Positions 1 to 64,000 of a DNA stretch of 64,000 bases are shown here, one piece after another. The notes under the pieces were generated by a model. The model saw only the letters and a list, made by a program, of their open reading frames with translations. It had not been told where the DNA came from and did no database searches. The stretch is taken from contig JACPJT010000007.1 in NCBI GenBank assembly GCA_016187415.1, positions 132,821-196,820 of the forward strand, written 5' to 3'. Source of the stretch: Candidatus Aenigmatarchaeota archaeon. GTDB taxonomy: Archaea; Aenigmatarchaeota; Aenigmatarchaeia; CG10238-14; SCSR01. The translations under genes and the position numbers were made by a program. Numbering within the stretch: position 1 is the first letter of the stretch; each line of letters begins with the position of its first letter.

Positions 1-3000
1 TCGGGCGCAACGATAAACGCCAACAGCGCAAACGGATATTCACTCCAACTGCCAAACGCCACATCTACATTACAGGGACTTGTCATAGGCAGTGGCGGTG
101 CGAATGTGACACTTCATGCTGAATATGTATCCCAGCTCGGACAGCTTGTTATTGAATCGGAAGGACCGAATACAGGTTCGTCGGTAAAAGTAAATTACGT
201 CAGGACAAATGAGTTCGATTCCTACGCAAACAATGTTCAGATGATGTATTTCGGCCAGGACAAAGTTGACATACGGCAACCGGTCACAGTCTCAACGGGA
301 AGCGGGACACTAAGCATAGAAGTGCCTGTAGGCATAAATACGGCATCCGCAGGCAACTACAAGCTGAATGTAATAGGCGACATAAACGCCTCATGGGGCA
401 ACTTCACCAACATCAACGTCAGCTCTACCTTCAACGCTCCGAACATAGTCGCAGGCGGCGGATGGATTAACGGGACGAATTTTAATGCGTCCAGTACTAT
501 TTACGGCACCAACCTGATATCATACAACTGGGTGAACGCAAGCAACATAAACGCAACAAACTCGATTTATGCAACGAACGGGACATTTTATGGCAATGTA
601 TACCAGCCCGTATATCCCACAGACGACGGCTTGCTTGCATACTGGTCCTTCTCAGAAGGCACAGGAACTGCAACCTACGACAAAAGTCCTTACGGTTATG
701 ACGGTACGCTGACCAATTTTGATTTCAACAGTTCTTCCAATTGGGCGTCTGGCAAGTACGGCAACGCGCTGATGTTTGACGGAAGAAACGACTATGTTAT
801 AGCATCGTCGGTTCCCACAGGCAACGCAATTACAATAGCCGCATGGATAAACGATACAAACACAACCTCCTACAAGGATGTCATCTCAAAAGGGTCTGCA
901 AACGATTATGAGCTTAGGATAGACAACCCATCAGAGGGCGGAAAACTGTCCTGTTTCATCAGAATAAACAACACAATCGAAGGTTCTGGCAACGGCAGAA
1001 TAAGTTCGCCGAGCGTATTGTCCCTTAACACATGGCATTTTGTAGCGTGTTCTTATGACAACGTCACGCAGGTGAAAAATCTTTATGTTGATGGACAGCT
1101 TGTCACAGTGCAGACAAACATAATCGGCAATCTCACAAATTCGAACAACAACGTATACATAGGCGCGAATGGCGGGACACTGAATTTCTGGAATGGAACC
1201 ATGGACGAGGTCAGGATTTATAATAGAAGCCTGTCATACGACGAGATCAGAACGCAGTATCTTGCCGGCATGCAGTCGCACGGTAGCATAATCGAGAATA
1301 AATTCAGGCTAGTCAATACGACTGGAAACAGGATGCTGGAAATAAACAATTCCGGCATATACTTAAACAACTCGCCGTCATCTGCGAATGTCATCCAGTC
1401 GGCAGGCGACCTGTCGTTGCAACCCATCTCTGGAAACGTTGGGATAGGCACGACATCGCCAAAACAAAAATTAGAGATATCCAGCGGTTTTATTAATGTG
1501 TCAAGCAGCGCCACATGGGGATCTGGCATTTACCTGGATGATGTGAATAATGGCGGTATACAATGGATTATACATTCAACAGGTTCAACCGCAAGTCAGG
1601 GCATAAGGAAATTGGTTTTTAGAAGCGACACAAATTCAACGGATGTAATGGTATTGACAGATTCAGGCAACGTCGGCATCAACACAACGAATCCGGCATC
1701 CCTGTTGAATATAATTTCAGGCGGGACGCAGGGGGCGTTGAACATAACGAACGGGACCGGCAGCGGCTCGGTGTTTTATGTGAATGCGTCATCCGGCAAT
1801 GTCGGGATAGGGACATCCTCACCCTCGTCCAGGCTTAATGTCACGGCCAACAGCGCAAGCCCCGCAGTAACTATTGGTCAGCAGGGCGCTGGATTGTCAT
1901 TGGAATTATTGAACGCAACTGGCGTCGGGACAGGTCTTGGTCTCGGCGACAATACAACTATTCTGGAGTATCCGTCCGGGCAGGATTACACCAATTATGC
2001 GGGGACTACATGGACGGTAAAGCCCAATACCGTGATGATAACGGGCAAGACGTCGAACACAAGCAGTTATCTGATGGCAGAAAACATAATAACGTCAATC
2101 ATCCGAGAAACGCCAACAAGCGTATTGAACATAGACCTGTCGACAAGGCACCTGACGCTGAACGCCCAGCAGGGCGATTTGTCAATACTGGGGGCAAGAA
2201 ATATAATGTCAAGCGCAACCAACATCATAACAGATGCAGCAAATCCATACGGAATAAGTGGGGGTGCGGTACCAATCAATATGCTGACAATATATGCAAA
2301 TAGCGGCAATACGAATGCAGTCAACATCACGAATTATGCGACTACAAACAGCCTTGTCATACAGAACGAAACCGGGGGCCTTGCGCGGCAGTTCGTAGTG
2401 ACCAATCTCGGCAAAGTGGGAATAGGGATACTGACGCCGACCCAGCAGCTGGAAGTCGTGGGAAACGTGAATATTACAGGAAATATAAATGCAAGCTGGG
2501 TGAATGCGACTAACATTACTGTAAACAAAGATCTCCATTTGGAGGGAGGCGTATTCGGTCCCGTTGCACCGAAGTCTGGAAAAGGTACGGCAACTTGCGA
2601 TGCCGGTAGTAGTTGTACGGATGCTACAGTGTACACGGTTACAGCTGGCAAGATTTTTGTGGCAACAGACCTAATTTTCAGGTCCTCTCTAGGAGCAACC
2701 TTGGTTCTGAAAGACAGTTCAACTCAAGTGATTCATACGATCAATCCGTCAGGGGGAACAAACGATACGGTAATATCATTCAAAAGCGGCATACCGTTCA
2801 ATACTTCAGTCGTAGTTTCTTGTACAGGAACGTCCACAAACTGCAATGTGTTTGTATCGGGATATGAGATTACAAATACACCAGCCAGATCTGGTTACGG
2901 CTCATCTTCATGCGATGGGAGCAGCACGTGTACCGCAACAACTATAAGGACGGTTCCTATCGGAAAGACATTTGTAGTCACGGATATGATTACCTCGGGA

Positions 3001-3216
3001 ACATGTGTATCATTTTCACTTCAGCAAAATGGTACCGCAAAGACATATAGCTTCTCAGGAGCGGCGATATATCCTGGCAATAGCGGAAGTACAGGAAACA
3101 GCTACTATAACTTCGGCAGTGGCATTTCATTCCAACCAAGTTCTCAAGTTCAGATCAGTTGCGACAGTGGTACTTCTGTTACATCATCGGCCACAATTTC
3201 GGGATACGAATATTGA
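1..3216 (+). CDS. Giant secreted/surface protein with a LamG (concanavalin A-like lectin) domain. It is 5'-partial: the frame is open from base 1, upstream of the GTG at 106.
   Basis: Frame 1 has no stop from nt 1 to 3216. A LamG-like segment reads 'WSFSEGTGT...LNTWHFVACSYD...LYVDGQLV...WNGTMDEVRIYNRSLSYDEI'. N/T/S-rich repeats carry many N-x-S/T sequons. The Cys-rich C-terminal modules are duplicated ('CDAGSSCTDATVYTV' and 'CDGSSTCTATTIRTV'). Confidence 0.6.
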   Translation, partial: SGATINANSANGYSLQLPNATSTLQGLVIGSGGANVTLHAEYVSQLGQLVIESEGPNTGSSVKVNYVRTNEFDSYANNVQMMYFGQDKVDIRQPVTVSTGSGTLSIEVPVGINTASAGNYKLNVIGDINASWGNFTNINVSSTFNAPNIVAGGGWINGTNFNASSTIYGTNLISYNWVNASNINATNSIYATNGTFYGNVYQPVYPTDDGLLAYWSFSEGTGTATYDKSPYGYDGTLTNFDFNSSSNWASGKYGNALMFDGRNDYVIASSVPTGNAITIAAWINDTNTTSYKDVISKGSANDYELRIDNPSEGGKLSCFIRINNTIEGSGNGRISSPSVLSLNTWHFVACSYDNVTQVKNLYVDGQLVTVQTNIIGNLTNSNNNVYIGANGGTLNFWNGTMDEVRIYNRSLSYDEIRTQYLAGMQSHGSIIENKFRLVNTTGNRMLEINNSGIYLNNSPSSANVIQSAGDLSLQPISGNVGIGTTSPKQKLEISSGFINVSSSATWGSGIYLDDVNNGGIQWIIHSTGSTASQGIRKLVFRSDTNSTDVMVLTDSGNVGINTTNPASLLNIISGGTQGALNITNGTGSGSVFYVNASSGNVGIGTSSPSSRLNVTANSASPAVTIGQQGAGLSLELLNATGVGTGLGLGDNTTILEYPSGQDYTNYAGTTWTVKPNTVMITGKTSNTSSYLMAENIITSIIRETPTSVLNIDLSTRHLTLNAQQGDLSILGARNIMSSATNIITDAANPYGISGGAVPINMLTIYANSGNTNAVNITNYATTNSLVIQNETGGLARQFVVTNLGKVGIGILTPTQQLEVVGNVNITGNINASWVNATNITVNKDLHLEGGVFGPVAPKSGKGTATCDAGSSCTDATVYTVTAGKIFVATDLIFRSSLGATLVLKDSSTQVIHTINPSGGTNDTVISFKSGIPFNTSVVVSCTGTSTNCNVFVSGYEITNTPARSGYGSSSCDGSSTCTATTIRTVPIGKTFVVTDMITSGTCVSFSLQQNGTAKTYSFSGAAIYPGNSGSTGNSYYNFGSGISFQPSSQVQISCDSGTSVTSSATISGYEY

Positions 3217-3291
3217 TTCGATTATCTCCAATAGAGAGATATCTTTTTATCTCCCTCCTCTCAATCTAATATCAACAGGAGGTGCGAAAGA

Positions 3292-3489
3292 GTGAAAAAA
3301 ATGGGAGCTTTGGATTGGATTGTAGCAATCCTAGTAATAGTAGGTGCTCTTAACTGGGGACTAGTCGGCATAGGCGCCGGTAACGTAGTAGGAGCAGTCT
3401 TCGGTTCAATTCCAGCCTTACTTCAGATAGTCTATGTCCTAGTAGGACTAGCTGGATTGTGGAAACTTTACAAAGTACTAATGGGTTAA
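3292..3489 (+). CDS. Small membrane protein, DUF378-like, with two TM helices
   Basis: The 65-aa hydrophobic product carries a 'GALNWGLVG' motif typical of the DUF378 family. A GGAGG-like sequence lies 8 nt upstream of the ATG. Confidence 0.55.
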   Translation: MKKMGALDWIVAILVIVGALNWGLVGIGAGNVVGAVFGSIPALLQIVYVLVGLAGLWKLYKVLMG

Positions 3490-3530
3490 GCCCTCCAAAA
3501 CTTTAGAGATTTTTTAATTTTTTCTTATTT

Positions 3531-3566
3531 TAAACGTTCAAACCGAATTCTTTCCTTGCGACACCT
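3531..3566. repeat. Direct repeat copy A, ~36 bp core, similarity decaying to ~48 bp
   Basis: Copy A 'TAAACGTTCAAACCGAATTCTTTCCTTGCGACA' versus copy B 'TAAACGTTCAACCCAAATTCTTTCCTCGCGACA' at 4111. On the minus strand copy A still encodes '...VARKEFGLNV*'. Confidence 0.7.
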
Positions 3567-3619
3567 TGCCGAATTTTTAACCTTTAAATATTAATCGCCA
3601 AATAATAAAGTGATAGAAT

Positions 3620-3817
3620 ATGGTTGAACTTAAAGTTATGGGAAAACACGAGGCCAGATGGGTGACTATATCTACTGATGAATATGAAAGCATGAAAGCT
3701 ACTATAGAAGTTCTATCAGACCCTGAATTAATGAATCAGTTGAGAATGAGTGAAGAAGACATAAAAGCGGGTAGGACAAAGAAATTAAGCAATATTTTAA
3801 AAGAACTTAAACAATAG
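3620..3817 (+). CDS. Phd/YefM-family type II antitoxin
   Basis: The 65-aa product has '...TISTDEYESMKATIEVLSDPELMNQLRMSEEDIKAGR', the characteristic Phd/YefM C-terminal signature. Confidence 0.65.
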   Translation: MVELKVMGKHEARWVTISTDEYESMKATIEVLSDPELMNQLRMSEEDIKAGRTKKLSNILKELKQ

Positions 3818-4075
3818 CTACATTTCATCTTTGTGTTTTAACCCGACTATTGTAACTATTTTTCTTTGATCGTCGATGATATACAGAATTCTATACCTTC
3901 TCTCAAATCTTATTTCCCATACACCTGCTAGTGGTCTTCTCAACGGCTTGCCATAAGCATCAGGCGCCAGTTTCAGCTTTTCTAATCTTTCATTAAGCTC
4001 ATCCAATTGTCTAGTATCTAATTTCTTCTTTTTAATTTCCTTTTCTACGGTTTCAGAGAATTCTATCTCATACAC
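3818..4075 (-). CDS. RelE/ParE-family type II toxin
   Basis: The 85-aa product ends '...PLAGVWEIRFERRYRILYIIDDQRKIVTIVGLKHKDEM', the RelE/StbE fold signature. It is convergent with the YefM gene and their stop codons abut. Confidence 0.65.
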   Translation of the reverse strand: MYEIEFSETVEKEIKKKKLDTRQLDELNERLEKLKLAPDAYGKPLRRPLAGVWEIRFERRYRILYIIDDQRKIVTIVGLKHKDEM

Positions 4076-4109
4076 ATTGATTAATTGGATATAAGATAAA
4101 TTAAATTAT

Positions 4110-4580
4110 CTAAACGTTCAACCCAAATTCTTTCCTCGCGACATCTCTAAGGATTCTTATCAGATTCACAAGCTGGCTTTTCTTTACAGAAACAGCGCCG
4201 ACAGACTTGAACTTGCTGCTTGCCCTTATCAGATGGTCGTGTTTCGTCTGGTTTATTCTCAAAAATTCCTCTTCGCCTTCGTACCTAGGCTGTTTGAAAA
4301 CATCTATCCACAATTTGTCCATGCCGCTCAGGTCAATCCTGCCTACAAACCTGCTCGGACCGACAGAATAGTAAATTTTCGCAGGACCCTTCTCGTCATA
4401 ATTGACTTTCTTTTCAATAAGCATCCTTTCAAGCAATTTAGTCACAGTGTGCCTGTTCAGATCCAATTTTTGCGCAATGTCATGTATCGTCATTCCCCTT
4501 ATGCTTCCATTCAGAGTATCGAAAATCCTCTTTTGATTTTCTGTATCGTATTCAACCTCTTTCGTCGTCTTGAAATTCAT
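4110..4580 (-). CDS. Winged-helix (MarR/TrmB-like) transcriptional regulator
   Basis: The N-terminal wHTH reads 'MTIHDIAQKLDLNRHTVTKLLERMLIEKKV'. Its last ~12 codons are duplicated at 3531-3566. Confidence 0.5.
   Translation of the reverse strand: MNFKTTKEVEYDTENQKRIFDTLNGSIRGMTIHDIAQKLDLNRHTVTKLLERMLIEKKVNYDEKGPAKIYYSVGPSRFVGRIDLSGMDKLWIDVFKQPRYEGEEEFLRINQTKHDHLIRASSKFKSVGAVSVKKSQLVNLIRILRDVARKEFGLNV
4111..4146. repeat. Direct repeat copy B, the 3' end of the regulator gene
   Basis: See copy A. There are 3 mismatches over the 33-bp core. Confidence 0.7.
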
Positions 4581-4734
4581 CTTACCACCTACAATCCACT
4601 TGTATTTCGATAATATAAAGGTGCATGATTAGTGTCTATAAATATGATGTGGGAAATCTACCCACGATAACTTTATATACTACTATTTACAATCTAATGT
4701 ATAGAAATTAAATGATAACAATGGAGGTATACAA

Positions 4735-5376
4735 ATGTCTATAGTAACGGTATTCAAATCCGACAACCTGCCCAGCCCATGGCAAGTTGCGAAATCGCTC
4801 GATGGGCAAAAAATTAATGACGGATGGCTGACAGCCTTCGTTAGCAAATACAACAGGAATGAAATCTGTGTAAACCACTGGTTCTATGAAGATCTGGAAA
4901 ACAGTCTGAAAAAAGTTTTCGACGAGGAAGAAAGCATGGAAGTGGTATCGTATCTTCATCAAAACGGAAAGACGCGCGCTTTGAAGAGAATCTACTGCTT
5001 CATCAACGTTCTAATGAAGACGTTGGAAATATATACAGGCTCAGAAGTAAAATTAAATGAGATTACAACAGGATTGGAAGAGCTGTTAAAAGTAAAATTC
5101 ACGCGAGTGACAATAACTTCTGACAACCTGCAGAAAATATATTCCGAGCATTCAAGCGAACTGAAGCAGGTGATGTTCAAAAACCTTGAAGGTCTCTTTT
5201 ACGAGATTCTGCGCGGAAAATATCTTGAGAACAACGAAAAGTTCAAGCAGTACATGGAAAAATTCCCCGAATCCCTGAGGGTGATAAGCTTCAGACCGAG
5301 GATAAAATTCCTTAACGGGTACAACAAGTACCAAGTGACTTTGAATGGGGATATTGGTTTCACAAGTAACTATTAA
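4735..5376 (+). CDS. Hypothetical protein
   Basis: A 213-aa ORF sits directly upstream of the recombinase gene. No motif was recognised. Confidence 0.4.
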   Translation: MSIVTVFKSDNLPSPWQVAKSLDGQKINDGWLTAFVSKYNRNEICVNHWFYEDLENSLKKVFDEEESMEVVSYLHQNGKTRALKRIYCFINVLMKTLEIYTGSEVKLNEITTGLEELLKVKFTRVTITSDNLQKIYSEHSSELKQVMFKNLEGLFYEILRGKYLENNEKFKQYMEKFPESLRVISFRPRIKFLNGYNKYQVTLNGDIGFTSNY

Positions 5377-5449
5377 CCTTTTTAAATACTTTACTGTCCA
5401 AATAATTATTGTGTACGAAGAAGACGAGATAGACAAACGAATTGATAAG

Positions 5450-6751
5450 ATGCTGGAGTCGCCCGAGTTTACCGAAAATCAGAGAAAGACTGTCAAAAGA
5501 TTCGACCACAATAACGAAGCAGAAGGTATATCCTTATCATGCAGGCATCATTATATCTCTGACTTGAGAACATTTGCAAAATTTCTGAATGAAAATGGGA
5601 GCAAAGGTTTCGAAAACATTACTTACGATGACATTGTGGATTTTATGGCATGGGCTTCCAAGAAGTATGCAAGGGATTCCATTAGAAATTTCGGTGCGGC
5701 TATCAAGAAATTGATGCGAATTCTTGGCAAGTGGGATGTATATCATGCGTATAAAATCCCCAGAAAGAAGCTGAGGGAATTGCCGGAAGTTCTTACTGAA
5801 GATGAAGTCATGAAAATCGCCAAAGCTGCAACAGATACTATGGGAAGAGCTTTGGTTCTTCTTATTTATGAAACAGGCGGACGAGTCGGCGAGATAATAA
5901 ATCTCAAGGTAAAGGATATCGAGTTCACAAAACATTCGGCAAGGATTACTCTGCATGGCAAGACTGGCGATCGTGTTGTGCCTCTGATATTTTCCGTTGA
6001 AGCGTTGCAGACTTGGCTGAACCACCATCCTTTAGGTAATGATGGAAAGGCTTACGTATTCTTTCCAAGGTCTGCAGTAACTTGGAAATGTCCTACATGT
6101 AACACTATTGTGCGAAGGGAGATTAAGAAATCGAAAACTGGCAGGAGCGTTACGAAAAGGTATCTGCCGTTTTGCCCGAAATGCAAGAAGGAGTTTGATT
6201 TGCCCAAACCTTATGTCAAGATGTCAAGGCATGGTGTAAGGAAAAGATTAGTCGAGATGGCTGAGAGAGCTGGACTTAATGGGAAAAGAATCCACCCACA
6301 TTTATTCCGTCATAGCAGATTTACACATTTGACGCTAAAAGGATTAAGTGATTCTGTTTTGCAAAAGTTAGGTGGATGGAGGAAGCGTGAAATGCTGGAT
6401 GTCTACACTCACTTGGGTAACAAGGATGCAATCGAAAGCGTTGAAAAGCTTTATGGAATAATACCAGAAGACAAAATCGATGACACGCCACTGAAGCAGA
6501 AGACATGTCCAAGATGCAGGTACAATAATTCGCCAACTTCAATATTCTGCGGAAGATGCAGTCTGGCTTTGGATATAGAAACTGCGTTGAAAGTGGACGA
6601 AAGGGAGCATGTTAGGAATGAGTGGATGAAAGTCATGATGAAGGACAAGAATATCCGAACCACCATGATTGAAAGGACAGAACAACTAATGGAAGAAAAG
6701 TTACCGAAAGATTTCAAGCAGAAACTTATGCTGATGTTGGGCGAGAGCTGA
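5450..6751 (+). CDS. Tyrosine recombinase/integrase (XerC/D-like phage-integrase family) with two inserted Zn-ribbon modules. The listed ORF starts at 5345; the likely start is Met at 5450.
   Basis: The catalytic signature reads R('GGRVGEI')...K('HGKTGDR')...'HPHLFRHS'...'GGWRK'...'DVYTHL' (Tyr). A CPTC...CPKC ribbon sits between the K and HxxR motifs, and a C-terminal CPRC...CGRC ribbon follows. Confidence 0.75.
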   Translation: MLESPEFTENQRKTVKRFDHNNEAEGISLSCRHHYISDLRTFAKFLNENGSKGFENITYDDIVDFMAWASKKYARDSIRNFGAAIKKLMRILGKWDVYHAYKIPRKKLRELPEVLTEDEVMKIAKAATDTMGRALVLLIYETGGRVGEIINLKVKDIEFTKHSARITLHGKTGDRVVPLIFSVEALQTWLNHHPLGNDGKAYVFFPRSAVTWKCPTCNTIVRREIKKSKTGRSVTKRYLPFCPKCKKEFDLPKPYVKMSRHGVRKRLVEMAERAGLNGKRIHPHLFRHSRFTHLTLKGLSDSVLQKLGGWRKREMLDVYTHLGNKDAIESVEKLYGIIPEDKIDDTPLKQKTCPRCRYNNSPTSIFCGRCSLALDIETALKVDEREHVRNEWMKVMMKDKNIRTTMIERTEQLMEEKLPKDFKQKLMLMLGES

Positions 6752-6784
6752 TCACTTTTCTTTTAAGAAAAGTATTACTAATGT

Positions 6785-7390
6785 ATGGGATTGCACACCA
6801 GGGAAGAAGGAAATAAGTGGTGGAGAAACATCTTGTCAGTACTTGGAGTTACCAATACTTGGAAAATGGGTGCTGAAGGGGAAGAACGGATTATAGAGCA
6901 ATTAAGCAGACTCGATGGATATCATGCGTTTCACGATATCATGCTACCGAGAGAAGTGGCAAATATAGACCATATAGTTGTCGGAAGAAACGGTATCTTT
7001 GCAGTCGAGACCAAGAATTATAAAGGAGAAATATTTTGCATTGGTGACGAATGGAGTAAAAGTAGAGTTGGTAGTTTTGGCATAGAATACAGAGAACCCA
7101 TTACCAGTATCAGCATTCAAGTTAAAAGAAATGCGTACAAACTTAGTGAATTCATAAAGAAACGGCTGAAAACTTTCACATATCTCTCTTCGAGAGTATT
7201 TGTAGTGCCAATTGTCGTCTTCACTAATGATGATTTTGAATTACATTCCCTTCGACCAACAGTAAAAATTGTTAGACCAAGAAGCATAGCTGCAGCTATC
7301 AAAAAGAATGAAATAGAGAAACATTATACCGATGAAGAAATTAAATCCATAGCTACTTTAGTAGGAAAGTACGAGCGTTGGGAAACATGA
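6785..7390 (+). CDS. NERD-domain (nuclease-related) protein
   Basis: 'YHAFHDIMLPREVANIDHIVVGRNGIFAVETKNYKGEI' matches the NERD / PD-(D/E)xK-like core. The start may instead be the internal Met at ~6866. Confidence 0.6.
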   Translation: MGLHTREEGNKWWRNILSVLGVTNTWKMGAEGEERIIEQLSRLDGYHAFHDIMLPREVANIDHIVVGRNGIFAVETKNYKGEIFCIGDEWSKSRVGSFGIEYREPITSISIQVKRNAYKLSEFIKKRLKTFTYLSSRVFVVPIVVFTNDDFELHSLRPTVKIVRPRSIAAAIKKNEIEKHYTDEEIKSIATLVGKYERWET

Positions 7391-7594
7391 AACTATCAAA
7401 GCAGACAATAAGCTTCGTTCTGAAATATTCCGGCATCGGTCTTGCTACAGCATCGCTTATTTACGGGGTCACAAATTATTTCGACATTCGTGTATATAGT
7501 TTGTTATTCCTTGCGATTAGTTTTATTGTAAGCAGTCGGCTGTGGAAGAAATAAATCTCAAGAAAGCTTTCAGACAGTTTGTAAAAGAGAAGAA

Positions 7595-9073
7595 CTACGA
7601 ATATTTGTTTGGTTGAATATTACGAGCAATGCAATTCAACTCGAATTCAAATGTTATACTGGATTTAGGTTCAATTACCATCCATTCTATTGTGAGCTCG
7701 TCGCCTCTCATACTCGGAGAGATATCAGCTAATCCTGTTGATTTGTCTATTAAACTACATGAATTCTTGTTGCAGGCATATTTTTGGAAGATTGTCCTGT
7801 TTGTCATCTCAATACCATTTGCTTCTATAAAACTTATTTCGCATTTATCCCATAAACGCCTATAATTTGCGAATTGATTTAATTCAAAATTTCTAAAATC
7901 TATTTTCGAATTCTCATTATTTTTAACATCCATATAAAATATTCCACCAGAGTCCACAATAGTCGGGGCAGATTCTTTGATTGAGATTATAGATTCAGGA
8001 GCAAATTCGTATCCTTGAATTCTTATGTCCTTTATTTTACTTTTATCAATACCCATGACCCTATCAAATAGAATGATAATTTTATTGTTGTTTTTATTTA
8101 ATTGTATACCCGTTATACCGACCTCTTTTTCCAAACTTTTCAAATATGCCTTGTCGTACTCTCTGAACAAGTTAACCGGATAATATTTATCTGTAGTCTC
8201 CACTACTATGTTAAAGGACTGTTCGAGATTTGTATCATTAGTAATGATGGCTCCATATTCGACGGGTATCCATCCTAAAAACCCGCCATTCGTTATATTG
8301 ATAGATTTTGTGACTTGTTTGTATACTTGCCATAAATGGTTTTCGTTCAATGCTTCTAAAGATACGCCCTTTCCGTCTACATTGTAAGTTACGACCCTTT
8401 CATCATAGTATGTGACTTCAGGAACAAATAAAAGCTTGAATGCGAGAAGCAATACTATAAATACTATACCACCAGTTACTTCTTTGAAGATAATCTTCCT
8501 TGATATGTTTTTAATTGAAAAATTAATTTTCAAGGCAGTTTTTGTTAATGCTAAATAAAGCGTATAAGATATCAGCAAAGGAAAAATAAGCATAACGCTG
8601 AAAAATATTAGCGACTTTGTTAAAAAGCTTAGTTGCGTAAGCCCAATTGTGATAGAAAGTGCAATTAAAATCACCATGAAATTCATTAAGATAAAATTTG
8701 TTTTCTGGATCAAGAGTAATATAAAATCTCTTATTTTTTCTCCAGCGCTGAAAAATTGCAACCATAAGATTGCAGAAAACGTAACTAAAAATATTCTGCT
8801 CCATATGTCTATCGTATGTATAGATACAAGATCGTAAAAGAATAGTGTCCATATCACAGACAGTATAATCATGACAATAAAAGAAAACCAGTAGGCTCCT
8901 ATACCAATAATAGCTGAGAAAAATATTTTATCACTTTCACCTAAGGCTCTCCACCATTCTTTATTTTTAGAAAATAAGACAAAAACAAGTGTATAACCTA
9001 ATAAAAGGCTAAACAATATAGAAAGTGCTGGCATATTCAATGCCGATGCCAAATCAGCTATTTCAAATACCAT
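7595..9073 (-). CDS. Polytopic membrane protein with an extracytoplasmic C-terminal domain
   Basis: The first ~200 of 492 aa hold many hydrophobic helices. Local GC is very low. Confidence 0.45.
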   Translation of the reverse strand: MVFEIADLASALNMPALSILFSLLLGYTLVFVLFSKNKEWWRALGESDKIFFSAIIGIGAYWFSFIVMIILSVIWTLFFYDLVSIHTIDIWSRIFLVTFSAILWLQFFSAGEKIRDFILLLIQKTNFILMNFMVILIALSITIGLTQLSFLTKSLIFFSVMLIFPLLISYTLYLALTKTALKINFSIKNISRKIIFKEVTGGIVFIVLLLAFKLLFVPEVTYYDERVVTYNVDGKGVSLEALNENHLWQVYKQVTKSINITNGGFLGWIPVEYGAIITNDTNLEQSFNIVVETTDKYYPVNLFREYDKAYLKSLEKEVGITGIQLNKNNNKIIILFDRVMGIDKSKIKDIRIQGYEFAPESIISIKESAPTIVDSGGIFYMDVKNNENSKIDFRNFELNQFANYRRLWDKCEISFIEANGIEMTNRTIFQKYACNKNSCSLIDKSTGLADISPSMRGDELTIEWMVIEPKSSITFEFELNCIARNIQPNKYS

Positions 9074-9139
9074 AAATGATAAAATGGGATAAAATCTATT
9101 TAACTATCTCTTCGCACAATAAAAAAGCTCTAAAATTTG

Positions 9140-9469
9140 TCAATTTTTATCCCATTTTAACAGTATCCATTCTCTACATCGATTGCAGCGGATTGATTTA
9201 CTATCTGGGGAAGCTGACATGTCATTTTTGCAATACGGGCATTTGAATCTTGTAGAACCCGTAAACGCATGATAACCGCCTGCGAAAAAGGCAAATGAAA
9301 TAGCAAAAAAACCAAGTCCAGCAAAAAATCCGATTACAGTAATAAAGGCAATAACAGCAATTAGAAGAAAACCAATACCCGCAAAAACCAATATTAAACC
9401 TGCTAATCCTCTCAAAAAAGAGATTTTCGGACGGATTAATGTAATTTCTTTCTTTTTCAAAGAAAACAC
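9140..9469 (-). CDS. Membrane protein with a C-terminal Zn-ribbon
   Basis: Two TM helices are followed by 'CPYCKND...CNRC'. Confidence 0.45.
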   Translation of the reverse strand: MFSLKKKEITLIRPKISFLRGLAGLILVFAGIGFLLIAVIAFITVIGFFAGLGFFAISFAFFAGGYHAFTGSTRFKCPYCKNDMSASPDSKSIRCNRCREWILLKWDKN

Positions 9470-9472
9470 CTT

Positions 9473-10549
9473 TTATTCAAATACCAAAATGTAAGTCACA
9501 AAACTATCATTCTCAAGGGCTCTGCATAACATTTTGTTCTCATAAATTTTGTCCATAACAGTACAAGGTGTTGATAATACCTTCTCTTTTCCAGTGGACA
9601 AATCGTGTATAATTAGTTGCTCATTCACAGCATATCCGTCACTATCCCATCGGAACTTTTGGTAAAATACAAAATTTTTATAAATCATCGGTTTAATTTC
9701 TACAGTGTCTTGCTGTGTAGTAACATGGGTTTCCTCACCAGTAGAAAAGTCGTATGCATAAATGTCATTGTTCATTTTACCGTTCCTATTGTCAGACCAA
9801 ACAATGGTATTTTCATACATGAATGGGCTTGATTGTGCAAGTGAACTTTCTATTATTTGGGTGGAGTTGTCTGGTATGTTGTATACCAAGATATCATCCC
9901 CATAGGTTCCAATCAGTTTATAATCATAGATTTGTGATACGGATATTCCAATAGTATCGGTTGGGTCTGGATCTAAATATAGTCGAGTAGTTTCCTTGCT
10001 CGTTAGATTATAGACATACCACACATAACGGCCATTTTCATCATGTCCTCTCAAAACCAATATTTCATTGTAAAAACCTACCGCTTCTGGTGCAGGTTTG
10101 ATAGTTTTGATTTCAAGCTTCTTTTCTTTGCCACTAATGATGTTATAACTGAATATTTCTCCATATTCAAATCTGTTATCACTCCAAATGATATTATTTC
10201 CATAAATTCGTGGATGATTTTGGTCTGAATTGTCAAAAGTTATCTGGGTGGTTTTGCCAGATGGGATGTCATATAAGAAAATGTCATTGTTGCCAGAAGA
10301 TGAGCCCTCGAAAACAACCTTGTCACCATAGATATCAGAGTTACCAGTGTCGTCAGGTAATTTGATTGTCTTGAATTTACCGAACTCTTCAATTGAAGTT
10401 TCTTTAGTTTCAGTTAGTTGAGAAGACCCTATGGCTTTGCCAGTGATTTTACTCGTTTCGGTTTCTGGCGATGGCACTAAAATGCCTATGGCAACAAGAA
10501 GAAATACAATGACTAAAACTCCAATGCCTATCTTTTTCCACAGATTCAT
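9473..10549 (-). CDS. Secreted WD40-like beta-propeller (PD40/TolB-like) protein
   Basis: An N-terminal TM/signal sequence precedes repeated 'D..IYGD.VV....G..DIFLYDI.SGK..QIT' PD40-like units. Confidence 0.55.
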   Translation of the reverse strand: MNLWKKIGIGVLVIVFLLVAIGILVPSPETETSKITGKAIGSSQLTETKETSIEEFGKFKTIKLPDDTGNSDIYGDKVVFEGSSSGNNDIFLYDIPSGKTTQITFDNSDQNHPRIYGNNIIWSDNRFEYGEIFSYNIISGKEKKLEIKTIKPAPEAVGFYNEILVLRGHDENGRYVWYVYNLTSKETTRLYLDPDPTDTIGISVSQIYDYKLIGTYGDDILVYNIPDNSTQIIESSLAQSSPFMYENTIVWSDNRNGKMNNDIYAYDFSTGEETHVTTQQDTVEIKPMIYKNFVFYQKFRWDSDGYAVNEQLIIHDLSTGKEKVLSTPCTVMDKIYENKMLCRALENDSFVTYILVFE

Positions 10550-10646
10550 TTTAATAGTCTATCGGCAGTCATCCTTATAAATACTATACTCAAAGGATAC
10601 TGAACGTAAGTCAATCAAACTCTTTATCGTAAACTCACTTTAATAT

Positions 10647-10913
10647 ATGTTATGGGATGACGTCAGTTTTGTTCTTGGTAGTCCTTTAGCCAAGAAGATA
10701 CTAATAGTTATAAATGAGTCGAAAGAACCCATCGCTCCTGTCCAGATTTCCAAGCTAACTAAAATACAAAGAACGAATGTTAGCAAAAAGTTGATACCGC
10801 TTGTGGAAAAGAAGCTTGTAATATGTGTTAATCCTGAATCAAGAAAATGGCGGTTTTACGAAATCACTCCGAAAGGTAGAGAAGTTCTGGAGAAATTAAA
10901 CCGAATGCAGTGA
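10647..10913 (+). CDS. Small winged-helix DNA-binding protein
   Basis: The 88-aa product reads 'ISKLTKIQRTNVSKKLIPLVEKKLV...', a wHTH pattern. Confidence 0.45.
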   Translation: MLWDDVSFVLGSPLAKKILIVINESKEPIAPVQISKLTKIQRTNVSKKLIPLVEKKLVICVNPESRKWRFYEITPKGREVLEKLNRMQ

Positions 10914-11365
10914 TTTAACAGTACCAACCCGCCAAGTGGTGATGTACATTTTATCTCTTAAAAATATACCTTCTTTTGTCAGATAATCTTGTAAATTTTG
11001 TTTGTCCGCAAAAGAGAGACACTTAGTACCTTTGTCAATCACCACTTTCAATTAAAAAGGAAATATAGCATTTATTTCGACAAAATATGGATTATTTTTC
11101 TCTCTTTCGATTACTTTTATCTGTTCACTTTGTTAGATATTGTTCTTAGTTTTGGTTTTTTGATTGTATTATTAGGTACAAAAAAGTAGTTTTTTTTGTG
11201 TATGTTTCATGTATTCAAAAGTGTGTAGTGTGTTTGTGGGGATACTCGGAGTAGTCACAATGAATACAAATTGTGGTTTTGCCATTAGGATATGCAGACT
11301 TTTTACAAGTTCTATCTCTGCCCAAAAATGACAATCTAATAAATAAAGAAAATGTATCTAAACTC

Positions 11366-12172
11366 ATGAGTGAGTTAATAAAAGCTGACCAGAAACAACT
11401 TTTGATAGCCACCCTCAACAAAAGGGGATTTATCTTGGAGAAAAAGGCTTGGCAAATTTTGTTCAACTTCAGAATGGAAAGGTCGGGCATACAAGATGCA
11501 CTTTTGGGCATCGAAAGAAATGTGCTAAGAGGCAGGCAAATAGAACCCGATGAAACATCTGAAACAGACTTGGTTTTTCATGGTGCGTATTATGTTGCCA
11601 TCATAGAATGCAAAAGAACCGATTATACTTGGATTTTTACTAAATCTAACAATAGCACGGTAAATATAATATCACACGGTTATGGTGGGGTAAAACGAAG
11701 ACCAAAAAATTTACCAGAGTTTACGGTAGTTGATTCCAACATAGCTGTTATGGTCGAAGGTGATGGTACACTTAGAACCACAAACAAATCAAGTGATTAT
11801 GCCCAAACGTCATATAAGGAAATTGATGATTACGCATACCAGCTTTTAAGGAATTTAGATTCCCGCTTGGGTATTACGGCGGGACATTTTCCAGAGGAGT
11901 TTAACGGTAAAAGCTTTCCTCCGATACTGTTGACAAATGCCAAGTTAGGTGTCTTGGAGTTTGGCGACTCACAAATAAATGATAAAGGAGATTTAACAGA
12001 TTACAATAACTTGTCCGAGTTTCCTTTCTTCGCTTACAATAAACAAGCTATTATGGCGTTCGATCAGAACAATGAAACCGATTTCACCAAAACTATTTTT
12101 ATAGTGAACATCGAGCACCTAAACGAATTTTTGGAACTTTATGGGAGTATGGAAGTTTCGAGGTTTCAGTAG
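11366..12172 (+). CDS. Hypothetical protein with a possible PD-(D/E)xK nuclease core. The ORF is open from 11273.
   Basis: 'ETDLVFHGAYYVAIIECKRTDY' fits a D...E-x-K restriction-endonuclease-like motif. This rests on motif inspection only. Confidence 0.35.
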   Translation: MSELIKADQKQLLIATLNKRGFILEKKAWQILFNFRMERSGIQDALLGIERNVLRGRQIEPDETSETDLVFHGAYYVAIIECKRTDYTWIFTKSNNSTVNIISHGYGGVKRRPKNLPEFTVVDSNIAVMVEGDGTLRTTNKSSDYAQTSYKEIDDYAYQLLRNLDSRLGITAGHFPEEFNGKSFPPILLTNAKLGVLEFGDSQINDKGDLTDYNNLSEFPFFAYNKQAIMAFDQNNETDFTKTIFIVNIEHLNEFLELYGSMEVSRFQ

Positions 12173-12224
12173 AATCTTCGTCGGCTCAAAATCTCACTAA
12201 GATTTGTGTGTGTGGCTTTGAACA

Positions 12225-13049
12225 CTAGCTAAACAATCTTTTAAACTCCTCAGGAATTTCAACAATACGTCTTCGTTTCAACTCAGTGATTTCCTCATAC
12301 TCTTCTTCGATTAGAATATCTGCTAAAAGTAGTGCAAGTCTTTGTGGAAAAATAGTTGTTAGAAGTTTGAATATCAACGTATACGGTATGCATTTGGAAA
12401 CTGTCACACGATAGAAGGATTCTTTATCCCATGTTCTTCCAGTTGCATTATCAGAATACCATTGCCACTTTTCTTCTATACGCCCTAGGACTTTGTCTAA
12501 ACTGTTGAGTGTAGCATCTTTAATTGGGAAAAATTGGTTGAAATGACTCCAAAGTTCATTTTGACTATCATCATATGCATGCCTTTCATAACTTAACTTT
12601 GTACTTACCATATCAATTAGAACAGATTTGACACCATCTACAAAGGAAGAATGTTTGGATACATCTTCTCTCACACTATGGAAATCAAAAAAATATTCAA
12701 GGTAACGAATTTCCTTCTCACTAAATGTTGTCTTGAACTCTTTTTTCATGAAATCGAAAAATGGCTTAAGAGTTCCCCTATAACATTGTGTTGTACGCAT
12801 CCTCACACATTTTTTACCGGAGTTGTAGGTTATGGAGTGCGGTAATTTTCTTATGGTACTTTCTAAATAACTTTCCTTCTGAAATTTTTCCCAGTACTTA
12901 ACAACCAAGGGGATGATTCTCCCTCTTGATTTCTTAACCGCTTTCTTTTCTGTCTTTGGATAGAGCTTGTTCGAAGTAGTAACTGTAGTATTCCAGTCTC
13001 TAAAGAACTCATTAAATATTCTATTTTCAGCAGGATTGTTACTAAGCAT
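12225..13049 (-). CDS. Hypothetical protein
   Basis: The ORF is 274 aa long. No motif was recognised. Confidence 0.4.
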   Translation of the reverse strand: MLSNNPAENRIFNEFFRDWNTTVTTSNKLYPKTEKKAVKKSRGRIIPLVVKYWEKFQKESYLESTIRKLPHSITYNSGKKCVRMRTTQCYRGTLKPFFDFMKKEFKTTFSEKEIRYLEYFFDFHSVREDVSKHSSFVDGVKSVLIDMVSTKLSYERHAYDDSQNELWSHFNQFFPIKDATLNSLDKVLGRIEEKWQWYSDNATGRTWDKESFYRVTVSKCIPYTLIFKLLTTIFPQRLALLLADILIEEEYEEITELKRRRIVEIPEEFKRLFS

Positions 13050-13099
13050 ACCAATTCAGTATAGTAACTGAATTTATAAGCGTTTTCCATTGTCTAATA

Positions 13100-13303
13100 A
13101 TGCAAAACAGAACCAGAGTAATTGGTGTAAGGTTTCAGCCTAAACAGGCAAACTTGTTAGCAGAAGTTTGCGATTCGAGAGGGGAAGACGTATCGGATTT
13201 TGTCAGGAGGTCTGTCTTAACAGAACTGGCAAAGCTGTCTTATTTTGGAGTTTCTGAGAAGAAGGCATTAGGTGTTGTGGGTGTCAAAGATAACAGCGAA
13301 TGA
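13100..13303 (+). CDS. Ribbon-helix-helix (CopG/Arc-like) protein
   Basis: 'RVIGVRFQPKQANLLAEVCDSRGEDVSDFVRRSVLTEL' is the RHH beta-alpha-alpha pattern. It lies immediately upstream of the primase-helicase gene. Confidence 0.5.
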   Translation: MQNRTRVIGVRFQPKQANLLAEVCDSRGEDVSDFVRRSVLTELAKLSYFGVSEKKALGVVGVKDNSE

Positions 13304-13336
13304 AGCGGACGATGAGATTGAGGAACGAGACCCGCC

Positions 13337-15133
13337 GTGGTTCCGTATTTTCCTCGAAGCATACCGGAAGCAGAAAAAATTTTCGGAGGATGTGATTCTA
13401 TTAACGAAGTCATGAAAGCATTACTTGAAATAATCAAGAAGAAGCAAATTACAAAATCTAATCTTTTGCAGGAATTCAAATCAGCTACTCCTGAGTTGGT
13501 AGAGGGTCTACCTAAGAAAGACAATGTGGCCACTACATGGTTGAGCAAACACCTGCATGGTTTTGTTAAAGAAGACAAAGATGGAGTCTTAGTTCTAAAT
13601 CAAGAAGGCAATGAACAACTGAGAAAATTCTTGAACGAGACAGATGAGTATTCCACTCCAGAGAAGTTTTTCCAAAAAGAAGGTAACATCGGTAAATTTG
13701 TGCCGAAGTTATTGGCAGAAGCTATAATGGAAAAGACACAGTTCATCACACTCAACGATACCCAAGAGGTTTATTTTTATGATGCAGTGGAAGGTATTTG
13801 GAAACCCAATGGAGAAACTTTAATCAGGGCAACCGGTACAGTTTTTTTAGAAGATAAGACGCAACAACATTTTTTAAACGAGACTTTGGATTACATAAAG
13901 AGTCGCACGTACAAAGACAGAACTATATTCGATAACCAAAATCCAAACTTCTTACCATTGCAGAATGGCATATTGGATATAGAAAAACGAACATTACTGC
14001 CTTACAATCCCGATTTCTTCTTTACTTCGAAACTCGGAATCAAATACGATCCTGATGTGGACTGCCAGAAAATTAAGAAATTTCTCAGTGAAATAGTATC
14101 ACCGGACGATGTGAATTTGCTAATAGAGACAGCAGGCTACTGTCTTTGGAGGGAGTACCCTATCCAAAAGGCTGTTATGCTGGTTGGTGATGGTGCTAAT
14201 GGCAAGTCGACTTATCTAAGCTTATTAGGTAGATTTATTGGGTCAGAAAATATTGCGTCTGTGTCATTACAAGACTTGGAAAGAAACAGGTTTGCAAGCT
14301 CTAACCTCTACAGAAAACTTGCGAATATCTATGCCGATTTACCAAGTGTGGCATTGAAGAATGTCGGATTGTTTAAGATGCTAACAGGCGGCGACATATT
14401 TGCGGCAGAAAAAAAGTTCAAGAATTCCTTTCAATTCAGAAATCACGCCAAATTAATCTTTTCGGCAAATCAAGTTCCGTACGTCGCCGACGAAACTGGG
14501 GCATTTTATCGTCGGTGGGTTATCATAAATTTTCCCTTTAAATTCGAAGGTGACAAGTCAAATCTGATGATTTTACAGGAACTTGTTACTGAAGATGAAC
14601 TCAGCGGATTTCTTAATCTGGTTATTCCCGCATTAAACAAAGTCTTGAAAGAAGGATTTTCCTACATCAAGTCCACCGAAGAAATCAAGCGAGCTTACAT
14701 ACGTGCAAGCGATCCGATTGCAGCATTTGCAAGTGACTGTCTAATAGAGTCGCCAGAAGACGTTGTACCAAAGGATGATGTGTACAACTCGTATATGAAC
14801 TATTGTAGAATCAACAAGTTGCCTATTGTTGCAAATTCTGCATTTGCCAAAAATCTACGTCGCTATGTTTCAATCAGTGAAACCAGACCTAAAATAGATA
14901 ACGATAGAGTTCAGTGTTGGCAAGGAATTAAGCTGGTCAATCCTGTCAACGATGTCAAGGGTGCTTCCAACCTTAATTCTTTTTCAGTTGTGGGAGAAAG
15001 TAAAATAGAAGATAAGGTTGACATACCTGACGTCTCTGACAATGGTGTTTGTGAATATTGTGGTCAACATACTAAGGTTCAAAAATTCAAAGGTAGGTAC
15101 ATCTGTAAATTATGCATTACGAATGTGGCATAG
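13337..15133 (+). CDS. Plasmid/virus-type primase-helicase (D5 N-terminal-like plus P4-family SF3 helicase C-terminal domain) with a C-terminal Zn-ribbon
   Basis: The Walker A reads 'VMLVGDGANGKSTYLSLL' and the Walker B-like segment reads 'IYADLPSV'. The C-terminus is 'CEYCGQ...CKLC'. The 598-aa length fits archaeal integrated-plasmid replication proteins. Confidence 0.7.
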   Translation: MVPYFPRSIPEAEKIFGGCDSINEVMKALLEIIKKKQITKSNLLQEFKSATPELVEGLPKKDNVATTWLSKHLHGFVKEDKDGVLVLNQEGNEQLRKFLNETDEYSTPEKFFQKEGNIGKFVPKLLAEAIMEKTQFITLNDTQEVYFYDAVEGIWKPNGETLIRATGTVFLEDKTQQHFLNETLDYIKSRTYKDRTIFDNQNPNFLPLQNGILDIEKRTLLPYNPDFFFTSKLGIKYDPDVDCQKIKKFLSEIVSPDDVNLLIETAGYCLWREYPIQKAVMLVGDGANGKSTYLSLLGRFIGSENIASVSLQDLERNRFASSNLYRKLANIYADLPSVALKNVGLFKMLTGGDIFAAEKKFKNSFQFRNHAKLIFSANQVPYVADETGAFYRRWVIINFPFKFEGDKSNLMILQELVTEDELSGFLNLVIPALNKVLKEGFSYIKSTEEIKRAYIRASDPIAAFASDCLIESPEDVVPKDDVYNSYMNYCRINKLPIVANSAFAKNLRRYVSISETRPKIDNDRVQCWQGIKLVNPVNDVKGASNLNSFSVVGESKIEDKVDIPDVSDNGVCEYCGQHTKVQKFKGRYICKLCITNVA

Positions 15134-15164
15134 AATATTTATATCTGATCAATAATTATTCTAT

Positions 15165-15695
15165 ATGGAGAGTCGGGAAGAGCTCGAAGAAAAAGTCAAG
15201 AAAGGAATTTATACTGTATCTACTACACCAAGACCAGACTTGCCCAAAGAGGTGCATTATCCGCCATGGATGTATCCTGAAATGTACCCTGAAAGATACC
15301 AAGACCTCAGCAAAATAACTTCAACAGTTAGTGTAAGTGGAACAACAATTATATTCGAAAAACCAACAACAGGTGAGAATTTTGCAGTTTCTATTACTCC
15401 TTCTAAAGACAACACAGAAAGAAGTCTGATAATTACATCTAATGGCAATTTAGTAGAAAAGAAAAAATTATGGGACAGGAACTTAGGCTCTAAAGATGCT
15501 GTAAAGACGTTGATGGAATGGGGCGCTGGGACAAAAGAAATTGGTGAATTAAGCGATTTTATAGATACCAGACTGCGAACTGTCAACATAGAAAAAGAAA
15601 ATCGTGTTCGGGCTGGCTTAGACATATCTGATTCAGGTATATCAGGTAGTGTATCAGCCGAACGAAAGGAAAAGAAAGAGACTGTTAGTTCTTAA
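15165..15695 (+). CDS. Hypothetical protein
   Basis: The ORF is 176 aa long. No motif was recognised. Confidence 0.35.
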   Translation: MESREELEEKVKKGIYTVSTTPRPDLPKEVHYPPWMYPEMYPERYQDLSKITSTVSVSGTTIIFEKPTTGENFAVSITPSKDNTERSLIITSNGNLVEKKKLWDRNLGSKDAVKTLMEWGAGTKEIGELSDFIDTRLRTVNIEKENRVRAGLDISDSGISGSVSAERKEKKETVSS

Positions 15696-15877
15696 TATTC
15701 TGCAAGAAAACTTGTAGCTTTCCTAAAATTTCCGGAATTGTTGACCTTTTGCCGAATGAATGGGGATAAAGGAACTATGAGATTCTCCTCGCCAAATGGG
15801 GATTTCAGCTTCAGACCAAGAATTGAAATACGGCAGCTTACCTTTTTGCTTGCCGCCACTCTCGGTTTTCTTTAAAC

Positions 15878-16348
15878 GTGATTAAAATGAAAAAGAAGAC
15901 GGAAATAAGATTAGAGAGGAAATTCCTATCCGCGCCCCTTCATCATATAGACACTTCGGTAGTCAGAGAAAATCCCACTACCCAAAATGGGAGATATTGC
16001 GTAGCTTATCTGAATATAGTAGGTACTAAATATAGAGGAAAATTTTCTATACCGATGCCGGGAAAATATCTGCTTAGTACATTCAATGTTCATGATTATT
16101 CTAAACGAGTAGATCTTCTCGAAGTCATCTACAGCTTGATTAAAAAAAGAGAAATAGAACTGGTTAGCATAAACAATATAGAAAAAACCACCGAGAGAAT
16201 ATATGGAGCTGATAGACTGATACCCGCTTCCGCAATCGAGGATGATGCTGAAACATTTATTACATTAGATGAAGATTTGATTCATAACGAAACAATAGAA
16301 AGAGAATTCACCATAGAGATAAGGCATCCTAAAGAGAAGTTATCATAA
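15878..16348 (+). CDS. Hypothetical protein
   Basis: The ORF is 156 aa long. No motif was recognised. Confidence 0.35.
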   Translation: MIKMKKKTEIRLERKFLSAPLHHIDTSVVRENPTTQNGRYCVAYLNIVGTKYRGKFSIPMPGKYLLSTFNVHDYSKRVDLLEVIYSLIKKREIELVSINNIEKTTERIYGADRLIPASAIEDDAETFITLDEDLIHNETIEREFTIEIRHPKEKLS

Positions 16349-16495
16349 TCTTAGTTTTTTTTGTACTTTTTGAAGCTCATCAAAAGCGCCACTTTTCAGG
16401 GCCCTTTGATACACTCTTTCCAATTCTGGATCATCAAACATTTTTTTATATTTCATATTATCACACTACAATTAATTCTGTTGTTTATAAATAAA

Positions 16496-16567
16496 TGGGT
16501 CCGTCCAGAATTGAACTGGAGTCTCCACCTTGTAAGGGTGGCATCCTAGCCACTAGACTACGAACCC
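16496..16567 (-). tRNA. tRNA-Val (anticodon TAC), no intron
   Basis: The reverse-strand cloverleaf is GGGTTCG/CGGACCC acceptor, anticodon arm CCACC-CTTACAA-GGTGG, T-arm GACTCC-AGTTCAATTC-TGGA, discriminator A. Confidence 0.8.
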
Positions 16568-16605
16568 GTATGATAAATAAAACTTTCACTATTTAAATTA
16601 TATTA

Positions 16606-17052
16606 ATGAGAATAAGAGAACTAAAACGATCGGATTCTAAAGATATTTCGACCATTTCAAAAATTCTTTCTAAGTATTTTACTCCAGCGGCTAGAAGAAA
16701 TATTAGAAGAGTGTGTAAAACTCAAAATGGTTTTGTAGTAGTTGAGGAAAGAGTAATAGGATTCCTTCTTTACAGAAAATGGAAATACACCGCTGTAATA
16801 ACATGGATGGGGGTTTTGCCAGAATATCAGAATAAAGGAATAGGAAAAAGTTTATTAAAGACTCTTGAAAATGAACTAAGAAAACACGGCATTAGCGAAC
16901 TGAGAGTCTCCACTTTAGCACCGACTGTTAAATATAAGCCGTATGAGAAGACGAGGAGATTTTATTTCAAAAATGGGTTTCAGAAATACAGAATTGATAA
17001 GAAATTTTATCCAGATGGTTCTGACAGGCTTGTTCTTTTGAAGGATATTTAA
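16606..17052 (+). CDS. GNAT-family N-acetyltransferase
   Basis: 'GVLPEYQNKGIGKSLLKTLENELRKHG' is the acetyl-CoA binding motif A. Confidence 0.7.
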   Translation: MRIRELKRSDSKDISTISKILSKYFTPAARRNIRRVCKTQNGFVVVEERVIGFLLYRKWKYTAVITWMGVLPEYQNKGIGKSLLKTLENELRKHGISELRVSTLAPTVKYKPYEKTRRFYFKNGFQKYRIDKKFYPDGSDRLVLLKDI

Positions 17053-17198
17053 TTAAGAAACAAATCAGGTTTTCTAACCGAAACTAGTCGGTATTTGGTT
17101 GCAGTAACCAAAAAAAGTTCTATTTTACTTACTTTGTAAAACATGTGGGAAATGACCCCCTACGAAAAATGGTATAATATAAACTTTAATCTATTTTT

Positions 17199-17843
17199 AT
17201 GGAATTTCCAGACAAGCTAAATAAAAATTTAGCGGAATTCATTGGCATATTGTTAGGCGATGGCTCAATTTCCAACACCTACCAGTATAGAGTTCAGATA
17301 ACTCTGAATGAAAATGAGATTGAATATAGAAAGCATGTTATAAAAACAATAAGAGAACTTTTTAATCTTGAACCTCGAGTATTCTTTAGAAAGGGTGAAA
17401 GAGCAGTAGACATACAATTATTTAACCAAAAATTAATTGATTTCATGATTAATGATATTGGGTTAGTTACAGCACCAAAATGGCAAAGAGCAGTGATACC
17501 ATCTACATATCTAAATACGGATTTGGAAAAAGATATTTTACGAGGATATTTTGATACTGATGGCAGTGTTGTGTTAGCAAAAAATAATGGAACCTTGTAT
17601 CCAAGATTAGAAATGAAAATATCACCATCTCCAATGCAAAAATCATTTATAGAGATTTTAGAAAGGACTGGAATCAGATTCGGAGTGTATAATATAGGAA
17701 GAGGCAAAGTCAGAGTCCAAATTAATGGAATTAAACAAATCCAAAAATGGATGAATCAAATCGGAATTAATAACAAGAATCAATCTGAAAGATTAAAAAA
17801 GATAGCGGGAGAAGGATTTGAACCTTCGACCTCCGGGTTATGA
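17199..17843 (+). CDS. LAGLIDADG-family (double-motif) homing endonuclease-like protein
   Basis: Two LAGLIDADG motifs are present: 'FIGILLGDGSI' and 'LRGYFDTDGSV'. The 3' end overlaps the tRNA-iMet gene on the opposite strand. Confidence 0.65.
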   Translation: MEFPDKLNKNLAEFIGILLGDGSISNTYQYRVQITLNENEIEYRKHVIKTIRELFNLEPRVFFRKGERAVDIQLFNQKLIDFMINDIGLVTAPKWQRAVIPSTYLNTDLEKDILRGYFDTDGSVVLAKNNGTLYPRLEMKISPSPMQKSFIEILERTGIRFGVYNIGRGKVRVQINGIKQIQKWMNQIGINNKNQSERLKKIAGEGFEPSTSGL

Positions 17844-17941
17844 GCCTATCGCAAATGCTACCCTTATAGTAGACATTTTCGACGAGCACTCCAGGCTGCT
17901 CTATCCATATAGGGTTACCCTCGCTATGATAGCATCCCGCT
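17803..17941 (-). tRNA. Initiator tRNA-Met (CAT) with two non-canonical introns
   Basis: The reverse strand reads AGCGGGATG [31-nt insert] GAGCAGCCTGGAGTGCTCGTCG [32-nt insert] GGCTCATAACCCGGAGGTCGAAGGTTCAAATCCTTCTCCCGCT + A. The spliced sequence matches the archaeal tRNAiMet consensus (A1:U72, GGGCUCAUAACCC anticodon arm). Confidence 0.65.
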
Positions 17942-17994
17942 TTTTCAGTATTATGATCCATCCTTTAAATTATTTAAATGGCCTATGTATTTCT

Positions 17995-18408
17995 ATGAAA
18001 ACTCGATATGAGGTTCAGGCTATTATTTTTGATGAAGAAAGCGGCGAAAAAAAGGCCTTTTTGATACATGTCTACGATCCCAAGACAAAGAAGCGCACGT
18101 GGAGATTGGTCAAGGGCGGCATAGAAAAGGGGGAAACCGACGAGCAGGCGCTGAAAAGGGAAATCATGGAAGAAGTGACGCTTGCTGATGTCCAGCCGAT
18201 AAAGAAAATCTATAACTACGATTTTGTTCATGAAGACACGCACCACATGGTGGCAAGTTATCTTGTGAAAGGCAACATGAGCGAGAAACCGAAGCTGAAC
18301 ATGGACGGCAGCCGAGAGATTATCGACTCAAGATGGGTTTCTCCGAAGGATGCAATCCGACTTCTTTTCTGGGACAATGAAAAACATGTTGTTGGACTCT
18401 TAAAATAA
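17995..18408 (+). CDS. NUDIX hydrolase
   Basis: The Nudix box reads 'GGIEKGETDEQALKREIMEEVTL'. The ORF is open from 17818 but that stretch overlaps the tRNA, so the start is set at the Met at 17995. Confidence 0.65.
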   Translation: MKTRYEVQAIIFDEESGEKKAFLIHVYDPKTKKRTWRLVKGGIEKGETDEQALKREIMEEVTLADVQPIKKIYNYDFVHEDTHHMVASYLVKGNMSEKPKLNMDGSREIIDSRWVSPKDAIRLLFWDNEKHVVGLLK

Positions 18409-18409
18409 A

Positions 18410-19456
18410 TCAAACCTTGAAAATCTGCCTGCTTTTATCGACTTTCCTCTTTCCGATTTTTATCAGGTTCAGATCATCCAAATGGTTGACATATTCCCTA
18501 AACATTCTTTTTGTCAACGGATCTTGAGCAGATGACGCATATTCCTTGTACAAATCATCGAATGTAGTTTTATTTTTGTTGTTGACCATATCCAGAATTA
18601 TTTTTTCCAAATCATCGATTTTTTCCTTGATTATATCCGGCTTCACTTCATCAACAGTTTTCATAACTCTTTTAACATGCTCGACCTTAACTCTGTCTGA
18701 ATTCTCCTGTTCGGCAAGCCTCCCAGCTTTCAGCAGACACTCCAGTCCAACTCTCACATCGCCGCCTTTGTTCAATGCGTGGACTGAAGACAGGCTGACA
18801 ACGCCTTCTTCAACGGAGTTCAATCCATAATCAACACGCTCTTTCAAAATATCTTTCATTTCGCCCAAGTTGTAGGATTTGAATTCTATTTCATCCAAGC
18901 CCAGCCTGCTAATTATTCTGGGCTCCAAGTCAGAAAACACATGCGGATCATTTGATATGAACACCAGTCCAATCGGATTGTTGACATACTGCTTCATTTG
19001 AAGCAAATCGTACAGAACTTTCTGGCCATGTCTAACAAGTTGATCAACCTCGTCGAGGCAAATTATTAACGCTTTCTTAGATTTATCCAACGCTTCTGTC
19101 AGGCGTGAAATGATTTCATCCTTGGCCCAACCCCTGCGTTGGACAAACATTCCAAATTCCGATACGATTTTTGACAGGACAGCAGTCGGAGTATTGTAGT
19201 CCCAGCAATTCATATAGATGGTCTTTATACCGGAATAATCTTCAAATTCCCTGAAAACCGATTTTGCAGTCGCGGTTTTTCCTATGCCCGGCGAACCGAA
19301 AACAAAAGTGTTGATCGGTTTTCTGCCTTTACTCGCCGGCGATAGGTTGTCGGCTAGCTGTTTTATTTGCTGTTCTCTATGCGGCAGTATATCCGGTAAA
19401 TAATCTGGAGAAAGTACTTCTTCATTCTTGAAAATTCTTGATTTATACATTTCCAT
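18410..19456 (-). CDS. cdc6: Orc1/Cdc6 replication initiator (AAA+ with C-terminal winged helix)
   Basis: Walker A is 'GSPGIGKTATAK' and Walker B is 'LIICLDEVD'. The sensor region and C-terminal wHTH follow. Confidence 0.8.
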   Translation of the reverse strand: MEMYKSRIFKNEEVLSPDYLPDILPHREQQIKQLADNLSPASKGRKPINTFVFGSPGIGKTATAKSVFREFEDYSGIKTIYMNCWDYNTPTAVLSKIVSEFGMFVQRRGWAKDEIISRLTEALDKSKKALIICLDEVDQLVRHGQKVLYDLLQMKQYVNNPIGLVFISNDPHVFSDLEPRIISRLGLDEIEFKSYNLGEMKDILKERVDYGLNSVEEGVVSLSSVHALNKGGDVRVGLECLLKAGRLAEQENSDRVKVEHVKRVMKTVDEVKPDIIKEKIDDLEKIILDMVNNKNKTTFDDLYKEYASSAQDPLTKRMFREYVNHLDDLNLIKIGKRKVDKSRQIFKV

Positions 19457-19478
19457 AATATGGATTAAGATTTGTTAT

Positions 19479-19853
19479 TTATCTTTTCGGACGGTATAAT
19501 GAGGCTTTTTTTCCACGATTCAACGTTCTGTAATTGATTGTCTGTGCTCTCAATTGTGTTTTTATGTAGTCTGCTCCAATACGAGGATCTTTATCACCAC
19601 ATGTAAAAATGTCAACAGCAGCATATCCGTGTTCTGGCCATGTATGAATGGATATATGCGATTCTGCTATAGCTACAATACCTGTTACACCATACGGACT
19701 AAACTTGTGAAAAACACTCCCTATAATAGTAGTATCCATTTTCTTAGCAGCATCAAGTAACGTTTCCTTTACTAGAGTTTCATTGTCTAATGTTTCAAAT
19801 GGGCACTTATATAACTCTACAATCAGATGGTTTCCTAGGGAATTCATTAACAT
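19479..19853 (-). CDS. speH: S-adenosylmethionine decarboxylase proenzyme (pyruvoyl-dependent, SpeH/SpeD-type)
   Basis: 'AESHISIHTWPEHGYAAVDIFTCG' contains the ES-H self-cleavage site. Confidence 0.8.
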   Translation of the reverse strand: MLMNSLGNHLIVELYKCPFETLDNETLVKETLLDAAKKMDTTIIGSVFHKFSPYGVTGIVAIAESHISIHTWPEHGYAAVDIFTCGDKDPRIGADYIKTQLRAQTINYRTLNRGKKASLYRPKR

Positions 19854-19881
19854 TTTATTATTTTTTTAATTTAAAAAATCT

Positions 19882-21468
19882 TTACAATGCAGTTCTTAAT
19901 TTTTTAGTGATTTCTTCCTTACCCCTTTCAATTATATACGGTCCCAACCTCGGTCCCCTATCAGAATTCAGAATTATATTGTAAATTAATTTGAACGCTT
20001 CACCAACTTGCAAACCGCTTCCCTTAATAGTTTCAAATAAGTTCAATTGCAGTTTTTCCGAATCAGATTCCTTTTCTATGACTCCAATTAATTTTCTAAT
20101 CATACCTCTTCCTTTTTCATCAAGCATTACTTTCTTCTCTTCGGTTTTTTGGAAATCCTCTATCCAGTTTTCAACATACTTGACTCTCTCTTCAAGCAAT
20201 TTCGTATCTGCACCATATTTCAGTTCTTCCAGTTTCTTAACAATGAAATCCATCTTTCCTTCGGATGGTGATATCTTTACAATTTCAACCAGCTTTTCAT
20301 AAGGAACGTCAATAGTTTCCTTTTTCTTAGTTTTTATCACAGCAAGCTCGTAGGCCCTTTTATAATTGTTGTCCTTTCTTTTATCGTTGGCAGATTCTTT
20401 ACCGAAAAATATCCTTTCAGCCTTGTCAAATTCGTCAAACAATTTCGGCACCATGATTGAAAGCTTGATGTCTTTCGCGATTGTCAATCTCCCTTGGAAC
20501 ATCCAATATCGCAAGTGTGCGCCCGACATATACTTTAGGATGTCATAAACTGTGATAACATTCCCTTTGCTCTTGCTCATCTTTTCCCCGTTGACAAGAA
20601 AATGCTCGTAAACCACAGGATAGGGCGGTTCCCAATCAAAAAGTTTGACAATCTCCTTGGCAGTATCCCAGCTCCCGCCGGCCGCTGCATGCTCTTTACC
20701 GAACGGTTCACATGTCGCTTTCAGGAACACCCACCTAGCCGCCCATTCGACTCTCCATGTCAGTTTCGCATTCCCGTCAAGGATAGACATTTTACCTTTA
20801 TTACCGCACCCGGCAACTGGGCTCTTTCTATGAAGCAGTATCTCTTTTGGGTCGCAAAAATAATCCACTTCAGCAGTTTTAGGATAATAGTCCAGAATCT
20901 TTGTCGTGGCTATCTTCCCGCATTTTTTGCAGATAACATCCACAGGATACCACTCTTCAGGCAGAGGCGTTGTTCTGAACTTGTTTATGATTTCAGCTAT
21001 ATCCTTTCTTTTCTCCATCGCAATTTTCATGATGTCATTGTACATCCCATTTTTGTACATCTCTATGCCGAGCAGGACTTTTGGTTTGACGTTCACGGTT
21101 TCAAGCTGTTTCAGCATTTTCTCTTCAAAATGGACAGTGAAACTCCTGTGGCATTTCCAGAAATCTGGAATGTTGCTGGCAGGTATGCCCAAATACTCCT
21201 CAAGTTCTTTCGGCAAATCCGCCGGCACCGCCCTGAAGGGATCCATATCATCTGATATCCAGATAAGATTGACAGGTTTCCTCAGCGATTTCACGGCAAG
21301 CCTTATGGCATCTCCTCTTATGACATCATTGGCATTTCCTATATGCGGGTCACCGGACATTGAAGTCCCAGTCATTATGACTTGCTTCTTAGTTCCCCAT
21401 TTGGTCACTAGCTCTTTGGCTATTTTGTCAGGCCAAAACTCATATTCTTGTTCTTCTGCAACTACCAT
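19882..21468 (-). CDS. lysK: Class I lysyl-tRNA synthetase
   Basis: HIGH ('PHIGN') and 'KMSKSKG' motifs are present. The 528-aa size is typical of archaeal LysRS-I. Confidence 0.85.
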   Translation of the reverse strand: MVVAEEQEYEFWPDKIAKELVTKWGTKKQVIMTGTSMSGDPHIGNANDVIRGDAIRLAVKSLRKPVNLIWISDDMDPFRAVPADLPKELEEYLGIPASNIPDFWKCHRSFTVHFEEKMLKQLETVNVKPKVLLGIEMYKNGMYNDIMKIAMEKRKDIAEIINKFRTTPLPEEWYPVDVICKKCGKIATTKILDYYPKTAEVDYFCDPKEILLHRKSPVAGCGNKGKMSILDGNAKLTWRVEWAARWVFLKATCEPFGKEHAAAGGSWDTAKEIVKLFDWEPPYPVVYEHFLVNGEKMSKSKGNVITVYDILKYMSGAHLRYWMFQGRLTIAKDIKLSIMVPKLFDEFDKAERIFFGKESANDKRKDNNYKRAYELAVIKTKKKETIDVPYEKLVEIVKISPSEGKMDFIVKKLEELKYGADTKLLEERVKYVENWIEDFQKTEEKKVMLDEKGRGMIRKLIGVIEKESDSEKLQLNLFETIKGSGLQVGEAFKLIYNIILNSDRGPRLGPYIIERGKEEITKKLRTAL

Positions 21469-21477
21469 ATAATCTAT

Positions 21478-22107
21478 ATGAAAATCTTAAAAATTAATCC
21501 AAATAGGCCAGAGAAGGAGCTTATAAGATTGGCAGCCGATGTGATTAAAAAGGGTGGTATTGTAATATATCCTACTGATACGCTTTACGGGATTGCTGCA
21601 AACGCGCTGAGCAAAAAGTGCGTAGTCAATGTCTACAAAATTAAGGGAAGAAAATTTACAAAGCCGCTGTCAGTCGCATTCCATTCGTTGCAACAGGCAA
21701 AGAGATACGTTAAATTCGATAAAGTATCGACTGAATTGGCGAGAAAGTTCCTGCCAGGACCATTGACAATTATCCTACCGATGAAATACAAATTCCCTAA
21801 AGAATTAACTGGCGGCTCCAAAAGTGTTGGTGTAAGGTTACCAGACAACAAAATTGCTTTAGAAATGATAAGAGAATGCGGTTTTCCAGTTACATCGACA
21901 AGTGCTAATGTATCTGGCAATGGAGATCCCATTACAGCTGAAGATGCCGTTAATCAAGTTGGCGATAAAGTAGACATGATTTTAGACGGCGGGAAGTGCA
22001 GACATTCGAAACCATCTACAATAGTCGATGCCAGTTCTGGCAAGATCAAAATATTGCGAGAAGGTGCAATTAAAGGCAGAACATTAAGTGAGCTCGTGGG
22101 GATTTGA
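21478..22107 (+). CDS. L-threonylcarbamoyladenylate synthase (YrdC/TsaC-like)
   Basis: 'IVIYPTDTLYGIAANA' and '...SANVSG...' are YrdC/Sua5 motifs. The product is ~209 aa, with no Sua5 C-terminal domain. Confidence 0.7.
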   Translation: MKILKINPNRPEKELIRLAADVIKKGGIVIYPTDTLYGIAANALSKKCVVNVYKIKGRKFTKPLSVAFHSLQQAKRYVKFDKVSTELARKFLPGPLTIILPMKYKFPKELTGGSKSVGVRLPDNKIALEMIRECGFPVTSTSANVSGNGDPITAEDAVNQVGDKVDMILDGGKCRHSKPSTIVDASSGKIKILREGAIKGRTLSELVGI

Positions 22108-22175
22108 ACCCCAATTAGAAGCTATTCGCTTTCCAACCGCAAGCTCCCGTCCTATCCAGGTTAGACTACGAGCCC
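22089..22175 (-). tRNA. tRNA-Arg (anticodon GCG, inferred) with a ~13-nt intron in the anticodon loop
   Basis: The reverse strand reads GGGCTCG...GGAGC-TTGCGG[intron]A-GCTTC...TGGGGTTCAAATCCCCA-CGAGCTC. The anticodon assignment is by inspection. Confidence 0.6.
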
Positions 22176-22222
22176 ATCGCTAACTATAAAAATCTCACTT
22201 TTATAAACTTAATAATCAAATT

Positions 22223-22411
22223 TTGAGAAGGTCGGTCAAACTGGAAAAGAACTTGCAATGCAACACGTGCGGCACGAATGTGCTGTCCAAGAAGAATTTT
22301 GTTCAGTTGAATTGCCCGCAATGCGGTAAAACCGAAATTATTAGGTGCAGCACATGCAAGAATCTCGGTGCGAAATACCGTTGCAAGGAATGTAATTTTG
22401 AAGGTCCTTAA
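22223..22411 (+). CDS. Small double Zn-ribbon protein
   Basis: 'CNTC...CPQCG...CSTC...CKEC' lies immediately upstream of aEF-1beta, a conserved archaeal gene pair. Confidence 0.55.
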   Translation: MRRSVKLEKNLQCNTCGTNVLSKKNFVQLNCPQCGKTEIIRCSTCKNLGAKYRCKECNFEGP

Positions 22412-22412
22412 A

Positions 22413-22670
22413 GTGCCCGATGTCATAGTAACTTTTAAAGTCATGCCTACAAGCGTGGATGTCGATTTGGACAAAGTCGAGAAAGAACTCAATGCCGCAA
22501 TAAGCCCCCAAAGAATAGTGAGAGAGCCAATAGCTTTTGGCCTTGTCGCATTAAATGTCACTACGTTCGTTGAAGACAGCGGCGGTCAGGTCGAAAAGTT
22601 GGAGGAGAAGATAAGAGCCATTGAAGGTGTTGCCGACGTAGAGGTTACCGAAGTAACCAGGTCGCTTTAA
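22413..22670 (+). CDS. Elongation factor 1-beta (aEF-1beta), likely a GTG start
   Basis: 'VIVTFKVMPTSVDVDLDKVEKEL...EPIAFGLVALNV...' matches the aEF-1beta pattern. The ORF is open from 22368, and a GTG at 22413 gives the canonical N-terminus. Confidence 0.65.
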   Translation: MPDVIVTFKVMPTSVDVDLDKVEKELNAAISPQRIVREPIAFGLVALNVTTFVEDSGGQVEKLEEKIRAIEGVADVEVTEVTRSL

Positions 22671-23215
22671 ACCGCCCCATAAACAAAAAGTCGATGCCTA
22701 TCCTTATCTTGTAGCTCGTCCAATATCCTTCTGATTATCATCTTCTTAGGGTCGCTGACCATTGGAATCCTTTGCCTTATCTCATCAAAGGTCTCGAACG
22801 GCTTCTTCTTCCTCTCTTCTATTATAGACCATAAATGTTTCTTTCCTATACCGGGCAGCAGTTCTAGGCTGTGCATTCTTGTGGTCAATGAACCGGATTT
22901 ATTGAAGAAATCCACGAACCTTTTTTCATCTTTCGTGATTATGTCCGTTACAATCTCTTCCAGCATATCCTTGGCATAAGTTGTCAAATCGCTGAAGTTG
23001 ATCTTGCTTCTAATATACTTTACCTCGTCTCTTTTGCCTTCGCCGATGTATAGCCTATCCTTATTTTTGACTGCTAGATTGTCCTTCACTATAACTTCAA
23101 GCAGGCTGAAATATTTCTCGCCGATTCCTTGGACGACAGGCTCGGCTCTTCTATCGCCGGACTTGCCCGTTTGAAGAAAATCCAACACTATCAGAAATTC
23201 GTCTTTCATTAGCAT
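22667..23215 (-). CDS. DUF655-family (HhH-containing, putative RNA-binding) protein
   Basis: It is a conserved archaeal partner of rpoF/rpl21e and carries an 'LELLPGIGKKHLWSIIEERKK' HhH motif. Confidence 0.6.
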   Translation of the reverse strand: MLMKDEFLIVLDFLQTGKSGDRRAEPVVQGIGEKYFSLLEVIVKDNLAVKNKDRLYIGEGKRDEVKYIRSKINFSDLTTYAKDMLEEIVTDIITKDEKRFVDFFNKSGSLTTRMHSLELLPGIGKKHLWSIIEERKKKPFETFDEIRQRIPMVSDPKKMIIRRILDELQDKDRHRLFVYGAV

Positions 23216-23228
23216 ATGAACACCTTGT

Positions 23229-23564
23229 CTAAATATACTTTTTGACCGTTTTCAATATGGCGTCTATTTCTTCATCGGTCAAAGATTGATAGTCCTTATA
23301 TAAAACGGCTCTCATGTCTTCCTTGTCTTCAGGTAAGAAATTGACAATGCTGATTATCTGCCTTTCCCTTAATTTTTCTATTTTCTTCAAGTCCGCTATA
23401 AGAGCCTCGGTTTCTTTCGAGTCGAGCTTGACAAACTTTCTAAGGACTTCCAGACTGTTCTTCTGCTCGTACTTTAATTCGCCCTGCTTTTCCCTGCCTT
23501 CAAGCAGGTCTTTTGCCTTGGAATTTGGTACAAACTCTTCTAAAATTATGTTCAAAATAATCAC
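23229..23564 (-). CDS. rpoF: DNA-directed RNA polymerase subunit F (Rpo4)
   Basis: The 111-aa size and its position between L21e and DUF655 fit Rpo4. Confidence 0.65.
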   Translation of the reverse strand: MIILNIILEEFVPNSKAKDLLEGREKQGELKYEQKNSLEVLRKFVKLDSKETEALIADLKKIEKLRERQIISIVNFLPEDKEDMRAVLYKDYQSLTDEEIDAILKTVKKYI

Positions 23565-23594
23565 CCATGATTATAATATTAATACAGAACAGCC

Positions 23595-23879
23595 TTAAAT
23601 AGGCTTTAGATGTTCGGGCCTGGAAATTATCTTTTTCATCATGTCGCCGACCCTGATTGCGACTATGTAGCTTTCGCCCCTCTTTTCAATAATCTTCCCG
23701 GAAAGTCCCTTGAATTTTGAGTAAGGCATTCCCTTGTGGCTTGAGGGCTCCATTTCTATGGCCACGCTCTGGCCCACGTCAAATTCCCGCAGGAATTTTG
23801 TTATAGTAGGTCTTACACTGGGGAGCTGTCTGAGCTTGTTTCTTGTGCTTGTTCTGAACCCTTTAGACTTCCTAACCAT
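23595..23879 (-). CDS. rpl21e: Ribosomal protein L21e
   Basis: 'MVRKSKGFRTSTRNKL...' reads as an L21e N-terminus. Confidence 0.8.
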   Translation of the reverse strand: MVRKSKGFRTSTRNKLRQLPSVRPTITKFLREFDVGQSVAIEMEPSSHKGMPYSKFKGLSGKIIEKRGESYIVAIRVGDMMKKIISRPEHLKPI

Positions 23880-23927
23880 TAAACCACTTCATAATATGAG
23901 GTTTATAAGATTTTAAATTCTTTTGCC

Positions 23928-25124
23928 TTAGTTCAAATCTACAGCATCGGCATCTGTTTCTTTGACACCGTTTGTAAAGGTTGCAACGGCGCCATAAGAT
24001 TTGCCATGTATAGGTTTTAAGTAAGGTGGCGCAAGACCATAATCTCTCGTTGTATAACTTACATAATTTACACCATAGCCCCCTTTATCCACAATTGATA
24101 CATCTACACGTTGACCACTCCAGGGGTCTTCTATGCCTAGCTGATGAGCATATGTAACTATTCCCAAAAATTCTTGTCTGAAAAACGGTACGTCTACTGG
24201 TACAATTGCAACATATTTTTTAAGTGTCCCGTCCGAAGGAAACTTTAATATAAGCCATCTGCTTGTATATTCGTCGAAATTTATCCTGCAAGATTTCCTA
24301 ACCAAGTCTTGGAATTTTGCAATATTGCTAGCATCAGAAAAATCAAAAACAGTTCGTTCACTCGCTTTCCTATAATTCTCTGTGAAAGTGCCTATGAAAT
24401 CCCGATCTTCATCATAAAGATAAGCGAATGCTTCACCAATCAAAAATTGCCTAATAGTTCTGAGCAACAGATTGTTGTCAAATTTGTCAAGCGTAGCAAG
24501 CTTTTCCTTATTGAATAAATACGGGTTCACATTGGTTAATTTATACTGGTATCTTCTGGCGTCTCTGTAATCTTCGCCTATCTGTCGGCCAACTATCAGG
24601 GAAGTCCCTTCCGGCAAACCTTCCTGATAAGTGTCGGCTGCAATAATAGAATTCCCTTGGAAGACGTGACTTTCTTCATGCACAAAAACATTGTGGCTAG
24701 TGTCTCTTAGCAATATCGTTCGAGTTTTATCGCCATCAAAAATAGTTCGTCCGCGTTCATTCTCCGGCAATCCGCCTTTTACAATTCTTACTTCTACACC
24801 GGTTTTATAATTCCTATCGAGCGGTTCCGTGCCAAATACGCTTCTGAGAGGTTCATATGCACGGCGAATAATGTAGTGAAGCTCGTTTTGTTCCCCCTCA
24901 TCCCAACTATCGTCTATGATGAATTTCGTGGCGCCTTCAGTATGGACACGGGAACTGGCTTGCTGCTGCGTTATAGCGTGCCTTCTCGCAGCAAGTGACT
25001 GAATCGACCTAGTTACCGCATCACTTGCAGACGTTAATTTTTCCATAGAAGGCAATACGAAAAGTGCGACACCGAGAGTACCACCAAGTTTAATCAGGTC
25101 CCTTTTCGTAAGTTTGGGGTCCAT
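23928..25124 (-). CDS. Secreted hypothetical protein, possibly Tat-like or Sec signal
   Basis: An N-terminal 'TKRDLIKLGGTLGVALFVLP' hydrophobic segment is present. No motif was recognised. Confidence 0.4.
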   Translation of the reverse strand: MDPKLTKRDLIKLGGTLGVALFVLPSMEKLTSASDAVTRSIQSLAARRHAITQQQASSRVHTEGATKFIIDDSWDEGEQNELHYIIRRAYEPLRSVFGTEPLDRNYKTGVEVRIVKGGLPENERGRTIFDGDKTRTILLRDTSHNVFVHEESHVFQGNSIIAADTYQEGLPEGTSLIVGRQIGEDYRDARRYQYKLTNVNPYLFNKEKLATLDKFDNNLLLRTIRQFLIGEAFAYLYDEDRDFIGTFTENYRKASERTVFDFSDASNIAKFQDLVRKSCRINFDEYTSRWLILKFPSDGTLKKYVAIVPVDVPFFRQEFLGIVTYAHQLGIEDPWSGQRVDVSIVDKGGYGVNYVSYTTRDYGLAPPYLKPIHGKSYGAVATFTNGVKETDADAVDLN

Positions 25125-25164
25125 TAAAATAAAGTTATGAGTTAAGTTATTTAACTTTGAAATC

Positions 25165-26088
25165 TCACTTGTTGGCCATAGTTACTTCTTCATTGTCCCC
25201 CCTAGAGGTCAATTTAAATAATCTACCCCTTTCGTCTTTCATAAAAATCTGTTTATCATATCCATCAACCCTGGTAAACACAATCTCCCCATTTTTACCA
25301 ATCGGATTAATATCAATTTTACAGCCGCTTTCAGGCGTAGTAATCGATTTTTTCTTGCCGGTTATAACATCAACTTCAACCACACATATGTTGCCTTTCC
25401 CCGCAATCTCACTTGTAAGCACATGCCCATCGTCAGACCAAGTCGCACCATAATAGTCGCCAGATTTTGTCACCTGTCTGATTCTCCTTCCGTCGCTTCC
25501 CCCAACGTATACGTCGCCTGTGGCGGCTTCTACACCCTTTCTAACAAATGCCAGCCACCTGCCGTTAGGTGAGATGGCAGGTGATGTGTCCCACCCATCA
25601 CTAGTAACCAATCTTTCCGCACCAAAGGGTCCCATCTTGTATATTTGTTGTTTGCCACCATCTCTCGTGGATATAAACACAAAGTCTTGGCTATTTGGAA
25701 ACCATGCTTGTTGGGAAGAAAAATTCGGTCCCCGATAACGAATTTCTTCTTGTGTTTCACGATCATATACTCGAATGAATGTCTGTGAGTCAAACCCCGT
25801 AGATAAAATCCGCTTCCCGTCAGGTGAAACAGACGGCCAATAGTAATTATTGCCTATATTTAGTGGTTTTACCTTTCTTTTATCACTGCCATCATAACGC
25901 ATGCTCCAGATATCGCTTTTACCGTCTACATTGGAGATATATATGATTCTGTCAGTTGGAGAACCGTATTCAGGACCATTTGATGCTGGTACACTGGGAG
26001 AAGATAATATTAGAAATGGAACAAATAACGGCAATAAATAACGCCTTAAGTTCGATGATGCTCTTTTTTCATAGGTGGACAACGGCAT
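25165..26088 (-). CDS. Secreted WD40-like beta-propeller (PD40/TolB-like) protein
   Basis: A signal peptide precedes repeated 'DG..I.F.S.RDG..DIY' units. Confidence 0.55.
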   Translation of the reverse strand: MPLSTYEKRASSNLRRYLLPLFVPFLILSSPSVPASNGPEYGSPTDRIIYISNVDGKSDIWSMRYDGSDKRKVKPLNIGNNYYWPSVSPDGKRILSTGFDSQTFIRVYDRETQEEIRYRGPNFSSQQAWFPNSQDFVFISTRDGGKQQIYKMGPFGAERLVTSDGWDTSPAISPNGRWLAFVRKGVEAATGDVYVGGSDGRRIRQVTKSGDYYGATWSDDGHVLTSEIAGKGNICVVEVDVITGKKKSITTPESGCKIDINPIGKNGEIVFTRVDGYDKQIFMKDERGRLFKLTSRGDNEEVTMANK

Positions 26089-26130
26089 ACTTATATCTAA
26101 AACAGTTAACGATTTAATCCCTATGGAACA

Positions 26131-27417
26131 TCAGATTTTCTTCGAATGGATTTCAAAAACGTCCAACGACATTTTCTTTACCTTGTTGTCTATCAATTCG
26201 CTTACGTTAGGCTGCGTCCTTCCGCCATCACCGCTTATTAGCTCTTTTATGTAAAGCCCAGACTCGGCTTTGATTTTGAATTGGATTCTCTTGTTCCCCA
26301 CTATTTTATAAGAAAATTTCTTCACATACCTTTTTCTCATCTTATCTGCACGCCTGTGGACAACACGCAGGGGCGTCTTCTGCATTATGGGTTCTTGTGC
26401 AATTATTTTCAATTTCTTTAGAAGTTTCTTTTCGATTTTATTTTTGAATTCAACATCGACAAAATATGTTTTATCTATGCGGTCAGACTTCAGTTTTCTA
26501 ACAATGCTCTTATCAACGAATTTCAGTTCCTTCACGTGGACTTTTTTCGATTTGTTTATTTTTTTCTCCAGCTCTTTCAGGTTAATTTTTCTCCTAACCG
26601 GTTTGACGATCTCAATAACAAACGGTCTCCATCCCAAGTTCCTAGCATCTATATCCTCGCGTCCAGCGCCGTGGAATGCGGATTTCTTGCTTTGAGCGTC
26701 CTTTAGTATAGGACTTTCAATTATTTCTTGGATGGAAGTCTTGTACAGTTTTCCTTCACCTTTACAATAAGTACAGCCTTTTCCATTGCATTCTTTGCAT
26801 ATCCACTTTGTCTGCGGTATGCCTCTTACAAGTTTCTGGTACCTGCCGTAAATAAACAGGCTCTTGACCTGAATTTTTATCGAGTTTGTTTTAAGGTCGA
26901 CCAATATAGTGACGTCCGGGCTTTTCAAATCAAAATGCTTGCCAGTTAACTTTTCAATTATTTTTCCCATCTCCCTATTGATTTCTGATTTTATCGGTTC
27001 AGAAAATTCTATTCCCATTGTCTCTTGCATCTTTTCTTCGGCATTCAATATTTCATCGGAAGGAATTGTTCCGACGACAAACGTATCGAATTCTATGTCA
27101 CCTATTTTTTTGACAACACCTTCCCCCAACTCTCCGAGTTTTTCATCAAAAAAGTTTTTGCATATCTTGCATTTTTCCGGAGTTTGCGGTTTGATTTTTG
27201 AATCCCTGAAATTAATTCCATGGAAATTTGACAAATCTACATCCAATTTCTCCCCAGAATCTGAAATAAATGCAAGTTGGTACCTTATCAGCCTTCCCCG
27301 TTCTTTATTTGTAAATCCAGAAAGCAAGTTGCCTATATTCCTTCCAATGCACCAATCGCATATGTAACCTGTTTTTAACAATTCGGCAAATTTCTTAATT
27401 AATTCAGCCATGAACAT
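26131..27417 (-). CDS. pus10: tRNA pseudouridine synthase Pus10
   Basis: An N-terminal Zn-ribbon 'CDWCIGR...CKICK' precedes a THUMP-like and a catalytic domain. The 428-aa size is typical. Confidence 0.7.
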   Translation of the reverse strand: MFMAELIKKFAELLKTGYICDWCIGRNIGNLLSGFTNKERGRLIRYQLAFISDSGEKLDVDLSNFHGINFRDSKIKPQTPEKCKICKNFFDEKLGELGEGVVKKIGDIEFDTFVVGTIPSDEILNAEEKMQETMGIEFSEPIKSEINREMGKIIEKLTGKHFDLKSPDVTILVDLKTNSIKIQVKSLFIYGRYQKLVRGIPQTKWICKECNGKGCTYCKGEGKLYKTSIQEIIESPILKDAQSKKSAFHGAGREDIDARNLGWRPFVIEIVKPVRRKINLKELEKKINKSKKVHVKELKFVDKSIVRKLKSDRIDKTYFVDVEFKNKIEKKLLKKLKIIAQEPIMQKTPLRVVHRRADKMRKRYVKKFSYKIVGNKRIQFKIKAESGLYIKELISGDGGRTQPNVSELIDNKVKKMSLDVFEIHSKKI

Positions 27418-27449
27418 CTTCTACAAGTGTATTAGGTTTCTATGAATAA

Positions 27450-28778
27450 CTATAATTTAAAACCAAATTGCTGAGACAGTTTTTTGAATTCCCCTCTTTG
27501 CAATCCTTTCATCCCACCCAATGATCTCATGACTTTCTTCGTTTGGTTATACTGACTCAAAAGATCTCTCACGTCATTTTCAGTCTTCCCAGACCCTTTG
27601 GCAATCCTAGCAATTCTCGCGGCCGATATTATATCGGGATTTTCGCGTTCGTCCTTTCTCATGGATTGTATGACCACTTTGTAAGTCTTCATCTTTTCCT
27701 CTTGTTTTTTCAGCATATCTTCCGGTATTTTCATCATTCCAACACCGGGTATCATTCCCATTATTTGCTGCAGGGGTCCCATTTTATTCAGACTTTCTAT
27801 CTGCTCCATGAAATCCTGTAATGTGAATTTCCCCTCGGCGATTCTTTCTACAGACTCTTTTTTGATATCCGCCTCTTTTGCCTTTTCCAATAAAGTTTCC
27901 AAATCGCCTAGTCCCAACAAACGTGAAACAAATCTTCCCGGATTGTATAATTCGAAATCTTCAAGTTTTTCTCCAGTGCCGATGAATTTAACCTTGGCGC
28001 CGGTGACATTTGCGGCTGCCAACGCACCACCAGCCTTTGCGGTGCCGTCCATTTTTGTAATGATGACGCCTGTCACGCCAGCCAGCTTGTGGAATTCTTC
28101 GGCCTGCTTTTCCACAATCTTGCCCAAATCAGCAGGCAGAACAAGTAATACTTCATCTGGCTTTACTATCTCAGACAGCCTCTTCAGCTCCTCCGCAAGA
28201 TCCTTATCCAAAGCATTCCTACCAGACGTATCAAAGATAATAATATCATAATTTGCATATTTTGTCAACGCAGTTTGTGCAACTGTATAGGGATCCCTGC
28301 TCTTTTCATCGACATAAACCGAGACACCAAGCTGTTTCCCAAGTTGCTGTATTTGTTGCGTTGCAGCTGGTCTGTAATAATCCAATCCAACGAGGGCGGG
28401 CTTCAATCCCTGCTTCATGAAGTATCTTGCCAGCTTGCCGACTGTAGTTGTCTTGCCGCTTCCAAAAAGGCCCACTACCATCAACCTCTTTTTACCCAGC
28501 AGCTCAGCGGGCTTCTCGCCGAGCATCTTCACAAGTTCTTCATATATGACTTTCAGGACATGTTCCCTCAAAGTTAACCCAGAAGGCACATCTTCCTTAA
28601 GGCATTTTTTATTTATTTCTTCAATAATTTTATCGGTCAATTGGATGTTGACATCCGATTCCATCAATATCCGTTTCATGTCTTTTAGAACTTCTTCTAC
28701 GGCGGTCTTGTCGACAGTGGTACCTGTAACCAATTTCTTGACCAAATTTGCGAATCCTTTTCCAAAGCCTTCCAGCAT
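27450..28778 (-). CDS. srp54: Signal recognition particle protein SRP54
   Basis: N, G ('GLFGSGKTTT') and Met-rich M domains ('MGMIPGVGMMK') are present. Confidence 0.9.
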   Translation of the reverse strand: MLEGFGKGFANLVKKLVTGTTVDKTAVEEVLKDMKRILMESDVNIQLTDKIIEEINKKCLKEDVPSGLTLREHVLKVIYEELVKMLGEKPAELLGKKRLMVVGLFGSGKTTTVGKLARYFMKQGLKPALVGLDYYRPAATQQIQQLGKQLGVSVYVDEKSRDPYTVAQTALTKYANYDIIIFDTSGRNALDKDLAEELKRLSEIVKPDEVLLVLPADLGKIVEKQAEEFHKLAGVTGVIITKMDGTAKAGGALAAANVTGAKVKFIGTGEKLEDFELYNPGRFVSRLLGLGDLETLLEKAKEADIKKESVERIAEGKFTLQDFMEQIESLNKMGPLQQIMGMIPGVGMMKIPEDMLKKQEEKMKTYKVVIQSMRKDERENPDIISAARIARIAKGSGKTENDVRDLLSQYNQTKKVMRSLGGMKGLQRGEFKKLSQQFGFKL

Positions 28779-29906
28779 TTACACACCAATTAAATTATCA
28801 ACAAATTCCTTAGCATTAAAACTTATCAGGTTTTCGTATTCTTGTCCGTTCGATAAAAACAAGATGGGCTTTTTCAATTCGTGTGTAACAGATAGGATAG
28901 CACCGCCTTTTTCATTCACATCAACTTTGGTGAATATCACGGCATCAATTCCAATTTCATTGAAAACTCTGGCTTGTAGCACCGCATCATTGCCCGTCAT
29001 GGAATCCACAACAAGTATTTTCAAATCGGGTTTGTTCACACGTATTATTTTTTTCATCTCATCAAGCAGATCCTTGTTCGTATGTGCCCTTCCTGCTGTA
29101 TCCGCAAGGACAAAATTAATCGATTTTGATTTAGCATGTTCTATCGCATCGTAGATTACGGCAGCTGGGTCTGCACCGTAAGTGTGTTTTATCACATCCA
29201 CATTGATTCTTTTTGCATGTTCTTCCAATTGCTCCAGTGAGGCCGCTCGAAATGTATCGGCTGCTGCGAAAACGCAAGAATAATTTTGATTCAATAGCCA
29301 TTTACCAATCTTTGCTAGAGTCGTGGTTTTTCCAGCGCCGTTGAACCCTATGAATAATATTACATACGGTTTTTTGTTTCCAGCGCCTTCCCTCATGTCA
29401 ATTGTTGGTACATTTAATATTCCAAGCAAGCTTTCAGAAAGTTTGTTTACAATAAATTTTTTGACTTCACCGCGTTTTACTTCGGATTCCAGCAAGGATT
29501 TTGTCAAGTCATTTTTGATTTTCTCAGCTACTTCGTACGCAACATCGCCTTCAATCAGCCCATTCTCCAGTTCGCTCAAAATAGGTGCGATGTCTTCTTC
29601 TGATAATTTCTTTTCGCTTATTTTTTTGAAAATCTTTTTGAATAACGATATTTTTTCTTCTTTCGGACTAGCGACAATTTTTTCCGTCCGTTTTTCTTCC
29701 ACTTTTTTTAATTCTTTCTCGACAGCTTCTTTAATTTCAGGTTTCTCTTCAACAATTTCCTTTATTTCTTCAATGGCACTTTTCGGTTCTTCCTCTATTT
29801 TCTTCTCAACATTTTCGATTTTTTCCTCTAACTTTTCCTCCTCTTCCTTCTTTTTTGTGAGAGATTCGATTACACTTGAAAATTTCTTTTTTAGAAACCC
29901 GAACAT
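28779..29906 (-). CDS. ftsY: SRP receptor FtsY
   Basis: An acidic E/K-rich N-terminus precedes the NG domain 'GFNGAGKTTT'. Confidence 0.9.
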   Translation of the reverse strand: MFGFLKKKFSSVIESLTKKKEEEEKLEEKIENVEKKIEEEPKSAIEEIKEIVEEKPEIKEAVEKELKKVEEKRTEKIVASPKEEKISLFKKIFKKISEKKLSEEDIAPILSELENGLIEGDVAYEVAEKIKNDLTKSLLESEVKRGEVKKFIVNKLSESLLGILNVPTIDMREGAGNKKPYVILFIGFNGAGKTTTLAKIGKWLLNQNYSCVFAAADTFRAASLEQLEEHAKRINVDVIKHTYGADPAAVIYDAIEHAKSKSINFVLADTAGRAHTNKDLLDEMKKIIRVNKPDLKILVVDSMTGNDAVLQARVFNEIGIDAVIFTKVDVNEKGGAILSVTHELKKPILFLSNGQEYENLISFNAKEFVDNLIGV

Positions 29907-29910
29907 CTAA

Positions 29911-30333
29911 TCACTCAGCAATATCTTGACCTGAATTTTTATACATTTCATTGAGTTCAGGACCCAATTGACCCATCGCATTAGAAATTTCTGAAATGTT
30001 TATCTGAATTTCTTTTAATGTGTTTTCCAATTCATTTTTTCTTTTTTTAAGCGATTCTTTCCCTTCCCCGATTGGTTTCTCCACTACAATTCCAGCGCCT
30101 ATCTCAACCAATATCTTATCTTTGTCTGTAACTGTTCCAAAAGTGTACGCTTCGGCACCCAGCTTAAATAAAACATCCTGATTATTTTCAATTTCTTCGA
30201 TGCTTGAAATCGTTGAAAGTATTTCAATTATTTTATTGCTGACCAAATCCCTTTGTTTTGCAAGTGCATCAAGTTTCGACTCTAGTATACGATACAGCAT
30301 GAATTTTTCTTGCATTTCTTTTTTGTCTGCCAT
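29911..30333 (-). CDS. pfdA: Prefoldin alpha subunit
   Basis: The 140-aa coiled-coil/beta-hairpin/coiled-coil product is adjacent to ftsY, a conserved archaeal arrangement. Confidence 0.7.
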   Translation of the reverse strand: MADKKEMQEKFMLYRILESKLDALAKQRDLVSNKIIEILSTISSIEEIENNQDVLFKLGAEAYTFGTVTDKDKILVEIGAGIVVEKPIGEGKESLKKRKNELENTLKEIQINISEISNAMGQLGPELNEMYKNSGQDIAE

Positions 30334-30337
30334 TTTA

Positions 30338-30880
30338 TCACAATCCTAATTTTTCTTTCACAAGTAATATACCCAACAGTGCGACAAAATGCGATTTATT
30401 GGATAAAAGCAGTTTTAAAGCTCCATTTATTGGAAGTTTGATTACTTCTATAGTTTCACCTTCATCCTTTTCCAGTGGGTCATTATAGAGTTCTTGCGCC
30501 ATAAAAATGTGCCATTTCGGTGTACTTCTCCCATTTTGCAATACAGTGGCCAATTTTTCAATTTTCTTAGCGTTAAATCCAAATTCTTCTCTGAGTTCTT
30601 TCCTAGCCTGCTCTTTTAAAGTTTTTTCTGAATCTTGTCTCTCTGCGATTCCTGCCGCCGTTGTGTAAATGAAGCCCTTATGCGCAGCCTTAAATTCTCT
30701 CCCAAGATAGACATTATTTTTATTATCTAATGCGATTGTAGCTACTGCGTCACTTGATTTGAACATCTCCCAAAATGCGGTTTTACCATTACCCAAATCA
30801 ACCTTTTGTTCTACTATTTCGAACCATTTGCCATTGTATTTGGTTTTTTCCGAAACAACTTTTGGTATCATTTTAATCAA
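30338..30880 (-). CDS. NUDIX hydrolase
   Basis: The Nudix box reads 'AGIAERQDSEKTLKEQARKELREEFG'. Confidence 0.65.
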   Translation of the reverse strand: MIKMIPKVVSEKTKYNGKWFEIVEQKVDLGNGKTAFWEMFKSSDAVATIALDNKNNVYLGREFKAAHKGFIYTTAAGIAERQDSEKTLKEQARKELREEFGFNAKKIEKLATVLQNGRSTPKWHIFMAQELYNDPLEKDEGETIEVIKLPINGALKLLLSNKSHFVALLGILLVKEKLGL

Positions 30881-30884
30881 TTTA

Positions 30885-31004
30885 TGCAGGGGGAGAGATT
30901 CGAACTCTCGAACGCACTAAGCGGCCGCGTTTCTTTATCATTTGCTATCAAAGCTCAAGTGATGCTTGAGCGCGGCGGAATTGACCAGGCTATCCGACCC
31001 CTGC
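30885..31004 (-). tRNA. tRNA-Leu (anticodon CAA, inferred) with a ~34-nt intron and a long variable arm
   Basis: The reverse strand reads GCAGGGG...CCGCG-CTCAAG[intron]A-CGCGG, then a long variable arm, then GAGAGTTCGAATCTCTC-CCCCTGC. Confidence 0.6.
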
Positions 31005-31040
31005 GTAGTAGATTATTGTCAGCAAAGCAATAAAAAGATT

Positions 31041-31532
31041 TCAAATCATTTTCGTCAGTTCGGATTTCAGCTGGTCTATTTGACCCTTTAGATCTGCGAC
31101 AGTGGCGTCTATGGTCTTGATATCCTGATGTTCAGAAGAAGCATCGTTGGTCTCATGGAAACCAGCCGGTCTCAGCAATTCATCATCAAGATTAAGTAGC
31201 TTCTGCCCCATTTTTTCAACCATGTCGTTGATTATCCCATAGGTATCGTCACGAACCCTTTCAATTTGATGCATGGTATCCAATGAATTCTTTATAATCA
31301 TCAATGCTGTTTTAAGGTTTCCGATGGAATTCAGTATATGCCTATATCTATCGATTTTTACGAACAATGGGGCAACAGCGGGCTTTTCCTGTTCTTTATT
31401 CGCAACAGTCGGCTGTGATTGCGGTTTTGGCGTGTCCATTGGAACCTGTTGCAAATCCGGCATGGGAAAAGGCATTAATTCATCATGCATCTCTTCAAGC
31501 TCCTCTTTTTTCTTTCTACCAAAAAGCGACAT
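31041..31532 (-). CDS. Hypothetical coiled-coil protein
   Basis: The 163-aa product has a C-terminal heptad-rich segment. Confidence 0.4.
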   Translation of the reverse strand: MSLFGRKKKEELEEMHDELMPFPMPDLQQVPMDTPKPQSQPTVANKEQEKPAVAPLFVKIDRYRHILNSIGNLKTALMIIKNSLDTMHQIERVRDDTYGIINDMVEKMGQKLLNLDDELLRPAGFHETNDASSEHQDIKTIDATVADLKGQIDQLKSELTKMI

Positions 31533-31583
31533 CTTATCTAATCTATTTTCTATTGCCGAGAATATAAGTGTTTTCGTCCCATC

Positions 31584-32327
31584 TTACAGTTTGACCTCTT
31601 GCAGATCATCGGGAATGAAGACATCTGATTTTAAGCCTTGAAATTCGTTCAAAATAATATCTCGCCTTTTCAAAAAGGTTCGCATAATATGTACAAGTGC
31701 AAGTCTGCCAAGTTTCGTTTCTTGTAGCAATTTAACAATATCTTTAACCGTAGCATGTCCGCCTACGGGTTTATCGGGAGTACACAACTCATGTGCTAGA
31801 AGATTTGTCCCCTGATAAAGATTTTTCGATTCTTCTGTGGGTGCGCCATCACCACTATAACACATAGACCTCTCTTTAAGAGCTACCTTAATAGCGTAAT
31901 TAGGTATGACATGCGATGTAAGTGCAAAGGACAATTCAAGTTCATTGAAACTTAAACTACCGCCTATTTCGACAAATTCTATATTAAACGGATATCTAGT
32001 CAAGTCGCTCCAACCTTTCCATGACAGTTCTAGAGCGTTCAAAATACTTTCTTTCACACCTTTTTGACCTATTATCGTAAATTCTTTTTTACGACCGTCT
32101 TCCTCCATCCTTAATATCAAAGGCAATACACCGTAATAATGATCTGCATGAAAATGAGAAATGTAGACGCCATCTAGAAAATTCGGGTTTGAATTATATT
32201 CCCAAAGCGATTGTGGCACATTATAACCACAGTCCAACAAGAGTTTTGTTTTTGAATTGACTAAAATGGAAATGTTGTGCCTGTTTTCATCGAACGCCTC
32301 CCCACTACCGACAAAGACAACTTCCAT
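31584..32327 (-). CDS. MBL-fold metallo-hydrolase
   Basis: The 'HFHADH' HxHxDH motif is present. The ORF is open to 32399 but that stretch overlaps the tRNA, so the start is taken at 'MEVVFVGSG'. Confidence 0.6.
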   Translation of the reverse strand: MEVVFVGSGEAFDENRHNISILVNSKTKLLLDCGYNVPQSLWEYNSNPNFLDGVYISHFHADHYYGVLPLILRMEEDGRKKEFTIIGQKGVKESILNALELSWKGWSDLTRYPFNIEFVEIGGSLSFNELELSFALTSHVIPNYAIKVALKERSMCYSGDGAPTEESKNLYQGTNLLAHELCTPDKPVGGHATVKDIVKLLQETKLGRLALVHIMRTFLKRRDIILNEFQGLKSDVFIPDDLQEVKL

Positions 32328-32337
32328 ATTAATCGAG

Positions 32338-32425
32338 TGCGCCAGCGGGGATTTGAACCCCGGCCCTGAACTTGGCAAGCTTACACCATTTATGTTCATG
32401 TCCTACCAGGCTAGACTACTGGCGC
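32338..32425 (-). tRNA. tRNA, probably Gly (GCC), with a ~15-nt intron at a non-canonical position
   Basis: The reverse strand reads GCGCCAG-TA-GTCTAGCCTGGTAGGAC...TGAAC[ATAAATGGTGTAAGCTTGCCAA]GTTCA...CGGGGTTCAAATCCCCG-CTGGCGC. Only a ...TGCCAA loop gives a sensible anticodon. Confidence 0.55.
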
Positions 32426-32447
32426 ATAATTGTATATTACTATTGAT

Positions 32448-32759
32448 TTACCCTAAAATATTTCCAAAGCCCTCTATAGCCTTGCTTTCTTCTTCCTTGA
32501 TCTTATTTATCAGCTGAGATTTTACTTCATCCTTCACTTCCGTGGCAAATTCTTTTACCAGATCAATCGCCCGTTTGCATTGCTCGTCCGTACCCGAGAT
32601 ATAACAAAAATAACCATCCTTGCCGACAAATGAACCGTCTTTGAACATCATGCTTGCCCTGCCGACTATATCATCCGCCAACAACTTGTCTTTACACTTG
32701 CCATAGTTCTCGGATTTGAAGTGCAGTACGATTTCCATAAACATCCAATAATGTTTCAA
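32448..32759 (-). CDS. Hypothetical small protein
   Basis: The 103-aa ORF lies between two tRNA genes. No motif was recognised. Confidence 0.35.
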   Translation of the reverse strand: MKHYWMFMEIVLHFKSENYGKCKDKLLADDIVGRASMMFKDGSFVGKDGYFCYISGTDEQCKRAIDLVKEFATEVKDEVKSQLINKIKEEESKAIEGFGNILG

Positions 32760-32773
32760 GATTTAAATTGGTG

Positions 32774-32858
32774 AGCCTCAGATGGGACTTGAACCCACGA
32801 CCTACTGCTATTCCTTACGCATACGAAGCAGTTGCTCTGCCAACTGAGCTACTGAGGC
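32774..32858 (-). tRNA. tRNA-Thr (anticodon CGT) with a 12-nt intron
   Basis: The reverse strand reads GCCTCAG-TA-GCTCAGTTGGCAGAGC-A-ACTGC-TTCGTA[intron]A-GCAGT-AGGTC-GTGGGTTCAAGTCCCAT-CTGAGGC-T. Confidence 0.65.
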
Positions 32859-32908
32859 ACTTGCTTATTACTTTTGGCGCACAAATATAATAGTCTTATC
32901 AAGGGTGT

Positions 32909-33952
32909 TTGATGGCTAAAAAGGTTAAGGAAGAGCTTGAAGAAGCGCTGTTCTGGAAAAAGGAAAGAAATGGCATAAGGGATTTTGTATCCGCCAAGGA
33001 AGATTTCATACCTAAAGGCAAAACAGACTTCTCTATGACGCGTGAAAACAGGGACAACAAGCTCTTTGCACTCAATTTTGGCAGATTAGTAGCCATGAAC
33101 GTAGACAAGATAGAAAAGAGCAATCTGTTCCATTTCAACCCCAATTCCGATTCTCTTTTCATAGGTTTGCCCGGTTGCAATATCAAATCACCTTTTTGTT
33201 CCGAATTCGAGCTCAATAACAAGCTCATGCACGACAATCCGTTGCAGGCCAAATACCAATACAACATCCCAGAGCAGGTTGTAGCCGCTGCCGAGAAGAA
33301 GAATTGCAAGTCCATCACATTCAACTACACAGAACCTATGGTGTGGTTTGAGTTTGCGTTCAAAACAGCCAGATACGCCCATAGAGGGAACGTGAAAACA
33401 GCTTTGGTGACCAACGGTTATACCACAGAGGAACCGATTAAAAAGTTAGGCAAATTCTTGGATGCCGTTACAGTGAAAATATTCGGTTCGGGAAATCTTG
33501 GCTTGTACGAAAAATACATGGGAATCAAGGATGTGTCGCCTATTTTCCACACCCTGAAGCAGTTGTCCAAGCAAAAAATCTTTATAGAAATAACGAATCT
33601 GATAGTGCCGCAGATGGGGGATAATTTAGACGAATGCGTGAAATTGGCGGCTTGGATAAGTCACGAACTGGGCGCGGAAACGCCGTTGCATTTGCTGCAA
33701 TTCCAGCCGATAGGCGTGGACATACCGCCTACACCCGTATCGACTTTAGTAAGGTTGGCAGAAGAGTCAAGAAGGGCGGGTTTAAGATACGTTTATGTGC
33801 ATGCCACCCCATCGCACGATGAAGAGAGCACATTTTGTCATAATTGCAGGGAACTTGTGGTAGAGAGGAAAAATTCAATCGTAAAAAAGAACAAGATCAT
33901 TGACGGCAGATGCCCGAGCTGTGGATTTATGCTTAACTTTATCTCGAAATAA
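32909..33952 (+). CDS. Radical-SAM-like (PFL-activase/AmmeMemoRadiSam-like) protein with a degenerate CxxxSxxC motif and a C-terminal Zn-ribbon
   Basis: 'LPGCNIKSPFC' sits where CxxxCxxC is expected. An 'ITFNYTEPMVWFEF' motif and a C-terminal 'CHNC...CPSCG' are present. Confidence 0.4.
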   Translation: MMAKKVKEELEEALFWKKERNGIRDFVSAKEDFIPKGKTDFSMTRENRDNKLFALNFGRLVAMNVDKIEKSNLFHFNPNSDSLFIGLPGCNIKSPFCSEFELNNKLMHDNPLQAKYQYNIPEQVVAAAEKKNCKSITFNYTEPMVWFEFAFKTARYAHRGNVKTALVTNGYTTEEPIKKLGKFLDAVTVKIFGSGNLGLYEKYMGIKDVSPIFHTLKQLSKQKIFIEITNLIVPQMGDNLDECVKLAAWISHELGAETPLHLLQFQPIGVDIPPTPVSTLVRLAEESRRAGLRYVYVHATPSHDEESTFCHNCRELVVERKNSIVKKNKIIDGRCPSCGFMLNFISK

Positions 33953-33987
33953 GAAGACATAAATACTGGAAATGCGCCTTAATAATT

Positions 33988-34896
33988 GTGAAACTGTTTC
34001 AAATCGTTTCAGCGGGGGCATTAATCGTTTCACTTTTGATGTTTATACCCACAGCTTTCGCTGCAGTTCAGTTTTATGGTTCTGATATAGACTTGGGCGC
34101 AGATGGAAACGCCAAAATAACACTTACACTTACATTTGAAGAACCGGTAAAAGGATTCCAGTTGGGTGTTTTTGGTTCTGTTAAGAACTTTAACGCCACC
34201 AGCAATGCCGGCCCGCCACAATGCCAGGTTTACACAGGTACCGCAAGCGTCATAGACTGTAAAATGAACCTAACAGAAGATAAAAGGACGCTGGAACTGG
34301 ATTTTGAGACAGCAGACTTTGTAAAAACAATAGACGGCAAAAGCCTGTTCAGCATAGACCTGTCCCTAAGCCAGAATATACTGCAGGCATCAACCGCAGT
34401 AAAACTGCCCGAGGGATACGCATTAGCCAATACAACCACGATACCAGAAGTAACACCACCCGCAACTAACATAGTCAGCGATGGCAGGAGAATAATTGTC
34501 AATTGGAACATAGAGAACGTGACTTCGGACAAGTCGTTCAAATTCCAGACACTGTACGAACCCACAAAGGGGGCGTTTCCTGTCACACTTGTCTCCATAG
34601 GTGTCATAGCTCTGATTTCATTCTCAAGCGGCGCCTTCCTGTTCTATCGGAGAATGCGAAAGCCGAAAGAAGTAATCTTATCGGTTCTAGACGACTTTGA
34701 GAAGCGGGTAATCGAAGTCATTACCGCTGCGGGCGGTGAAATTAACCAAAGGAAAGTAGTCCAGGACACGAACTTGTCTAAAGCAAAGGTGTCAAGGGTC
34801 GTCAAAAGACTGCAGGAACGGGGCCTGATTGAGGTTACAAGGCTTGGAAGGACGAATAAGCTCAAATTAGCCCAGAAAAAATTCGGAGAGAATTAA
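33988..34896 (+). CDS. Membrane-anchored transcriptional regulator: signal peptide, extracytoplasmic domain, one TM helix, then a cytoplasmic winged helix
   Basis: The N-terminal signal 'LIVSLLMFIPTAFAAV', the TM helix 'VTLVSIGVIALISFSSGAFLFY' and the C-terminal 'VIEVITAAGGEINQRKVVQDTNLSKAKVSRVVKRLQERGLIEV' wHTH are all visible. Confidence 0.55.
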   Translation: MKLFQIVSAGALIVSLLMFIPTAFAAVQFYGSDIDLGADGNAKITLTLTFEEPVKGFQLGVFGSVKNFNATSNAGPPQCQVYTGTASVIDCKMNLTEDKRTLELDFETADFVKTIDGKSLFSIDLSLSQNILQASTAVKLPEGYALANTTTIPEVTPPATNIVSDGRRIIVNWNIENVTSDKSFKFQTLYEPTKGAFPVTLVSIGVIALISFSSGAFLFYRRMRKPKEVILSVLDDFEKRVIEVITAAGGEINQRKVVQDTNLSKAKVSRVVKRLQERGLIEVTRLGRTNKLKLAQKKFGEN

Positions 34897-35101
34897 ACGC
34901 TCAAATCCATCTAATACGGTCTATTCTACCTATAGAAACAATTAACAACCCTCAAATGGGTTTAATGGTCCATTTGTACACCATTTCGAATACCGTGAAA
35001 CAATCCATCAATTGTTTCAGGCAACTTATATAAGACCCAAAATGCAATTAGATTATCAATGAAACCCAAGCACTGTGCACTATGTACTACGAAAGTAGGA
35101 C

Positions 35102-35109
35102 GTATAAAC
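35102..35109 (+). promoter_or_regulatory. Putative TATA box (GTATAAAC) for the S-layer-like gene
   Basis: An AT-rich box lies ~40 nt upstream of the ATG, and a GGAGG-like 'GTGAGGA' lies 8 nt before the start. Confidence 0.3.
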
Positions 35110-35145
35110 AGTGAAAAAAACACGAAAATGTGAGGAATAAAATAA

Positions 35146-37506
35146 ATGTTTAATAAGATTGTTGCAAGTTTCATGACGACCTTAATGGTAGCCATGACAC
35201 TAGTCAGCCCAGCTTTGGGTGCAACAGCTCTTAAAGACTATCCAACGTTCCTTGGTAACGTAGGTGACTTTTACGTAGTAGTTGGTAACAATGCCGCAGC
35301 CAGCGATGTAGCAGGTGCTATAGACGTTGCTGCTAACCTTGCCCAACTCTCGTTCACGACACAAACGGTTACAACAGGAACAAGTTCAGCAACAGGAACA
35401 TCTGACAGGAAAGTGGTTCTCCCAATATCCTCGAGTGGAGGTCAAATCGCTGGTACATCTGGTTCTTCGAACCAATTCCCAGCCGAATTGAGAAACTTCT
35501 ACTACAGTGGATTGAAGGATTCCAAGTTCCAGTACAGAGGTACTGACCACAGTTTCCACGAAGCAGTATATCCTGCAACATCAGGCTCAACTCTATCGGT
35601 AACCCACTCTTTGGGTAGCCCAATAAACGGTACTATAAAGATGAGAATTGACAACAACGCTTTCGTCTACAAGTACAGATTTGACGATACGATATCAGCA
35701 GCAGATTTTAACGCTGCATCAGCGAACTCAACAACCTATACAACACCTCTAAAGGTGACAGTAGCAGGCAAGGAGTTCCAGATAGTAGCGATTGCAGATA
35801 CCACATCGTTCAAAGCCCTTGTAGGCACTGTCAAGACACTAAGCGACGGTGAGTCGGTTAAAGTTGGTGACTTGACATTGAAAGTGGTCCAGTCGTTCTC
35901 AAGTACAACTGCCAAGATCGAAGTAACAGATCCAAGTGGCAATGTCGTTAAATCAGGCATTAACACAGGCAGCACCGAGTCTGTCTCTTACGGAGGATCA
36001 ACATACAATTACAAAGTGCTTAGCTCAGGCGCTACAGCTTCAGGCGTAGCCGGTTATGCGCAAGTAGTCTTCGGTAAGGGTGACATCGAAACAACATTCG
36101 ATGGTTCAACAACAGCCGTAGTATCGGATTGGGGATCAGATTGGGCGATTGCAGGTCAGTGGCAAACAGCTGGTAGAGTGCAGAATGGAGACAACATAAC
36201 TGTTACATACAACCCTCAGTCATTGACAGATGCTAACAGATACTATACATCTGGTGGTGTCTTCAAAGGACCAGGAGATTACTTTGAGTTGAAATACTCT
36301 GGATACTATCCAGGCAATTTCGCCAAGGTAACAATAGAACCTGTAACAGGACAAACAGTTTACAACTCGACTGCAGCAACAGGCTACTCCACATCAGTAA
36401 ACGGTGGTGGCTCTTCGTTGAACGGTTTGAAGCTATCAAGCGGTGTTTCAGGTACACTAGTATCTGGAAGTACAGGATACAGTGAAATGTATCTTCTCTT
36501 CAACTCATCAGCTTCGGCTACAAACTTCAACAACAGTTACTACTGGGTGGCCTACAAGGATTCCTCAACTGGAAGAATTGTTAACTTAAACGTTACAAAA
36601 TACCCAGCATACTTCACACAAGGCGGAGCAACTCCGGGTGTTATTAACATAACCGATGCTCAAGGACTTGCTGTGATACAGAATGCCGTGGCTCCAGTTG
36701 AAAACATAACATTGTCATATGGTGGCCCAGGTGCTACAGTGACATACACATTCGGTACAACATTCAGCGCTAAAGATTTGTTGAATGTCACGGCCGGATC
36801 AACAGGAATCTTCAACTCGTCGGGTACACAGACTGTAGTGTTGTCATACCAAAACAGGACAACATCGTCAACATCAACATCTCCAGAGTTGATACTAGGT
36901 ACCAACGTCGGTACAGCCGATGCGAATGATGCAAAGGCTAGAGTAGAAGGATCATCGCAAGATGTATCTACACAAGTCGGTGACTTGATCTCAGACGAAG
37001 GTATTATAGTGTACTCAGTCAAATCAAATGCTGAGGGCAACAAAGGAGTGATAGGTGTTCCACCTGAAACTGTCTATGGATTAGTCAAGTTCGGTAAAGA
37101 AACAGCTACAGCAAGCACATCTTCAACAGTAAATGTTGTTGTGCCAGTCACCACATTGGTGGCTAAGCTTGATAGCGAAATTACATCCGCCGATAAGGCA
37201 GGCAAAGACCTAGTCCTAGTCGGAGGTCCATGTAAAAACTCTCTAGTTGCCGACCTCAAGACAGCCGGTAAGTTCGCTTACGGTTGTTCAGATTGGCCAG
37301 CTAGGAACTTCGCGATAATTCAAGTAATGGATGACGGTCTCGGAACTGGTCATCAAGTTGTGGTAGTTGCCGGAACAAGAGCTGACGATACAAGACTAGC
37401 GTCAAGCGTATTGCAGAACTATGCGACAAAGCTTTCAGCCGTAACAGGTGCGAAAGTTGAAGTCTCAGGAGCTGCTTTAGCTTCGGCTACAGTAACACCA
37501 GTCTAA
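35146..37506 (+). CDS. S-layer-like surface glycoprotein
   Basis: A signal peptide 'MTTLMVAMTLVSPALGA' leads a 786-aa T/S/G/V-rich product with many N-x-S/T sequons. A T-rich tract follows the stop. Confidence 0.55.
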   Translation: MFNKIVASFMTTLMVAMTLVSPALGATALKDYPTFLGNVGDFYVVVGNNAAASDVAGAIDVAANLAQLSFTTQTVTTGTSSATGTSDRKVVLPISSSGGQIAGTSGSSNQFPAELRNFYYSGLKDSKFQYRGTDHSFHEAVYPATSGSTLSVTHSLGSPINGTIKMRIDNNAFVYKYRFDDTISAADFNAASANSTTYTTPLKVTVAGKEFQIVAIADTTSFKALVGTVKTLSDGESVKVGDLTLKVVQSFSSTTAKIEVTDPSGNVVKSGINTGSTESVSYGGSTYNYKVLSSGATASGVAGYAQVVFGKGDIETTFDGSTTAVVSDWGSDWAIAGQWQTAGRVQNGDNITVTYNPQSLTDANRYYTSGGVFKGPGDYFELKYSGYYPGNFAKVTIEPVTGQTVYNSTAATGYSTSVNGGGSSLNGLKLSSGVSGTLVSGSTGYSEMYLLFNSSASATNFNNSYYWVAYKDSSTGRIVNLNVTKYPAYFTQGGATPGVINITDAQGLAVIQNAVAPVENITLSYGGPGATVTYTFGTTFSAKDLLNVTAGSTGIFNSSGTQTVVLSYQNRTTSSTSTSPELILGTNVGTADANDAKARVEGSSQDVSTQVGDLISDEGIIVYSVKSNAEGNKGVIGVPPETVYGLVKFGKETATASTSSTVNVVVPVTTLVAKLDSEITSADKAGKDLVLVGGPCKNSLVADLKTAGKFAYGCSDWPARNFAIIQVMDDGLGTGHQVVVVAGTRADDTRLASSVLQNYATKLSAVTGAKVEVSGAALASATVTPV

Positions 37507-37560
37507 AAAGCTGACACGAAGAAGGAAATTTACTTTCCCCTTCTTTTTCTTTTTCTCTTA
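37507..37560 (+). terminator. T-rich tract downstream of the S-layer-like gene, a putative archaeal terminator
   Basis: '...CTTTCCCCTTCTTTTTCTTTTTCTCTT' lies just after the stop. Confidence 0.3.
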
Positions 37561-37609
37561 AAACGACTTGAGAAATTTATCCCGAAAATGTTTTTATAGT
37601 TAGCTTATC

Positions 37610-38167
37610 ATGTTTAATTCTATGAAATTCAGATTCGGGAAAAAACAGCTGGCTCTTTTAGTGGCATGCCTTGTCGTTGTTGCGGCTGTCGGCATCGGAA
37701 TCTACCTTTCAACGCCCAAAGAAATAAAACATTACAATTTTTACGGTACTCAAATAGCGTTCAGGGACGACCTGAGGAATGCGAAGAACATTTCAGTTTA
37801 CCCGGACGACAAAGCAATCCAAGCAGCCGTATGGAACCCGGACTTGAAAAACATAACAATCGCTTTTGTGAATTCGTCTGACAATAATCTCATGGCTGTC
37901 GATTCGTTTGAAATAACCTACAAGATGAGCATAGCTTACAACAAATTCGACTGGTTTATCAATTTTAACGGCAAAGAGGTGGGTTCTTTCGGGAATCTGA
38001 CTGGCACAAAAGACAATCTTGTAATCGCACTGGTTCCCCCGTCAATCGCAAACGAAACCAAAGTAGAGATGAAAGACAACGTGATTTACATTAAAGGGAA
38101 AACACCCGTCGATTTCGACAGGGCGACAATAAGGTTCATCATGTCCGCCCTAAACATAACGGTCTAG
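37610..38167 (+). CDS. Membrane-anchored hypothetical protein
   Basis: The N-terminal TM helix is 'LALLVACLVVVAAVGIGIYL'. Confidence 0.4.
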   Translation: MFNSMKFRFGKKQLALLVACLVVVAAVGIGIYLSTPKEIKHYNFYGTQIAFRDDLRNAKNISVYPDDKAIQAAVWNPDLKNITIAFVNSSDNNLMAVDSFEITYKMSIAYNKFDWFINFNGKEVGSFGNLTGTKDNLVIALVPPSIANETKVEMKDNVIYIKGKTPVDFDRATIRFIMSALNITV

Positions 38168-38826
38168 CATCCAAGCATCTGGCTCAGATTATCTTTCATG
38201 GTCAGGCCCCGAAAGACATATTTCTCATCTATTATTACTGACGGGTATTTTGTTATGTTGAATTGGCTCGTTATGGCGCCGACTACAACCAAGTCCGTAT
38301 CGACTGTTATAGGAATAAGCATCATCTTCTTGCCGCATTTCCCCTTCAGGTCCAAAAGTATGGATGACTGGACCTTGTTGTTCACTTCCTCCCCAGTTGT
38401 TGTGTTTTTTTTGTTGGACAGATACACAACTGTATGGTAATCGAAGTTGCATTGCTGTTTCAGTTCTATGCTGTTTAGCCAGAACTGCGTCTGCAACAGG
38501 GTGTATCTCCTCCATTCCTGCTGGACGTCCGGCGTGAATATGTTTGCGTCAATTTTCTTTTCGATTTCCTTGCCAGCGCTATAAATTTTATCGTTGTACG
38601 CGAGATTCTGTTGGAGCGCAGAACTGCAGTAATCCTTCCCGAATTTCTGGAAATAGTTGTTCAGCAGTCTTGCGTCATTGAAATTTATGTCGGATTCGGA
38701 TAAGGTATTCCTGATGCTGTCCAGTCTGAAATTATCCAGCCACATCCCGATCATCACGCCGACCAGAAGTACGAAAATTGATAAAATCCCGGCCTGTATG
38801 TACACCCTTTTCATTTTGTGAGCCAT
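38164..38826 (-). CDS. Membrane-anchored hypothetical protein
   Basis: An N-terminal TM helix is present. No motif was recognised. Confidence 0.4.
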   Translation of the reverse strand: MAHKMKRVYIQAGILSIFVLLVGVMIGMWLDNFRLDSIRNTLSESDINFNDARLLNNYFQKFGKDYCSSALQQNLAYNDKIYSAGKEIEKKIDANIFTPDVQQEWRRYTLLQTQFWLNSIELKQQCNFDYHTVVYLSNKKNTTTGEEVNNKVQSSILLDLKGKCGKKMMLIPITVDTDLVVVGAITSQFNITKYPSVIIDEKYVFRGLTMKDNLSQMLGC

Positions 38827-40037
38827 CCCCTTTCCATTCTGCCGAACTTGTATAATGAAACTAAAAGATTTAGAGTTAAAAGGGTTGGGTATAGTGTTAT
38901 AAAAAGTGCGAGAATGAATATGTTCGGTATGTCCTTATGCACGACAGCGCTCAGCCTGATAACAAAAAGCGCAAGCAGAAACATTATAAACCCGTAGATG
39001 AAAAGCAGATCAACATTGTAGATGAGTTCGAAATGGGCGAATGGATTGACGCCGAACGAAAATGCCTTCAGCAGAAAAAGCGCGTAGTTGAATAATTTCG
39101 TGAAAATTATATAACCGAAAATGCTGGTTCCCAGCAAAGAAATGAAATAACCAAATATTGATGTCGGCACTATCCAGTTGCCGACTCCGTGAGACTTACC
39201 GTCGAAGATGGTTCCAAAGTACTTGAGTATTGTTTGTACGCCCCCTATAACCCATCTTTTTCTCTGCTTCCACCAGAACTTCAAGGTGTCTGGATAAAGG
39301 CTGTAAACCATCGCATCGAAAGCCATTCTCACCTTATAGCCGTGTTTCAAAAGTCTCCAAGTAATTTCAACGTCTTCTATCAGGTTTTTTGCATCAAAGC
39401 CGCCAAGTTTGACAAGTATGTCCTTTCTATAGACACTCAATGGTCCTGGCGTGGCTGTTATAACGTTCACCTGTTCCTGGGCCTTCCTCATCACCGATAT
39501 GATCATGAATTCAGCATGCTGCAACCTTTCCCAAAGAGTTTTCCTTCTTTTAACAAGAATGTGCGCAGTTACCGCGGCCACATCCTTTCCGTCAAAATAT
39601 CCCATACATTGCCTCAACGCATTTTTATCTAGGAAACTGTCTGCGTCCATGACAGCCACGAATTCGTATTTTGCGCGCTTTATTCCAAAATTAAGCGATG
39701 ATGCCTTTCCCGTGTTTCGTTTTCTTATGACTCGTACATTGCCGGATTCGTATTTTTTGGCAATTTCATAAGTTTTGTCCGTGCTGCCGTCATCGACAAC
39801 AATGACTTCAAACTTGTTTTTAGGATAGTCTATGGAGAGTAGCTTTTCCAAGCTTTGGCCTATTATTTTTTCTTCATTGTAGGCAGGAACAATCACACTG
39901 ACATTGGGAAGATGACGGTCGTTTAACTGTTTCTTCCTGAGCTTGCCGCCGCTTTCAAACCAGAGAATGAGATGGAAGAATGTGAAATAGCTCAGGCAAA
40001 GCAGTATGATTATGAAAATAATGTCAGTCAATTGCAT
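38811..40037 (-). CDS. Family-2 glycosyltransferase (processive, cellulose/chitin-synthase-like) with membrane domains
   Basis: 'VIVPAYNEE...VIVVDDGSTDKT' is the GT-A DXD region, and 'QRKRW' is the QxxRW motif. TM helices flank the domain. Confidence 0.75.
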   Translation of the reverse strand: MQLTDIIFIIILLCLSYFTFFHLILWFESGGKLRKKQLNDRHLPNVSVIVPAYNEEKIIGQSLEKLLSIDYPKNKFEVIVVDDGSTDKTYEIAKKYESGNVRVIRKRNTGKASSLNFGIKRAKYEFVAVMDADSFLDKNALRQCMGYFDGKDVAAVTAHILVKRRKTLWERLQHAEFMIISVMRKAQEQVNVITATPGPLSVYRKDILVKLGGFDAKNLIEDVEITWRLLKHGYKVRMAFDAMVYSLYPDTLKFWWKQRKRWVIGGVQTILKYFGTIFDGKSHGVGNWIVPTSIFGYFISLLGTSIFGYIIFTKLFNYALFLLKAFSFGVNPFAHFELIYNVDLLFIYGFIMFLLALFVIRLSAVVHKDIPNIFILALFITLYPTLLTLNLLVSLYKFGRMERGWLTK

Positions 40038-40045
40038 TGTTTCAC

Positions 40046-40387
40046 CTAAAGCAACTTCAGTTTTCCGGTTATCTTGTTAACTTTTGTCTCTTCAACGGGT
40101 CCTATGCCCAAGGCGGTTGGCGTCCCGGTTTTAAGTTGCGTCAGCCCGGCATCCTTCACAAGAACATACGGCATGCCCGATTTTCTGATTTTACTCTCCA
40201 GATCTTTTAGTTCTTTCACGCCGTTTATTTTCAGGACAACTTTCTTGCTCCCTTCGTTCTCCCATTTTTCAACGATTCCAGCATCGCTTTTCTTCAGCGC
40301 ACCGATCGCGGCATGCAATGCCTGGGAAATTAGTTTGCCATTGCTCATGCCGATATCCTTTCTAAGGACGATTACTTGTTTGTACAT
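40046..40387 (-). CDS. pth2: Peptidyl-tRNA hydrolase Pth2
   Basis: The 113-aa product reads 'KQVIVLRKDIGMSNGKLISQALHAAIGA'. Confidence 0.75.
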   Translation of the reverse strand: MYKQVIVLRKDIGMSNGKLISQALHAAIGALKKSDAGIVEKWENEGSKKVVLKINGVKELKDLESKIRKSGMPYVLVKDAGLTQLKTGTPTALGIGPVEETKVNKITGKLKLL

Positions 40388-40808
40388 AGATTAGATTTAG
40401 CTTACTAGAATAAATTTCGCTACAATAGGCACTGTCAAGGATCCGGCGTACGATGTCAAATGGAAACGGCAGGAACGCGCAAATTAGTATTAGCCAGAAA
40501 CCCATATTGGAATAAATTTTTTCAAATCTTTTGAGGAATCTGGGAACCTTCTTTTCAAATTTCTCAATGGCTGCGCTGCCGCCAAGACCGGCGAAATAGC
40601 CTATGGTTTCACCAAGTGCTGATCCGAATCCGCCAACCAGTCCGGCCAATAACGGATTCAAGCCAATTCCAACTGCGACCAAAACAGGAAAATATGATGG
40701 AAATGGCAGCACAGGAATCAGGATGCTGGAACTTGAAATGAAGCTCGTTATGAAAACGGCCAGGTAACTCCCATGATAGAGCAAATTAAGAAAAGTATCA
40801 AGAACCAT
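40362..40808 (-). CDS. DedA/TVP38-family membrane protein
   Basis: 'GETIGYFAGLGG' is the DedA motif, with flanking TM helices. Confidence 0.55.
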   Translation of the reverse strand: MVLDTFLNLLYHGSYLAVFITSFISSSSILIPVLPFPSYFPVLVAVGIGLNPLLAGLVGGFGSALGETIGYFAGLGGSAAIEKFEKKVPRFLKRFEKIYSNMGFWLILICAFLPFPFDIVRRILDSAYCSEIYSSKLNLIYVQTSNRP

Positions 40809-40846
40809 TATTTTTTATTGTTATCATTAATTATATATCTAAGATA

Positions 40847-40977
40847 GCCCTGTCGTCTAGTGGTCAAGGATAGTGTAATAACACACCCTTAAACGAGGCT
40901 TTGGACTTCATGTCTAAAGCTCTGATAAAAGATGAAGGAAGAACCCTCGGGACTGCGGTTCGAATCCGCACGGGGCT
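40847..40977 (+). tRNA. Intron-containing tRNA, identity uncertain (possibly Gln-TTG), with ~55 nt of intervening sequence in one or two blocks
   Basis: The acceptor GCCCTGT/ACGGGGC and T-arm TGCGGTTCGAATCCGCA are clear. A candidate anticodon arm is CGAGG-CTTTGG[...]C-CCTCG. The D/anticodon region is not resolvable by eye. Confidence 0.5.
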
Positions 40978-41578
40978 ATATTCTTTTTCTTAGATACCAC
41001 GCGATCAATACAATGACTCCTGCGATTACGGCAATGTCAAGAAACGTTGTATATCTTAGAATTGCATTCCAGTTTCTCCCGAGTATTACGCCAATATAAG
41101 TTAGGATTATATTCCAAGGCAGTGATCCAAAAAGAGTGAAAAAAGAAAATTTCAACGGATTCATCTTGGTTATGCCGGCTGGCAGGGAAATGTATGTTCT
41201 CACCGCCGGCAGATTTCGGCTCAGAAAAATAATCTTGCTGCCGAATTTGCGGAACCATTTATCCGCCAAATCCAAATGGCTTTCGTCAATCAGGATGTAT
41301 CTTCCGTATCTTAGGACAAGTCTTCTTCCCAAGAAAGATCCCAGAAAATATGCTATAAGCGAACCCGCCAAGTTCCCCAAAGTACCAGCCGCAATGACGT
41401 AGTAAAGATTTAACTCGCCCGACGCCACTAAAAATCCGGAAAACGGCATGATCACCTCGCTTGGGACCGGTATGAGAGCACTTTCCAAGAGCATCAGCAG
41501 AAATATACCAACATATCCCACCTGAGAAATCACACCAGTGACGACACCAACCAAAAGTTCTACCAATACCATAAACAC
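40976..41578 (-). CDS. DedA/TVP38-family membrane protein
   Basis: The 200-aa product reads 'GTLGNLAGSLIAYFLGSFLGRRLVLRYGRY...FLSRNLPAVRTYISLPAG'. Confidence 0.65.
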   Translation of the reverse strand: MFMVLVELLVGVVTGVISQVGYVGIFLLMLLESALIPVPSEVIMPFSGFLVASGELNLYYVIAAGTLGNLAGSLIAYFLGSFLGRRLVLRYGRYILIDESHLDLADKWFRKFGSKIIFLSRNLPAVRTYISLPAGITKMNPLKFSFFTLFGSLPWNIILTYIGVILGRNWNAILRYTTFLDIAVIAGVIVLIAWYLRKRI

Positions 41579-41620
41579 AATTAACCTTGCTAAATAAATT
41601 AGTAGATGTAAGGCGAGTAG

Positions 41621-42034
41621 ATGGTAATCCTTGAAATGCTCATAGTTGTCTTGTTCGCGGTCGTTATTTTCCTAACAGTAAGGTACGTCTCCCTTAGAGC
41701 GTCTTTCGATCAGAAAATCAAGGACTGGATTGAAAATGAGGAACAGAGAATAAGAAAGGATGCCATAGAAAGGAGCGCACGGACGTTGTCCGGAAAGACG
41801 TTGGAAAAACTAATTCCGTTTTTGGACAGATTCCAGTACGATCCGCACGATTTGAGATGGCTCGGCGATCCGGTGGATTTCATAATTTTTGACGGCTATT
41901 CCTCTGAAAAGTCGCCCAAGCAAATAGTGTTTTGCGAAGTCAAGTCTGGAAACAGCAATTTGAGCAAAGTCCAGAATGAAATCAAGGAACTGGTTGACAA
42001 GAAGAAAGTCAGATGGTCTGAATTTAGAATATAA
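41621..42034 (+). CDS. Membrane-anchored PD-(D/E)xK (Hjc-like) nuclease-fold protein
   Basis: An N-terminal TM helix is followed by 'GDPVDFIIFDG...IVFCEVKSG', i.e. D...E-x-K. Confidence 0.45.
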   Translation: MVILEMLIVVLFAVVIFLTVRYVSLRASFDQKIKDWIENEEQRIRKDAIERSARTLSGKTLEKLIPFLDRFQYDPHDLRWLGDPVDFIIFDGYSSEKSPKQIVFCEVKSGNSNLSKVQNEIKELVDKKKVRWSEFRI

Positions 42035-42216
42035 AAAAGAAAAAAATAAAAAATCTAAAAAATCTTTGTTAAAAAACTATCGCTTCTTTTTCTTTGCCAA
42101 ATTCCACACCTCGCTTTATTGATAATATTATTTCGCATTTTTTACATATAAATGTTATCCATTTTTCCAAAACAAAATTTTGAAAGAATTTATTTGATTA
42201 AATCGAATTATTTCAA

Positions 42217-42450
42217 ATGAAAATAAAAATTTCGGCGACATTTCTCGGAAAATGCTCTGTATGCAAAAAGAAAGTGATTGTCTTCACTGCAGGCGATGAA
42301 GATTCGCAGAAAACGGCCTCGATTTGCAAAGAATGCGCTGACCGCTTGGGAAGCGAAAGCACGGAACAATTAATTCAAGATTTTGGCGTTATAGACAAGG
42401 AATCATTTAAACAAGGAATCAAATTCGAGAAGAAACCCAGAGCAGGGTGA
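42217..42450 (+). CDS. Small Zn-ribbon protein
   Basis: 'CSVCKKK...CKEC' is present. Confidence 0.4.
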   Translation: MKIKISATFLGKCSVCKKKVIVFTAGDEDSQKTASICKECADRLGSESTEQLIQDFGVIDKESFKQGIKFEKKPRAG

Positions 42451-42485
42451 GAGATTATTTTATTTGCTGATCAATCCAAATTTTA

Positions 42486-43262
42486 TTGATGACATCCAGA
42501 CTTCTTTTGGTTGTTTCGGCTTTGGTCATCCTTGCCATCATCTCAGGATTTACAGGGTATTTCATATTCACCGCAGAGCATGACACCACGGCAAATGTTA
42601 CAAAAGTTATAGATGGCGACACCGTAGAAATTGGCACAGGCGAAAGGGTCAGATTATTGGGCATCAATGCGCCAGAGACAAACGAACATTATTACAAGGA
42701 AGCAAAAGAAAAGTTAATTAGATTGGTTCAGGGCAAGGATGTCGTGCTGAAAGCTGGATTTCAGGACAAGGATTTGTACGGAAGGCTGTTGAGGTACATC
42801 TTTGTAAACGGTTCTTTCGTTAATCTTGAGATGGTGAAAGGCGGATATGTCACAGTTTATGTAATTGACCCCGAGGAAAAATACTATCTGGAATTCAAGA
42901 AAGCGGAAAGTGATGCGAGAAGCAAGATGCTGGGTTTATGGAACGCTTCAAGTTTCGGATCTTGCATAACGCTTGCTGAGTTGCATTACACCGGCACAGA
43001 ATACGCAGTATTTCACAACAGTTGCGGCTATCCGATAAAGATGGACAAATGGGAAGTGAAAGACGAGGGCACGCACATCTATGTATTCGGTTCGTTCACA
43101 CTCAATACAAATTCGAGTGTCACACTGTTTATAGCATCCGGCAAGGATACCAGTGAAAAGCTTTATTGGAACAGCAAAACTACCATCTGGAACAACAATG
43201 GCGACACGCTGTTTTTGCGCGACGATAATGGAAATCTGGTTCTGAGTTATAATTACCCTTAG
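42486..43262 (+). CDS. Membrane-anchored thermonuclease (SNase-like) with a C-terminal lamin-tail-like beta domain
   Basis: An N-terminal TM helix precedes 'VIDGDTVEI...RVRLLGINAPE...DLYGRLLRY' SNase motifs. A C-terminal beta-rich segment follows. Confidence 0.65.
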   Translation: MMTSRLLLVVSALVILAIISGFTGYFIFTAEHDTTANVTKVIDGDTVEIGTGERVRLLGINAPETNEHYYKEAKEKLIRLVQGKDVVLKAGFQDKDLYGRLLRYIFVNGSFVNLEMVKGGYVTVYVIDPEEKYYLEFKKAESDARSKMLGLWNASSFGSCITLAELHYTGTEYAVFHNSCGYPIKMDKWEVKDEGTHIYVFGSFTLNTNSSVTLFIASGKDTSEKLYWNSKTTIWNNNGDTLFLRDDNGNLVLSYNYP

Positions 43263-43392
43263 CGGGATTTAGAATCCTTGGTTTCCAATGCCACAGGACC
43301 CTGATAATTGCATATCCTGCAACGGTACATCATGCCCAGCCAAGGCATGAAATTCAATGTGTTTTTCCGTTTACATTTCGGGCATTGCATAT

Positions 43393-43911
43393 CTATAACA
43401 ACTGTTCGGTTGTTAATAACCATCTAACAGGATATTTCAAATCCGCTTCCCCTCTTTTAACGACAACATAACATCCTACAATTTTTGCGCGGGTGGGTTC
43501 TAGCTCAGTGATAATTCGTTGCAGGCTTCCTCCGGTTGTTATTATATCATCGATTACAGCTATCCTGTCATTTTCGTTTGGTATATAGCCGTCTACACTA
43601 GTCATTCTACTATAATCCTTGGGTTTTCTCCTTACTAGCGTTAAATTTAGATTATGGTCATGCGCTAGAATTGTCGCAGGTGAAATACCCCCATATCCCA
43701 TAGCAGCTACACACGTGACATCTTTATCCATTAGTTTCCACAGTTCCTCAACAATCATCTTGCGCGTGTCCGGATACCCGTATGCTTCTCTTAAATCGAT
43801 ATAGTAATCTGATATATTGCCAGAGCTTAATTTAAATTTCCCTTTGTGAACAACGCCAATTTCATGTAAACGACGAGTTAATCTTTCCATCATATTTGTT
43901 AAAGGAAGCAA
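43393..43911 (-). CDS. pyrE: Orotate phosphoribosyltransferase
   Basis: 'VIDDIITTGGSL' is the PRPP-binding motif. Confidence 0.8.
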   Translation of the reverse strand: MLPLTNMMERLTRRLHEIGVVHKGKFKLSSGNISDYYIDLREAYGYPDTRKMIVEELWKLMDKDVTCVAAMGYGGISPATILAHDHNLNLTLVRRKPKDYSRMTSVDGYIPNENDRIAVIDDIITTGGSLQRIITELEPTRAKIVGCYVVVKRGEADLKYPVRWLLTTEQLL

Positions 43912-43983
43912 ACTATATATTTCCGAATTGCCTTTCTTTAAATCACTTCAACTATTTATTTTTCTATTCTCATTGTGAAATGA

Positions 43984-44931
43984 ATGAGTTTACAGCATGC
44001 TATAGATTTGTTATACGAGGACAAGTTTATACCTTTGGCTCAATGGCTTTTGAAAACATTTCCTGTTGAAAAATTAGTCGGTGATATAGGGGACTACAGA
44101 TTGAAAGTAAATCTGGGCGGGGTTGAGCTACCAAGTCCGGTTATTCTCTCTTCACAGCATTATGATCCACGAATTCTGGAAAAATACATGCGAATGGGAT
44201 TTGGCGCAGTTACGACAAAAACTATAACTCCAGAGCCCAGACAAGGACATCCAAAAGTGACTTTGGTAAGAAGAGGGAGCGGTCTGGTTAACTGCAACGG
44301 ATTTAAAAATCCAGGAATGGCCACTTACAAAGAAATTTTACAAGGAATGCACAGAACGAAACCGTTGATAGTAAGCGTGGCAGGCGATACGGCAGAAGAG
44401 TATGGCGCTCTTGTTAAAACTTTAGGTCCCTATTCAGATTTAAGTGAACTTGACATTTCTTCTCCGAATAGAAATTCTGTTTATTCGATTAGTAGCGACA
44501 AAGGAAAAGCACGAGAAATATTCGCTAGATCAAGGGACGGTACTGATAAACCAATAATTGTAAAACTTTCGCCAGACTTTGAAGATAGTAATTATGGTTT
44601 TATAATTCCAGCAGCTATAGAAAGCGGTATCAATATAATAAACTTTGGAAACACAAGACGAATTGAAGAGCCGAGGTTGTCTCAAGGATTTGGCGGTTAC
44701 AGTGGTCCAGATCTTTTTAACAACGTTTTGAATAACATTCGTAGAATTCGTAAATTATTCGGTTATGATATACAACTCATTGCCACTGGCGGTATTGACA
44801 GTCCCAAAAAAGCTTACCAACTGCTAAAATATGCTCATGCCGATGCTGTTTCCTATTTTACTGCATCAAGGTCGCCGAGTGGTTTATTCTTAGCACAACG
44901 GATAAATCGTCATTTACTTGACCAGCCATGA
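43984..44931 (+). CDS. pyrD: Dihydroorotate dehydrogenase (class 1, catalytic subunit)
   Basis: 'GFGAVTTKTITPEPRQGHPKV...VNCNGFKNPG' is the DHOD signature. Confidence 0.75.
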   Translation: MSLQHAIDLLYEDKFIPLAQWLLKTFPVEKLVGDIGDYRLKVNLGGVELPSPVILSSQHYDPRILEKYMRMGFGAVTTKTITPEPRQGHPKVTLVRRGSGLVNCNGFKNPGMATYKEILQGMHRTKPLIVSVAGDTAEEYGALVKTLGPYSDLSELDISSPNRNSVYSISSDKGKAREIFARSRDGTDKPIIVKLSPDFEDSNYGFIIPAAIESGINIINFGNTRRIEEPRLSQGFGGYSGPDLFNNVLNNIRRIRKLFGYDIQLIATGGIDSPKKAYQLLKYAHADAVSYFTASRSPSGLFLAQRINRHLLDQP

Positions 44932-45086
44932 AATGGTTAGTTATCCAACGCTTCTCGGTCTCAAATTCCAAAACAGAAAAGCACTTGTTGCAAACGGGAC
45001 TGCCGTTCTTAATGACTATCTTATCCATCGATAATCTGCCATGTGTTTTGCACAGTACGCGGGCCTTGATAGAATCCACCTGGAGT

Positions 45087-45512
45087 TTATCCGCCGCGGT
45101 ATGCTGGGAATTGCATGGAAAGCAGACTTGCGATGCTCGCAATCAATTTCGGCTCGACAACTGCAATGTCAGTCACTGTAAGAATCCCCTTTATCTTTTT
45201 GTTCTCGACCACCGGCAATTCCTTTATCTTGTTCTCGATCATCACATCAACTGCACTCTGAAGAGTGGTATCGGGATCCACGGTAAAAACCCTTTTGGAC
45301 ATGACTTCTTCGATCAAAGTGTTCTGGGGCTGTTTGTCCTGCGCAACAGCGCGTACTATGTCGGTGCTGGTGACAATGCCGGTTATCTTGTCCTTCTCAA
45401 CGACAACAAGGCTCCCTATCTTCGCCTTGGCCATGAATTCCGATGCCTGTTTGACCGTAGCATCCTTTTTTATGATTACAACATTTTTGTTCATGACTTC
45501 GCTGACTAACAT
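45087..45512 (-). CDS. CBS-domain pair protein
   Basis: Two CBS repeats are present: '...GSLVVVEKDKITGIVTSTDIV' and '...ELPVVENKKIKGILTVTDI'. Confidence 0.7.
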   Translation of the reverse strand: MLVSEVMNKNVVIIKKDATVKQASEFMAKAKIGSLVVVEKDKITGIVTSTDIVRAVAQDKQPQNTLIEEVMSKRVFTVDPDTTLQSAVDVMIENKIKELPVVENKKIKGILTVTDIAVVEPKLIASIASLLSMQFPAYRGG

Positions 45513-45706
45513 ACAATAACTATTTCAATTTTAACGTATAAATAATATCATGGCGACTGCTTCTAAACACAAAACAAAGAAGATCAATCCCAACATAACG
45601 AGGATAAGAAGGCTCAAGAGACTGGAAGAATTTGTTGAGAAGCAAATCGAAAGATACGTGAAGATACACAAAAAGCACGAGAAAGAGATAACCTACATCC
45701 AATGAA

Positions 45707-46480
45707 TTACTTTTTCCTGTCGGCTTTCTTTGAAAGGTAAATTCCCAGAGCGAACCCCGCTATCAGCAATGCAGCGCCAACAACCAGAACTATGATGAAT
45801 TTGCTTTTCATCGATGTGAAAAACGCGTCTATTATCGGTCTTGTAGTTGATTGAACTTGTTCTGGAAGCGATATCAATGAGAATGACATGGATTCAACAT
45901 AACCGACAAGCAGGAACGGCAGGCCGGTGAATACAAGGTCGAATCCCACGGTTTTCAGTCTCCCGACCCACGTTTTCAAAGACGCGGCCAGCAAGATAAG
46001 TCCGGCAAGACTTGCAATCATAAAGTATGTCTGGACGCTTCTGTAGAACTGGTTGCCTTCATTTGAAAGTATGACAAGAAAATTCTGGGAACCACCGTTT
46101 TTCAAGCAGTCCATGAAACTGCAGTCGTACTTTTTATAATATGCATCCTTGATAAGCGCGGATACGACAAGGTCAGGCAGCTTGGATTTGTCAGTATTTC
46201 TAATATCATTGCAATTCAAGATTATGTTTTGTTGCGCGCCAAGAGGCAATGCCGCCTGGCTCGACTGCGAGCACTGGTACAACAACATGCTCTGCATGGT
46301 TGTCATATCACTTTGGCTGATTTGGGAAAACAGCTGCCCCTTCAGAATATCGCTCGAAATCGCTTTGACATTCTGGAAGCTGGTGAATCCGGCGATTTCC
46401 ATCATCAATATCGAGAAAATCAGGAATACTGTAAATATGGTACTGCCCAAGGCTACGCCCAGACCTCTGAAAAATCCCAT
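45707..46480 (-). CDS. Polytopic membrane protein
   Basis: Several hydrophobic helices are present. No motif was recognised. Confidence 0.4.
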   Translation of the reverse strand: MGFFRGLGVALGSTIFTVFLIFSILMMEIAGFTSFQNVKAISSDILKGQLFSQISQSDMTTMQSMLLYQCSQSSQAALPLGAQQNIILNCNDIRNTDKSKLPDLVVSALIKDAYYKKYDCSFMDCLKNGGSQNFLVILSNEGNQFYRSVQTYFMIASLAGLILLAASLKTWVGRLKTVGFDLVFTGLPFLLVGYVESMSFSLISLPEQVQSTTRPIIDAFFTSMKSKFIIVLVVGAALLIAGFALGIYLSKKADRKK

Positions 46481-46495
46481 TCAAAACCATCCAGT

Positions 46496-47329
46496 TTAAA
46501 AATTACTCAGGAATTCCCTCTTGACGTCTTCCGCATTGTCGGACATTTTTATCTCATTCGGCATCAGGAAATTCCTTACGCCCATCATCAATTTGTGCCA
46601 TTTGACCTTCATTGGTATCTCATAATCCTTTTCAGTCAGGAGTGATGCTATTCTCATAAAATTAATGCTGGCCAGACTGTTCGGCTTGTATTCCAGGAGA
46701 GGGTATTTCATTATCATGCTCTGCATCACATTGCTGTCATGCGGCACTTCTCCCAATACGGGCAGCCCTGTCAGTTCCTCAATCACGTTTTTCTTCAATT
46801 CCTGGGTGCCGTATGTAACCATGTTTGTCAGTATGCTCATCTTCTTCTCGCCGAATTGCCTTAGGACTTCCTTGCACCTAACGACATCGCTGATCATCGG
46901 CACGTGCGGCGATGTCACAAAAAGTATTTCCTTGCATGCGTCCATGACAAACAGAGCTTCCTTTCCCAGACCTGGCGCCGCATCCAATATTACAAAGTCG
47001 GCGTTCTTTTCCAGCTTCGAGAGATGCTTCTTGAATTTCGCCAGTTCGATCCCTATCAGGTCCTCGAATTTTGCAGATGCGGGAAGGTACTTTATGCCAT
47101 TGTAATTGTACAGGGCGGAATGAACATCAATCTTGTCGCGAAGAACATCGTTTATGGTGCCTGTATAGTCGCTTGTCCCCAGATAATAGCTCAAATGCGG
47201 GGTCGATAAGTTGCAATCGACAAGAGTTACATTCTTTTTAAACTCTTTTAATGCAAGTGCAAGGTTGACTGCGACAGTAGACTTGCCTACGCCACCCTTT
47301 CCAGATACAATTCCTATTACTCTTGCCAT
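46496..47329 (-). CDS. minD: MinD/ParA-family ATPase
   Basis: The deviant Walker A 'GIVSGKGGVGKSTVAVNLA' lies at the N-terminus when the start is taken at 'MARVIG'. The ORF is open further upstream to 47671. Confidence 0.7.
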   Translation of the reverse strand: MARVIGIVSGKGGVGKSTVAVNLALALKEFKKNVTLVDCNLSTPHLSYYLGTSDYTGTINDVLRDKIDVHSALYNYNGIKYLPASAKFEDLIGIELAKFKKHLSKLEKNADFVILDAAPGLGKEALFVMDACKEILFVTSPHVPMISDVVRCKEVLRQFGEKKMSILTNMVTYGTQELKKNVIEELTGLPVLGEVPHDSNVMQSMIMKYPLLEYKPNSLASINFMRIASLLTEKDYEIPMKVKWHKLMMGVRNFLMPNEIKMSDNAEDVKREFLSNF

Positions 47330-47462
47330 TTTCCTTTCAGCCTTGCCTTTTAATAAATTTGGGTTTTCCTTTAAATATAGTTTACACTTTTCCAGAATTG
47401 TCAAATCAAATAACTTAAGCGCATTCATAATCAAATATAATAATAAAATTGCGGTTGGTTTC

Positions 47463-47801
47463 ATGGTAGACATATACACAGACGGGTCCGGGAAGACAGG
47501 GCGGTATGCGTACGTCGTGGAACAGACAGGCAGAGTAAAAATCCTCCAAGAAAAGGGAATCACGAACAACGAAGCGGAATATAAGGCAATAATAGCCGCG
47601 CTAAACGAGAACCGCGACAAGGATGTTTCCATACATTCCGACAGCCAGTTGATAGTGAACCAGTTGAACAAAGATTACGCAATCAAGGAGGACAGGCTGA
47701 GAGATTTGGCACAGGAAGTGTGGAAATTGTGCGAAGGCAGGAATGTCACATTCGACTGGTTGCCCAGGGAAAAAAACAAAGCAGGAAAAGTTCTCGGCTG
47801 A
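47463..47801 (+). CDS. rnhA: Ribonuclease HI (minimal type-1 RNase H)
   Basis: 'IYTDGS' (Asp), 'NNEAEYKA' (Glu) and 'HSDSQL' (Asp) are present, with the start at Met 47463. Confidence 0.65.
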   Translation: MVDIYTDGSGKTGRYAYVVEQTGRVKILQEKGITNNEAEYKAIIAALNENRDKDVSIHSDSQLIVNQLNKDYAIKEDRLRDLAQEVWKLCEGRNVTFDWLPREKNKAGKVLG

Positions 47802-47807
47802 TTAAAT

Positions 47808-50090
47808 TTATCCGATGTATGACGGCGTTTCCTTTTCTTCGCCGGTGGCCTGCCTCTTTCTTCTGTCCACGAACTTTTCATAATAGTTTATCACGTCCTT
47901 CGTGATGCTCGGCGACATTCTGGTTAAAACAGTATCGAAATGTTTCATCTTGATCTCCTTCGTTTTCCTGTCCTGCCTCAGCGCCTCCATTGCGGCTTCC
48001 CTGCACAGCGCTTCTATATCGGCACCAGAAAATCCTTCTGTTTTCTTGGCAAGTTCTTTCAGGTCAACATCCTTGAGCGGCATCTTGCTCGTGTGAACTT
48101 TGAAAATCTCCAACCTTGATTTTGCATCTGGCGCAGGAATCAAGACCATCCTGTCGAATCTTCCCGGACGCAATAATGCCGAATCGACTATATCCGGACG
48201 GTTTGTCGCTGCCATTACAACCACGCCTTTCAATTCCTCCAATCCTGACATCTCTGTCAACAACTGCGATACAACCGTCTCTGTCGTCGCGCTTCCTGTG
48301 AACATTCCCCTTTTCGGCGCAATCGCATCAATCTCGTCAAGGAATACTATCGCTGGCGCAACTTGCCTCGCCCTTCTGAACACATCTCTTATCGCGCGTT
48401 CAGATTCGCCGACCCACTTGCTGAAAACTTCAGGACCCTTTATGGAAATGAAATTGGCTCCCGACTCGTTCGCCACTGCCTTCGCCAGCAATGTCTTCCC
48501 GGTTCCTGGCGGACCATATAACAAAATGCCTCTCGGCGGCGTGACGCCCATTTTTTCAAAAGAGTCTGGATATTTCAGCGGCCATTCAACCATCTCTTGC
48601 AATTGCTCCTTGACATCTTCCAACCCGCCGATGTCAGACCACTTTACTTTAGGAATCTCAACCATGACTTCCCTCATTGCAGACGGTTCAACTATGCGCG
48701 ATGCATTTTCGAAATCCTCTTCGGTAACAATAAGCTTCTCTATGATTTCTTTCGGAAGTTCCTCTTCTTCCCTCCATTTGATGTCCGGCAGGATTCTCCT
48801 CAGCGCGGACATTGCTGCTTCCTTGCACACTGCCCATATGTCAGAACCTACGAAACCGTAAGTGACATCGGCCAGATGATTAAGGTCAACATCCTTGAGC
48901 GGCATGTTCCTTGCATGTATCTTAAAAATTTCCAGTCTGCCTTCCCTGTCCGGCACGGGAAATTCAATTTCCCTGTCGAATCTTCCAGCCCTTCTCAACG
49001 CAGGATCGAGGCTGTTGGGCCTGTTCGTAGCTGCGATTACAATCACTTTTCCTCTTTTCTTCAAGCCGTCCATCTGCGTCAATAAAGTTGATACGACCCT
49101 TCTCTCGACTTCGCCTGTCACTTCTTCCCTCTTCGGAGCTATCGCGTCAATCTCGTCAATGAAAATAATTGCAGGGGCATTCTTCTCGGCTTCATCAAAA
49201 ATTCTTTTTATGTTCTGTTCCGATTCTCCGTACCATTTTGACATTACTTCAGGTGCACTTATCGAAATAAAGTATGCTCCCGACTCGTTCGCCACAGCCT
49301 TCGCCAGCAATGTCTTCCCGGTTCCAGGCGGACCATATAACAACACTCCTTTAGGCGGTTCGATCCCCAGTCTCTCAAATAATTCAGGGTGCCTCAAAGG
49401 AAGCTCGATCATTTCCCTGACCTTGTGAATGATTTCCCGGATGCCGCCGACATCTTCGTATGTGACAGTCGGCACGGCTCTTTCTTCCAGTTTCATTGAT
49501 TCCGGAAGCGTCGGCAGGATTTCAACGTCTGTTATTTCGCCGATCCTGACAACACCGGCTGGAGTGGTATTGACAACAACAAATTTCGTGTCTCCAGAGA
49601 ACGGCGTGAACGGGAAGAAATCGTCGAATTCCATGTCGAAAAACTGCTCGAACAATCCCGAGCTCCTTCTCTTGATGACCGGCGACGGGACAATGATGTC
49701 GCCTCTCACCATCGGGCGCATAAAAATATTCTGTTTTATAAGATTCGGCGATATGTGGATCATTATTCCTTTTTGCGCTGGCGCAAGCGTTACGTTCTTC
49801 GCTTCCTTGACTTCTGCCTTCCTTAATTTCACGTACTCGCCGACACCGCTGCCAGCGTTCCTTCTTGTTATTCCGTCCATGCGGATGATGTTCAGCCCGA
49901 CATCTGCGGGATAAGCGCGAACGGCGATCGCTGCAGTTATTTTCGACCCCTCGATTTCCAGCACGTCGCCTTCCTTTATCATAAGCTTGCCCATTGTGTT
50001 GGAATCTATCCTGACGATTCCCCTGCCGGCCTCTTCCCTTGCCGTCAGTTCGCCCACTTTCAGCCTGACTTCGTTTGATTGCTCAGTCAT
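47808..50090 (-). CDS. cdc48: Cdc48/VCP-like AAA+ ATPase
   Basis: An N domain is followed by two AAA modules, each with '[15 protein letters not shown]'. Confidence 0.9.
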
Positions 50091-50440
50091 TCGTCATCAT
50101 CCTCGAATTCTTGCTCGAACTCATCAAAGATATCTTTTGTCTCCCTGTCCAATAAAACCTTGAATGTCTTCCACATAACCTTATTATGCCATTCGTCAAA
50201 GAAATCCGTTATCTCGGCGAAATTGTTCTCAGGGACTATGAACGAGGACTGGTCCACCTTCATGTGTGGCATGTCGTCCAGGACGCCCTCGCGGCGGTAC
50301 GTGTATTCCTTGTCGCCTTTGGGCACGGTCTGCGTCCAGCCGTAAAGCGACTTGAAAAACTTTGTCCTCTCGCCGTTGCTCACAAAATTCTCTGTCTTTA
50401 CAGAGAAAGATATCAGTATGCCTCTTCTCTCTCTTGACAT
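50087..50440 (-). CDS. Hypothetical acidic protein translationally coupled to cdc48
   Basis: Its stop overlaps the cdc48 start (ATGA). An acidic C-terminus '[11 protein letters not shown]' is present. Confidence 0.45.
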
Positions 50441-50554
50441 AGTTAGTGTATAGATGTTCTAAACTATTTAAATTTAACGGTCGGGGGGTTCTGTCGCAGA
50501 ATCGGTTGGTTTTTAAGATTTTTCATTTTTGTCACATGCTCGGTTGCTATTTTC

Positions 50555-50752
50555 TTACCACTTCATCTTGTATTTTTGAACCCAATACCAAAAGATGACT
50601 GCTATCGGTATAACTGTAATATTAATCACCAGAATGACAAACCGTATCGTCAGTTCTTCTGGATTTTTCCATAAATGATAAAATACAATAGCATCTGTAA
50701 TAGACACTACAACAGCAACAACTATGAGCATTCTTTTTGCTAAACTTATCAT
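50555..50752 (-). CDS. Small membrane protein
   Basis: The 65-aa product has two hydrophobic helices. Confidence 0.35.
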   Translation of the reverse strand: MISLAKRMLIVVAVVVSITDAIVFYHLWKNPEELTIRFVILVINITVIPIAVIFWYWVQKYKMKW

Positions 50753-50958
50753 ACTTTATTCTCCAAACTCTGTCTCAATAATGATAACCATTGATTTCTA
50801 TCCAAATTTAAATCTATCCTTGCTACTTGGCTTGGCGTCATTCCGTTCAAAGCTTGATGAGGACGGATTAAATTGTACCAAGTGTTGAATCCTTCCGATA
50901 GCATTTGTGCAGTATGATACACCTTGAATACTTTTCTTGTCTTATCTATACCTATCAT
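50749..50958 (-). pseudogene. DDE transposase (rve integrase-core) C-terminal fragment, an IS remnant
   Basis: 'WYNLIRPHQALNGMTPSQV' is the IS3/IS481-type C-terminal motif. Only 69 aa survive, and the degraded reading frames probably continue to ~51230. Confidence 0.6.
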
Positions 50959-51332
50959 ACGTTTTTAATTTCTTTTTTAAAGATATTCTCTTTCTAACTT
51001 TTGTTTCTGGCTTTTCACAATTGACCACTTCAAGTATAATAATTTACTTTGCTGCCAACTATTTCTTCTTAATCCAGTCGCTTAAAGTTTCTTCTGCAAC
51101 CATGTAAATTATTGTCAATTGTACTATGCCTTCGACTTGCCCGTGCACGACTTTACATGCCGCTTGTAGAGCCTCCTCGATTTCCTCATGTGGCATTTGG
51201 GGCAATTGTGTTTCAATTCAATCACTTACAGAAGAATTAGTTTCCAGTACCTGCAAACCAGTAGAAAATAATTTTGCTGTACAATTCCTTTTTATTAGGA
51301 GGATAAATAGGCACGAATATCCGCCGGGTGCG

Positions 51333-51899
51333 TCATTTCGAAATTTTCAAAACAGCCTCAAGGGCGGAAGGAAGCTCCAGAATTTCATCGAAATGACCCT
51401 TCTTGTGCTCCACTATTATTTCCGACCCGAGCCTTTTGCGGAAATCATCCTGGTTGTCCAGCGGCACAAACGGATCATTGTCGGAAAATATCGCGACACT
51501 CTTGTTCAAATGCACCCTGACAAGGTCAAGATCGATCGGCGTCCCCAGCCAATGGTTGTCAATCGCATGGTCTTCTTCCGTTTCTATTCCCGTGAGCCGC
51601 TTGAAGAAGCCGCCGACAAACACGGCGCCGCCGATTTTCACATTAGCCGGCTGCGATTCCAAAAACCTGGCGATCGCTTGGCATCCCATGCTGTGGCCGA
51701 TCAAGTAAGTTTGTTCGTTTGGGGATGCAACGGCTTTCTTGAGCGCCGCCACCCACCTGTTTATCTGGGGCATTTCAGGCAGCGGCAATTGAGGGACCTG
51801 GACAACAAAACCAGCCCTCTGAAGATTGCGTTTCAGCCAAGGGAACCACGCATTATTCGGGTTTCCGCCCCACCCATGGATTAGAAATGCCATTTTCAT
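51333..51899 (-). CDS. Alpha/beta-fold serine hydrolase (YdeN-like)
   Basis: 'YLIGHSMGCQ' is the nucleophile elbow. The product is 188 aa. Confidence 0.6.
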   Translation of the reverse strand: MKMAFLIHGWGGNPNNAWFPWLKRNLQRAGFVVQVPQLPLPEMPQINRWVAALKKAVASPNEQTYLIGHSMGCQAIARFLESQPANVKIGGAVFVGGFFKRLTGIETEEDHAIDNHWLGTPIDLDLVRVHLNKSVAIFSDNDPFVPLDNQDDFRKRLGSEIIVEHKKGHFDEILELPSALEAVLKISK

Positions 51900-51943
51900 G
51901 AATTAACCTCCGCTTTGTCGAAACTTAAATCTAACAACAGGAT

Positions 51944-52744
51944 TCAGATCTTATCAATCCACTTGAGAAATATCCGTTTTATTTCCATTATTGGTTCCTG
52001 AGTATTAAGCTCGTGTGCCGCGTTTTTTATAACATGCAGTTCCTTTTTCCCCGGCAATTTGTCATAAAGTAATTTTTGGTGCTTATACGGAGTGCTGCCG
52101 TCCTTTTCACCGACAATTAGTAGAACCGGCATTGTTAGATTATTCACTTCAGGCAAGACATCATACTTAAGCCTGTCCACCATATGGGACCATGGGAGTC
52201 TCTTTATTCTTCCCGGATGCGAAATACTTTTCTCTTCGCGCCATCCTGATTTTTCCCACTCGCGCAATGTCTTGCTATGCTTAGGCGCTTCAGCGCTTAA
52301 TCTGCCCGATACTACGGTAGATATCGGAGCGAGTCCTTTGATTTCTTCCGGATGCTTTTCCGCATAAAGAATTATTGAAATACCGCCCAAACTATGCCCC
52401 ACCAAGCAGAACGGTTCAACATACCAAGATTGAGTTTTAGCCCAAACAATGACATCTTCCAAGTCCTCGTAGTAATTGGTAACAGTGGCGTCTTCATATC
52501 TCCCATCGCTCTCCCCGAAGGTGTTTGTTGTATCGAATCTGACAACGGTGTATCCGCTTTCCTTGAACGCCTCCGCAAAAATGGCAACATGAGGCTGTTC
52601 CTTGGAGCCGCCCAATCCATGCATAACAATAGCCAGCCCTTCGGGATTTTGCGGTTTGTCAACAAGTACAGAAATGTTTTGTCCTTTCCTATTCTTGATT
52701 ATTATGGACTGCGTTTTTTTATACTGAGATTTTTCAACCGGCAT
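51944..52744 (-). CDS. Alpha/beta hydrolase
   Basis: 'LVGHSLGG' is the GxSxG motif. The product is 266 aa. Confidence 0.65.
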   Translation of the reverse strand: MPVEKSQYKKTQSIIIKNRKGQNISVLVDKPQNPEGLAIVMHGLGGSKEQPHVAIFAEAFKESGYTVVRFDTTNTFGESDGRYEDATVTNYYEDLEDVIVWAKTQSWYVEPFCLVGHSLGGISIILYAEKHPEEIKGLAPISTVVSGRLSAEAPKHSKTLREWEKSGWREEKSISHPGRIKRLPWSHMVDRLKYDVLPEVNNLTMPVLLIVGEKDGSTPYKHQKLLYDKLPGKKELHVIKNAAHELNTQEPIMEIKRIFLKWIDKI

Positions 52745-53086
52745 TATTCCCTATTGCTAATTTGTCAGACACTTTTAATAAACTCAATCAATCTTTCCTC
52801 TGTAAATTATTTTTGTAAAATATTTTTAATCGTGAGTTCTTCAAAAAAATACAAAAATTTAAATATTTCAAAAACAATTTATTTTTAATGAATCCAATGG
52901 ATATATTTTTCGCAATAGTGCAGGGAATAGTCGCGCTGCTTCTGCTTTTGAGAATATCGGGTTTGCCGGATTTTCTTGTGTATTTCTTCGCGGTCACACT
53001 CGTTCTCTCAGGGACAATAGATTTGTTCACAGGTTAGTAAATCAACCGATTTCTTTTGGTGTGAAATAAAAAAAGCAATTCTCCGG

Positions 53087-55156
53087 CTATTTTTTCTTTC
53101 CCCATGAAGCTTTCGTCGTGCAATTCGGGTCAATGCACATCCTGAACGGTCTTCTCGCTCTCCTTATTACTTGAATCATCGGAGTTCCGCATTCCTTGCA
53201 TGTTCTGCCGATGGATTGTATTTTCGCAATTCTTGGCAGGGGATAAAGGTTCGTGCATTTCGGGTATCCGTCGCATCCGACAAACTGGCCTCCGGTTTTC
53301 GATCTCATGATCCGCAATTCATTTCCGCACTTCGGGCATATACCCAGCCTGCTGGCCTCTTTTTTGGCTTCAGTAAACCCTTCCAACAGTTTTTTCCCAA
53401 TTTCCTTTTCATTTTTTCTGAAGTCTTCCAGTATTTCGGCAAGGACAGTCTTGGCCTCGTCAACAATATCCTCTCTTTTCTTCCCACTCTTGTATACCAG
53501 TTCCATTTCATCCTCAAAGTGTCTTGTCAGTTCTTCGCTGACAATCTTCGGCGAGTATTCCTCCAACGTCCGCACAACGGCTTCGCCTAATTTCGTCACA
53601 TTGATAGATTTTCCAGTTACATAGCCCCTGTCGTACAGAGTCTGCAGTATGTCTGCGCGAGTTGCCTTTGTCCCGAGATCCCTTTTTTCCAACTCTTTTA
53701 ATATGGAACCCTGCGAGTATCTCCCGGGCGGTTGCGTTTCCTTGGACAGCATGTCAAGCCTGTCAACCTTCAGCGCCTGCCCGATTTTCAAATCCGGCAA
53801 AATAATTTCGTCCCTTGACAGGTAGGGCGCGTAAATTTCTGTCCATCCCGGTTCCAAAGTCTTCTTTCCGACAAGAAGGAACCTGTTTCCATTTACATCA
53901 AGCGCGACTGTATTCGTTTCACGGACCGCCGCTTCGGCGAATGTGGCAAGAGTTCTCCTTGCAATAAGATCGTATATTTTCTTCTGTTGCGGATTCAGCT
54001 TGCCCGTGTCAGGCGTTTCATGAGTTACATACACCGCCGGATGCGCGGGATCGCTGCGTGCGCCTTCAACGGGTCTGGGATCTCCTTTTTTCAAAATATT
54101 TTCAACAAATTTCTTGTAAGGAGCCAGTTTACCAATCGCCTTCAATATTTTGCTGTAGCCTATGCTCGGAGGCAACTTTTGCGATGAAGAGCGCGGATAT
54201 GACACGTATCCCGCTTGGTAAAGCCCTTCAACAATGCTCAAGGTCTGCGTCGGCGAGAAACCGAAGTTCGCGTAAGCTTCCGACTGTAAGTCCGTTGTAT
54301 TGAATGGCACTGGCGGATTTTGCTGGTATTGTTTCTTTTTGATATCCTTTACCGTTGCATCCTTGCCTTTGCAGTCGGAAAAAATCCTGTCGGCATCATC
54401 CTTTTCCCAGATTTTATCCTGTTCGAAAGCAGCAACCAATTCTTCACCATCAACTTTCACATGCAGCTCGAGCTGCCAGAATGGCGTCGGCTTGAAAGAT
54501 ATTATTTCAAGCTCTCTCTGCATCAGAATTTCCAAGGTGGGGCCCTGCACCCTGCCGGTGGACAGCACGTTGAACCCTGTGCTTGCGGATTTCAGGGCGA
54601 GCGTGAGCGCTCTTGTCAGATTTATGCCGTACAGCCAGTCAAGCTCGTGCCTTGTCAATCCCGCCTCCAGCATCGGGAACATGATATGACTCTCAATGTT
54701 CTTGTAAGATTCTATCAGCTCGTCTTTTGTCAATGTGGAGAACTTCATTCTTTTCGCGTCTTCCACGCCGCATAAAAATCTCAGGATATTGAACAGCAAT
54801 ACCTCCCCCTCGTTGTCAACGTCGGCGGCATCTATGAAATCGGCCGCGCCCTTCGCCAATTTTTCTATGTTCTTCAGGTATTTCTCTGTCCATTCGGTCC
54901 CCTTTCTCGTGTAAGTAGGAACCCAGCCGTAATCGAATACGGGATAGCTCCAGCCTTTGCTGTTTTCAGTTTTTTTTACATCCAGAACAAAAAGGTGGCC
55001 GACAGCAGGCACGCAGATGTGCGGCTTGCCGTTCACAGTGAATTCATAGTAACTGACGCCATAATTTTCATGGTGCACCGGTTTCCTGTCGGCAATCGAT
55101 TCGGATATGCGCCTCGCCGCATCTGGCTTTTCAACGATTATCAAAGTGTAGGACAT
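53087..55156 (-). CDS. topA: DNA topoisomerase I (type IA) with C-terminal Zn-ribbons
   Basis: The N-terminal 'MSYTLIIVEKP' Toprim reads 'VIIVEKPS'-like. A 'GYVSYPR' active-site Tyr region is present. The C-terminus reads 'CPKCG...CDGYPKC...CKECG'. Confidence 0.85.
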   Translation of the reverse strand: MSYTLIIVEKPDAARRISESIADRKPVHHENYGVSYYEFTVNGKPHICVPAVGHLFVLDVKKTENSKGWSYPVFDYGWVPTYTRKGTEWTEKYLKNIEKLAKGAADFIDAADVDNEGEVLLFNILRFLCGVEDAKRMKFSTLTKDELIESYKNIESHIMFPMLEAGLTRHELDWLYGINLTRALTLALKSASTGFNVLSTGRVQGPTLEILMQRELEIISFKPTPFWQLELHVKVDGEELVAAFEQDKIWEKDDADRIFSDCKGKDATVKDIKKKQYQQNPPVPFNTTDLQSEAYANFGFSPTQTLSIVEGLYQAGYVSYPRSSSQKLPPSIGYSKILKAIGKLAPYKKFVENILKKGDPRPVEGARSDPAHPAVYVTHETPDTGKLNPQQKKIYDLIARRTLATFAEAAVRETNTVALDVNGNRFLLVGKKTLEPGWTEIYAPYLSRDEIILPDLKIGQALKVDRLDMLSKETQPPGRYSQGSILKELEKRDLGTKATRADILQTLYDRGYVTGKSINVTKLGEAVVRTLEEYSPKIVSEELTRHFEDEMELVYKSGKKREDIVDEAKTVLAEILEDFRKNEKEIGKKLLEGFTEAKKEASRLGICPKCGNELRIMRSKTGGQFVGCDGYPKCTNLYPLPRIAKIQSIGRTCKECGTPMIQVIRRARRPFRMCIDPNCTTKASWGKKK

Positions 55157-55184
55157 TAAATCAAATATGCGCTCAAAAACTTAT

Positions 55185-55730
55185 TTACTCCACGACTATG
55201 GGTACATTTTTCGGAATCTTTTCCAGCATGGTTTCCAAGGCAGCCATCCGCGATTCGAGAAATACAAGCCTGTTTATTATTTCTGTAAACTGGTTGGAAT
55301 CATTCGCCGCTTCTGCTGAAGCCATTTCGATCTGAAGCTCCTTTACAATTTCTATCAGCTCTTCCACCCTGCCGTCGTCCTTTGTAGAGTTTAAAGAATC
55401 GATTTCACTCTGGAGCAGGTCGAACTTCCGCTTTATGTTGGACAGCCCGACCCTTGACAGATTGCTTTCCATTCCCATCAAATTTCCCTGCAAAACAGAA
55501 ACGTCATTCTCCAAAGAAGCTATCCTGTTTTCCACAGCGCCGAATCTCCTCTCAAGGCGTCCGGCAATATCTTTGAATTCATCGAATTCCTTTGATGCGG
55601 AAAATTTTTCATCACGTTTTACATCCAAGTTTTTTTCCTCGACTAATGCCATAAGAAGTTTTTTTATATCGGAAATATCCTTGGTTACGTTCTCCGCCTG
55701 ATGGGGTTCTTGTTCTGCCATGCGAATCAA
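55185..55730 (-). CDS. Coiled-coil protein, a paralogue of the downstream large coiled-coil protein
   Basis: Its C-terminus 'RLVFLESRMAALETMLEKIPKNVPIVVE' parallels 'RIVFLETRLTALESTLSEEKSQPIILE' in the 55735..57516 product. Confidence 0.5.
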   Translation of the reverse strand: MIRMAEQEPHQAENVTKDISDIKKLLMALVEEKNLDVKRDEKFSASKEFDEFKDIAGRLERRFGAVENRIASLENDVSVLQGNLMGMESNLSRVGLSNIKRKFDLLQSEIDSLNSTKDDGRVEELIEIVKELQIEMASAEAANDSNQFTEIINRLVFLESRMAALETMLEKIPKNVPIVVE

Positions 55731-55734
55731 AATC

Positions 55735-57516
55735 TCATTCCAGTATTATCGGCTGCGATTTCTCTTCCGATAGAGTGCTCTCCAAAGCCGTGAGCCTTGT
55801 TTCTAAAAATACTATCCTGTTGATCAGCTCGTCCATCAATGATGTGGATGATGTTGACACACGGCCTTCCAAGTCATTAATCCTGTCGATAATCTGCGCC
55901 ATTCTACCTTCCTGTTCGGATGCCTTGTCACCAATGTCACTTTCCAATGAGTCGACCTTCTCAGCTATCTGGTTCATGCTGCTGATTGTCGATTTTGATG
56001 TCCTGTTCTCCAAGGCCATAACAGATCCCTGCAAAACAGACAGGTCGTTTTCCAACGACTTGATTATATTCTCATTGCTCCCAATCTTCCTGTCGAATGA
56101 CGAAGCAATCTCATGCATGCCTTCGATATTTTTCTCCACGCCTTCAAGCTTCTCCTCAAATTCCGCGTTCCTGTCCTCCGAAAATCTGCCTTCAACCTCC
56201 CTTTTGAGGTTTTCAAATCTTTTGTCCATGTCATCGACCAGCTTCTTGTAGTCGGTTTTCCATTTCAACGTCAGTATGTCCTCTTTGGACTTGTCAAACT
56301 CGTCGATGAACGTTTTCATTTCCGCAAGTTTGTTTTCAACATCCCTGAATCTCGACAGAACCTGATCCAATTCTTTAAACGGCTCGTTGCCCTGCTTTAT
56401 TGTTTCTGCGGCGGCCAAGACAGATCGGAATTCGGATAATTTTTCATCAATTGTCTTCTCAACATCGCCCAAGCCCTCAAAACTTTCAACTTTGTTGTTG
56501 ACCCTGTTGATCAGCGGCCTTATCCCGTTGATTTCTTTCGCCAATTCCTTGGCAAACGAGTCAATCGCATCCAATTTCGAAGTGTTGACAAGCGAATCGT
56601 TTCTGACGTTTTCCAGCTCCTTCAACAGCTTTGTCTGCATCTGCGAGTTCGCCTTTTCACCGACCTCCTGCTTTACCCTTTCGACTTCGCGCTTGTAATT
56701 CTCAATGTCAAATTTGATTGTCGATATGGAATCTTCCAGCCTTCTCTTGAACGAGTCGAAGTTCGGGAATTCGGGAATAAGTGGCAGTATGTAACTTTTA
56801 ACATCGTTCTTCAGTTGTTCTATGTCTATGCCCTCGGCAAGCCTGCTCTGCATGTTTGTTATTGCCGCATTCAATTCGTTCAACTTGTTCTGGAATTCTT
56901 CTTTTGAAGATTGTAGAGAACTTTCCAATTCTTTGATGCCTGGCATTTCTGCTGTCAGCGATTCCTTTATTCTAGACTCAAATTCAGTCATATCAGGAAT
57001 AGTCAGTATCTTCTGCTCAAGAGAATTAATTTTCTCATCCACGCCAGTGGGAATTTCTGCTGTCAGCGATTCCTTTATTCTAGACTCAAATTCAGTCATA
57101 TCAGGAATAGTCAGTATCTTCTGCTCAAGAGAATTAATTTTTTCCTGAAGCTCCGGAGGAATCTTAACCTCTTCTGCTTTCGGCTGGATTCCTTCCAGCA
57201 TTTTTTTCAGTTCCAAGATCCCCGCATTCTCGACCATCGTGAGGTCTTCAATGTCATCTACCCTTTGTTTCAGCTCATCCAGACTTTTGACGTCTATTTT
57301 CTGCACGGTTTCCTGGATTTCAGAAATAGCTATATCCAGTTCAGCCATCTTTTTCTGCGAGAAAGCAAGATCCCTTCTGAATGAACTGCTGTCGGTTTTA
57401 GATATTTTCTTCTTCTCTTCATGGTGTTCTCTTTCAGCCTTCGGTTCGGTCTCAGGCAAGACTTCCCCAACAACCACATCATCTTGAGCGTTACCGCTAT
57501 TCTCGTTTTCTGCCAT
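55735..57516 (-). CDS. Large coiled-coil protein (593 aa) with an internal 36-aa tandem duplication
   Basis: The product is heptad-rich. 'EKINSLEQKILTIPDMTEFESRIKESLTAE' is duplicated, encoded by the 108-bp tandem DNA repeat. Confidence 0.5.
   Translation of the reverse strand: MAENENSGNAQDDVVVGEVLPETEPKAEREHHEEKKKISKTDSSSFRRDLAFSQKKMAELDIAISEIQETVQKIDVKSLDELKQRVDDIEDLTMVENAGILELKKMLEGIQPKAEEVKIPPELQEKINSLEQKILTIPDMTEFESRIKESLTAEIPTGVDEKINSLEQKILTIPDMTEFESRIKESLTAEMPGIKELESSLQSSKEEFQNKLNELNAAITNMQSRLAEGIDIEQLKNDVKSYILPLIPEFPNFDSFKRRLEDSISTIKFDIENYKREVERVKQEVGEKANSQMQTKLLKELENVRNDSLVNTSKLDAIDSFAKELAKEINGIRPLINRVNNKVESFEGLGDVEKTIDEKLSEFRSVLAAAETIKQGNEPFKELDQVLSRFRDVENKLAEMKTFIDEFDKSKEDILTLKWKTDYKKLVDDMDKRFENLKREVEGRFSEDRNAEFEEKLEGVEKNIEGMHEIASSFDRKIGSNENIIKSLENDLSVLQGSVMALENRTSKSTISSMNQIAEKVDSLESDIGDKASEQEGRMAQIIDRINDLEGRVSTSSTSLMDELINRIVFLETRLTALESTLSEEKSQPIILE
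56945..57141. repeat. Tandem duplication, two identical 89-bp cores with 108-bp period
   Basis: 'ATTTCTGCTGTCAGCGATTCCTTTATTCTAGACTCAAATTCAGTCATATCAGGAATAGTCAGTATCTTCTGCTCAAGAGAATTAATTTT' occurs at 56945 and at 57053. Confidence 0.8.
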
Positions 57517-57534
57517 CTTCTACCTAGGACTTAA

Positions 57535-58077
57535 TTAGCTTTTCCCAAAGTTATGCTTTTCTATGTTAAGCCAGAGCAGCCAGATGCCGACTATGGCCAG
57601 TATAAGTCCCTCGCGCCAGAGAACAGTGTGGACAATATCAAAAAGATTGAAGCCGAACCTGGTTGAGATTAAGATGGTAGTTGTTATGCGGAGATAATTC
57701 AACACGAACACAATACCAATGCCAATCAGCCCGGCTTTCAGCCTTCTGGACAGCCGCGAGATAGGCGTTGCTAGGATCAGCGCGAATATCGCATACATGC
57801 TTTTCCACCCTGTGGAATCCCAAGATATGTCTATTTTTTGGTTTGCGCCGCCACCAGACAGGTTAATCGTGAAATAATTTGATGATGCGTCATACCCGAG
57901 CGCCTTGATAGACGCCGCAGAAATTTTTGCGTCGAATACCTGCAGAGGCTCGAATGAAAAATTAGTGTACAATGAAATGTAAAGCGGTATCGCAAGCAGG
58001 TTGAATACAATGAAAAAAGTTATAACCGGCTTTAGTTTCTCAACTACTCCTTTCTTTTTCTGTAACCGTTTAGCCAT
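57535..58077 (-). CDS. Exosortase/archaeosortase-domain-like polytopic membrane protein (short form)
   Basis: 'WDSTGWKSMYAIFAL' has Ser at the position of the family's Cys nucleophile (inferred by eye). 'LNYLRITTT' is the N..R motif. The product is 180 aa. Confidence 0.4.
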   Translation of the reverse strand: MAKRLQKKKGVVEKLKPVITFFIVFNLLAIPLYISLYTNFSFEPLQVFDAKISAASIKALGYDASSNYFTINLSGGGANQKIDISWDSTGWKSMYAIFALILATPISRLSRRLKAGLIGIGIVFVLNYLRITTTILISTRFGFNLFDIVHTVLWREGLILAIVGIWLLWLNIEKHNFGKS

Positions 58078-58081
58078 TCAA

Positions 58082-58747
58082 TCAATCCAAACTATACCTG
58101 CTTGTTAAGAGTTTTTTTATCTTGCGTGCCAGATTCTTCCCAACGCCCTTGACTTTTGATAATTCGTTTTCTGACGCTTTGATTACATTCTCCACACTGC
58201 CCAAATTCCCCAGAAGCCTCTTTGCCAATACACCGGATATTCCTGGAATGCTGGACAAGACAAATTCCTGCAGACGTTTCATTTCCTTCGGCTTCTTTCC
58301 TTGCTTGAATCCCAAATTACCGTTGGACTCTTCCTGCTCCTTCTTTGCAATCCAGTATATCATATTCGCAGTGTCGTATGGATTCTTTGTATTCACAAAC
58401 GACACATTAAATTTAGTTATCAGGCTTCCGATGATTGCTTTCAGTGCATTGTCGTTTATATCGCGATTGGAAAATCCCTCCACAACTATGACGGGTTTGC
58501 CGTAATTTTCTTTCATGTATTTTGACTGTTCGAATATCCTGCCGTCTATGAGCGAAGAAACAAAGTCGCCATGCGTTTTCCTTTCTATGACAACGCCATT
58601 CTCAGAACAAACAAAATCGCCAACCTTGAGACTCATTTCGTTCACAGTGGCGCCCAATGTTTTCAAGTTTTCTATCACTTCCTTTTCTCTGTAATCAGCT
58701 ATTATTACAACGCCATTCGCAGGTTTCAGAATTCTTTGTGTGTCCAT
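58082..58747 (-). CDS. xpf: Short XPF/ERCC4 nuclease with a C-terminal (HhH)2 domain
   Basis: 'GDFV...VVIERKTHGDFVSS' carries the ERK motif. C-terminal HhH motifs 'LSSIPGISGVLAKRLL' and 'LSKVKGVGKNLARKI' are present. Confidence 0.75.
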   Translation of the reverse strand: MDTQRILKPANGVVIIADYREKEVIENLKTLGATVNEMSLKVGDFVCSENGVVIERKTHGDFVSSLIDGRIFEQSKYMKENYGKPVIVVEGFSNRDINDNALKAIIGSLITKFNVSFVNTKNPYDTANMIYWIAKKEQEESNGNLGFKQGKKPKEMKRLQEFVLSSIPGISGVLAKRLLGNLGSVENVIKASENELSKVKGVGKNLARKIKKLLTSRYSLD

Positions 58748-58751
58748 GATT

Positions 58752-59609
58752 TCACTTTGTATTCAGTTCGGAATGAAACATTATTTCATCATGCAATAAT
58801 TCAAACTTATATTTCTTCAATATATCATAAAGTATTTTGTTTAATTCGTTTCGATAATTTTTCGATTGTGATGAATAGAACTGATTTAAGAACTCTTGAT
58901 CAATCCACTTCAATTCTTTCAGCATTCGTTCTCTAATATATGGAGCAAGGTTTATGTGCTCAATAAAAAGTTTACGAGTACCAGTTTCATATATCGCTTT
59001 CAAAACTTTGTCCAGTTCTTCCTTCTTCGCAACAAAATGTGGAAGAAGCGGACCTAGAAATGCATATGTCTTTATTCCAGCTTGATTTAATTTTTTCAAT
59101 GTTGATATCCTTGAGCTTGCGAGTGGTGCATTCTTTTCAAAGTACCTAGATATCTTGTCATCTGTAGATGTAATGGTTAAACCAACTTCAACATCTTTGA
59201 TTCTTTTTAGTATTGGTAGAACCTTCAGAACAAGTGGAGACTTTGTAAGTATAGAAAGTTGCCCTGCAAAACCATAGTCAGCAATTATCTGAAGACATCT
59301 CTCCGAAAGTTTGTACTTTGCCTCATATCCAAGAAATGGATCTGTAACAGAACTGAGAAAAACAACTTTACCCTTTCCCTTATTCGGAAGTTTTTTAATT
59401 TCATTTTTCAAAAGTTCAGGTGCATTTACCTTTGCATATACATATCCTCCCCAATCTGAAACCTTTTTCTTAACGAATCTTCCCATAAAACTTGCATAAC
59501 AATAACTGCAACCGAAACTACATCCAACATAAGGATTTATCACATAGTCTGACTCGGGAAGATTTGATTTTACAAGAATAGATTTAGCATTCAATTCGCC
59601 TACAATCAT
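58752..59609 (-). CDS. Radical SAM protein of the SplB/COG1533 ('DNA repair photolyase'-like) family
   Basis: 'INPYVGCSFGCSYCYA' is a canonical CxxxCxxC in the COG1533 context. The gene is tightly coupled between the helicase and nuclease genes. Confidence 0.6.
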   Translation of the reverse strand: MIVGELNAKSILVKSNLPESDYVINPYVGCSFGCSYCYASFMGRFVKKKVSDWGGYVYAKVNAPELLKNEIKKLPNKGKGKVVFLSSVTDPFLGYEAKYKLSERCLQIIADYGFAGQLSILTKSPLVLKVLPILKRIKDVEVGLTITSTDDKISRYFEKNAPLASSRISTLKKLNQAGIKTYAFLGPLLPHFVAKKEELDKVLKAIYETGTRKLFIEHINLAPYIRERMLKELKWIDQEFLNQFYSSQSKNYRNELNKILYDILKKYKFELLHDEIMFHSELNTK

Positions 59610-59610
59610 G

Positions 59611-61143
59611 TTACACCCAATCCAATAAGTTATTTTTCTTCTTAACGCCCTTATCCTTCATTTTGTACAGCATGCCCTTCATCTTTTTTTCCTTCCTGAT
59701 AGATGAATAATAATACACTTCGTCTCTTGTGCCTTTGGTTATCAAAAATATCACCTTTCCTATGGACTGCCTCCCCACCCTTCCCCTTCGCTGGATGTTT
59801 CTGATTTCGCTCGGCACGCTTTCGTAAAATATGGCATAATCTATCGAAGGAACGTCTATGCCTTCTTCTATCACTTGCGTGCCTAACAAGACTGGAAACT
59901 CGCCTCCCTTGAATCTGTTCAGGACGTCCACCTGCTGCTGCTGCGTAAGTCCCCTGCCTTCCTTTATGGCCTGCCCAATAAGCACATCAGAATTAATTCC
60001 AGCTTCAGTCAGCATCTTGTTTATTTTTTCGACAGCCGCGCGATAGTTCGCGAATATGATTATCTTCGAATCCGGTTTTCCACCCAGCAATTTTTTCACA
60101 ACCTCAACGGTCTTTCTCAATTTCGGATGTTCTATATCGCTAATGGAGAGATCTTCGCATAATTTCACTGTTTCCCTGATTCTGGGATCCTTGAATAGTC
60201 TGATATCAGTTCTTTTCTTGCTCTTTTCTATTCTTTTGAGAAATTCGTACAGGAATTTCACGCCTTGGGTTTCCAACAATTCGATCGCATGCATCAACTT
60301 GATTGCGTCGGCTGTTCTCATCATGGCCCAGAAAGCGGCGTAGTTCTTTGACCCCCGCATATAGCTTGCAATAATCTTTCTCTGAGTGTCCAAAAGCATT
60401 TTTTTTATCGGCTTGTAACTAAAAGTGTAATGATGGTCCTTGAGCCAATACAAATCATCTTTGAGAACTTCTTCCAATAACGCCTTTATTTTTTTGAATT
60501 CCTCAGGCACTTCCACGTAAATAGTCTCGGTTTCAACTGGCTGGACATAACTTTCAACATCCGAATCGCTCTCGCTTCTTATCTCGACGCCTTTGATGAA
60601 AAGGTTGTCGCATATTTCCTGTATCTTTTCCTGTGTGGCGCCCGGCGATGCTGTCAGCCCCAGGATTTGAGGATATTTTGATTGCATCCTGTATTTCTTT
60701 GCGACATACGAGTACGAATATTCTTTTACAGTGCGGTGCGCCTCATCAAATACCACAAGGGAGAAATCGCCCAGATCAATCTTATTATTTTCCAAATCAT
60801 TTTCAATGGTTTGCGGCGTGGCGATTATGATTTTGGCACGCTTGTAAAGTCCAACCCTGTCTTCCGGCCTGACTTTTCCGGTCAACAGAATTATTTCATC
60901 TTTCGGCACATTTGTAAAATCTTCAAACGTCTTCTGGTGCTGCGCAGACAGCGGCCGAGTAGGCGACAGTATCATTATCTTGCTTTCGGGAAATTTTTCC
61001 AGTCTCTTCGCAGCGACCATCAGCGATATCAGTGTCTTGCCCATTCCCGTAGGCAGAACCACGAGTGTATTTTTCTGCGATGCGGATTCCGCTATGTGTT
61101 TTTGGTAATCCCTTGGCTGGAGAGACTCGTTAAGCAACGGCAT
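59611..61143 (-). CDS. hef: Hef/FANCM-like SF2 helicase (helicase part only)
   Basis: 'RDYQKHIAESASQKNTLVVLPTGMGKT' is motif I and 'VVFDEAHR' is DEAH. An inserted domain sits between the RecA lobes, and 'QRRGRVGR' is motif VI. Confidence 0.7.
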   Translation of the reverse strand: MPLLNESLQPRDYQKHIAESASQKNTLVVLPTGMGKTLISLMVAAKRLEKFPESKIMILSPTRPLSAQHQKTFEDFTNVPKDEIILLTGKVRPEDRVGLYKRAKIIIATPQTIENDLENNKIDLGDFSLVVFDEAHRTVKEYSYSYVAKKYRMQSKYPQILGLTASPGATQEKIQEICDNLFIKGVEIRSESDSDVESYVQPVETETIYVEVPEEFKKIKALLEEVLKDDLYWLKDHHYTFSYKPIKKMLLDTQRKIIASYMRGSKNYAAFWAMMRTADAIKLMHAIELLETQGVKFLYEFLKRIEKSKKRTDIRLFKDPRIRETVKLCEDLSISDIEHPKLRKTVEVVKKLLGGKPDSKIIIFANYRAAVEKINKMLTEAGINSDVLIGQAIKEGRGLTQQQQVDVLNRFKGGEFPVLLGTQVIEEGIDVPSIDYAIFYESVPSEIRNIQRRGRVGRQSIGKVIFLITKGTRDEVYYYSSIRKEKKMKGMLYKMKDKGVKKKNNLLDWV

Positions 61144-61182
61144 TGTATAACTTTTAAATCCTTAGATTAATTAAGCGGTTGT

Positions 61183-61875
61183 ATGAAATTGGCGTCGCTC
61201 TTCAGCGGAGGAAAAGATTCTACTTACTCGTTGTTCCAAGCCGTGAAAGATGGGCATGAAATAAAATATCTCATAACTTTCAGGCCGAAGCGCAAAGATT
61301 CCTACATGTTTCACCATCCCTGCATCGAACTTACGACTTTGCAGGCCGAATCAATGGGCATAAAACAAATCATCGTCGATACTGCAGGCGAAAAAGAGAA
61401 AGAACTGGACGACATTGAAAAAATTCTGACCGAAATAAAAGGCGATATCGACGGCATAGTGTCGGGGGCACTCGCCAGCAACTATCAGAAGACACGGATT
61501 GATAACATATGCAGAAAGCTCGGCCTTGAAAGTCTGGCGCCATTGTGGAAAATCGATACCGAGAAATACTGGGAAGATTTGCTTTCAAACAATTTCACGG
61601 TCATGATCACTAGTTTTGCATCCGAGGGACTGAATGATAAATGGCTAGGCAGAATTGTGGATGCGAAAGCCGTTGCCGAATTGAAAGGCATCCGCGACAA
61701 GTCCGGTTTGCATCTGGGATTTGAAGGCGGCGAAGCGGAGTCACTCGTACTCGACTGCCCATTATTCAAGAAACAGCTTGTGGTAGAATCATTCGAAAAG
61801 GTTATTGACAAGACGACCAATAGTGGTTACATCAAGCCTACCAAGGCATACCTTAAAGAAAAGTTAAAGCAGTAG
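61183..61875 (+). CDS. dph6: PP-loop ATP pyrophosphatase, diphthine-ammonia ligase (Dph6/MJ0570-like)
   Basis: 'LFSGGKDS' is the PP-loop. The 230-aa size fits. Confidence 0.65.
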   Translation: MKLASLFSGGKDSTYSLFQAVKDGHEIKYLITFRPKRKDSYMFHHPCIELTTLQAESMGIKQIIVDTAGEKEKELDDIEKILTEIKGDIDGIVSGALASNYQKTRIDNICRKLGLESLAPLWKIDTEKYWEDLLSNNFTVMITSFASEGLNDKWLGRIVDAKAVAELKGIRDKSGLHLGFEGGEAESLVLDCPLFKKQLVVESFEKVIDKTTNSGYIKPTKAYLKEKLKQ

Positions 61876-61895
61876 ATTCATTGATTAATATTTAT

Positions 61896-61989
61896 GCTGA
61901 GGTTGGACAGTCTGGTCGTCCAGCGGTCTCGAATAATCAAGACAACCGCCGCACGAAAGTGCATGTGGGTTCAAATCCCATCCTCAGCG
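61896..61989 (+). tRNA. tRNA-Ser (anticodon CGA, inferred) with a ~10-nt intron and a long variable arm
   Basis: GCTGAGG...GCGGT-CTCGAA[intron]A-ACCGC, then a long variable arm, then GTGGGTTCAAATCCCAT-CCTCAGC-G. Confidence 0.6.
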
Positions 61990-62349
61990 CTAATATTCTT
62001 GCCAAAAGCTTATCTTGTCCGCATTTTGATATCTTGTTCCACCTAAAGTTCTGAGTGTAGGCTGTGGAGGTCCCAGTGAATCAACCATTCTCCAATATGC
62101 ATCAGTATTGAGTTGAATATAAAATCCCGAATCATTTCTTCCTACCTTTATGCCAGTACCATATCTATCTTCAAAATCTTCTTGCTGAACTACAACTTTC
62201 TGGGCTTCTGGAACTTCTAGTTCGAGCGGTTTATGTCTTACTGTTAGTTTTCCTCCTTCCTGATATGTCTCTAACATACCCAATTTGGTGACATCATCCT
62301 TTGTTAGAAATATGTCAATATCATTATTTCGATAAGTTGCTCGAGCCAC
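61990..62349 (-). CDS. Hypothetical protein
   Basis: The ORF is 119 aa long. No motif was recognised. Confidence 0.35.
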   Translation of the reverse strand: MARATYRNNDIDIFLTKDDVTKLGMLETYQEGGKLTVRHKPLELEVPEAQKVVVQQEDFEDRYGTGIKVGRNDSGFYIQLNTDAYWRMVDSLGPPQPTLRTLGGTRYQNADKISFWQEY

Positions 62350-62372
62350 AGTTGTATTATGAATAAAAATCT

Positions 62373-62379
62373 ATAAATC
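62373..62379 (+). promoter_or_regulatory. Putative TATA box (TATAAAT) for tRNA-Gly
   Basis: It lies ~20 nt upstream of the mature tRNA 5' end. Confidence 0.35.
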
Positions 62380-62393
62380 CTAAGCAAAATTAG

Positions 62394-62466
62394 GCGCTAA
62401 TAGTCTAGTCTGGTAGGATGTGACCTTCCCAAGGTCAAGACACGGGTTCAAATCCCGTTTGGCGCA
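62394..62466 (+). tRNA. tRNA-Gly (anticodon CCC), no intron
   Basis: GCGCTAA-TA-GTCTAGTCTGGTAGGAT-G-TGACC-TTCCCAA-GGTCA-AGACA-CGGGTTCAAATCCCGT-TTGGCGC-A. Confidence 0.8.
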
Positions 62467-62510
62467 TCAATATAATTTAAAAACCCCAAATATAGTTAGG
62501 TGATTGTTTA

Positions 62511-62693
62511 ATGGCAGAAGTCAAAGGCATGTATCACAAGCACGTATTTCCATTAACTGTCGCGGTTGCCGCCATAGTTTATGGCGCACTAGGATATGCG
62601 GGTCTAGACGCTAGGCTTGTATGGATCCTGACAGGATTGGTGACTTTCTTAATTGCGGGCATGTGGCATGACAAGATGTGCAAGACGGGCTAA
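62511..62693 (+). CDS. Small membrane protein
   Basis: The 60-aa product has two hydrophobic helices. Confidence 0.35.
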   Translation: MAEVKGMYHKHVFPLTVAVAAIVYGALGYAGLDARLVWILTGLVTFLIAGMWHDKMCKTG

Positions 62694-62765
62694 ATCAAAA
62701 GCCCTCTTTCCTTCTTTTTGTTAAACCTTAAAAACCTATAATTACTAACTAATTTGCGATACTTT

Positions 62766-63131
62766 ATGTCCAAAAAAACAGGGCCAACAAATCCGTATCT
62801 CAGAAAATTGGCCGAGAACCTGAGGATAAAGTCGCGGGAGTTAAATGCCCCGATATGGGCGGTCATAGCCGAGAAATTATCAAAGCCTACAAGGCAGAGA
62901 ATAGAAGTCAATCTTTCTGACATAGAAAGGCATACAAGCGATGGCGAGACAATTATAGTTCCAGGCGTCGTTTTAGCGGCAGGCGTCCTGTCAAAGAAGA
63001 TAAGTGTCGCGGCTTGGAAATTCTCGCCTGCCGCTGAGGAAAAGATTAAGAGCGCAGCCGGCGAATGTTTAACGATAGAAAATCTGCTTGAAAAGAATCC
63101 AAAAGGTTCTAATGTAAAGATCATCTCGTGA
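62766..63131 (+). CDS. rpl18e: Ribosomal protein L18e
   Basis: 'TNPYLRKLAENLRIKSRELNAPIWAVIAEKL' matches the L18e pattern, with the ATG at 62766. Confidence 0.75.
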   Translation: MSKKTGPTNPYLRKLAENLRIKSRELNAPIWAVIAEKLSKPTRQRIEVNLSDIERHTSDGETIIVPGVVLAAGVLSKKISVAAWKFSPAAEEKIKSAAGECLTIENLLEKNPKGSNVKIIS

Positions 63132-63135
63132 TTTC

Positions 63136-63558
63136 ATGAAAATATACGACGCTGAAAACCAGATATTGGGAAGAATGTGCACATACGTGGCAAAGGATTT
63201 GCTTAAGGGGGAGAATATTGCAATCATAAACGCAGAAAAAGTTGTTCTTGCCGGCAATATCAAAAAGAAAATAGAGCATTATAGCATAAGGGTGAAAAGA
63301 GGAGACCCGTTCAAAGGACCTTTCTTTCCAAGATATCCGGACGACATTTTAAGGAGAACTGTCCGTGGGATGCTACCATGGAAGCAAGCAACAGGAAGAA
63401 GTGCTTTCAGGAAATTGAAAGTTTTCACAGGCGTGCCAGAAGAATATAAAAAGTTGCAAGCTGAAAAGATTAAGAGCGCAGACGCAAGCAAGTTAACGAC
63501 AACTTATGTTACATTGGGCGAATTATCAGTCAATTTAGGTGCCAAGAAAAGATGGTAA
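63136..63558 (+). CDS. rpl13: Ribosomal protein L13
   Basis: 'ILGRMCTYVAKDLLKGENIAIINAEKVVLAGN' matches the archaeal L13 pattern. Confidence 0.8.
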   Translation: MKIYDAENQILGRMCTYVAKDLLKGENIAIINAEKVVLAGNIKKKIEHYSIRVKRGDPFKGPFFPRYPDDILRRTVRGMLPWKQATGRSAFRKLKVFTGVPEEYKKLQAEKIKSADASKLTTTYVTLGELSVNLGAKKRW

Positions 63559-63980
63559 AGAAAAAAGAAAAGGACATTCACCAAACTGGAAAGAGAAGGC
63601 TTGCAATAGCAAGAGCCATGATAAGGCCCGGCAAAGGCATGGTCAGGGTAAATTCCACGCCGTTGGGTCTATGGGGCAGTGAAATGGCAAGAATGTGGGT
63701 GAAGGAGCCGCTGGAGATTGCCGGCGAACTGCCTAAGACAGTCGACATTGATGTCAGCGTCAGAAGCGGCGGGTTGATTGGACAGGCCGAAGCGGTAAGA
63801 ATGGCAATAGCCAGATGCCTTGTCGAGTATTCAAAAAGCAAAGAACTCAGGGAGCAGTATCTGCAGCTTGATAGGAATTTATTGGTTTATGATCCGAGAA
63901 GAAACGAAACTCATCATGGATCTGGACGCGGTGCCTCGAAACGTGGTTCTCGTAGGCACAAACAACGTAGTAAGCGTTAA
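63552..63980 (+). CDS. rps9: Ribosomal protein S9
   Basis: The basic C-terminus 'GSGRGASKRGSRRHKQRSKR' is present. The L18e - L13 - S9 order is conserved. Confidence 0.8.
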   Translation: MVKKKEKDIHQTGKRRLAIARAMIRPGKGMVRVNSTPLGLWGSEMARMWVKEPLEIAGELPKTVDIDVSVRSGGLIGQAEAVRMAIARCLVEYSKSKELREQYLQLDRNLLVYDPRRNETHHGSGRGASKRGSRRHKQRSKR

Positions 63981-64000
63981 ATATATTTTGTGACATATAT

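Follow-up and report, generated by a model that had tools for sequence, protein, structure and literature searches.

In the pRN plasmids, a small CopG/RHH-like gene precedes rep, while pXQ1 and other integrated elements of the pRN type have tRNA genes as targets and carry SSV-type integrases. The cryptic integrated elements (CIE) of Thaumarchaeota (Krupovic et al. 2019, PMC6563490) are multigene elements of ~10 kb that combine a tyrosine integrase with a replication gene of plasmid or virus type. The classical, non-suicidal archaeal integrases that make up the XerA/pNOB8/SNJ2 supergroup (Badel et al. 2021, PMC8371274) pair a SAM-like N-terminal domain with a catalytic domain and leave the int gene intact. 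In the DPANN archaea, mobile elements are sparsely characterized, most being known only via CRISPR-spacer matches or virus-prediction pipelines. [quoted passage not shown]

Here we describe a locus in a 64-kb window (the whole stretch of DNA that was analyzed) of an Aenigmatarchaeota (DPANN) archaeon, for which an integrated mobile element had been proposed. We conclude, with a probability of roughly 80%, that positions 5354–15756 constitute a 10.4-kb cryptic, plasmid-like integrated mobile element. It has an integrase, direct repeats verified by empty sites and no detected virion, casposase or conjugation genes, and accordingly belongs with the CIE sensu PMC6563490, which it resembles in size, multigene content and the pairing of a tyrosine integrase with a plasmid/virus-type replication gene. 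It differs from the Thaumarchaeota CIE in its DPANN host, in its zinc-ribbon integrase, orf274 winged-helix (wHTH) family and primase-less helicase, and in that the target protein is truncated rather than restored on integration. In contrast to the spacer matches of the DPANN survey, as that work is relayed, comparative genomics offers here a base-pair-exact integration site for an Aenigmatarchaeota element, of which attL and attR are known along with seven empty attB sites.

Borders of the insertion and its target gene

Set against its relatives, the block is an insertion: in seven Aenigmatarchaeota genomes or contigs related to this one, the orthologous locus is empty (the empty-site set being L002, L004, L005; L019–L021; L022–L024). 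Only one occupied site is known, the empty ones come from relatives, not from the same strain, and no attP junction of a circular form was seen. The homology of these relatives to the window runs up to 5353, with the DNA break at 5351–5353 on the left, and is found again from 15757, which places the insert at 5354–15756 (10,403 bp). Exactly at each breakpoint stands one copy of a perfect 12-bp direct repeat, TGAATGGGGATA, namely the attL core at 5342..5353 (+) and the attR core at 15757..15768 (+). Across the 64-kb window this sequence occurs only at 5342 and 15757; each empty site has one copy of it. When 40-nt windows were paired at random, 20 of 200,000 trials gave a shared 12-mer. Three independent Logan contigs start at 5324, i.e., 30 nt (k−1) before the first insert base, and the right junction is spanned at 100% identity by contigs from three other sequencing runs (L017, L018 and L028), L028 being 100% identical over 5324–16573.

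The 12-bp core is short. For archaeal integrated elements, att sites as small as 8 bp have been documented, as have insertions in the 3′ ends of protein-coding genes (PMC6563490). We give almost no credence to the repeat being a target-site duplication left by a transposase- or casposase-type insertion: repeats of 12–15 bp can have this origin, as in casposons (PMC6563490), but the element carries neither a transposase nor a Cas1 gene and does not qualify as a transposon or casposon, lacks terminal inverted repeats (within the terminal 120 nt, inverted matches do not exceed 6 nt), and has a tyrosine integrase gene just 57 bp from the repeat.

The insertion splits the 3′ end of orf213 (4735..5376, +), a conserved gene coding for a hypothetical protein, whose homology to the relatives stops at 5353. 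Residues 1–208 show 73–77% amino acid identity to the proteins of L002, L004, L005 and L019–L021, where the gene has ~245 codons, and the last seven codons (IGFTSNY*) are supplied by the element. The displaced 3′ end, 38 codons plus stop, lies in frame and undecayed at 15759..15875 (+; codons 15759–15872) and encodes NGDKGTMRFSSPNGDFSFRPRIEIRQLTFLLAATLGFL, the corresponding C-terminus in L005 being NGDRGTMRFSSPNEQFDFRPRIEVRQLTFLIAATLGFLG. Integration thereby truncates the orf213 product, swapping 38 C-terminal residues for 7; this truncated form was not on record in an exact-protein look-up. In L002 and L004, orf213 adjoins tRNA-Val with no element in between.

The original prediction had drawn a single ~13-kb element over 3531–16567, taking in a toxin–antitoxin (TA) pair, a wHTH gene and all other ORFs, and integrated in pNOB8-type fashion into the 3′ end of tRNA-Val. 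Several features speak for it: tRNA-Val(TAC), at 16496–16567 on the minus strand, does turn its 3′ end toward the block as described, the entire 3.5–18 kb stretch has a lower GC content than the remaining window, and three Logan contigs break at the 5′ end of the tRNA. The expected distal repeat is nevertheless missing, as a repeat search and blastn-short (word size 7) returned no tRNA-Val-derived copy of at least 12 nt anywhere in the window, and when the tRNA was extended by 30 nt at both ends, its best non-self match was 11 nt long and outside the tRNA. Targeting of the tRNA was therefore rejected, the actual breakpoints and repeat being at 5353 and 15757, with 730 bp between element and tRNA. 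Moreover, the wHTH gene (4110–4580, −; 80–93% amino acid identity in close relatives), orf213 and orf156 (15878–16348; 32–54%) are syntenic chromosomal genes in the relatives, and the toxin cassette has separate junctions of its own. This larger element is thus refuted by the empty-site comparison, and we regard it as very improbable.

tRNA-Val, the wHTH gene, orf213, orf156 and the toxin cassette all lie outside the element. Thus, the wHTH regulator listed among the mobile genes exists but belongs to the chromosome, and the supposed YefM/RelE module remains a candidate. Its ParE/RelE-family toxin (3818–4075, −) matches PF05016 (E 5.5e-9, 36.9 bits vs. a cut-off of 23), whereas the ‘YefM’ ORF (3620–3817, +) has only sub-threshold Phd/YefM matches (E 0.03) and is convergent with the toxin gene, so that the two share no operon. 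The cassette (~3566–4145, ~580 bp) is a separate insertion at the 3′ end of the wHTH gene. There is a second independent small insertion, GNAT + LAGLIDADG, and the two lie within 12 kb; in L021 a relic is found at the wHTH 3′ end.

The insert has a GC content of 36.5% as compared to 41.9% in the rest of the window, from which its tetranucleotide composition also deviates. By section, its GC amounts to 39.7%, 33.6%, 35.2% and 38.5%, the lowest value being that of 7451–10600. The AT-rich block that had been pointed out is accordingly real, but low GC runs on into the conserved chromosomal flanks (37.1% in 3501–5353 and 35.9% in 15757–18400), and composition is therefore no marker of the borders. 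This holds a warning as to method: proximity and orientation of a tRNA, along with low GC, pointed to the wrong borders, and the empty-site comparison alone gave the right ones.

As GC is uneven within the insert, the cargo may be a separate acquisition. One could hence read the locus as a genomic island, composite or in decay, that arose at a recombination hotspot through several insertions, one after another, and in which the integrase is a fixed, immobile passenger. The two further small insertions within 12 kb (the TA cassette and GNAT + LAGLIDADG), the L021 relic, and the position of the cargo, which separates int from the replication module whereas the relatives are more compact, would fit this. 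We nonetheless hold it to be distinctly unlikely: the insert is flanked by a single, perfect repeat pair with no att-like repeats found inside it, none of its genes is broken, the displaced end of the target gene shows no decay, and the catalytic set of the integrase is complete.

A zinc-ribbon tyrosine integrase

The integrase (446 aa; 5411..6751, +; GTG start, as in the NCBI call) combines PF00589 and PF02899, matching the former with E 1.8e-27 (96.7 bits vs. a threshold of 27.1). In a 14-sequence alignment R158, K184, H297xxR300, W323 and Y332 are invariant together with four cysteines; judged by this residue set, the recombinase is shown to be catalytically complete, in keeping with the intact tyrosine recombinase originally reported. 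It displays an Xer-like fold with a C-terminal CxxC..CxxC zinc ribbon and, additionally, a lineage-specific insertion of ~45 aa with a second CxxC..CxxC. Among solved structures, XerA comes closest (4a8e, the best PDB match at 1e-17, and 5hxy). The closest homologues found by BLASTP are only 34–37% identical, and no relatives were found in IMG/VR. The gene starts 57 bp from attL and its ORF is full-length; because the core lies upstream of int, outside the ORF, int stays intact after integration, an arrangement that indicates classical (lambda/pNOB8-type) rather than SSV-type suicidal integration.

Two more specific assignments were tried and rejected. The protein scores 118.3 bits against the archaeal XerA equivalog (NF040815; cut-off 220), and at the syntenic locus the seven relatives have no such gene. 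It also falls outside the pNOB8-type subfamily as defined in PMC8371274, since its H297-L-F-R300 motif is the Xer-like HxxR and not R...YxxR...Y. Of the predicted pNOB8/XerC-like integrase, the gene left intact on integration is upheld. While sharing the SAM-like N-terminal and catalytic domains of the XerA, pNOB8 and SNJ2 integrases (PMC8371274), the element's enzyme is set apart by its C-terminal zinc ribbon, common to a DPANN/Methanosarcina-rich clade, by the second zinc-ribbon insertion, which is unique to it, and by a target that is a protein-coding gene, not a tRNA gene or dif site.

The replication module and its DPANN relatives

The element codes for a 573-aa SF3 helicase of the P4/D5 ‘primase C-terminal’ family (13412..15133, +) with matches to PF08706 (D5_N), PF19263 (DUF5906) and PF03288 (Pox_D5). 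At 215.6 bits, against a cut-off of 108.7, it is a member of TIGR01613, the P4/D5 ‘phage/plasmid primase’ family. An uncharacterized N-terminal region is followed by D5_N, the helicase core, the Pox_D5 winged helix and a C-terminal zinc ribbon. The match to phrog_864 covers only positions 172–629 of 1064, and that to PDB 7ola, the best solved-structure match, residues 318–747, i.e., the helicase part only; both start after the primase part and leave ~90 N-terminal residues of the helicase outside. No primase domain was detected with PF09250, PF01807 or PF08708, unlike in the longer relatives, so that the proposed D5/P4-type primase-helicase is upheld as a helicase but not as a primase. A comparison with archaeal plasmids, suggested at the outset, did yield a link: the helicase is 29–38% identical to the Rep of the Sulfolobus islandicus plasmid NC_004853 and of small haloarchaeal plasmids. 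Comparable replicons include those of the pRN family and the P4-type ‘phage/plasmid primase’ ones, and, as in the former, a small CopG/RHH-like gene precedes the helicase gene. In contrast to the pRN family, the element has no detected prim-pol/primase domain and is integrated through its own integrase.

The protein directly upstream of the helicase (67 aa; 13100..13303, +) has the position foreseen for an RHH protein, but its NikA/CopG-like character is suggested by a sub-threshold match (PF21983 NikA-like, E 3e-4, 21 bits vs. a cut-off of 27). Divergent from this RHH–helicase operon is orf274 (12225..13049, −), for which an MSA-based model points to an N-terminal wHTH fold of PadR/ArsR-like type; single-sequence AF2 gave an unusable pLDDT of 46. 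Homologues of orf274 lie divergently beside the helicase gene in the two related loci examined (L025/L027 and L026). From this we infer that orf274 is a DNA-binding regulator or origin-binding protein, and its gene may be the third core gene of such elements. The minus-strand ORFs after int in L012, L014 and L016 show no significant similarity to it by BLASTP or MAFFT; a YRxxLKxxFDF-like patch is all they have in common, and we claim no homology. Nothing convincing in the way of iterons, tandem repeats or a recognizable origin was found in the element. A primase and a polymerase were not found either, and autonomous replication is putative, suggested by the helicase.

Other DPANN loci contain 57–63% identical relatives of the helicase, adjacent to integrases from the same zinc-ribbon family; no relatives of the helicase were found in IMG/VR. 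These loci have candidate 11–13-bp repeats 44–94 bp upstream of int and no tRNA there. The zinc-ribbon integrase clade seems to rely on very short cores located in targets other than tRNA genes. Contig L027, a related sequence of 9.9 kb, gave no sign of circularity, its ends having no overlap. The zinc-ribbon integrase and the helicase-adjacent winged-helix gene might serve as markers with which to mine more such elements.

Cargo genes and the nature of the element

The remaining genes include several ORFans, as had been noted. Next to int lies the predicted NERD nuclease-related gene (6785..7390, +; PF08378, E 1.1e-21), whose product, in PADLOC, weakly resembles the PglW and MkoA NERD domains. 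The product of a 299-aa ORF (11273..12172, +) has a weak NERD match (E 0.022), an ECK motif and otherwise no family, and is probably a second NERD-like/PD-(D/E)xK nuclease. The lowest-GC part of the element contains mem492 (7595..9073, −), a polytopic membrane protein of 492 aa without Pfam, PHROG or PADLOC match, which retrieved only itself in a search of 5.8 billion proteins. It is followed by mem109 (9140..9469, −), a membrane protein of 109 aa that has a zinc ribbon at its C-terminus; it matches phrog_10121 (unknown function; E 5.3e-15) and has no tblastn match in the phage collection. The third of this group is a 358-aa beta-propeller-repeat protein (9473..10549, −; TIGR04275 beta_prop_Msarc, 99.5 bits, cut-off 85) with an additional weak TolB-like match and a putative N-terminal anchor, suggested by its hydrophobic N-terminus. 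We read it as a cellular surface protein, and it may be surface cargo. Taken together, the two NERD-like nucleases and the three membrane/surface proteins make up the cargo. The element further encodes an 88-aa winged-helix regulator (10647..10913, +), which has sub-threshold matches to several wHTH Pfam families and resembles the wHTH of Csa3, and, as its last gene, a 176-aa ORFan (15165..15695, +) with no family in Pfam, NCBIfam or PADLOC. A sigma-70 promoter/terminator scan stayed at background level, its model not being applicable to archaea.

This gene content raises the question of a provirus or virus satellite, in which the three membrane or surface proteins of 7595–10549, along with the ORFans, would serve the virion or the exploitation of a helper and the Int/helicase module would be like that of P4/PICI-type satellites or of small membrane-enveloped archaeal viruses. 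The best structure match of the helicase, 7ola, labeled ‘DNA primase’ in the structure search, is presumably a SaPI replication protein. A candidate 14-kb element in L014, bounded by repeats, contains a helicase relative (57% identical, same integrase family) with a terminase large-subunit gene 0.6 kb downstream. The match of mem109 to a viral PHROG of unknown function points the same way, plasmid-derived satellites of DPANN viruses have already been proposed (bioRxiv 10.1101/2025.02.15.638363), and most ORFs of the element are without functional assignment, leaving room for such a nature. Against this, Pfam, PHROGs and PADLOC reveal no capsid, portal, terminase, Cas1, VirB4 or other virion, packaging or conjugation genes in the element, so that it does not qualify as a provirus; its helicase and integrase have no relatives in IMG/VR, mem492 is an ORFan, and TIGR04275 is described merely as a family of beta-propeller repeat proteins. 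On balance, we consider a viral or satellite nature rather unlikely.

We therefore favor a cryptic, plasmid-like integrated element. We propose that a circular form with attP (right end + TGAATGGGGATA + left end) would recombine with the identical 12-bp attB in orf213, the element's own integrase catalyzing the reaction in the classical lambda/pNOB8-like manner, and that excision would precisely restore the 245-codon orf213. As an episome, it might replicate via the SF3 helicase, with the RHH and orf274 winged-helix proteins recognizing or regulating the origin and host primase and polymerase making up for what it lacks. The nucleases, like the low-GC membrane/surface-protein operon, would be accessory cargo. 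As such the element ranks among the ordinary integrated elements of archaea, unless the membrane cargo proves to be virion or host-attachment machinery. In a bolder version, which we deem unlikely, it would be the integrated form of an undescribed DPANN-specific replicon family, defined by the zinc-ribbon tyrosine integrase, the PadR/ArsR-like winged-helix orf274 and the primase-less D5/SF3 helicase and behaving as a virus or satellite, whose ORFan membrane/beta-propeller operon would either provide envelope or attachment proteins or remodel the surface of the episymbiont. In the event of such surface remodeling, the attachment of the episymbiont to its host cell would be affected.

Borders of the insertion and its target gene

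Related loci were collected by a genome scan with Cdc6 as the query (nine loci) and a metagenome scan with orf213, a conserved hypothetical gene of ~245 codons in relatives (six more). The neighbouring Orc1/Cdc6 (18410–19456, minus strand) shows 67–76% identity to Aenigmatarchaeota MAG proteins, and the helicase of the window is 100% identical, across 96% of its length, to the Aenigmarchaeota MAG protein HYW23_04200. These matches place the host among DPANN archaea known from groundwater-type metagenomes. Empty sites were recovered in related genomes (e.g., L002, L004, L005 and L020). L002 and L004 display the order Cdc6, NUDIX, tRNA-Val, orf213 and wHTH, to which L002 adds DUF378 and a surface protein; L005, L019, L020 and L021 show an uninterrupted row of wHTH, orf213 and orf156, and the orf213/wHTH pairs of L022, L023 and L024 are more distant. 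In the close relatives the wHTH protein is 80–93% identical, orf213 73–77% and orf156 32–54%. Judged by these comparisons, the wHTH gene (4110–4580, minus strand), orf213 and orf156 (15878–16348) are chromosomal genes lying outside any mobile element. All three had been counted within the element by the original prediction, which spanned 3531–16567.

DNA homology with the relatives runs from 4647 to 5351–5353 and resumes at 15757. When both junctions are aligned to three of the empty sites, the 12-bp sequence TGAATGGGGATA stands out at 5342–5353 and 15757–15768, its only two copies on either strand of the window. Each empty site holds a single copy: TGAATGGGGATA in L005 and L020, TGAATGGCGACA in L004 and TGAATGGGGACA in L002. 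Random pairs of 40-nt windows shared a 12-mer in 20 of 200,000 trials. Based on the homology breakpoints and the single-copy state of the repeat in the empty sites, we place the insert at 5354–15756 (10,403 bp). The locus is an insertion bounded by a perfect 12-bp direct repeat, with a tyrosine integrase bearing a complete catalytic set alongside; terminal inverted repeats, a transposase or Cas1 were not found for the element. The insert breaks orf213 ~38 codons ahead of its stop and supplies a new end of seven element-derived codons (IGFTSNY and a stop). The displaced end (15759–15872) translates to NGDKGTMRFSSPNGDFSFRPRIEIRQLTFLLAATLGFL and a stop, and since it still reads close to the C-terminus in L005, the insertion is undecayed; precise excision would restore orf213.

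The same comparison overturns the proposal that tRNA-Val served as the target. The tRNA-Val(TAC) gene itself (16496–16567, minus strand) is found by both ARAGORN and Rfam, but the 12-bp site sits in orf213 and is not tRNA-derived: no part of the tRNA, extended by 30 nt in either direction, has a copy longer than 11 nt in the 64-kb window, and the 11-nt match falls outside the tRNA. The AT-rich block, on the other hand, was correctly perceived, with 33.6% GC at 7451–10600 and 41.9% in the rest of the window beyond the insert.

Independent assemblies recover the same junctions. The Logan contig L028 (SRR12113385, 11,250 nt) equals 5324–16573 at 100% identity, two further runs yield contigs (L029 and L030) that likewise start at 5324, and L017 and L018 cross the right junction at 100% identity. 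Position 5324 lies exactly 30 nt ahead of the first insert base, which equals k-1 for the k-mer size of 31 that we assume for Logan. L005 and L020, both with an empty site, match the 30-mer from 5324 exactly and diverge directly after it. A contig start at this point is the de Bruijn graph break expected if the same samples hold genomes of the same strain or close relatives with an uninterrupted orf213.

Integrase, cargo and replication module

Pfam, NCBIfam and PHROG scans, together with the empty sites, uphold an integrated element that carries both an integrase and a D5-type helicase; the predicted tyrosine recombinase, NERD protein, wHTH protein and several ORFans are likewise borne out by the scans. 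The integrase gene (5411–6751, plus strand) starts 57 bp inside attL, and its GTG start is preceded by a TTTAAATA box ~25 bp upstream. No variation is seen in the catalytic R158, K184, H297xxR300, W323 and Y332 or in a C-terminal CxxC..CxxC zinc ribbon, and a second CxxC..CxxC lies within a ~45-residue insertion peculiar to this integrase. Its closest structures are those of XerA, though its score stays under the XerA equivalog cut-off. The best BLASTP homologues reach just 34–37% identity, and most belong to DPANN lineages (Micrarchaeota among them) or to Methanosarcina. The enzyme belongs to the classical Xer/pNOB8/SNJ2 integrase supergroup (PMC8371274), being neither XerA nor, by motif, pNOB8-type.

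Downstream of the integrase, the cargo comprises the NERD protein (6785–7390, plus strand), a minus-strand operon coding for a beta-propeller protein (TIGR04275), a 109-aa membrane/zinc-ribbon protein (phrog_10121) and a 492-aa polytopic ORFan, a small wHTH protein, and a second, weakly NERD-like ORF. In the replication module, the winged-helix gene orf274 (12225–13049, minus strand) is divergent from those for an RHH-like protein (13100–13303), the D5_N/DUF5906/Pox_D5 helicase (13412–15133, plus strand) and orf176 (15165–15695, plus strand). The assignment of the RHH protein stands on a NikA-like match below threshold. The gene foreseen as a primase-helicase retains the helicase half of that description, with no primase domain detected: its phrog_864 match covers profile positions 172–629 of 1064, and its match to PDB 7ola residues 318–747, both the helicase part only. 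No iterons were found in the element. A search of 1.84 billion representative proteins turned up 22 remote homologues of orf274, and the two examined (L025/L027 and L026) show the same divergent placement beside small ORFs and a D5-type helicase.

Relatives and probable mode of integration

Helicases of 57–63% identity occur at L012 (Aenigmarchaeota JAGVVZ010000006), L014 and L016, each accompanied within a few kb by an integrase of the same zinc-ribbon family and with no tRNA nearby. Candidate flanking repeats in the relatives measure 11–13 bp and lie 44–94 bp upstream of the integrase gene, with the copies of CCTCCAGGGCAT in L012 7.6 kb apart and those of GTGTGCTGGGCA in L014 14 kb apart. 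The 9.9-kb contig L027 (1–9920) codes for an integrase, an orf274-like protein and a D5 helicase. It has a candidate 11-nt direct repeat, ACCCTTTTCGG, ~40 nt from either contig end and 15-nt inverted repeats, AACTCCGGTTTCTAA, directly inside, as is typical of recombinase core sites; its ends show no terminal overlap. The candidate 14-kb repeat-bounded element in L014 (7146–21161) combines the helicase and integrase relatives with a terminase large subunit and RNase H, and may represent a head-tail provirus whose host is a DPANN or related archaeon. Given this terminase, plasmid-like elements share the integrase/helicase module with virus-like ones. Searches of annotated collections align the helicase at 27–38% identity with "P4-family primases" from small haloarchaeal plasmids, from a 7,830-bp Sulfolobus plasmid and from many phages.

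We propose that the attP of a circular element recombined with an identical 12-bp attB in orf213 by classical, non-suicidal, site-specific integration. The SF3 helicase might drive episomal replication with priming left to the host, the RHH and orf274 proteins might bind DNA at the origin or as regulators, and the nucleases and surface proteins would be cargo. A survey of DPANN viruses and unclassified MGEs was reportedly made by Wu et al. in 2024. The element would carry greater weight only if its ORFan membrane operon, or the three-gene core of zinc-ribbon integrase, orf274 and primase-less helicase, marks a DPANN virus or satellite family. It matches the "cryptic integrated elements" of Thaumarchaeota, among which att sites go down to 8 bp in length and 14 of the 68 elements lie in 3′-distal parts of protein genes (PMC6563490).

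Neighbouring insertions and tRNA anomalies

The toxin–antitoxin pair, formerly assigned to the element, belongs, within the region 3490–4165, to a separate ~580-bp insertion that entered the conserved wHTH gene at its 3′ end. This recombinase-less cassette holds a ParE/RelE toxin (3818–4075, minus strand), which the scans confirm, and a convergent ORF (3620–3817, plus strand), whose Phd/YefM match is sub-threshold (E 0.03). A relic at 3490–3566 preserves the original intergenic region and the last ~35 nt of the wHTH gene; the cassette supplies the 3′ end anew (4111–4159, 80% identical) with the C-terminal peptide VARKEFGLNV unchanged. As L021 too has a relic wHTH C-terminus (8916–8978, between DUF378 and the wHTH gene), this 3′ end looks like a recurrent insertion hotspot. 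The wHTH gene and orf213 both serve as insertion sites at their 3′ ends; their products (≤93% and ~75% identity) are better conserved among these genomes than Cdc6 (67–76%) and LysRS (29–71%).

A probable intron-containing tRNA(CAU) lies at 17803–17910 (minus strand), not called by ARAGORN and below the gathering threshold of Rfam. It agrees with the L002 tRNA at positions 5–24 and 62–88, contains a sub-threshold Rfam tRNA match (23.8 bits, 17808–17863), and overlaps the 3′ end of a LAGLIDADG ORF and the TTG-start N-terminus of the NUDIX ORF. Between it and tRNA-Val, 16568–17800 codes for a GNAT acetyltransferase and the LAGLIDADG endonuclease-like ORF; as the two tRNAs are 4 nt apart in L002, these genes form a third variable insertion. 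Four contig breaks coincide with the tRNA-Val 5′ end: three Logan contigs stop at 16567–16573, and a fourth, L001, starts at 16568. In L005, where ARAGORN finds no tRNA-Val at 11047–11957, the gene is apparently split into positions 1–24 (11047–11070) and 57–72 (11942–11957). The ~870 nt between these parts include a LAGLIDADG-like ORF on the opposite strand (11113–11688), and either a giant intron or the insertion of a homing endonuclease could account for the split.

Follow-up and report, generated by a model that had tools for sequence, protein, structure and literature searches.

Split Hef genes in Aenigmatarchaeota and an SPL-like radical-SAM gene, probably a laterally acquired passenger, between the two halves

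We analysed a stretch of 64,000 nucleotides from an Aenigmatarchaeota archaeon, here called the window, in which a radical-SAM (rSAM) gene lies between a Hef-type helicase gene and an XPF-type nuclease gene. This arrangement raised the question of whether the three products form a repair system or whether the rSAM gene came to lie there for another reason. A preliminary description had proposed a compact three-gene operon, a split Hef and a functional link between the rSAM enzyme and Hef/XPF. The layout was confirmed exactly as claimed. Three intact genes were found on the minus strand in three different frames, namely the helicase gene (59611..61143), the rSAM gene (58752..59609) and the XPF gene (58082..58747). 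Reading of the sequence gave a minus-strand spacer of 1 nt at 59610 between the helicase stop and the rSAM ATG (TAA c ATG) and one of 4 nt at 58748..58751 between the rSAM stop and the XPF ATG (TGA aatc ATG). The operon-like look was thus supported by the packing. Because this spacing was too tight for alternatives, the helicase, rSAM and XPF genes should be co-expressed, and we infer that they are co-transcribed. On the upstream side, an A/T-rich spacer of 39 nt (61144..61182) was read that separates the helicase gene from dph6, its divergent neighbour; this pair was kept across Aenigmatarchaeota. The spacer was the sole non-coding stretch that could hold a promoter for the string hel-rSAM-xpf-artX and is its putative promoter. 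A gene for an archaeosortase/exosortase-family membrane protein followed XPF after 4 nt on the same strand (57535..58077; PF09721, 43.9 bits; TIGR04178, 46.9 bits). It was present downstream of XPF in most Aenigmatarchaeota loci and is a conserved syntenic neighbour, which is probably on the same transcript as XPF and is outside the repair function.

The identity of the two Hef halves was examined with family models and motifs. The helicase gene encoded an SF2 DEAH helicase of 510 aa that matched positions 12-513 of the 781 positions of the NCBIfam Hef model NF010337 with 610.8 bits, just above the cut-off of 610. The Pfam domains DEAD, ResIII, Helicase_C and RNA_helicase_helical were found, and the motifs GMGKT, DEAH and QRRGRVGR (ATPase motifs I, II and VI of Hef) as well as TAS were all present. 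Its conserved C-terminus ...NLLDWV might be a PIP-like motif. The XPF gene encoded 221 aa with an ERCC4 nuclease domain and (HhH)2, and matched positions 568-780 of the same 781 with 215.7 bits. Pfam gave ERCC4 (86.9 bits), HHH_5 and HHH_2, and the nuclease motif GDx14ERKx3D was present. A crenarchaeal-type short Xpf was rejected, since model NF040956 gave 110.8 bits against a cut-off of 300 and the Hef model scored higher. A stand-alone Xpf without a partner helicase was likewise ruled out by the cognate helicase gene in the same operon. Both earlier family assignments, the Hef-type helicase and the ERCC4/XPF nuclease with (HhH)2, therefore stood. A single polypeptide was not encoded, because the two ORFs lay in different frames and a stop codon followed the helicase. 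Neither half covered positions 513-568 of NF010337, the interdomain linker of about 55 positions. The window locus encodes a true split Hef.

We then asked how far the split extended. Loci were retrieved with XPF peptide patterns using one genome per species, so the locus counts are samples. Helicase and nuclease were in separate ORFs at all 43 Aenigmatarchaeota-type loci in which both halves were seen, and the best 120 XPF homologues were all of 200-226 aa. Hef was fused at 15 outgroup loci, and fused Hef also occurred on Asgard and Micrarchaeota contigs. In 32 of the 43 split loci, the halves directly abutted with nothing between them. Insertion of the rSAM gene was therefore ruled out as the cause of the split, because most split junctions were empty. 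These results indicated that the Hef split is phylum-wide and predates the rSAM insert; the separate halves noted earlier were real but were not specific to the rSAM locus. A prior description of split Hef in DPANN archaea was not found in a literature search, which does not prove its absence.

The middle gene encoded a protein of 285 aa, and its assignment as an SPL-type radical-SAM protein of COG1533 was upheld by a Pfam match and a fold search. Radical_SAM (PF04055) was matched with 57 bits. The cluster motif CX3CX2C was located at residues 30-37 (C30-x3-C34-x2-C37, in CSFGCSYC/CSYCY), and both this motif and a fourth cysteine, Cys105, were invariant in the family alignment. In SPL, a fourth conserved cysteine serves as the H-atom donor and a beta-hairpin with a conserved aromatic residue serves in base flipping; its substrate is 5-thyminyl-5,6-dihydrothymine in spore DNA. 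The best NCBIfam match was TIGR04470 (rSAM_mob_pairB) with 126.1 bits against a cut-off of 410, followed by NF033668 (PA0069) with 120.9 against 360 and NF038135 (Rv2578c) with 119.6 against 430. The protein is related to these families and is a member of none of them. It was also rejected by sequence as a true SPL (TIGR04070, 29.9 vs 400 bits; PF20903, 23.7 vs 27 bits). Single-sequence and profile searches against PDB sequences gave no significant match, with SPL at E ~0.9 by profile. The AlphaFold model (pLDDT 81.7) was compared with the PDB using Foldseek, and the six best hits were all SPL, with 4fhc/4fhg at the top (E 6e-10 to 3e-9, TM 0.63-0.67). The next family followed at 4.6e-6, and the model has an SPL-type fold. 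In addition, the protein matched the phage family phrog_13321 at 151 bits. Its family formed a separate clade common to DPANN archaea and CPR bacteria, with an identity of about 60% even between archaea and CPR bacteria. The dN/dS of 0.04 between the window and L016 copies showed strong purifying selection. The best reading is that of a functional accessory gene of the SPL family, carried along by the split-hef operon and with a predicted enzyme activity.

The distribution of the insert was surveyed. The rSAM gene was found between the Hef halves only in the window, L016 and L008. L007 was rejected as a further independent instance. It was a two-block mosaic in which 64 L016-type sites precede 43 window-type sites, it had no private differences, and its breakpoint lay inside a 32-nt identical stretch, which fits a k=31 assembly chimera. 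Of about 42 species-level Aenigmatarchaeota Hef loci in the genome collection, only 1 had the insert. Lineages with a filled junction were scattered among sister lineages in which it was empty, and the junction was empty in the closest helicase relatives L014, L017, L018, L019 and L043. In the host tree of helicase plus XPF, the window clustered with these five rSAM-negative lineages and L016 fell outside. In the rSAM tree, the order was ((window, L016), L008), a single clade within DPANN homologues. Other genes were seen at the same hel/xpf junction, namely a saccharopine dehydrogenase (L053), an HTH/LAGLIDADG-like ORF (L045), a membrane ORF (L046) and an EEP-family ORF (L081). Because unrelated genes fill the junction elsewhere, the position alone is no proof of function.

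The neighbourhoods of the rSAM family elsewhere were surveyed as well. Neither Hef nor XPF adjoined the gene at any of 80 metagenome loci or in any of 8 looked-up homologue contexts. A census of 129 flanking ORFs gave 94 different families, among which there was no ERCC4 or Hef, and no recurrent partner was found in it. The neighbourhood survey thus gave a mixed answer to the earlier proposal. The order helicase-rSAM-XPF recurred in L016 and L008, but the junction was empty in the nearest sisters and the order was seen at none of the ~88 other rSAM loci. The proposed functional link of rSAM with Hef/XPF was not supported by these data, and the gene was a recent arrival. Since the adjacency is not conserved and the gene was recently acquired, the link rests on co-expression in a small clade. 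A genuine rSAM-Hef partnership is possible but unproven. Separately, the stand-alone homologue L151 lay 1.2 kb from a short XPF-like gene, and AlkD-like, HhH-GPD, EEP or Ham1 genes were seen near a few other stand-alone homologues.

Composition and divergence were compared to trace the origin of the gene. The window rSAM gene had a GC content of 33.2% and a GC3 of 25.9%; the corresponding values of the adjacent genes were 41-45% and 48-54%. The genomes that carried stand-alone homologues had 29-37% GC. Between the window and L016, the rSAM copies were identical at 93.7% of amino acids and 87% of nucleotides, with a four-fold-site identity of 0.62, dN of 0.030 and dS of 0.74. Helicase and XPF of the same pair showed 69% amino-acid identity, saturated dS and a four-fold-site identity of 0.29. 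The nucleotide identity to L016 rose from ~0.65 to 0.97 at 59610, from helicase to rSAM, and dropped from ~0.87 to ~0.65 at 58748..58751, from rSAM to XPF. Both steps were no more than about 30 nt away from the ORF ends, and the two spacers are the left and right boundaries of a laterally acquired segment. Because the rSAM copies were ~94% identical against 69% for the flanks, with steps at the ORF ends, the gene was exchanged laterally after host divergence. The window copy was more AT-rich than the L016 copy (33% vs 39% GC; 76 vs 27 directional differences), opposite to the order of the two genomes, of which that of the window is more GC-rich. Ordinary homologous recombination is not expected to resolve this precisely at the ORF ends when the flanks are 67% identical. 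We found no recombination site, repeat or recombinase at the rSAM ends. There was also no attC-like element, inverted repeat or target-site duplication, and short matches were at chance level only. A direct viral origin was ruled out, because the relatives on viral contigs (IMG/VR) were distant, with just 27-35% identity.

Based on the above results, we consider it probable that Hef was ancestrally split and that a laterally acquired, functional SPL-family rSAM gene rides on the hef operon. What the rSAM gene at split Hef shows is genome dynamics rather than a conserved repair system. The hef gene would have been split ancestrally and phylum-wide, with one gene for the helicase and one for the ERCC4-(HhH)2 nuclease, and the two products presumably come from one transcript and reassemble as a two-subunit Hef. 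A promoter-less single rSAM ORF would then have inserted precisely into the 1-3 nt spacer in a few groundwater lineages (window, L016, L008). Because the insertion is exactly in the hel/xpf spacer, the rSAM gene would reuse a Shine-Dalgarno-like GGGTG within the conserved final codons of the helicase gene. The window, L016 and L008 copies form one clade, which argues for a single origin of the cassette, and its source may have been low-GC DPANN-type donors. Later exchange between divergent hosts most likely went through recombination at short conserved junction sequences. The product is probably an active [4Fe-4S]/SAM enzyme whose SPL-like radical chemistry is directed at DNA damage, and riding on the hef operon would give it damage- or replication-linked expression. 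Selection for joint action with Hef is a possible reason why three lineages kept this tight order and why the gene was re-acquired at this site.

This last point leads to an alternative in which the locus is a dedicated repair module whose gene order was selected. Its SPL-like rSAM protein would reverse or process a replication-blocking lesion, in physical contact or in sequence with the Hef helicase and nuclease subunits at stalled forks. Spacers of 1 and 4 nt that force co-expression, an arrangement kept intact in three lineages with a dN/dS of 0.04 and re-acquisition of the cassette at this site and not elsewhere would all fit such a module. The SPL-like fold, the SOS regulation of bacterial COG1533, the short XPF-like gene 1.2 kb from the L151 homologue and the AlkD-like, HhH-GPD, EEP or Ham1 genes near a few stand-alone homologues agree with it as well. 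We regard it as doubtful, since the insert occurs in 1 of about 42 species-level Hef loci with the nearest sisters lacking it, 0 of 88 other rSAM loci adjoin Hef, no partner recurs among the 129 neighbour ORFs, and a saccharopine dehydrogenase or a membrane protein occupies the same junction elsewhere. It is unlikely, too, that the rSAM gene is a promoter-less cassette that passes between divergent Aenigmatarchaeota and moves specifically into the split-hef spacer because its product works with both Hef subunits. If this were true, the locus would be a three-protein module in which radical-based lesion reversal is coupled to fork remodelling and cleavage. Separately, the phylum-wide fission of Hef would demonstrate that its helicase and nuclease can do without a covalent link.

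A different possibility is that the rSAM ORF is, or belongs to, a selfish element with the hel/xpf junction as its specific target site, comparable to homing genes or integron cassettes. The ORF came with no more than 1 and 4 nt of non-coding sequence. Neither a recombinase nor an endonuclease domain was found with it, there was no inverted repeat, attC-like element or target-site duplication, and in all other genomes the gene lay at different, unrelated sites. The patchy presence at one identical site, the conflict with the host phylogeny, the foreign composition and the LAGLIDADG-like ORF at the L045 junction would fit such an element. Its best NCBIfam match, 'radical SAM mobile pair protein B', also points this way but at 126 bits is far under the cut-off of 410; the match to phrog_13321 at 151 bits and the relatives on viral contigs do so too, but the latter are just 27-35% identical. 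Strong purifying selection is typical of a host-useful enzyme, and we judge self-propagation to be quite unlikely. Finally, the gene could have been ancestral at the junction and lost precisely many times, with the likeness of the window and L016 copies due to slow evolution. The three Hef-embedded copies do form one clade, and the family is very conserved (~60% identity between archaea and CPR bacteria). However, slow protein evolution does not account for synonymous and four-fold sites being closer in rSAM (dS 0.74, 0.62) than in the flanks (saturated, 0.29), for identity steps at the ORF ends or for a GC3 that is half the value of the host genes. Such a history would also require four or five exact deletions or more, every one of them ending in a clean stop-1nt-ATG junction, and it is very improbable.

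With the reading of an ancestrally split Hef and an acquired rSAM gene, the hel-rSAM-xpf locus is no new kind of system. It is a clean, datable case in which a single ORF was exchanged laterally between ultra-small archaea that co-occur. To our knowledge, no substrate of the COG1533 'DNA repair photolyase' family has been established except in spore formers, though it is a recurrent SOS gene, and a copy in a fork-repair operon is a concrete context for testing the family. The natural separation of Hef could help to dissect helicase-nuclease cooperation and the PCNA binding site without the linker.

Comparison with known systems placed each part of the locus. Phage genes can be interrupted by free-standing homing-endonuclease genes. 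The window recalls these in that a foreign ORF with a patchy distribution lies between two halves of an elsewhere-single protein, and a LAGLIDADG-like ORF is present at the L045 junction. In contrast, the Hef split is older than the insert, and the rSAM protein has no nuclease or recombinase domain. The bacterial COG1533 proteins (PA0069, Rv2578c, mobile pair B), some of which are mobile or phage-borne, were the best sequence-family matches (120-126 bits) and belong to the same length class. The window protein was well under their equivalog cut-offs (360-430 bits) and falls in the separate DPANN/CPR clade, and the pair-A partner gene of the radical SAM mobile pair was absent at the window locus. 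We know of no LexA system in archaea. In several bacterial phyla, COG1533 genes are LexA/SOS-regulated (PMC4951493, PMC8565304). In SPL, Tyr residues flank the radical-SAM cluster motif CX3CX2C (PMC3467042). Like SplB of Bacillus/Geobacillus (PDB 4FHC), the window protein has CX3CX2C followed by Tyr (CSYCY), has a fourth conserved cysteine (Cys105, a possible counterpart of SPL Cys140), and finds in SplB its closest solved fold (E 6e-10, TM ~0.65). However, the identity was 15% and the length 285 aa against 340 aa. As the window host is an archaeon that does not sporulate, its enzyme is unlikely to have spore photoproduct as the natural substrate. Hef has been described as fused and euryarchaeon-specific, and in Thermococcus its linker is a disordered region that binds PCNA and HAN (PMC7776575). 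A two-gene Hef throughout a DPANN phylum departs from this description. The order of the catalytic modules, with the SF2 DEAH helicase first and the ERCC4 nuclease and its (HhH)2 second, is that of Hef from Pyrococcus furiosus, Thermococcus kodakarensis and Haloferax volcanii, and the catalytic motifs are intact in the window halves. The window version differs from these in that it consists of two polypeptides lacking the linker of about 55 positions and belongs to a DPANN archaeon, with a third gene between the halves.

Three minus-strand genes separated by tiny gaps were found, as the preliminary description had reported, with ORFs exactly at the positions given there. They were the helicase half of Hef (59611-61143, 510 aa), a radical-SAM gene (rSAM; 58752-59609, 285 aa) and the XPF nuclease half of Hef (58082-58747, 221 aa). 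Direct reading of the sequence placed the rSAM ATG 1 base after the helicase TAA, the XPF ATG 4 bases after the rSAM TGA, and an archaeosortase-family gene 4 bases from XPF. The only non-coding room upstream was a 39-nt A/T-rich spacer common to the divergent dph6. Elsewhere in the window, a 593-aa coiled-coil protein (55735-57516, minus strand) contained an internal near-perfect duplication (EKINSLEQKILTIPDMTEFESRIKESLTAE twice) and was followed by a 181-aa coiled-coil paralog (55185-55730). The search gave only weak SMC/Rad50-coil and DUF7310 matches. A 94-nt tRNA detected by Rfam (61896-61989, plus strand, 39 bits) and not called by ARAGORN is probably an intron-containing archaeal tRNA; the 119-aa ORF abutting it (61990-62349, minus strand) had no family match.

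Profile searches agreed with the Hef-type assignment proposed earlier for the two outer genes. The helicase matched positions 12-513 of the 781-position NCBIfam Hef equivalog NF010337 with 610.8 bits (cut-off 610), and XPF matched positions 568-780 with 215.7 bits. Against the crenarchaeal short-Xpf model, XPF scored 110.8 bits (cut-off 300), below its Hef-model score. Pfam identified DEAD, ResIII and Helicase_C in the helicase and ERCC4 and HhH in the nuclease, and the catalytic motifs of both halves and the rSAM cluster motif were all intact. The two genes therefore represent a genuine split Hef, from which an interdomain linker of about 55 model positions was absent. At the extreme helicase C-terminus (59611-59640; same site in loci L013-L055), a basic stretch was followed by a conserved (N/T)L(L/M/V/I)DW(V/L/I). 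This peptide is similar to the PCNA-interacting (PIP-like) peptides at archaeal C-termini, and it might take the place of the PCNA-binding linker that is missing from the split enzyme. The last helicase codons, also conserved (GATTGGGTGTRA), included a Shine-Dalgarno-like GGGTG ahead of the next gene.

The XPF alignment was scanned against one genome per species, which gave 72 loci, with both halves visible in 58. Hef was split into adjacent genes in 43 of the 58, which were of Aenigmatarchaeota type except for one Nanoarchaeota contig (helicase/XPF junctions in the range L013-L057, L078 and L084; 58747-59611 in the window). It was fused in the other 15, from Asgard lineages, Halobacterium, Poseidoniales and a Micrarchaeota contig. 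The gap between split halves was -13 to +64 nt in 32 loci and 178-294 nt in six, with large inserts in five, and the dph6, helicase, XPF and archaeosortase synteny was kept across the phylum. On these results, the split is ancestral and phylum-wide in Aenigmatarchaeota, independent of rSAM. A groundwater MAG of Candidatus Aenigmarchaeota encoded a protein with 100% identity to the window XPF, and each of the 120 best homologs of this XPF had 200-226 aa. The full synteny was also seen in DAIDAX010000004.1 (L047), titled 'bacterium isolate clean1851', which is probably a mislabelled archaeal MAG. A current review (PMC7776575) describes Hef as having two domains and as being specific to euryarchaea, and our literature search found no paper on a phylum-wide split Hef. 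The split form in Aenigmatarchaeota and the fused forms in Asgard, Micrarchaeota and Poseidoniales contigs exceed this textbook view of a fused, euryarchaeon-specific enzyme.

The conservation of the helicase-rSAM-XPF order was surveyed, and among the loci covered the order was seen in the window and two other lineages. The genome scan found rSAM between the Hef halves only in L016. A 1.3-kb contig from the protein database, L008, carried an 80%-identical rSAM with the end of a helicase gene (82%) on one side and the start of XPF (77%) on the other, with the same tight gaps as the window. In the helicase-plus-XPF tree, the window grouped with L014, L017, L019, L043 and L018, all with empty junctions; L016 lay outside this group and L008 was closest to L043, L018 and L014. 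The presence of rSAM was therefore patchy. The same order was also seen in L007, a 1987-nt Logan contig (SRR12113430) with a 100% L016-type helicase tail and a 100% window-type XPF. Its rSAM was a two-parent mosaic with no private differences and one breakpoint, located in a 32-nt stretch identical in both types. L007 was therefore set aside, a chimera of k=31 assembly being most likely. It shows that both populations co-occur in one sample; were the contig genuine, it would record direct recombination between the two types of host.

On sequence evidence, the history of rSAM is different from that of the flanking Hef halves. Between the window and L016, the helicase showed 69.5% amino acid and 67.6% nucleotide identity (dN 0.22) and XPF 68.5% and 67.1% (dN 0.24), both with saturated dS and a four-fold-site identity of 0.29. 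For rSAM, the values were 93.7% and 87.2%, with dN 0.030, dS 0.74 and a four-fold-site identity of 0.62. Sliding identity stepped up at the rSAM ATG, from about 0.65 to 0.97, and dropped back at the XPF ATG. The window carried A/T where L016 carried G/C at 76 rSAM sites, and the reverse was seen at 27. The GC content of the window rSAM was 33.2% (GC3 25.9%), compared with 41-45% (GC3 48-54%) in adjacent genes; genomes with stand-alone homologs had 29-37% GC. All three genes were about equally diverged between the window and L008. The Hef-embedded copies formed one clade, ((window, L016), L008), in conflict with the host tree. The simplest account is one original insertion, after which divergent hosts exchanged the ORF laterally at least once. 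As judged from codon substitutions, a dN/dS of 0.04 shows that rSAM is functional.

Filled and empty junctions differed by exactly the rSAM ORF plus a few bases. A target duplication, an inverted repeat and an attC-like element were searched for at the rSAM junction and none was found. The only sequences common to the junctions were the last helicase codons and the first XPF codons (ATGGAYAC), and rSAM may have been exchanged by recombination through these short conserved patches.

The rSAM family was large, with 65-74% identity in DPANN archaea and about 57-63% in CPR/Patescibacteria. For a comparison between domains, the latter identity (Roizmanbacteria, Collierbacteria; hits P0042-P0120) is unusually high, which suggests that the clade was transferred between domains among ultra-small groundwater organisms. 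Eight homologs lay in eight unrelated contexts; among them were those from a second MAG of Aenigmarchaeota and from the outgroups closest to the Hef-embedded clade. In 80 metagenome loci (47-74% identity), no rSAM had Hef beside it. The 129 flanking ORFs represented 94 Pfam families, the commonest being antitoxin and GNAT acetyltransferase (four each). DNA-hygiene genes were scattered (three Ham1, two AlkD-like, two HhH-GPD, two EEP) and ERCC4 was absent from these ORFs. On these results, no operon partner is conserved for the family. Apart from the Hef junctions, rSAM and XPF were seen close together only on a low-GC contig, L151, where a 74%-identical rSAM (153-731, minus) and a short XPF-like gene of 192 aa on the opposite strand (1960-2562, plus) lay 1.2 kb apart, divergently and with a PIN/antitoxin (toxin-antitoxin) pair between. 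Viral contigs held distant relatives (27-35% identity) and a phage family matched rSAM with 151 bits; therefore, mobile members exist in the wider family, which does not make the clade of the window rSAM viral.

A real functional partnership of rSAM with the Hef halves is possible. The predicted co-expression and the re-acquisition of rSAM at the same site favored it, as did the association of COG1533 with DNA damage in bacteria (PMC4951493, PMC8565304). However, comparative support was confined to the small clade of the window, L016 and L008, and other lineages held unrelated inserts at the same junction. Between the Hef halves, L053 carried a same-strand saccharopine-dehydrogenase gene, L046 a membrane ORF and L081 (Nanoarchaeota) an EEP-family ORF. 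A hot-spring Aenigmatarchaeota genome, L045, carried a 468-aa HTH/LAGLIDADG-like ORF there (4193-5599, minus). This ORF had HTH domains at its N- and C-terminus, and two of its motifs, GIWVAEGT and GVIAGEGW, were LAGLIDADG-like. It scored 21.2 bits against Pfam LAGLIDADG_3, slightly under the cut-off, and may be a free-standing homing endonuclease. In several hot-spring Aenigmatarchaeota, the helicase was directly followed, ahead of XPF, by a conserved small ORF (about 87-91 aa; MIEKLKEISRYTRKIPE...) without a match in Pfam or PHROG (L045:5691-5954, L046:4865-5137, L023:5592-5867; degraded in L029:5699-5955). Since unrelated genes occupied the same junction, position between the halves alone is no evidence of function with Hef. 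The three-gene arrangement of the preliminary description was confirmed and its interpretation was supported in part; the functional link drawn from it had no comparative support beyond the small clade. The locus is best described as a phylum-typical split hef operon with a laterally acquired, functional SPL-family (spore photoproduct lyase) accessory gene present in few lineages only.

The rSAM protein matched Pfam PF04055 with 57 bits, which identified a radical-SAM enzyme. Its best NCBIfam matches were COG1533-type (rSAM_mob_pairB, PA0069 and Rv2578c, 120-126 bits), and the SPL model gave 30 bits. Searching the PDB by sequence gave nothing informative. An AlphaFold model was built from 36 homologs (pLDDT 81.7, pTM 0.84), and its six best PDB fold matches were all SPL (E about 6e-10, TM 0.63-0.67, 15% identity). 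Matches to the next radical-SAM family were weaker by four orders of magnitude. The proposed COG1533 'photolyase'-like identity was consistent with the best matches and the closest fold, although all NCBIfam scores were far under their cut-offs. There were only four cysteines, three in the cluster motif CSFGCSYC and the fourth the family-invariant Cys105. In SPL, the cluster motif is followed by a tyrosine (PMC3467042), and the same was observed in rSAM.
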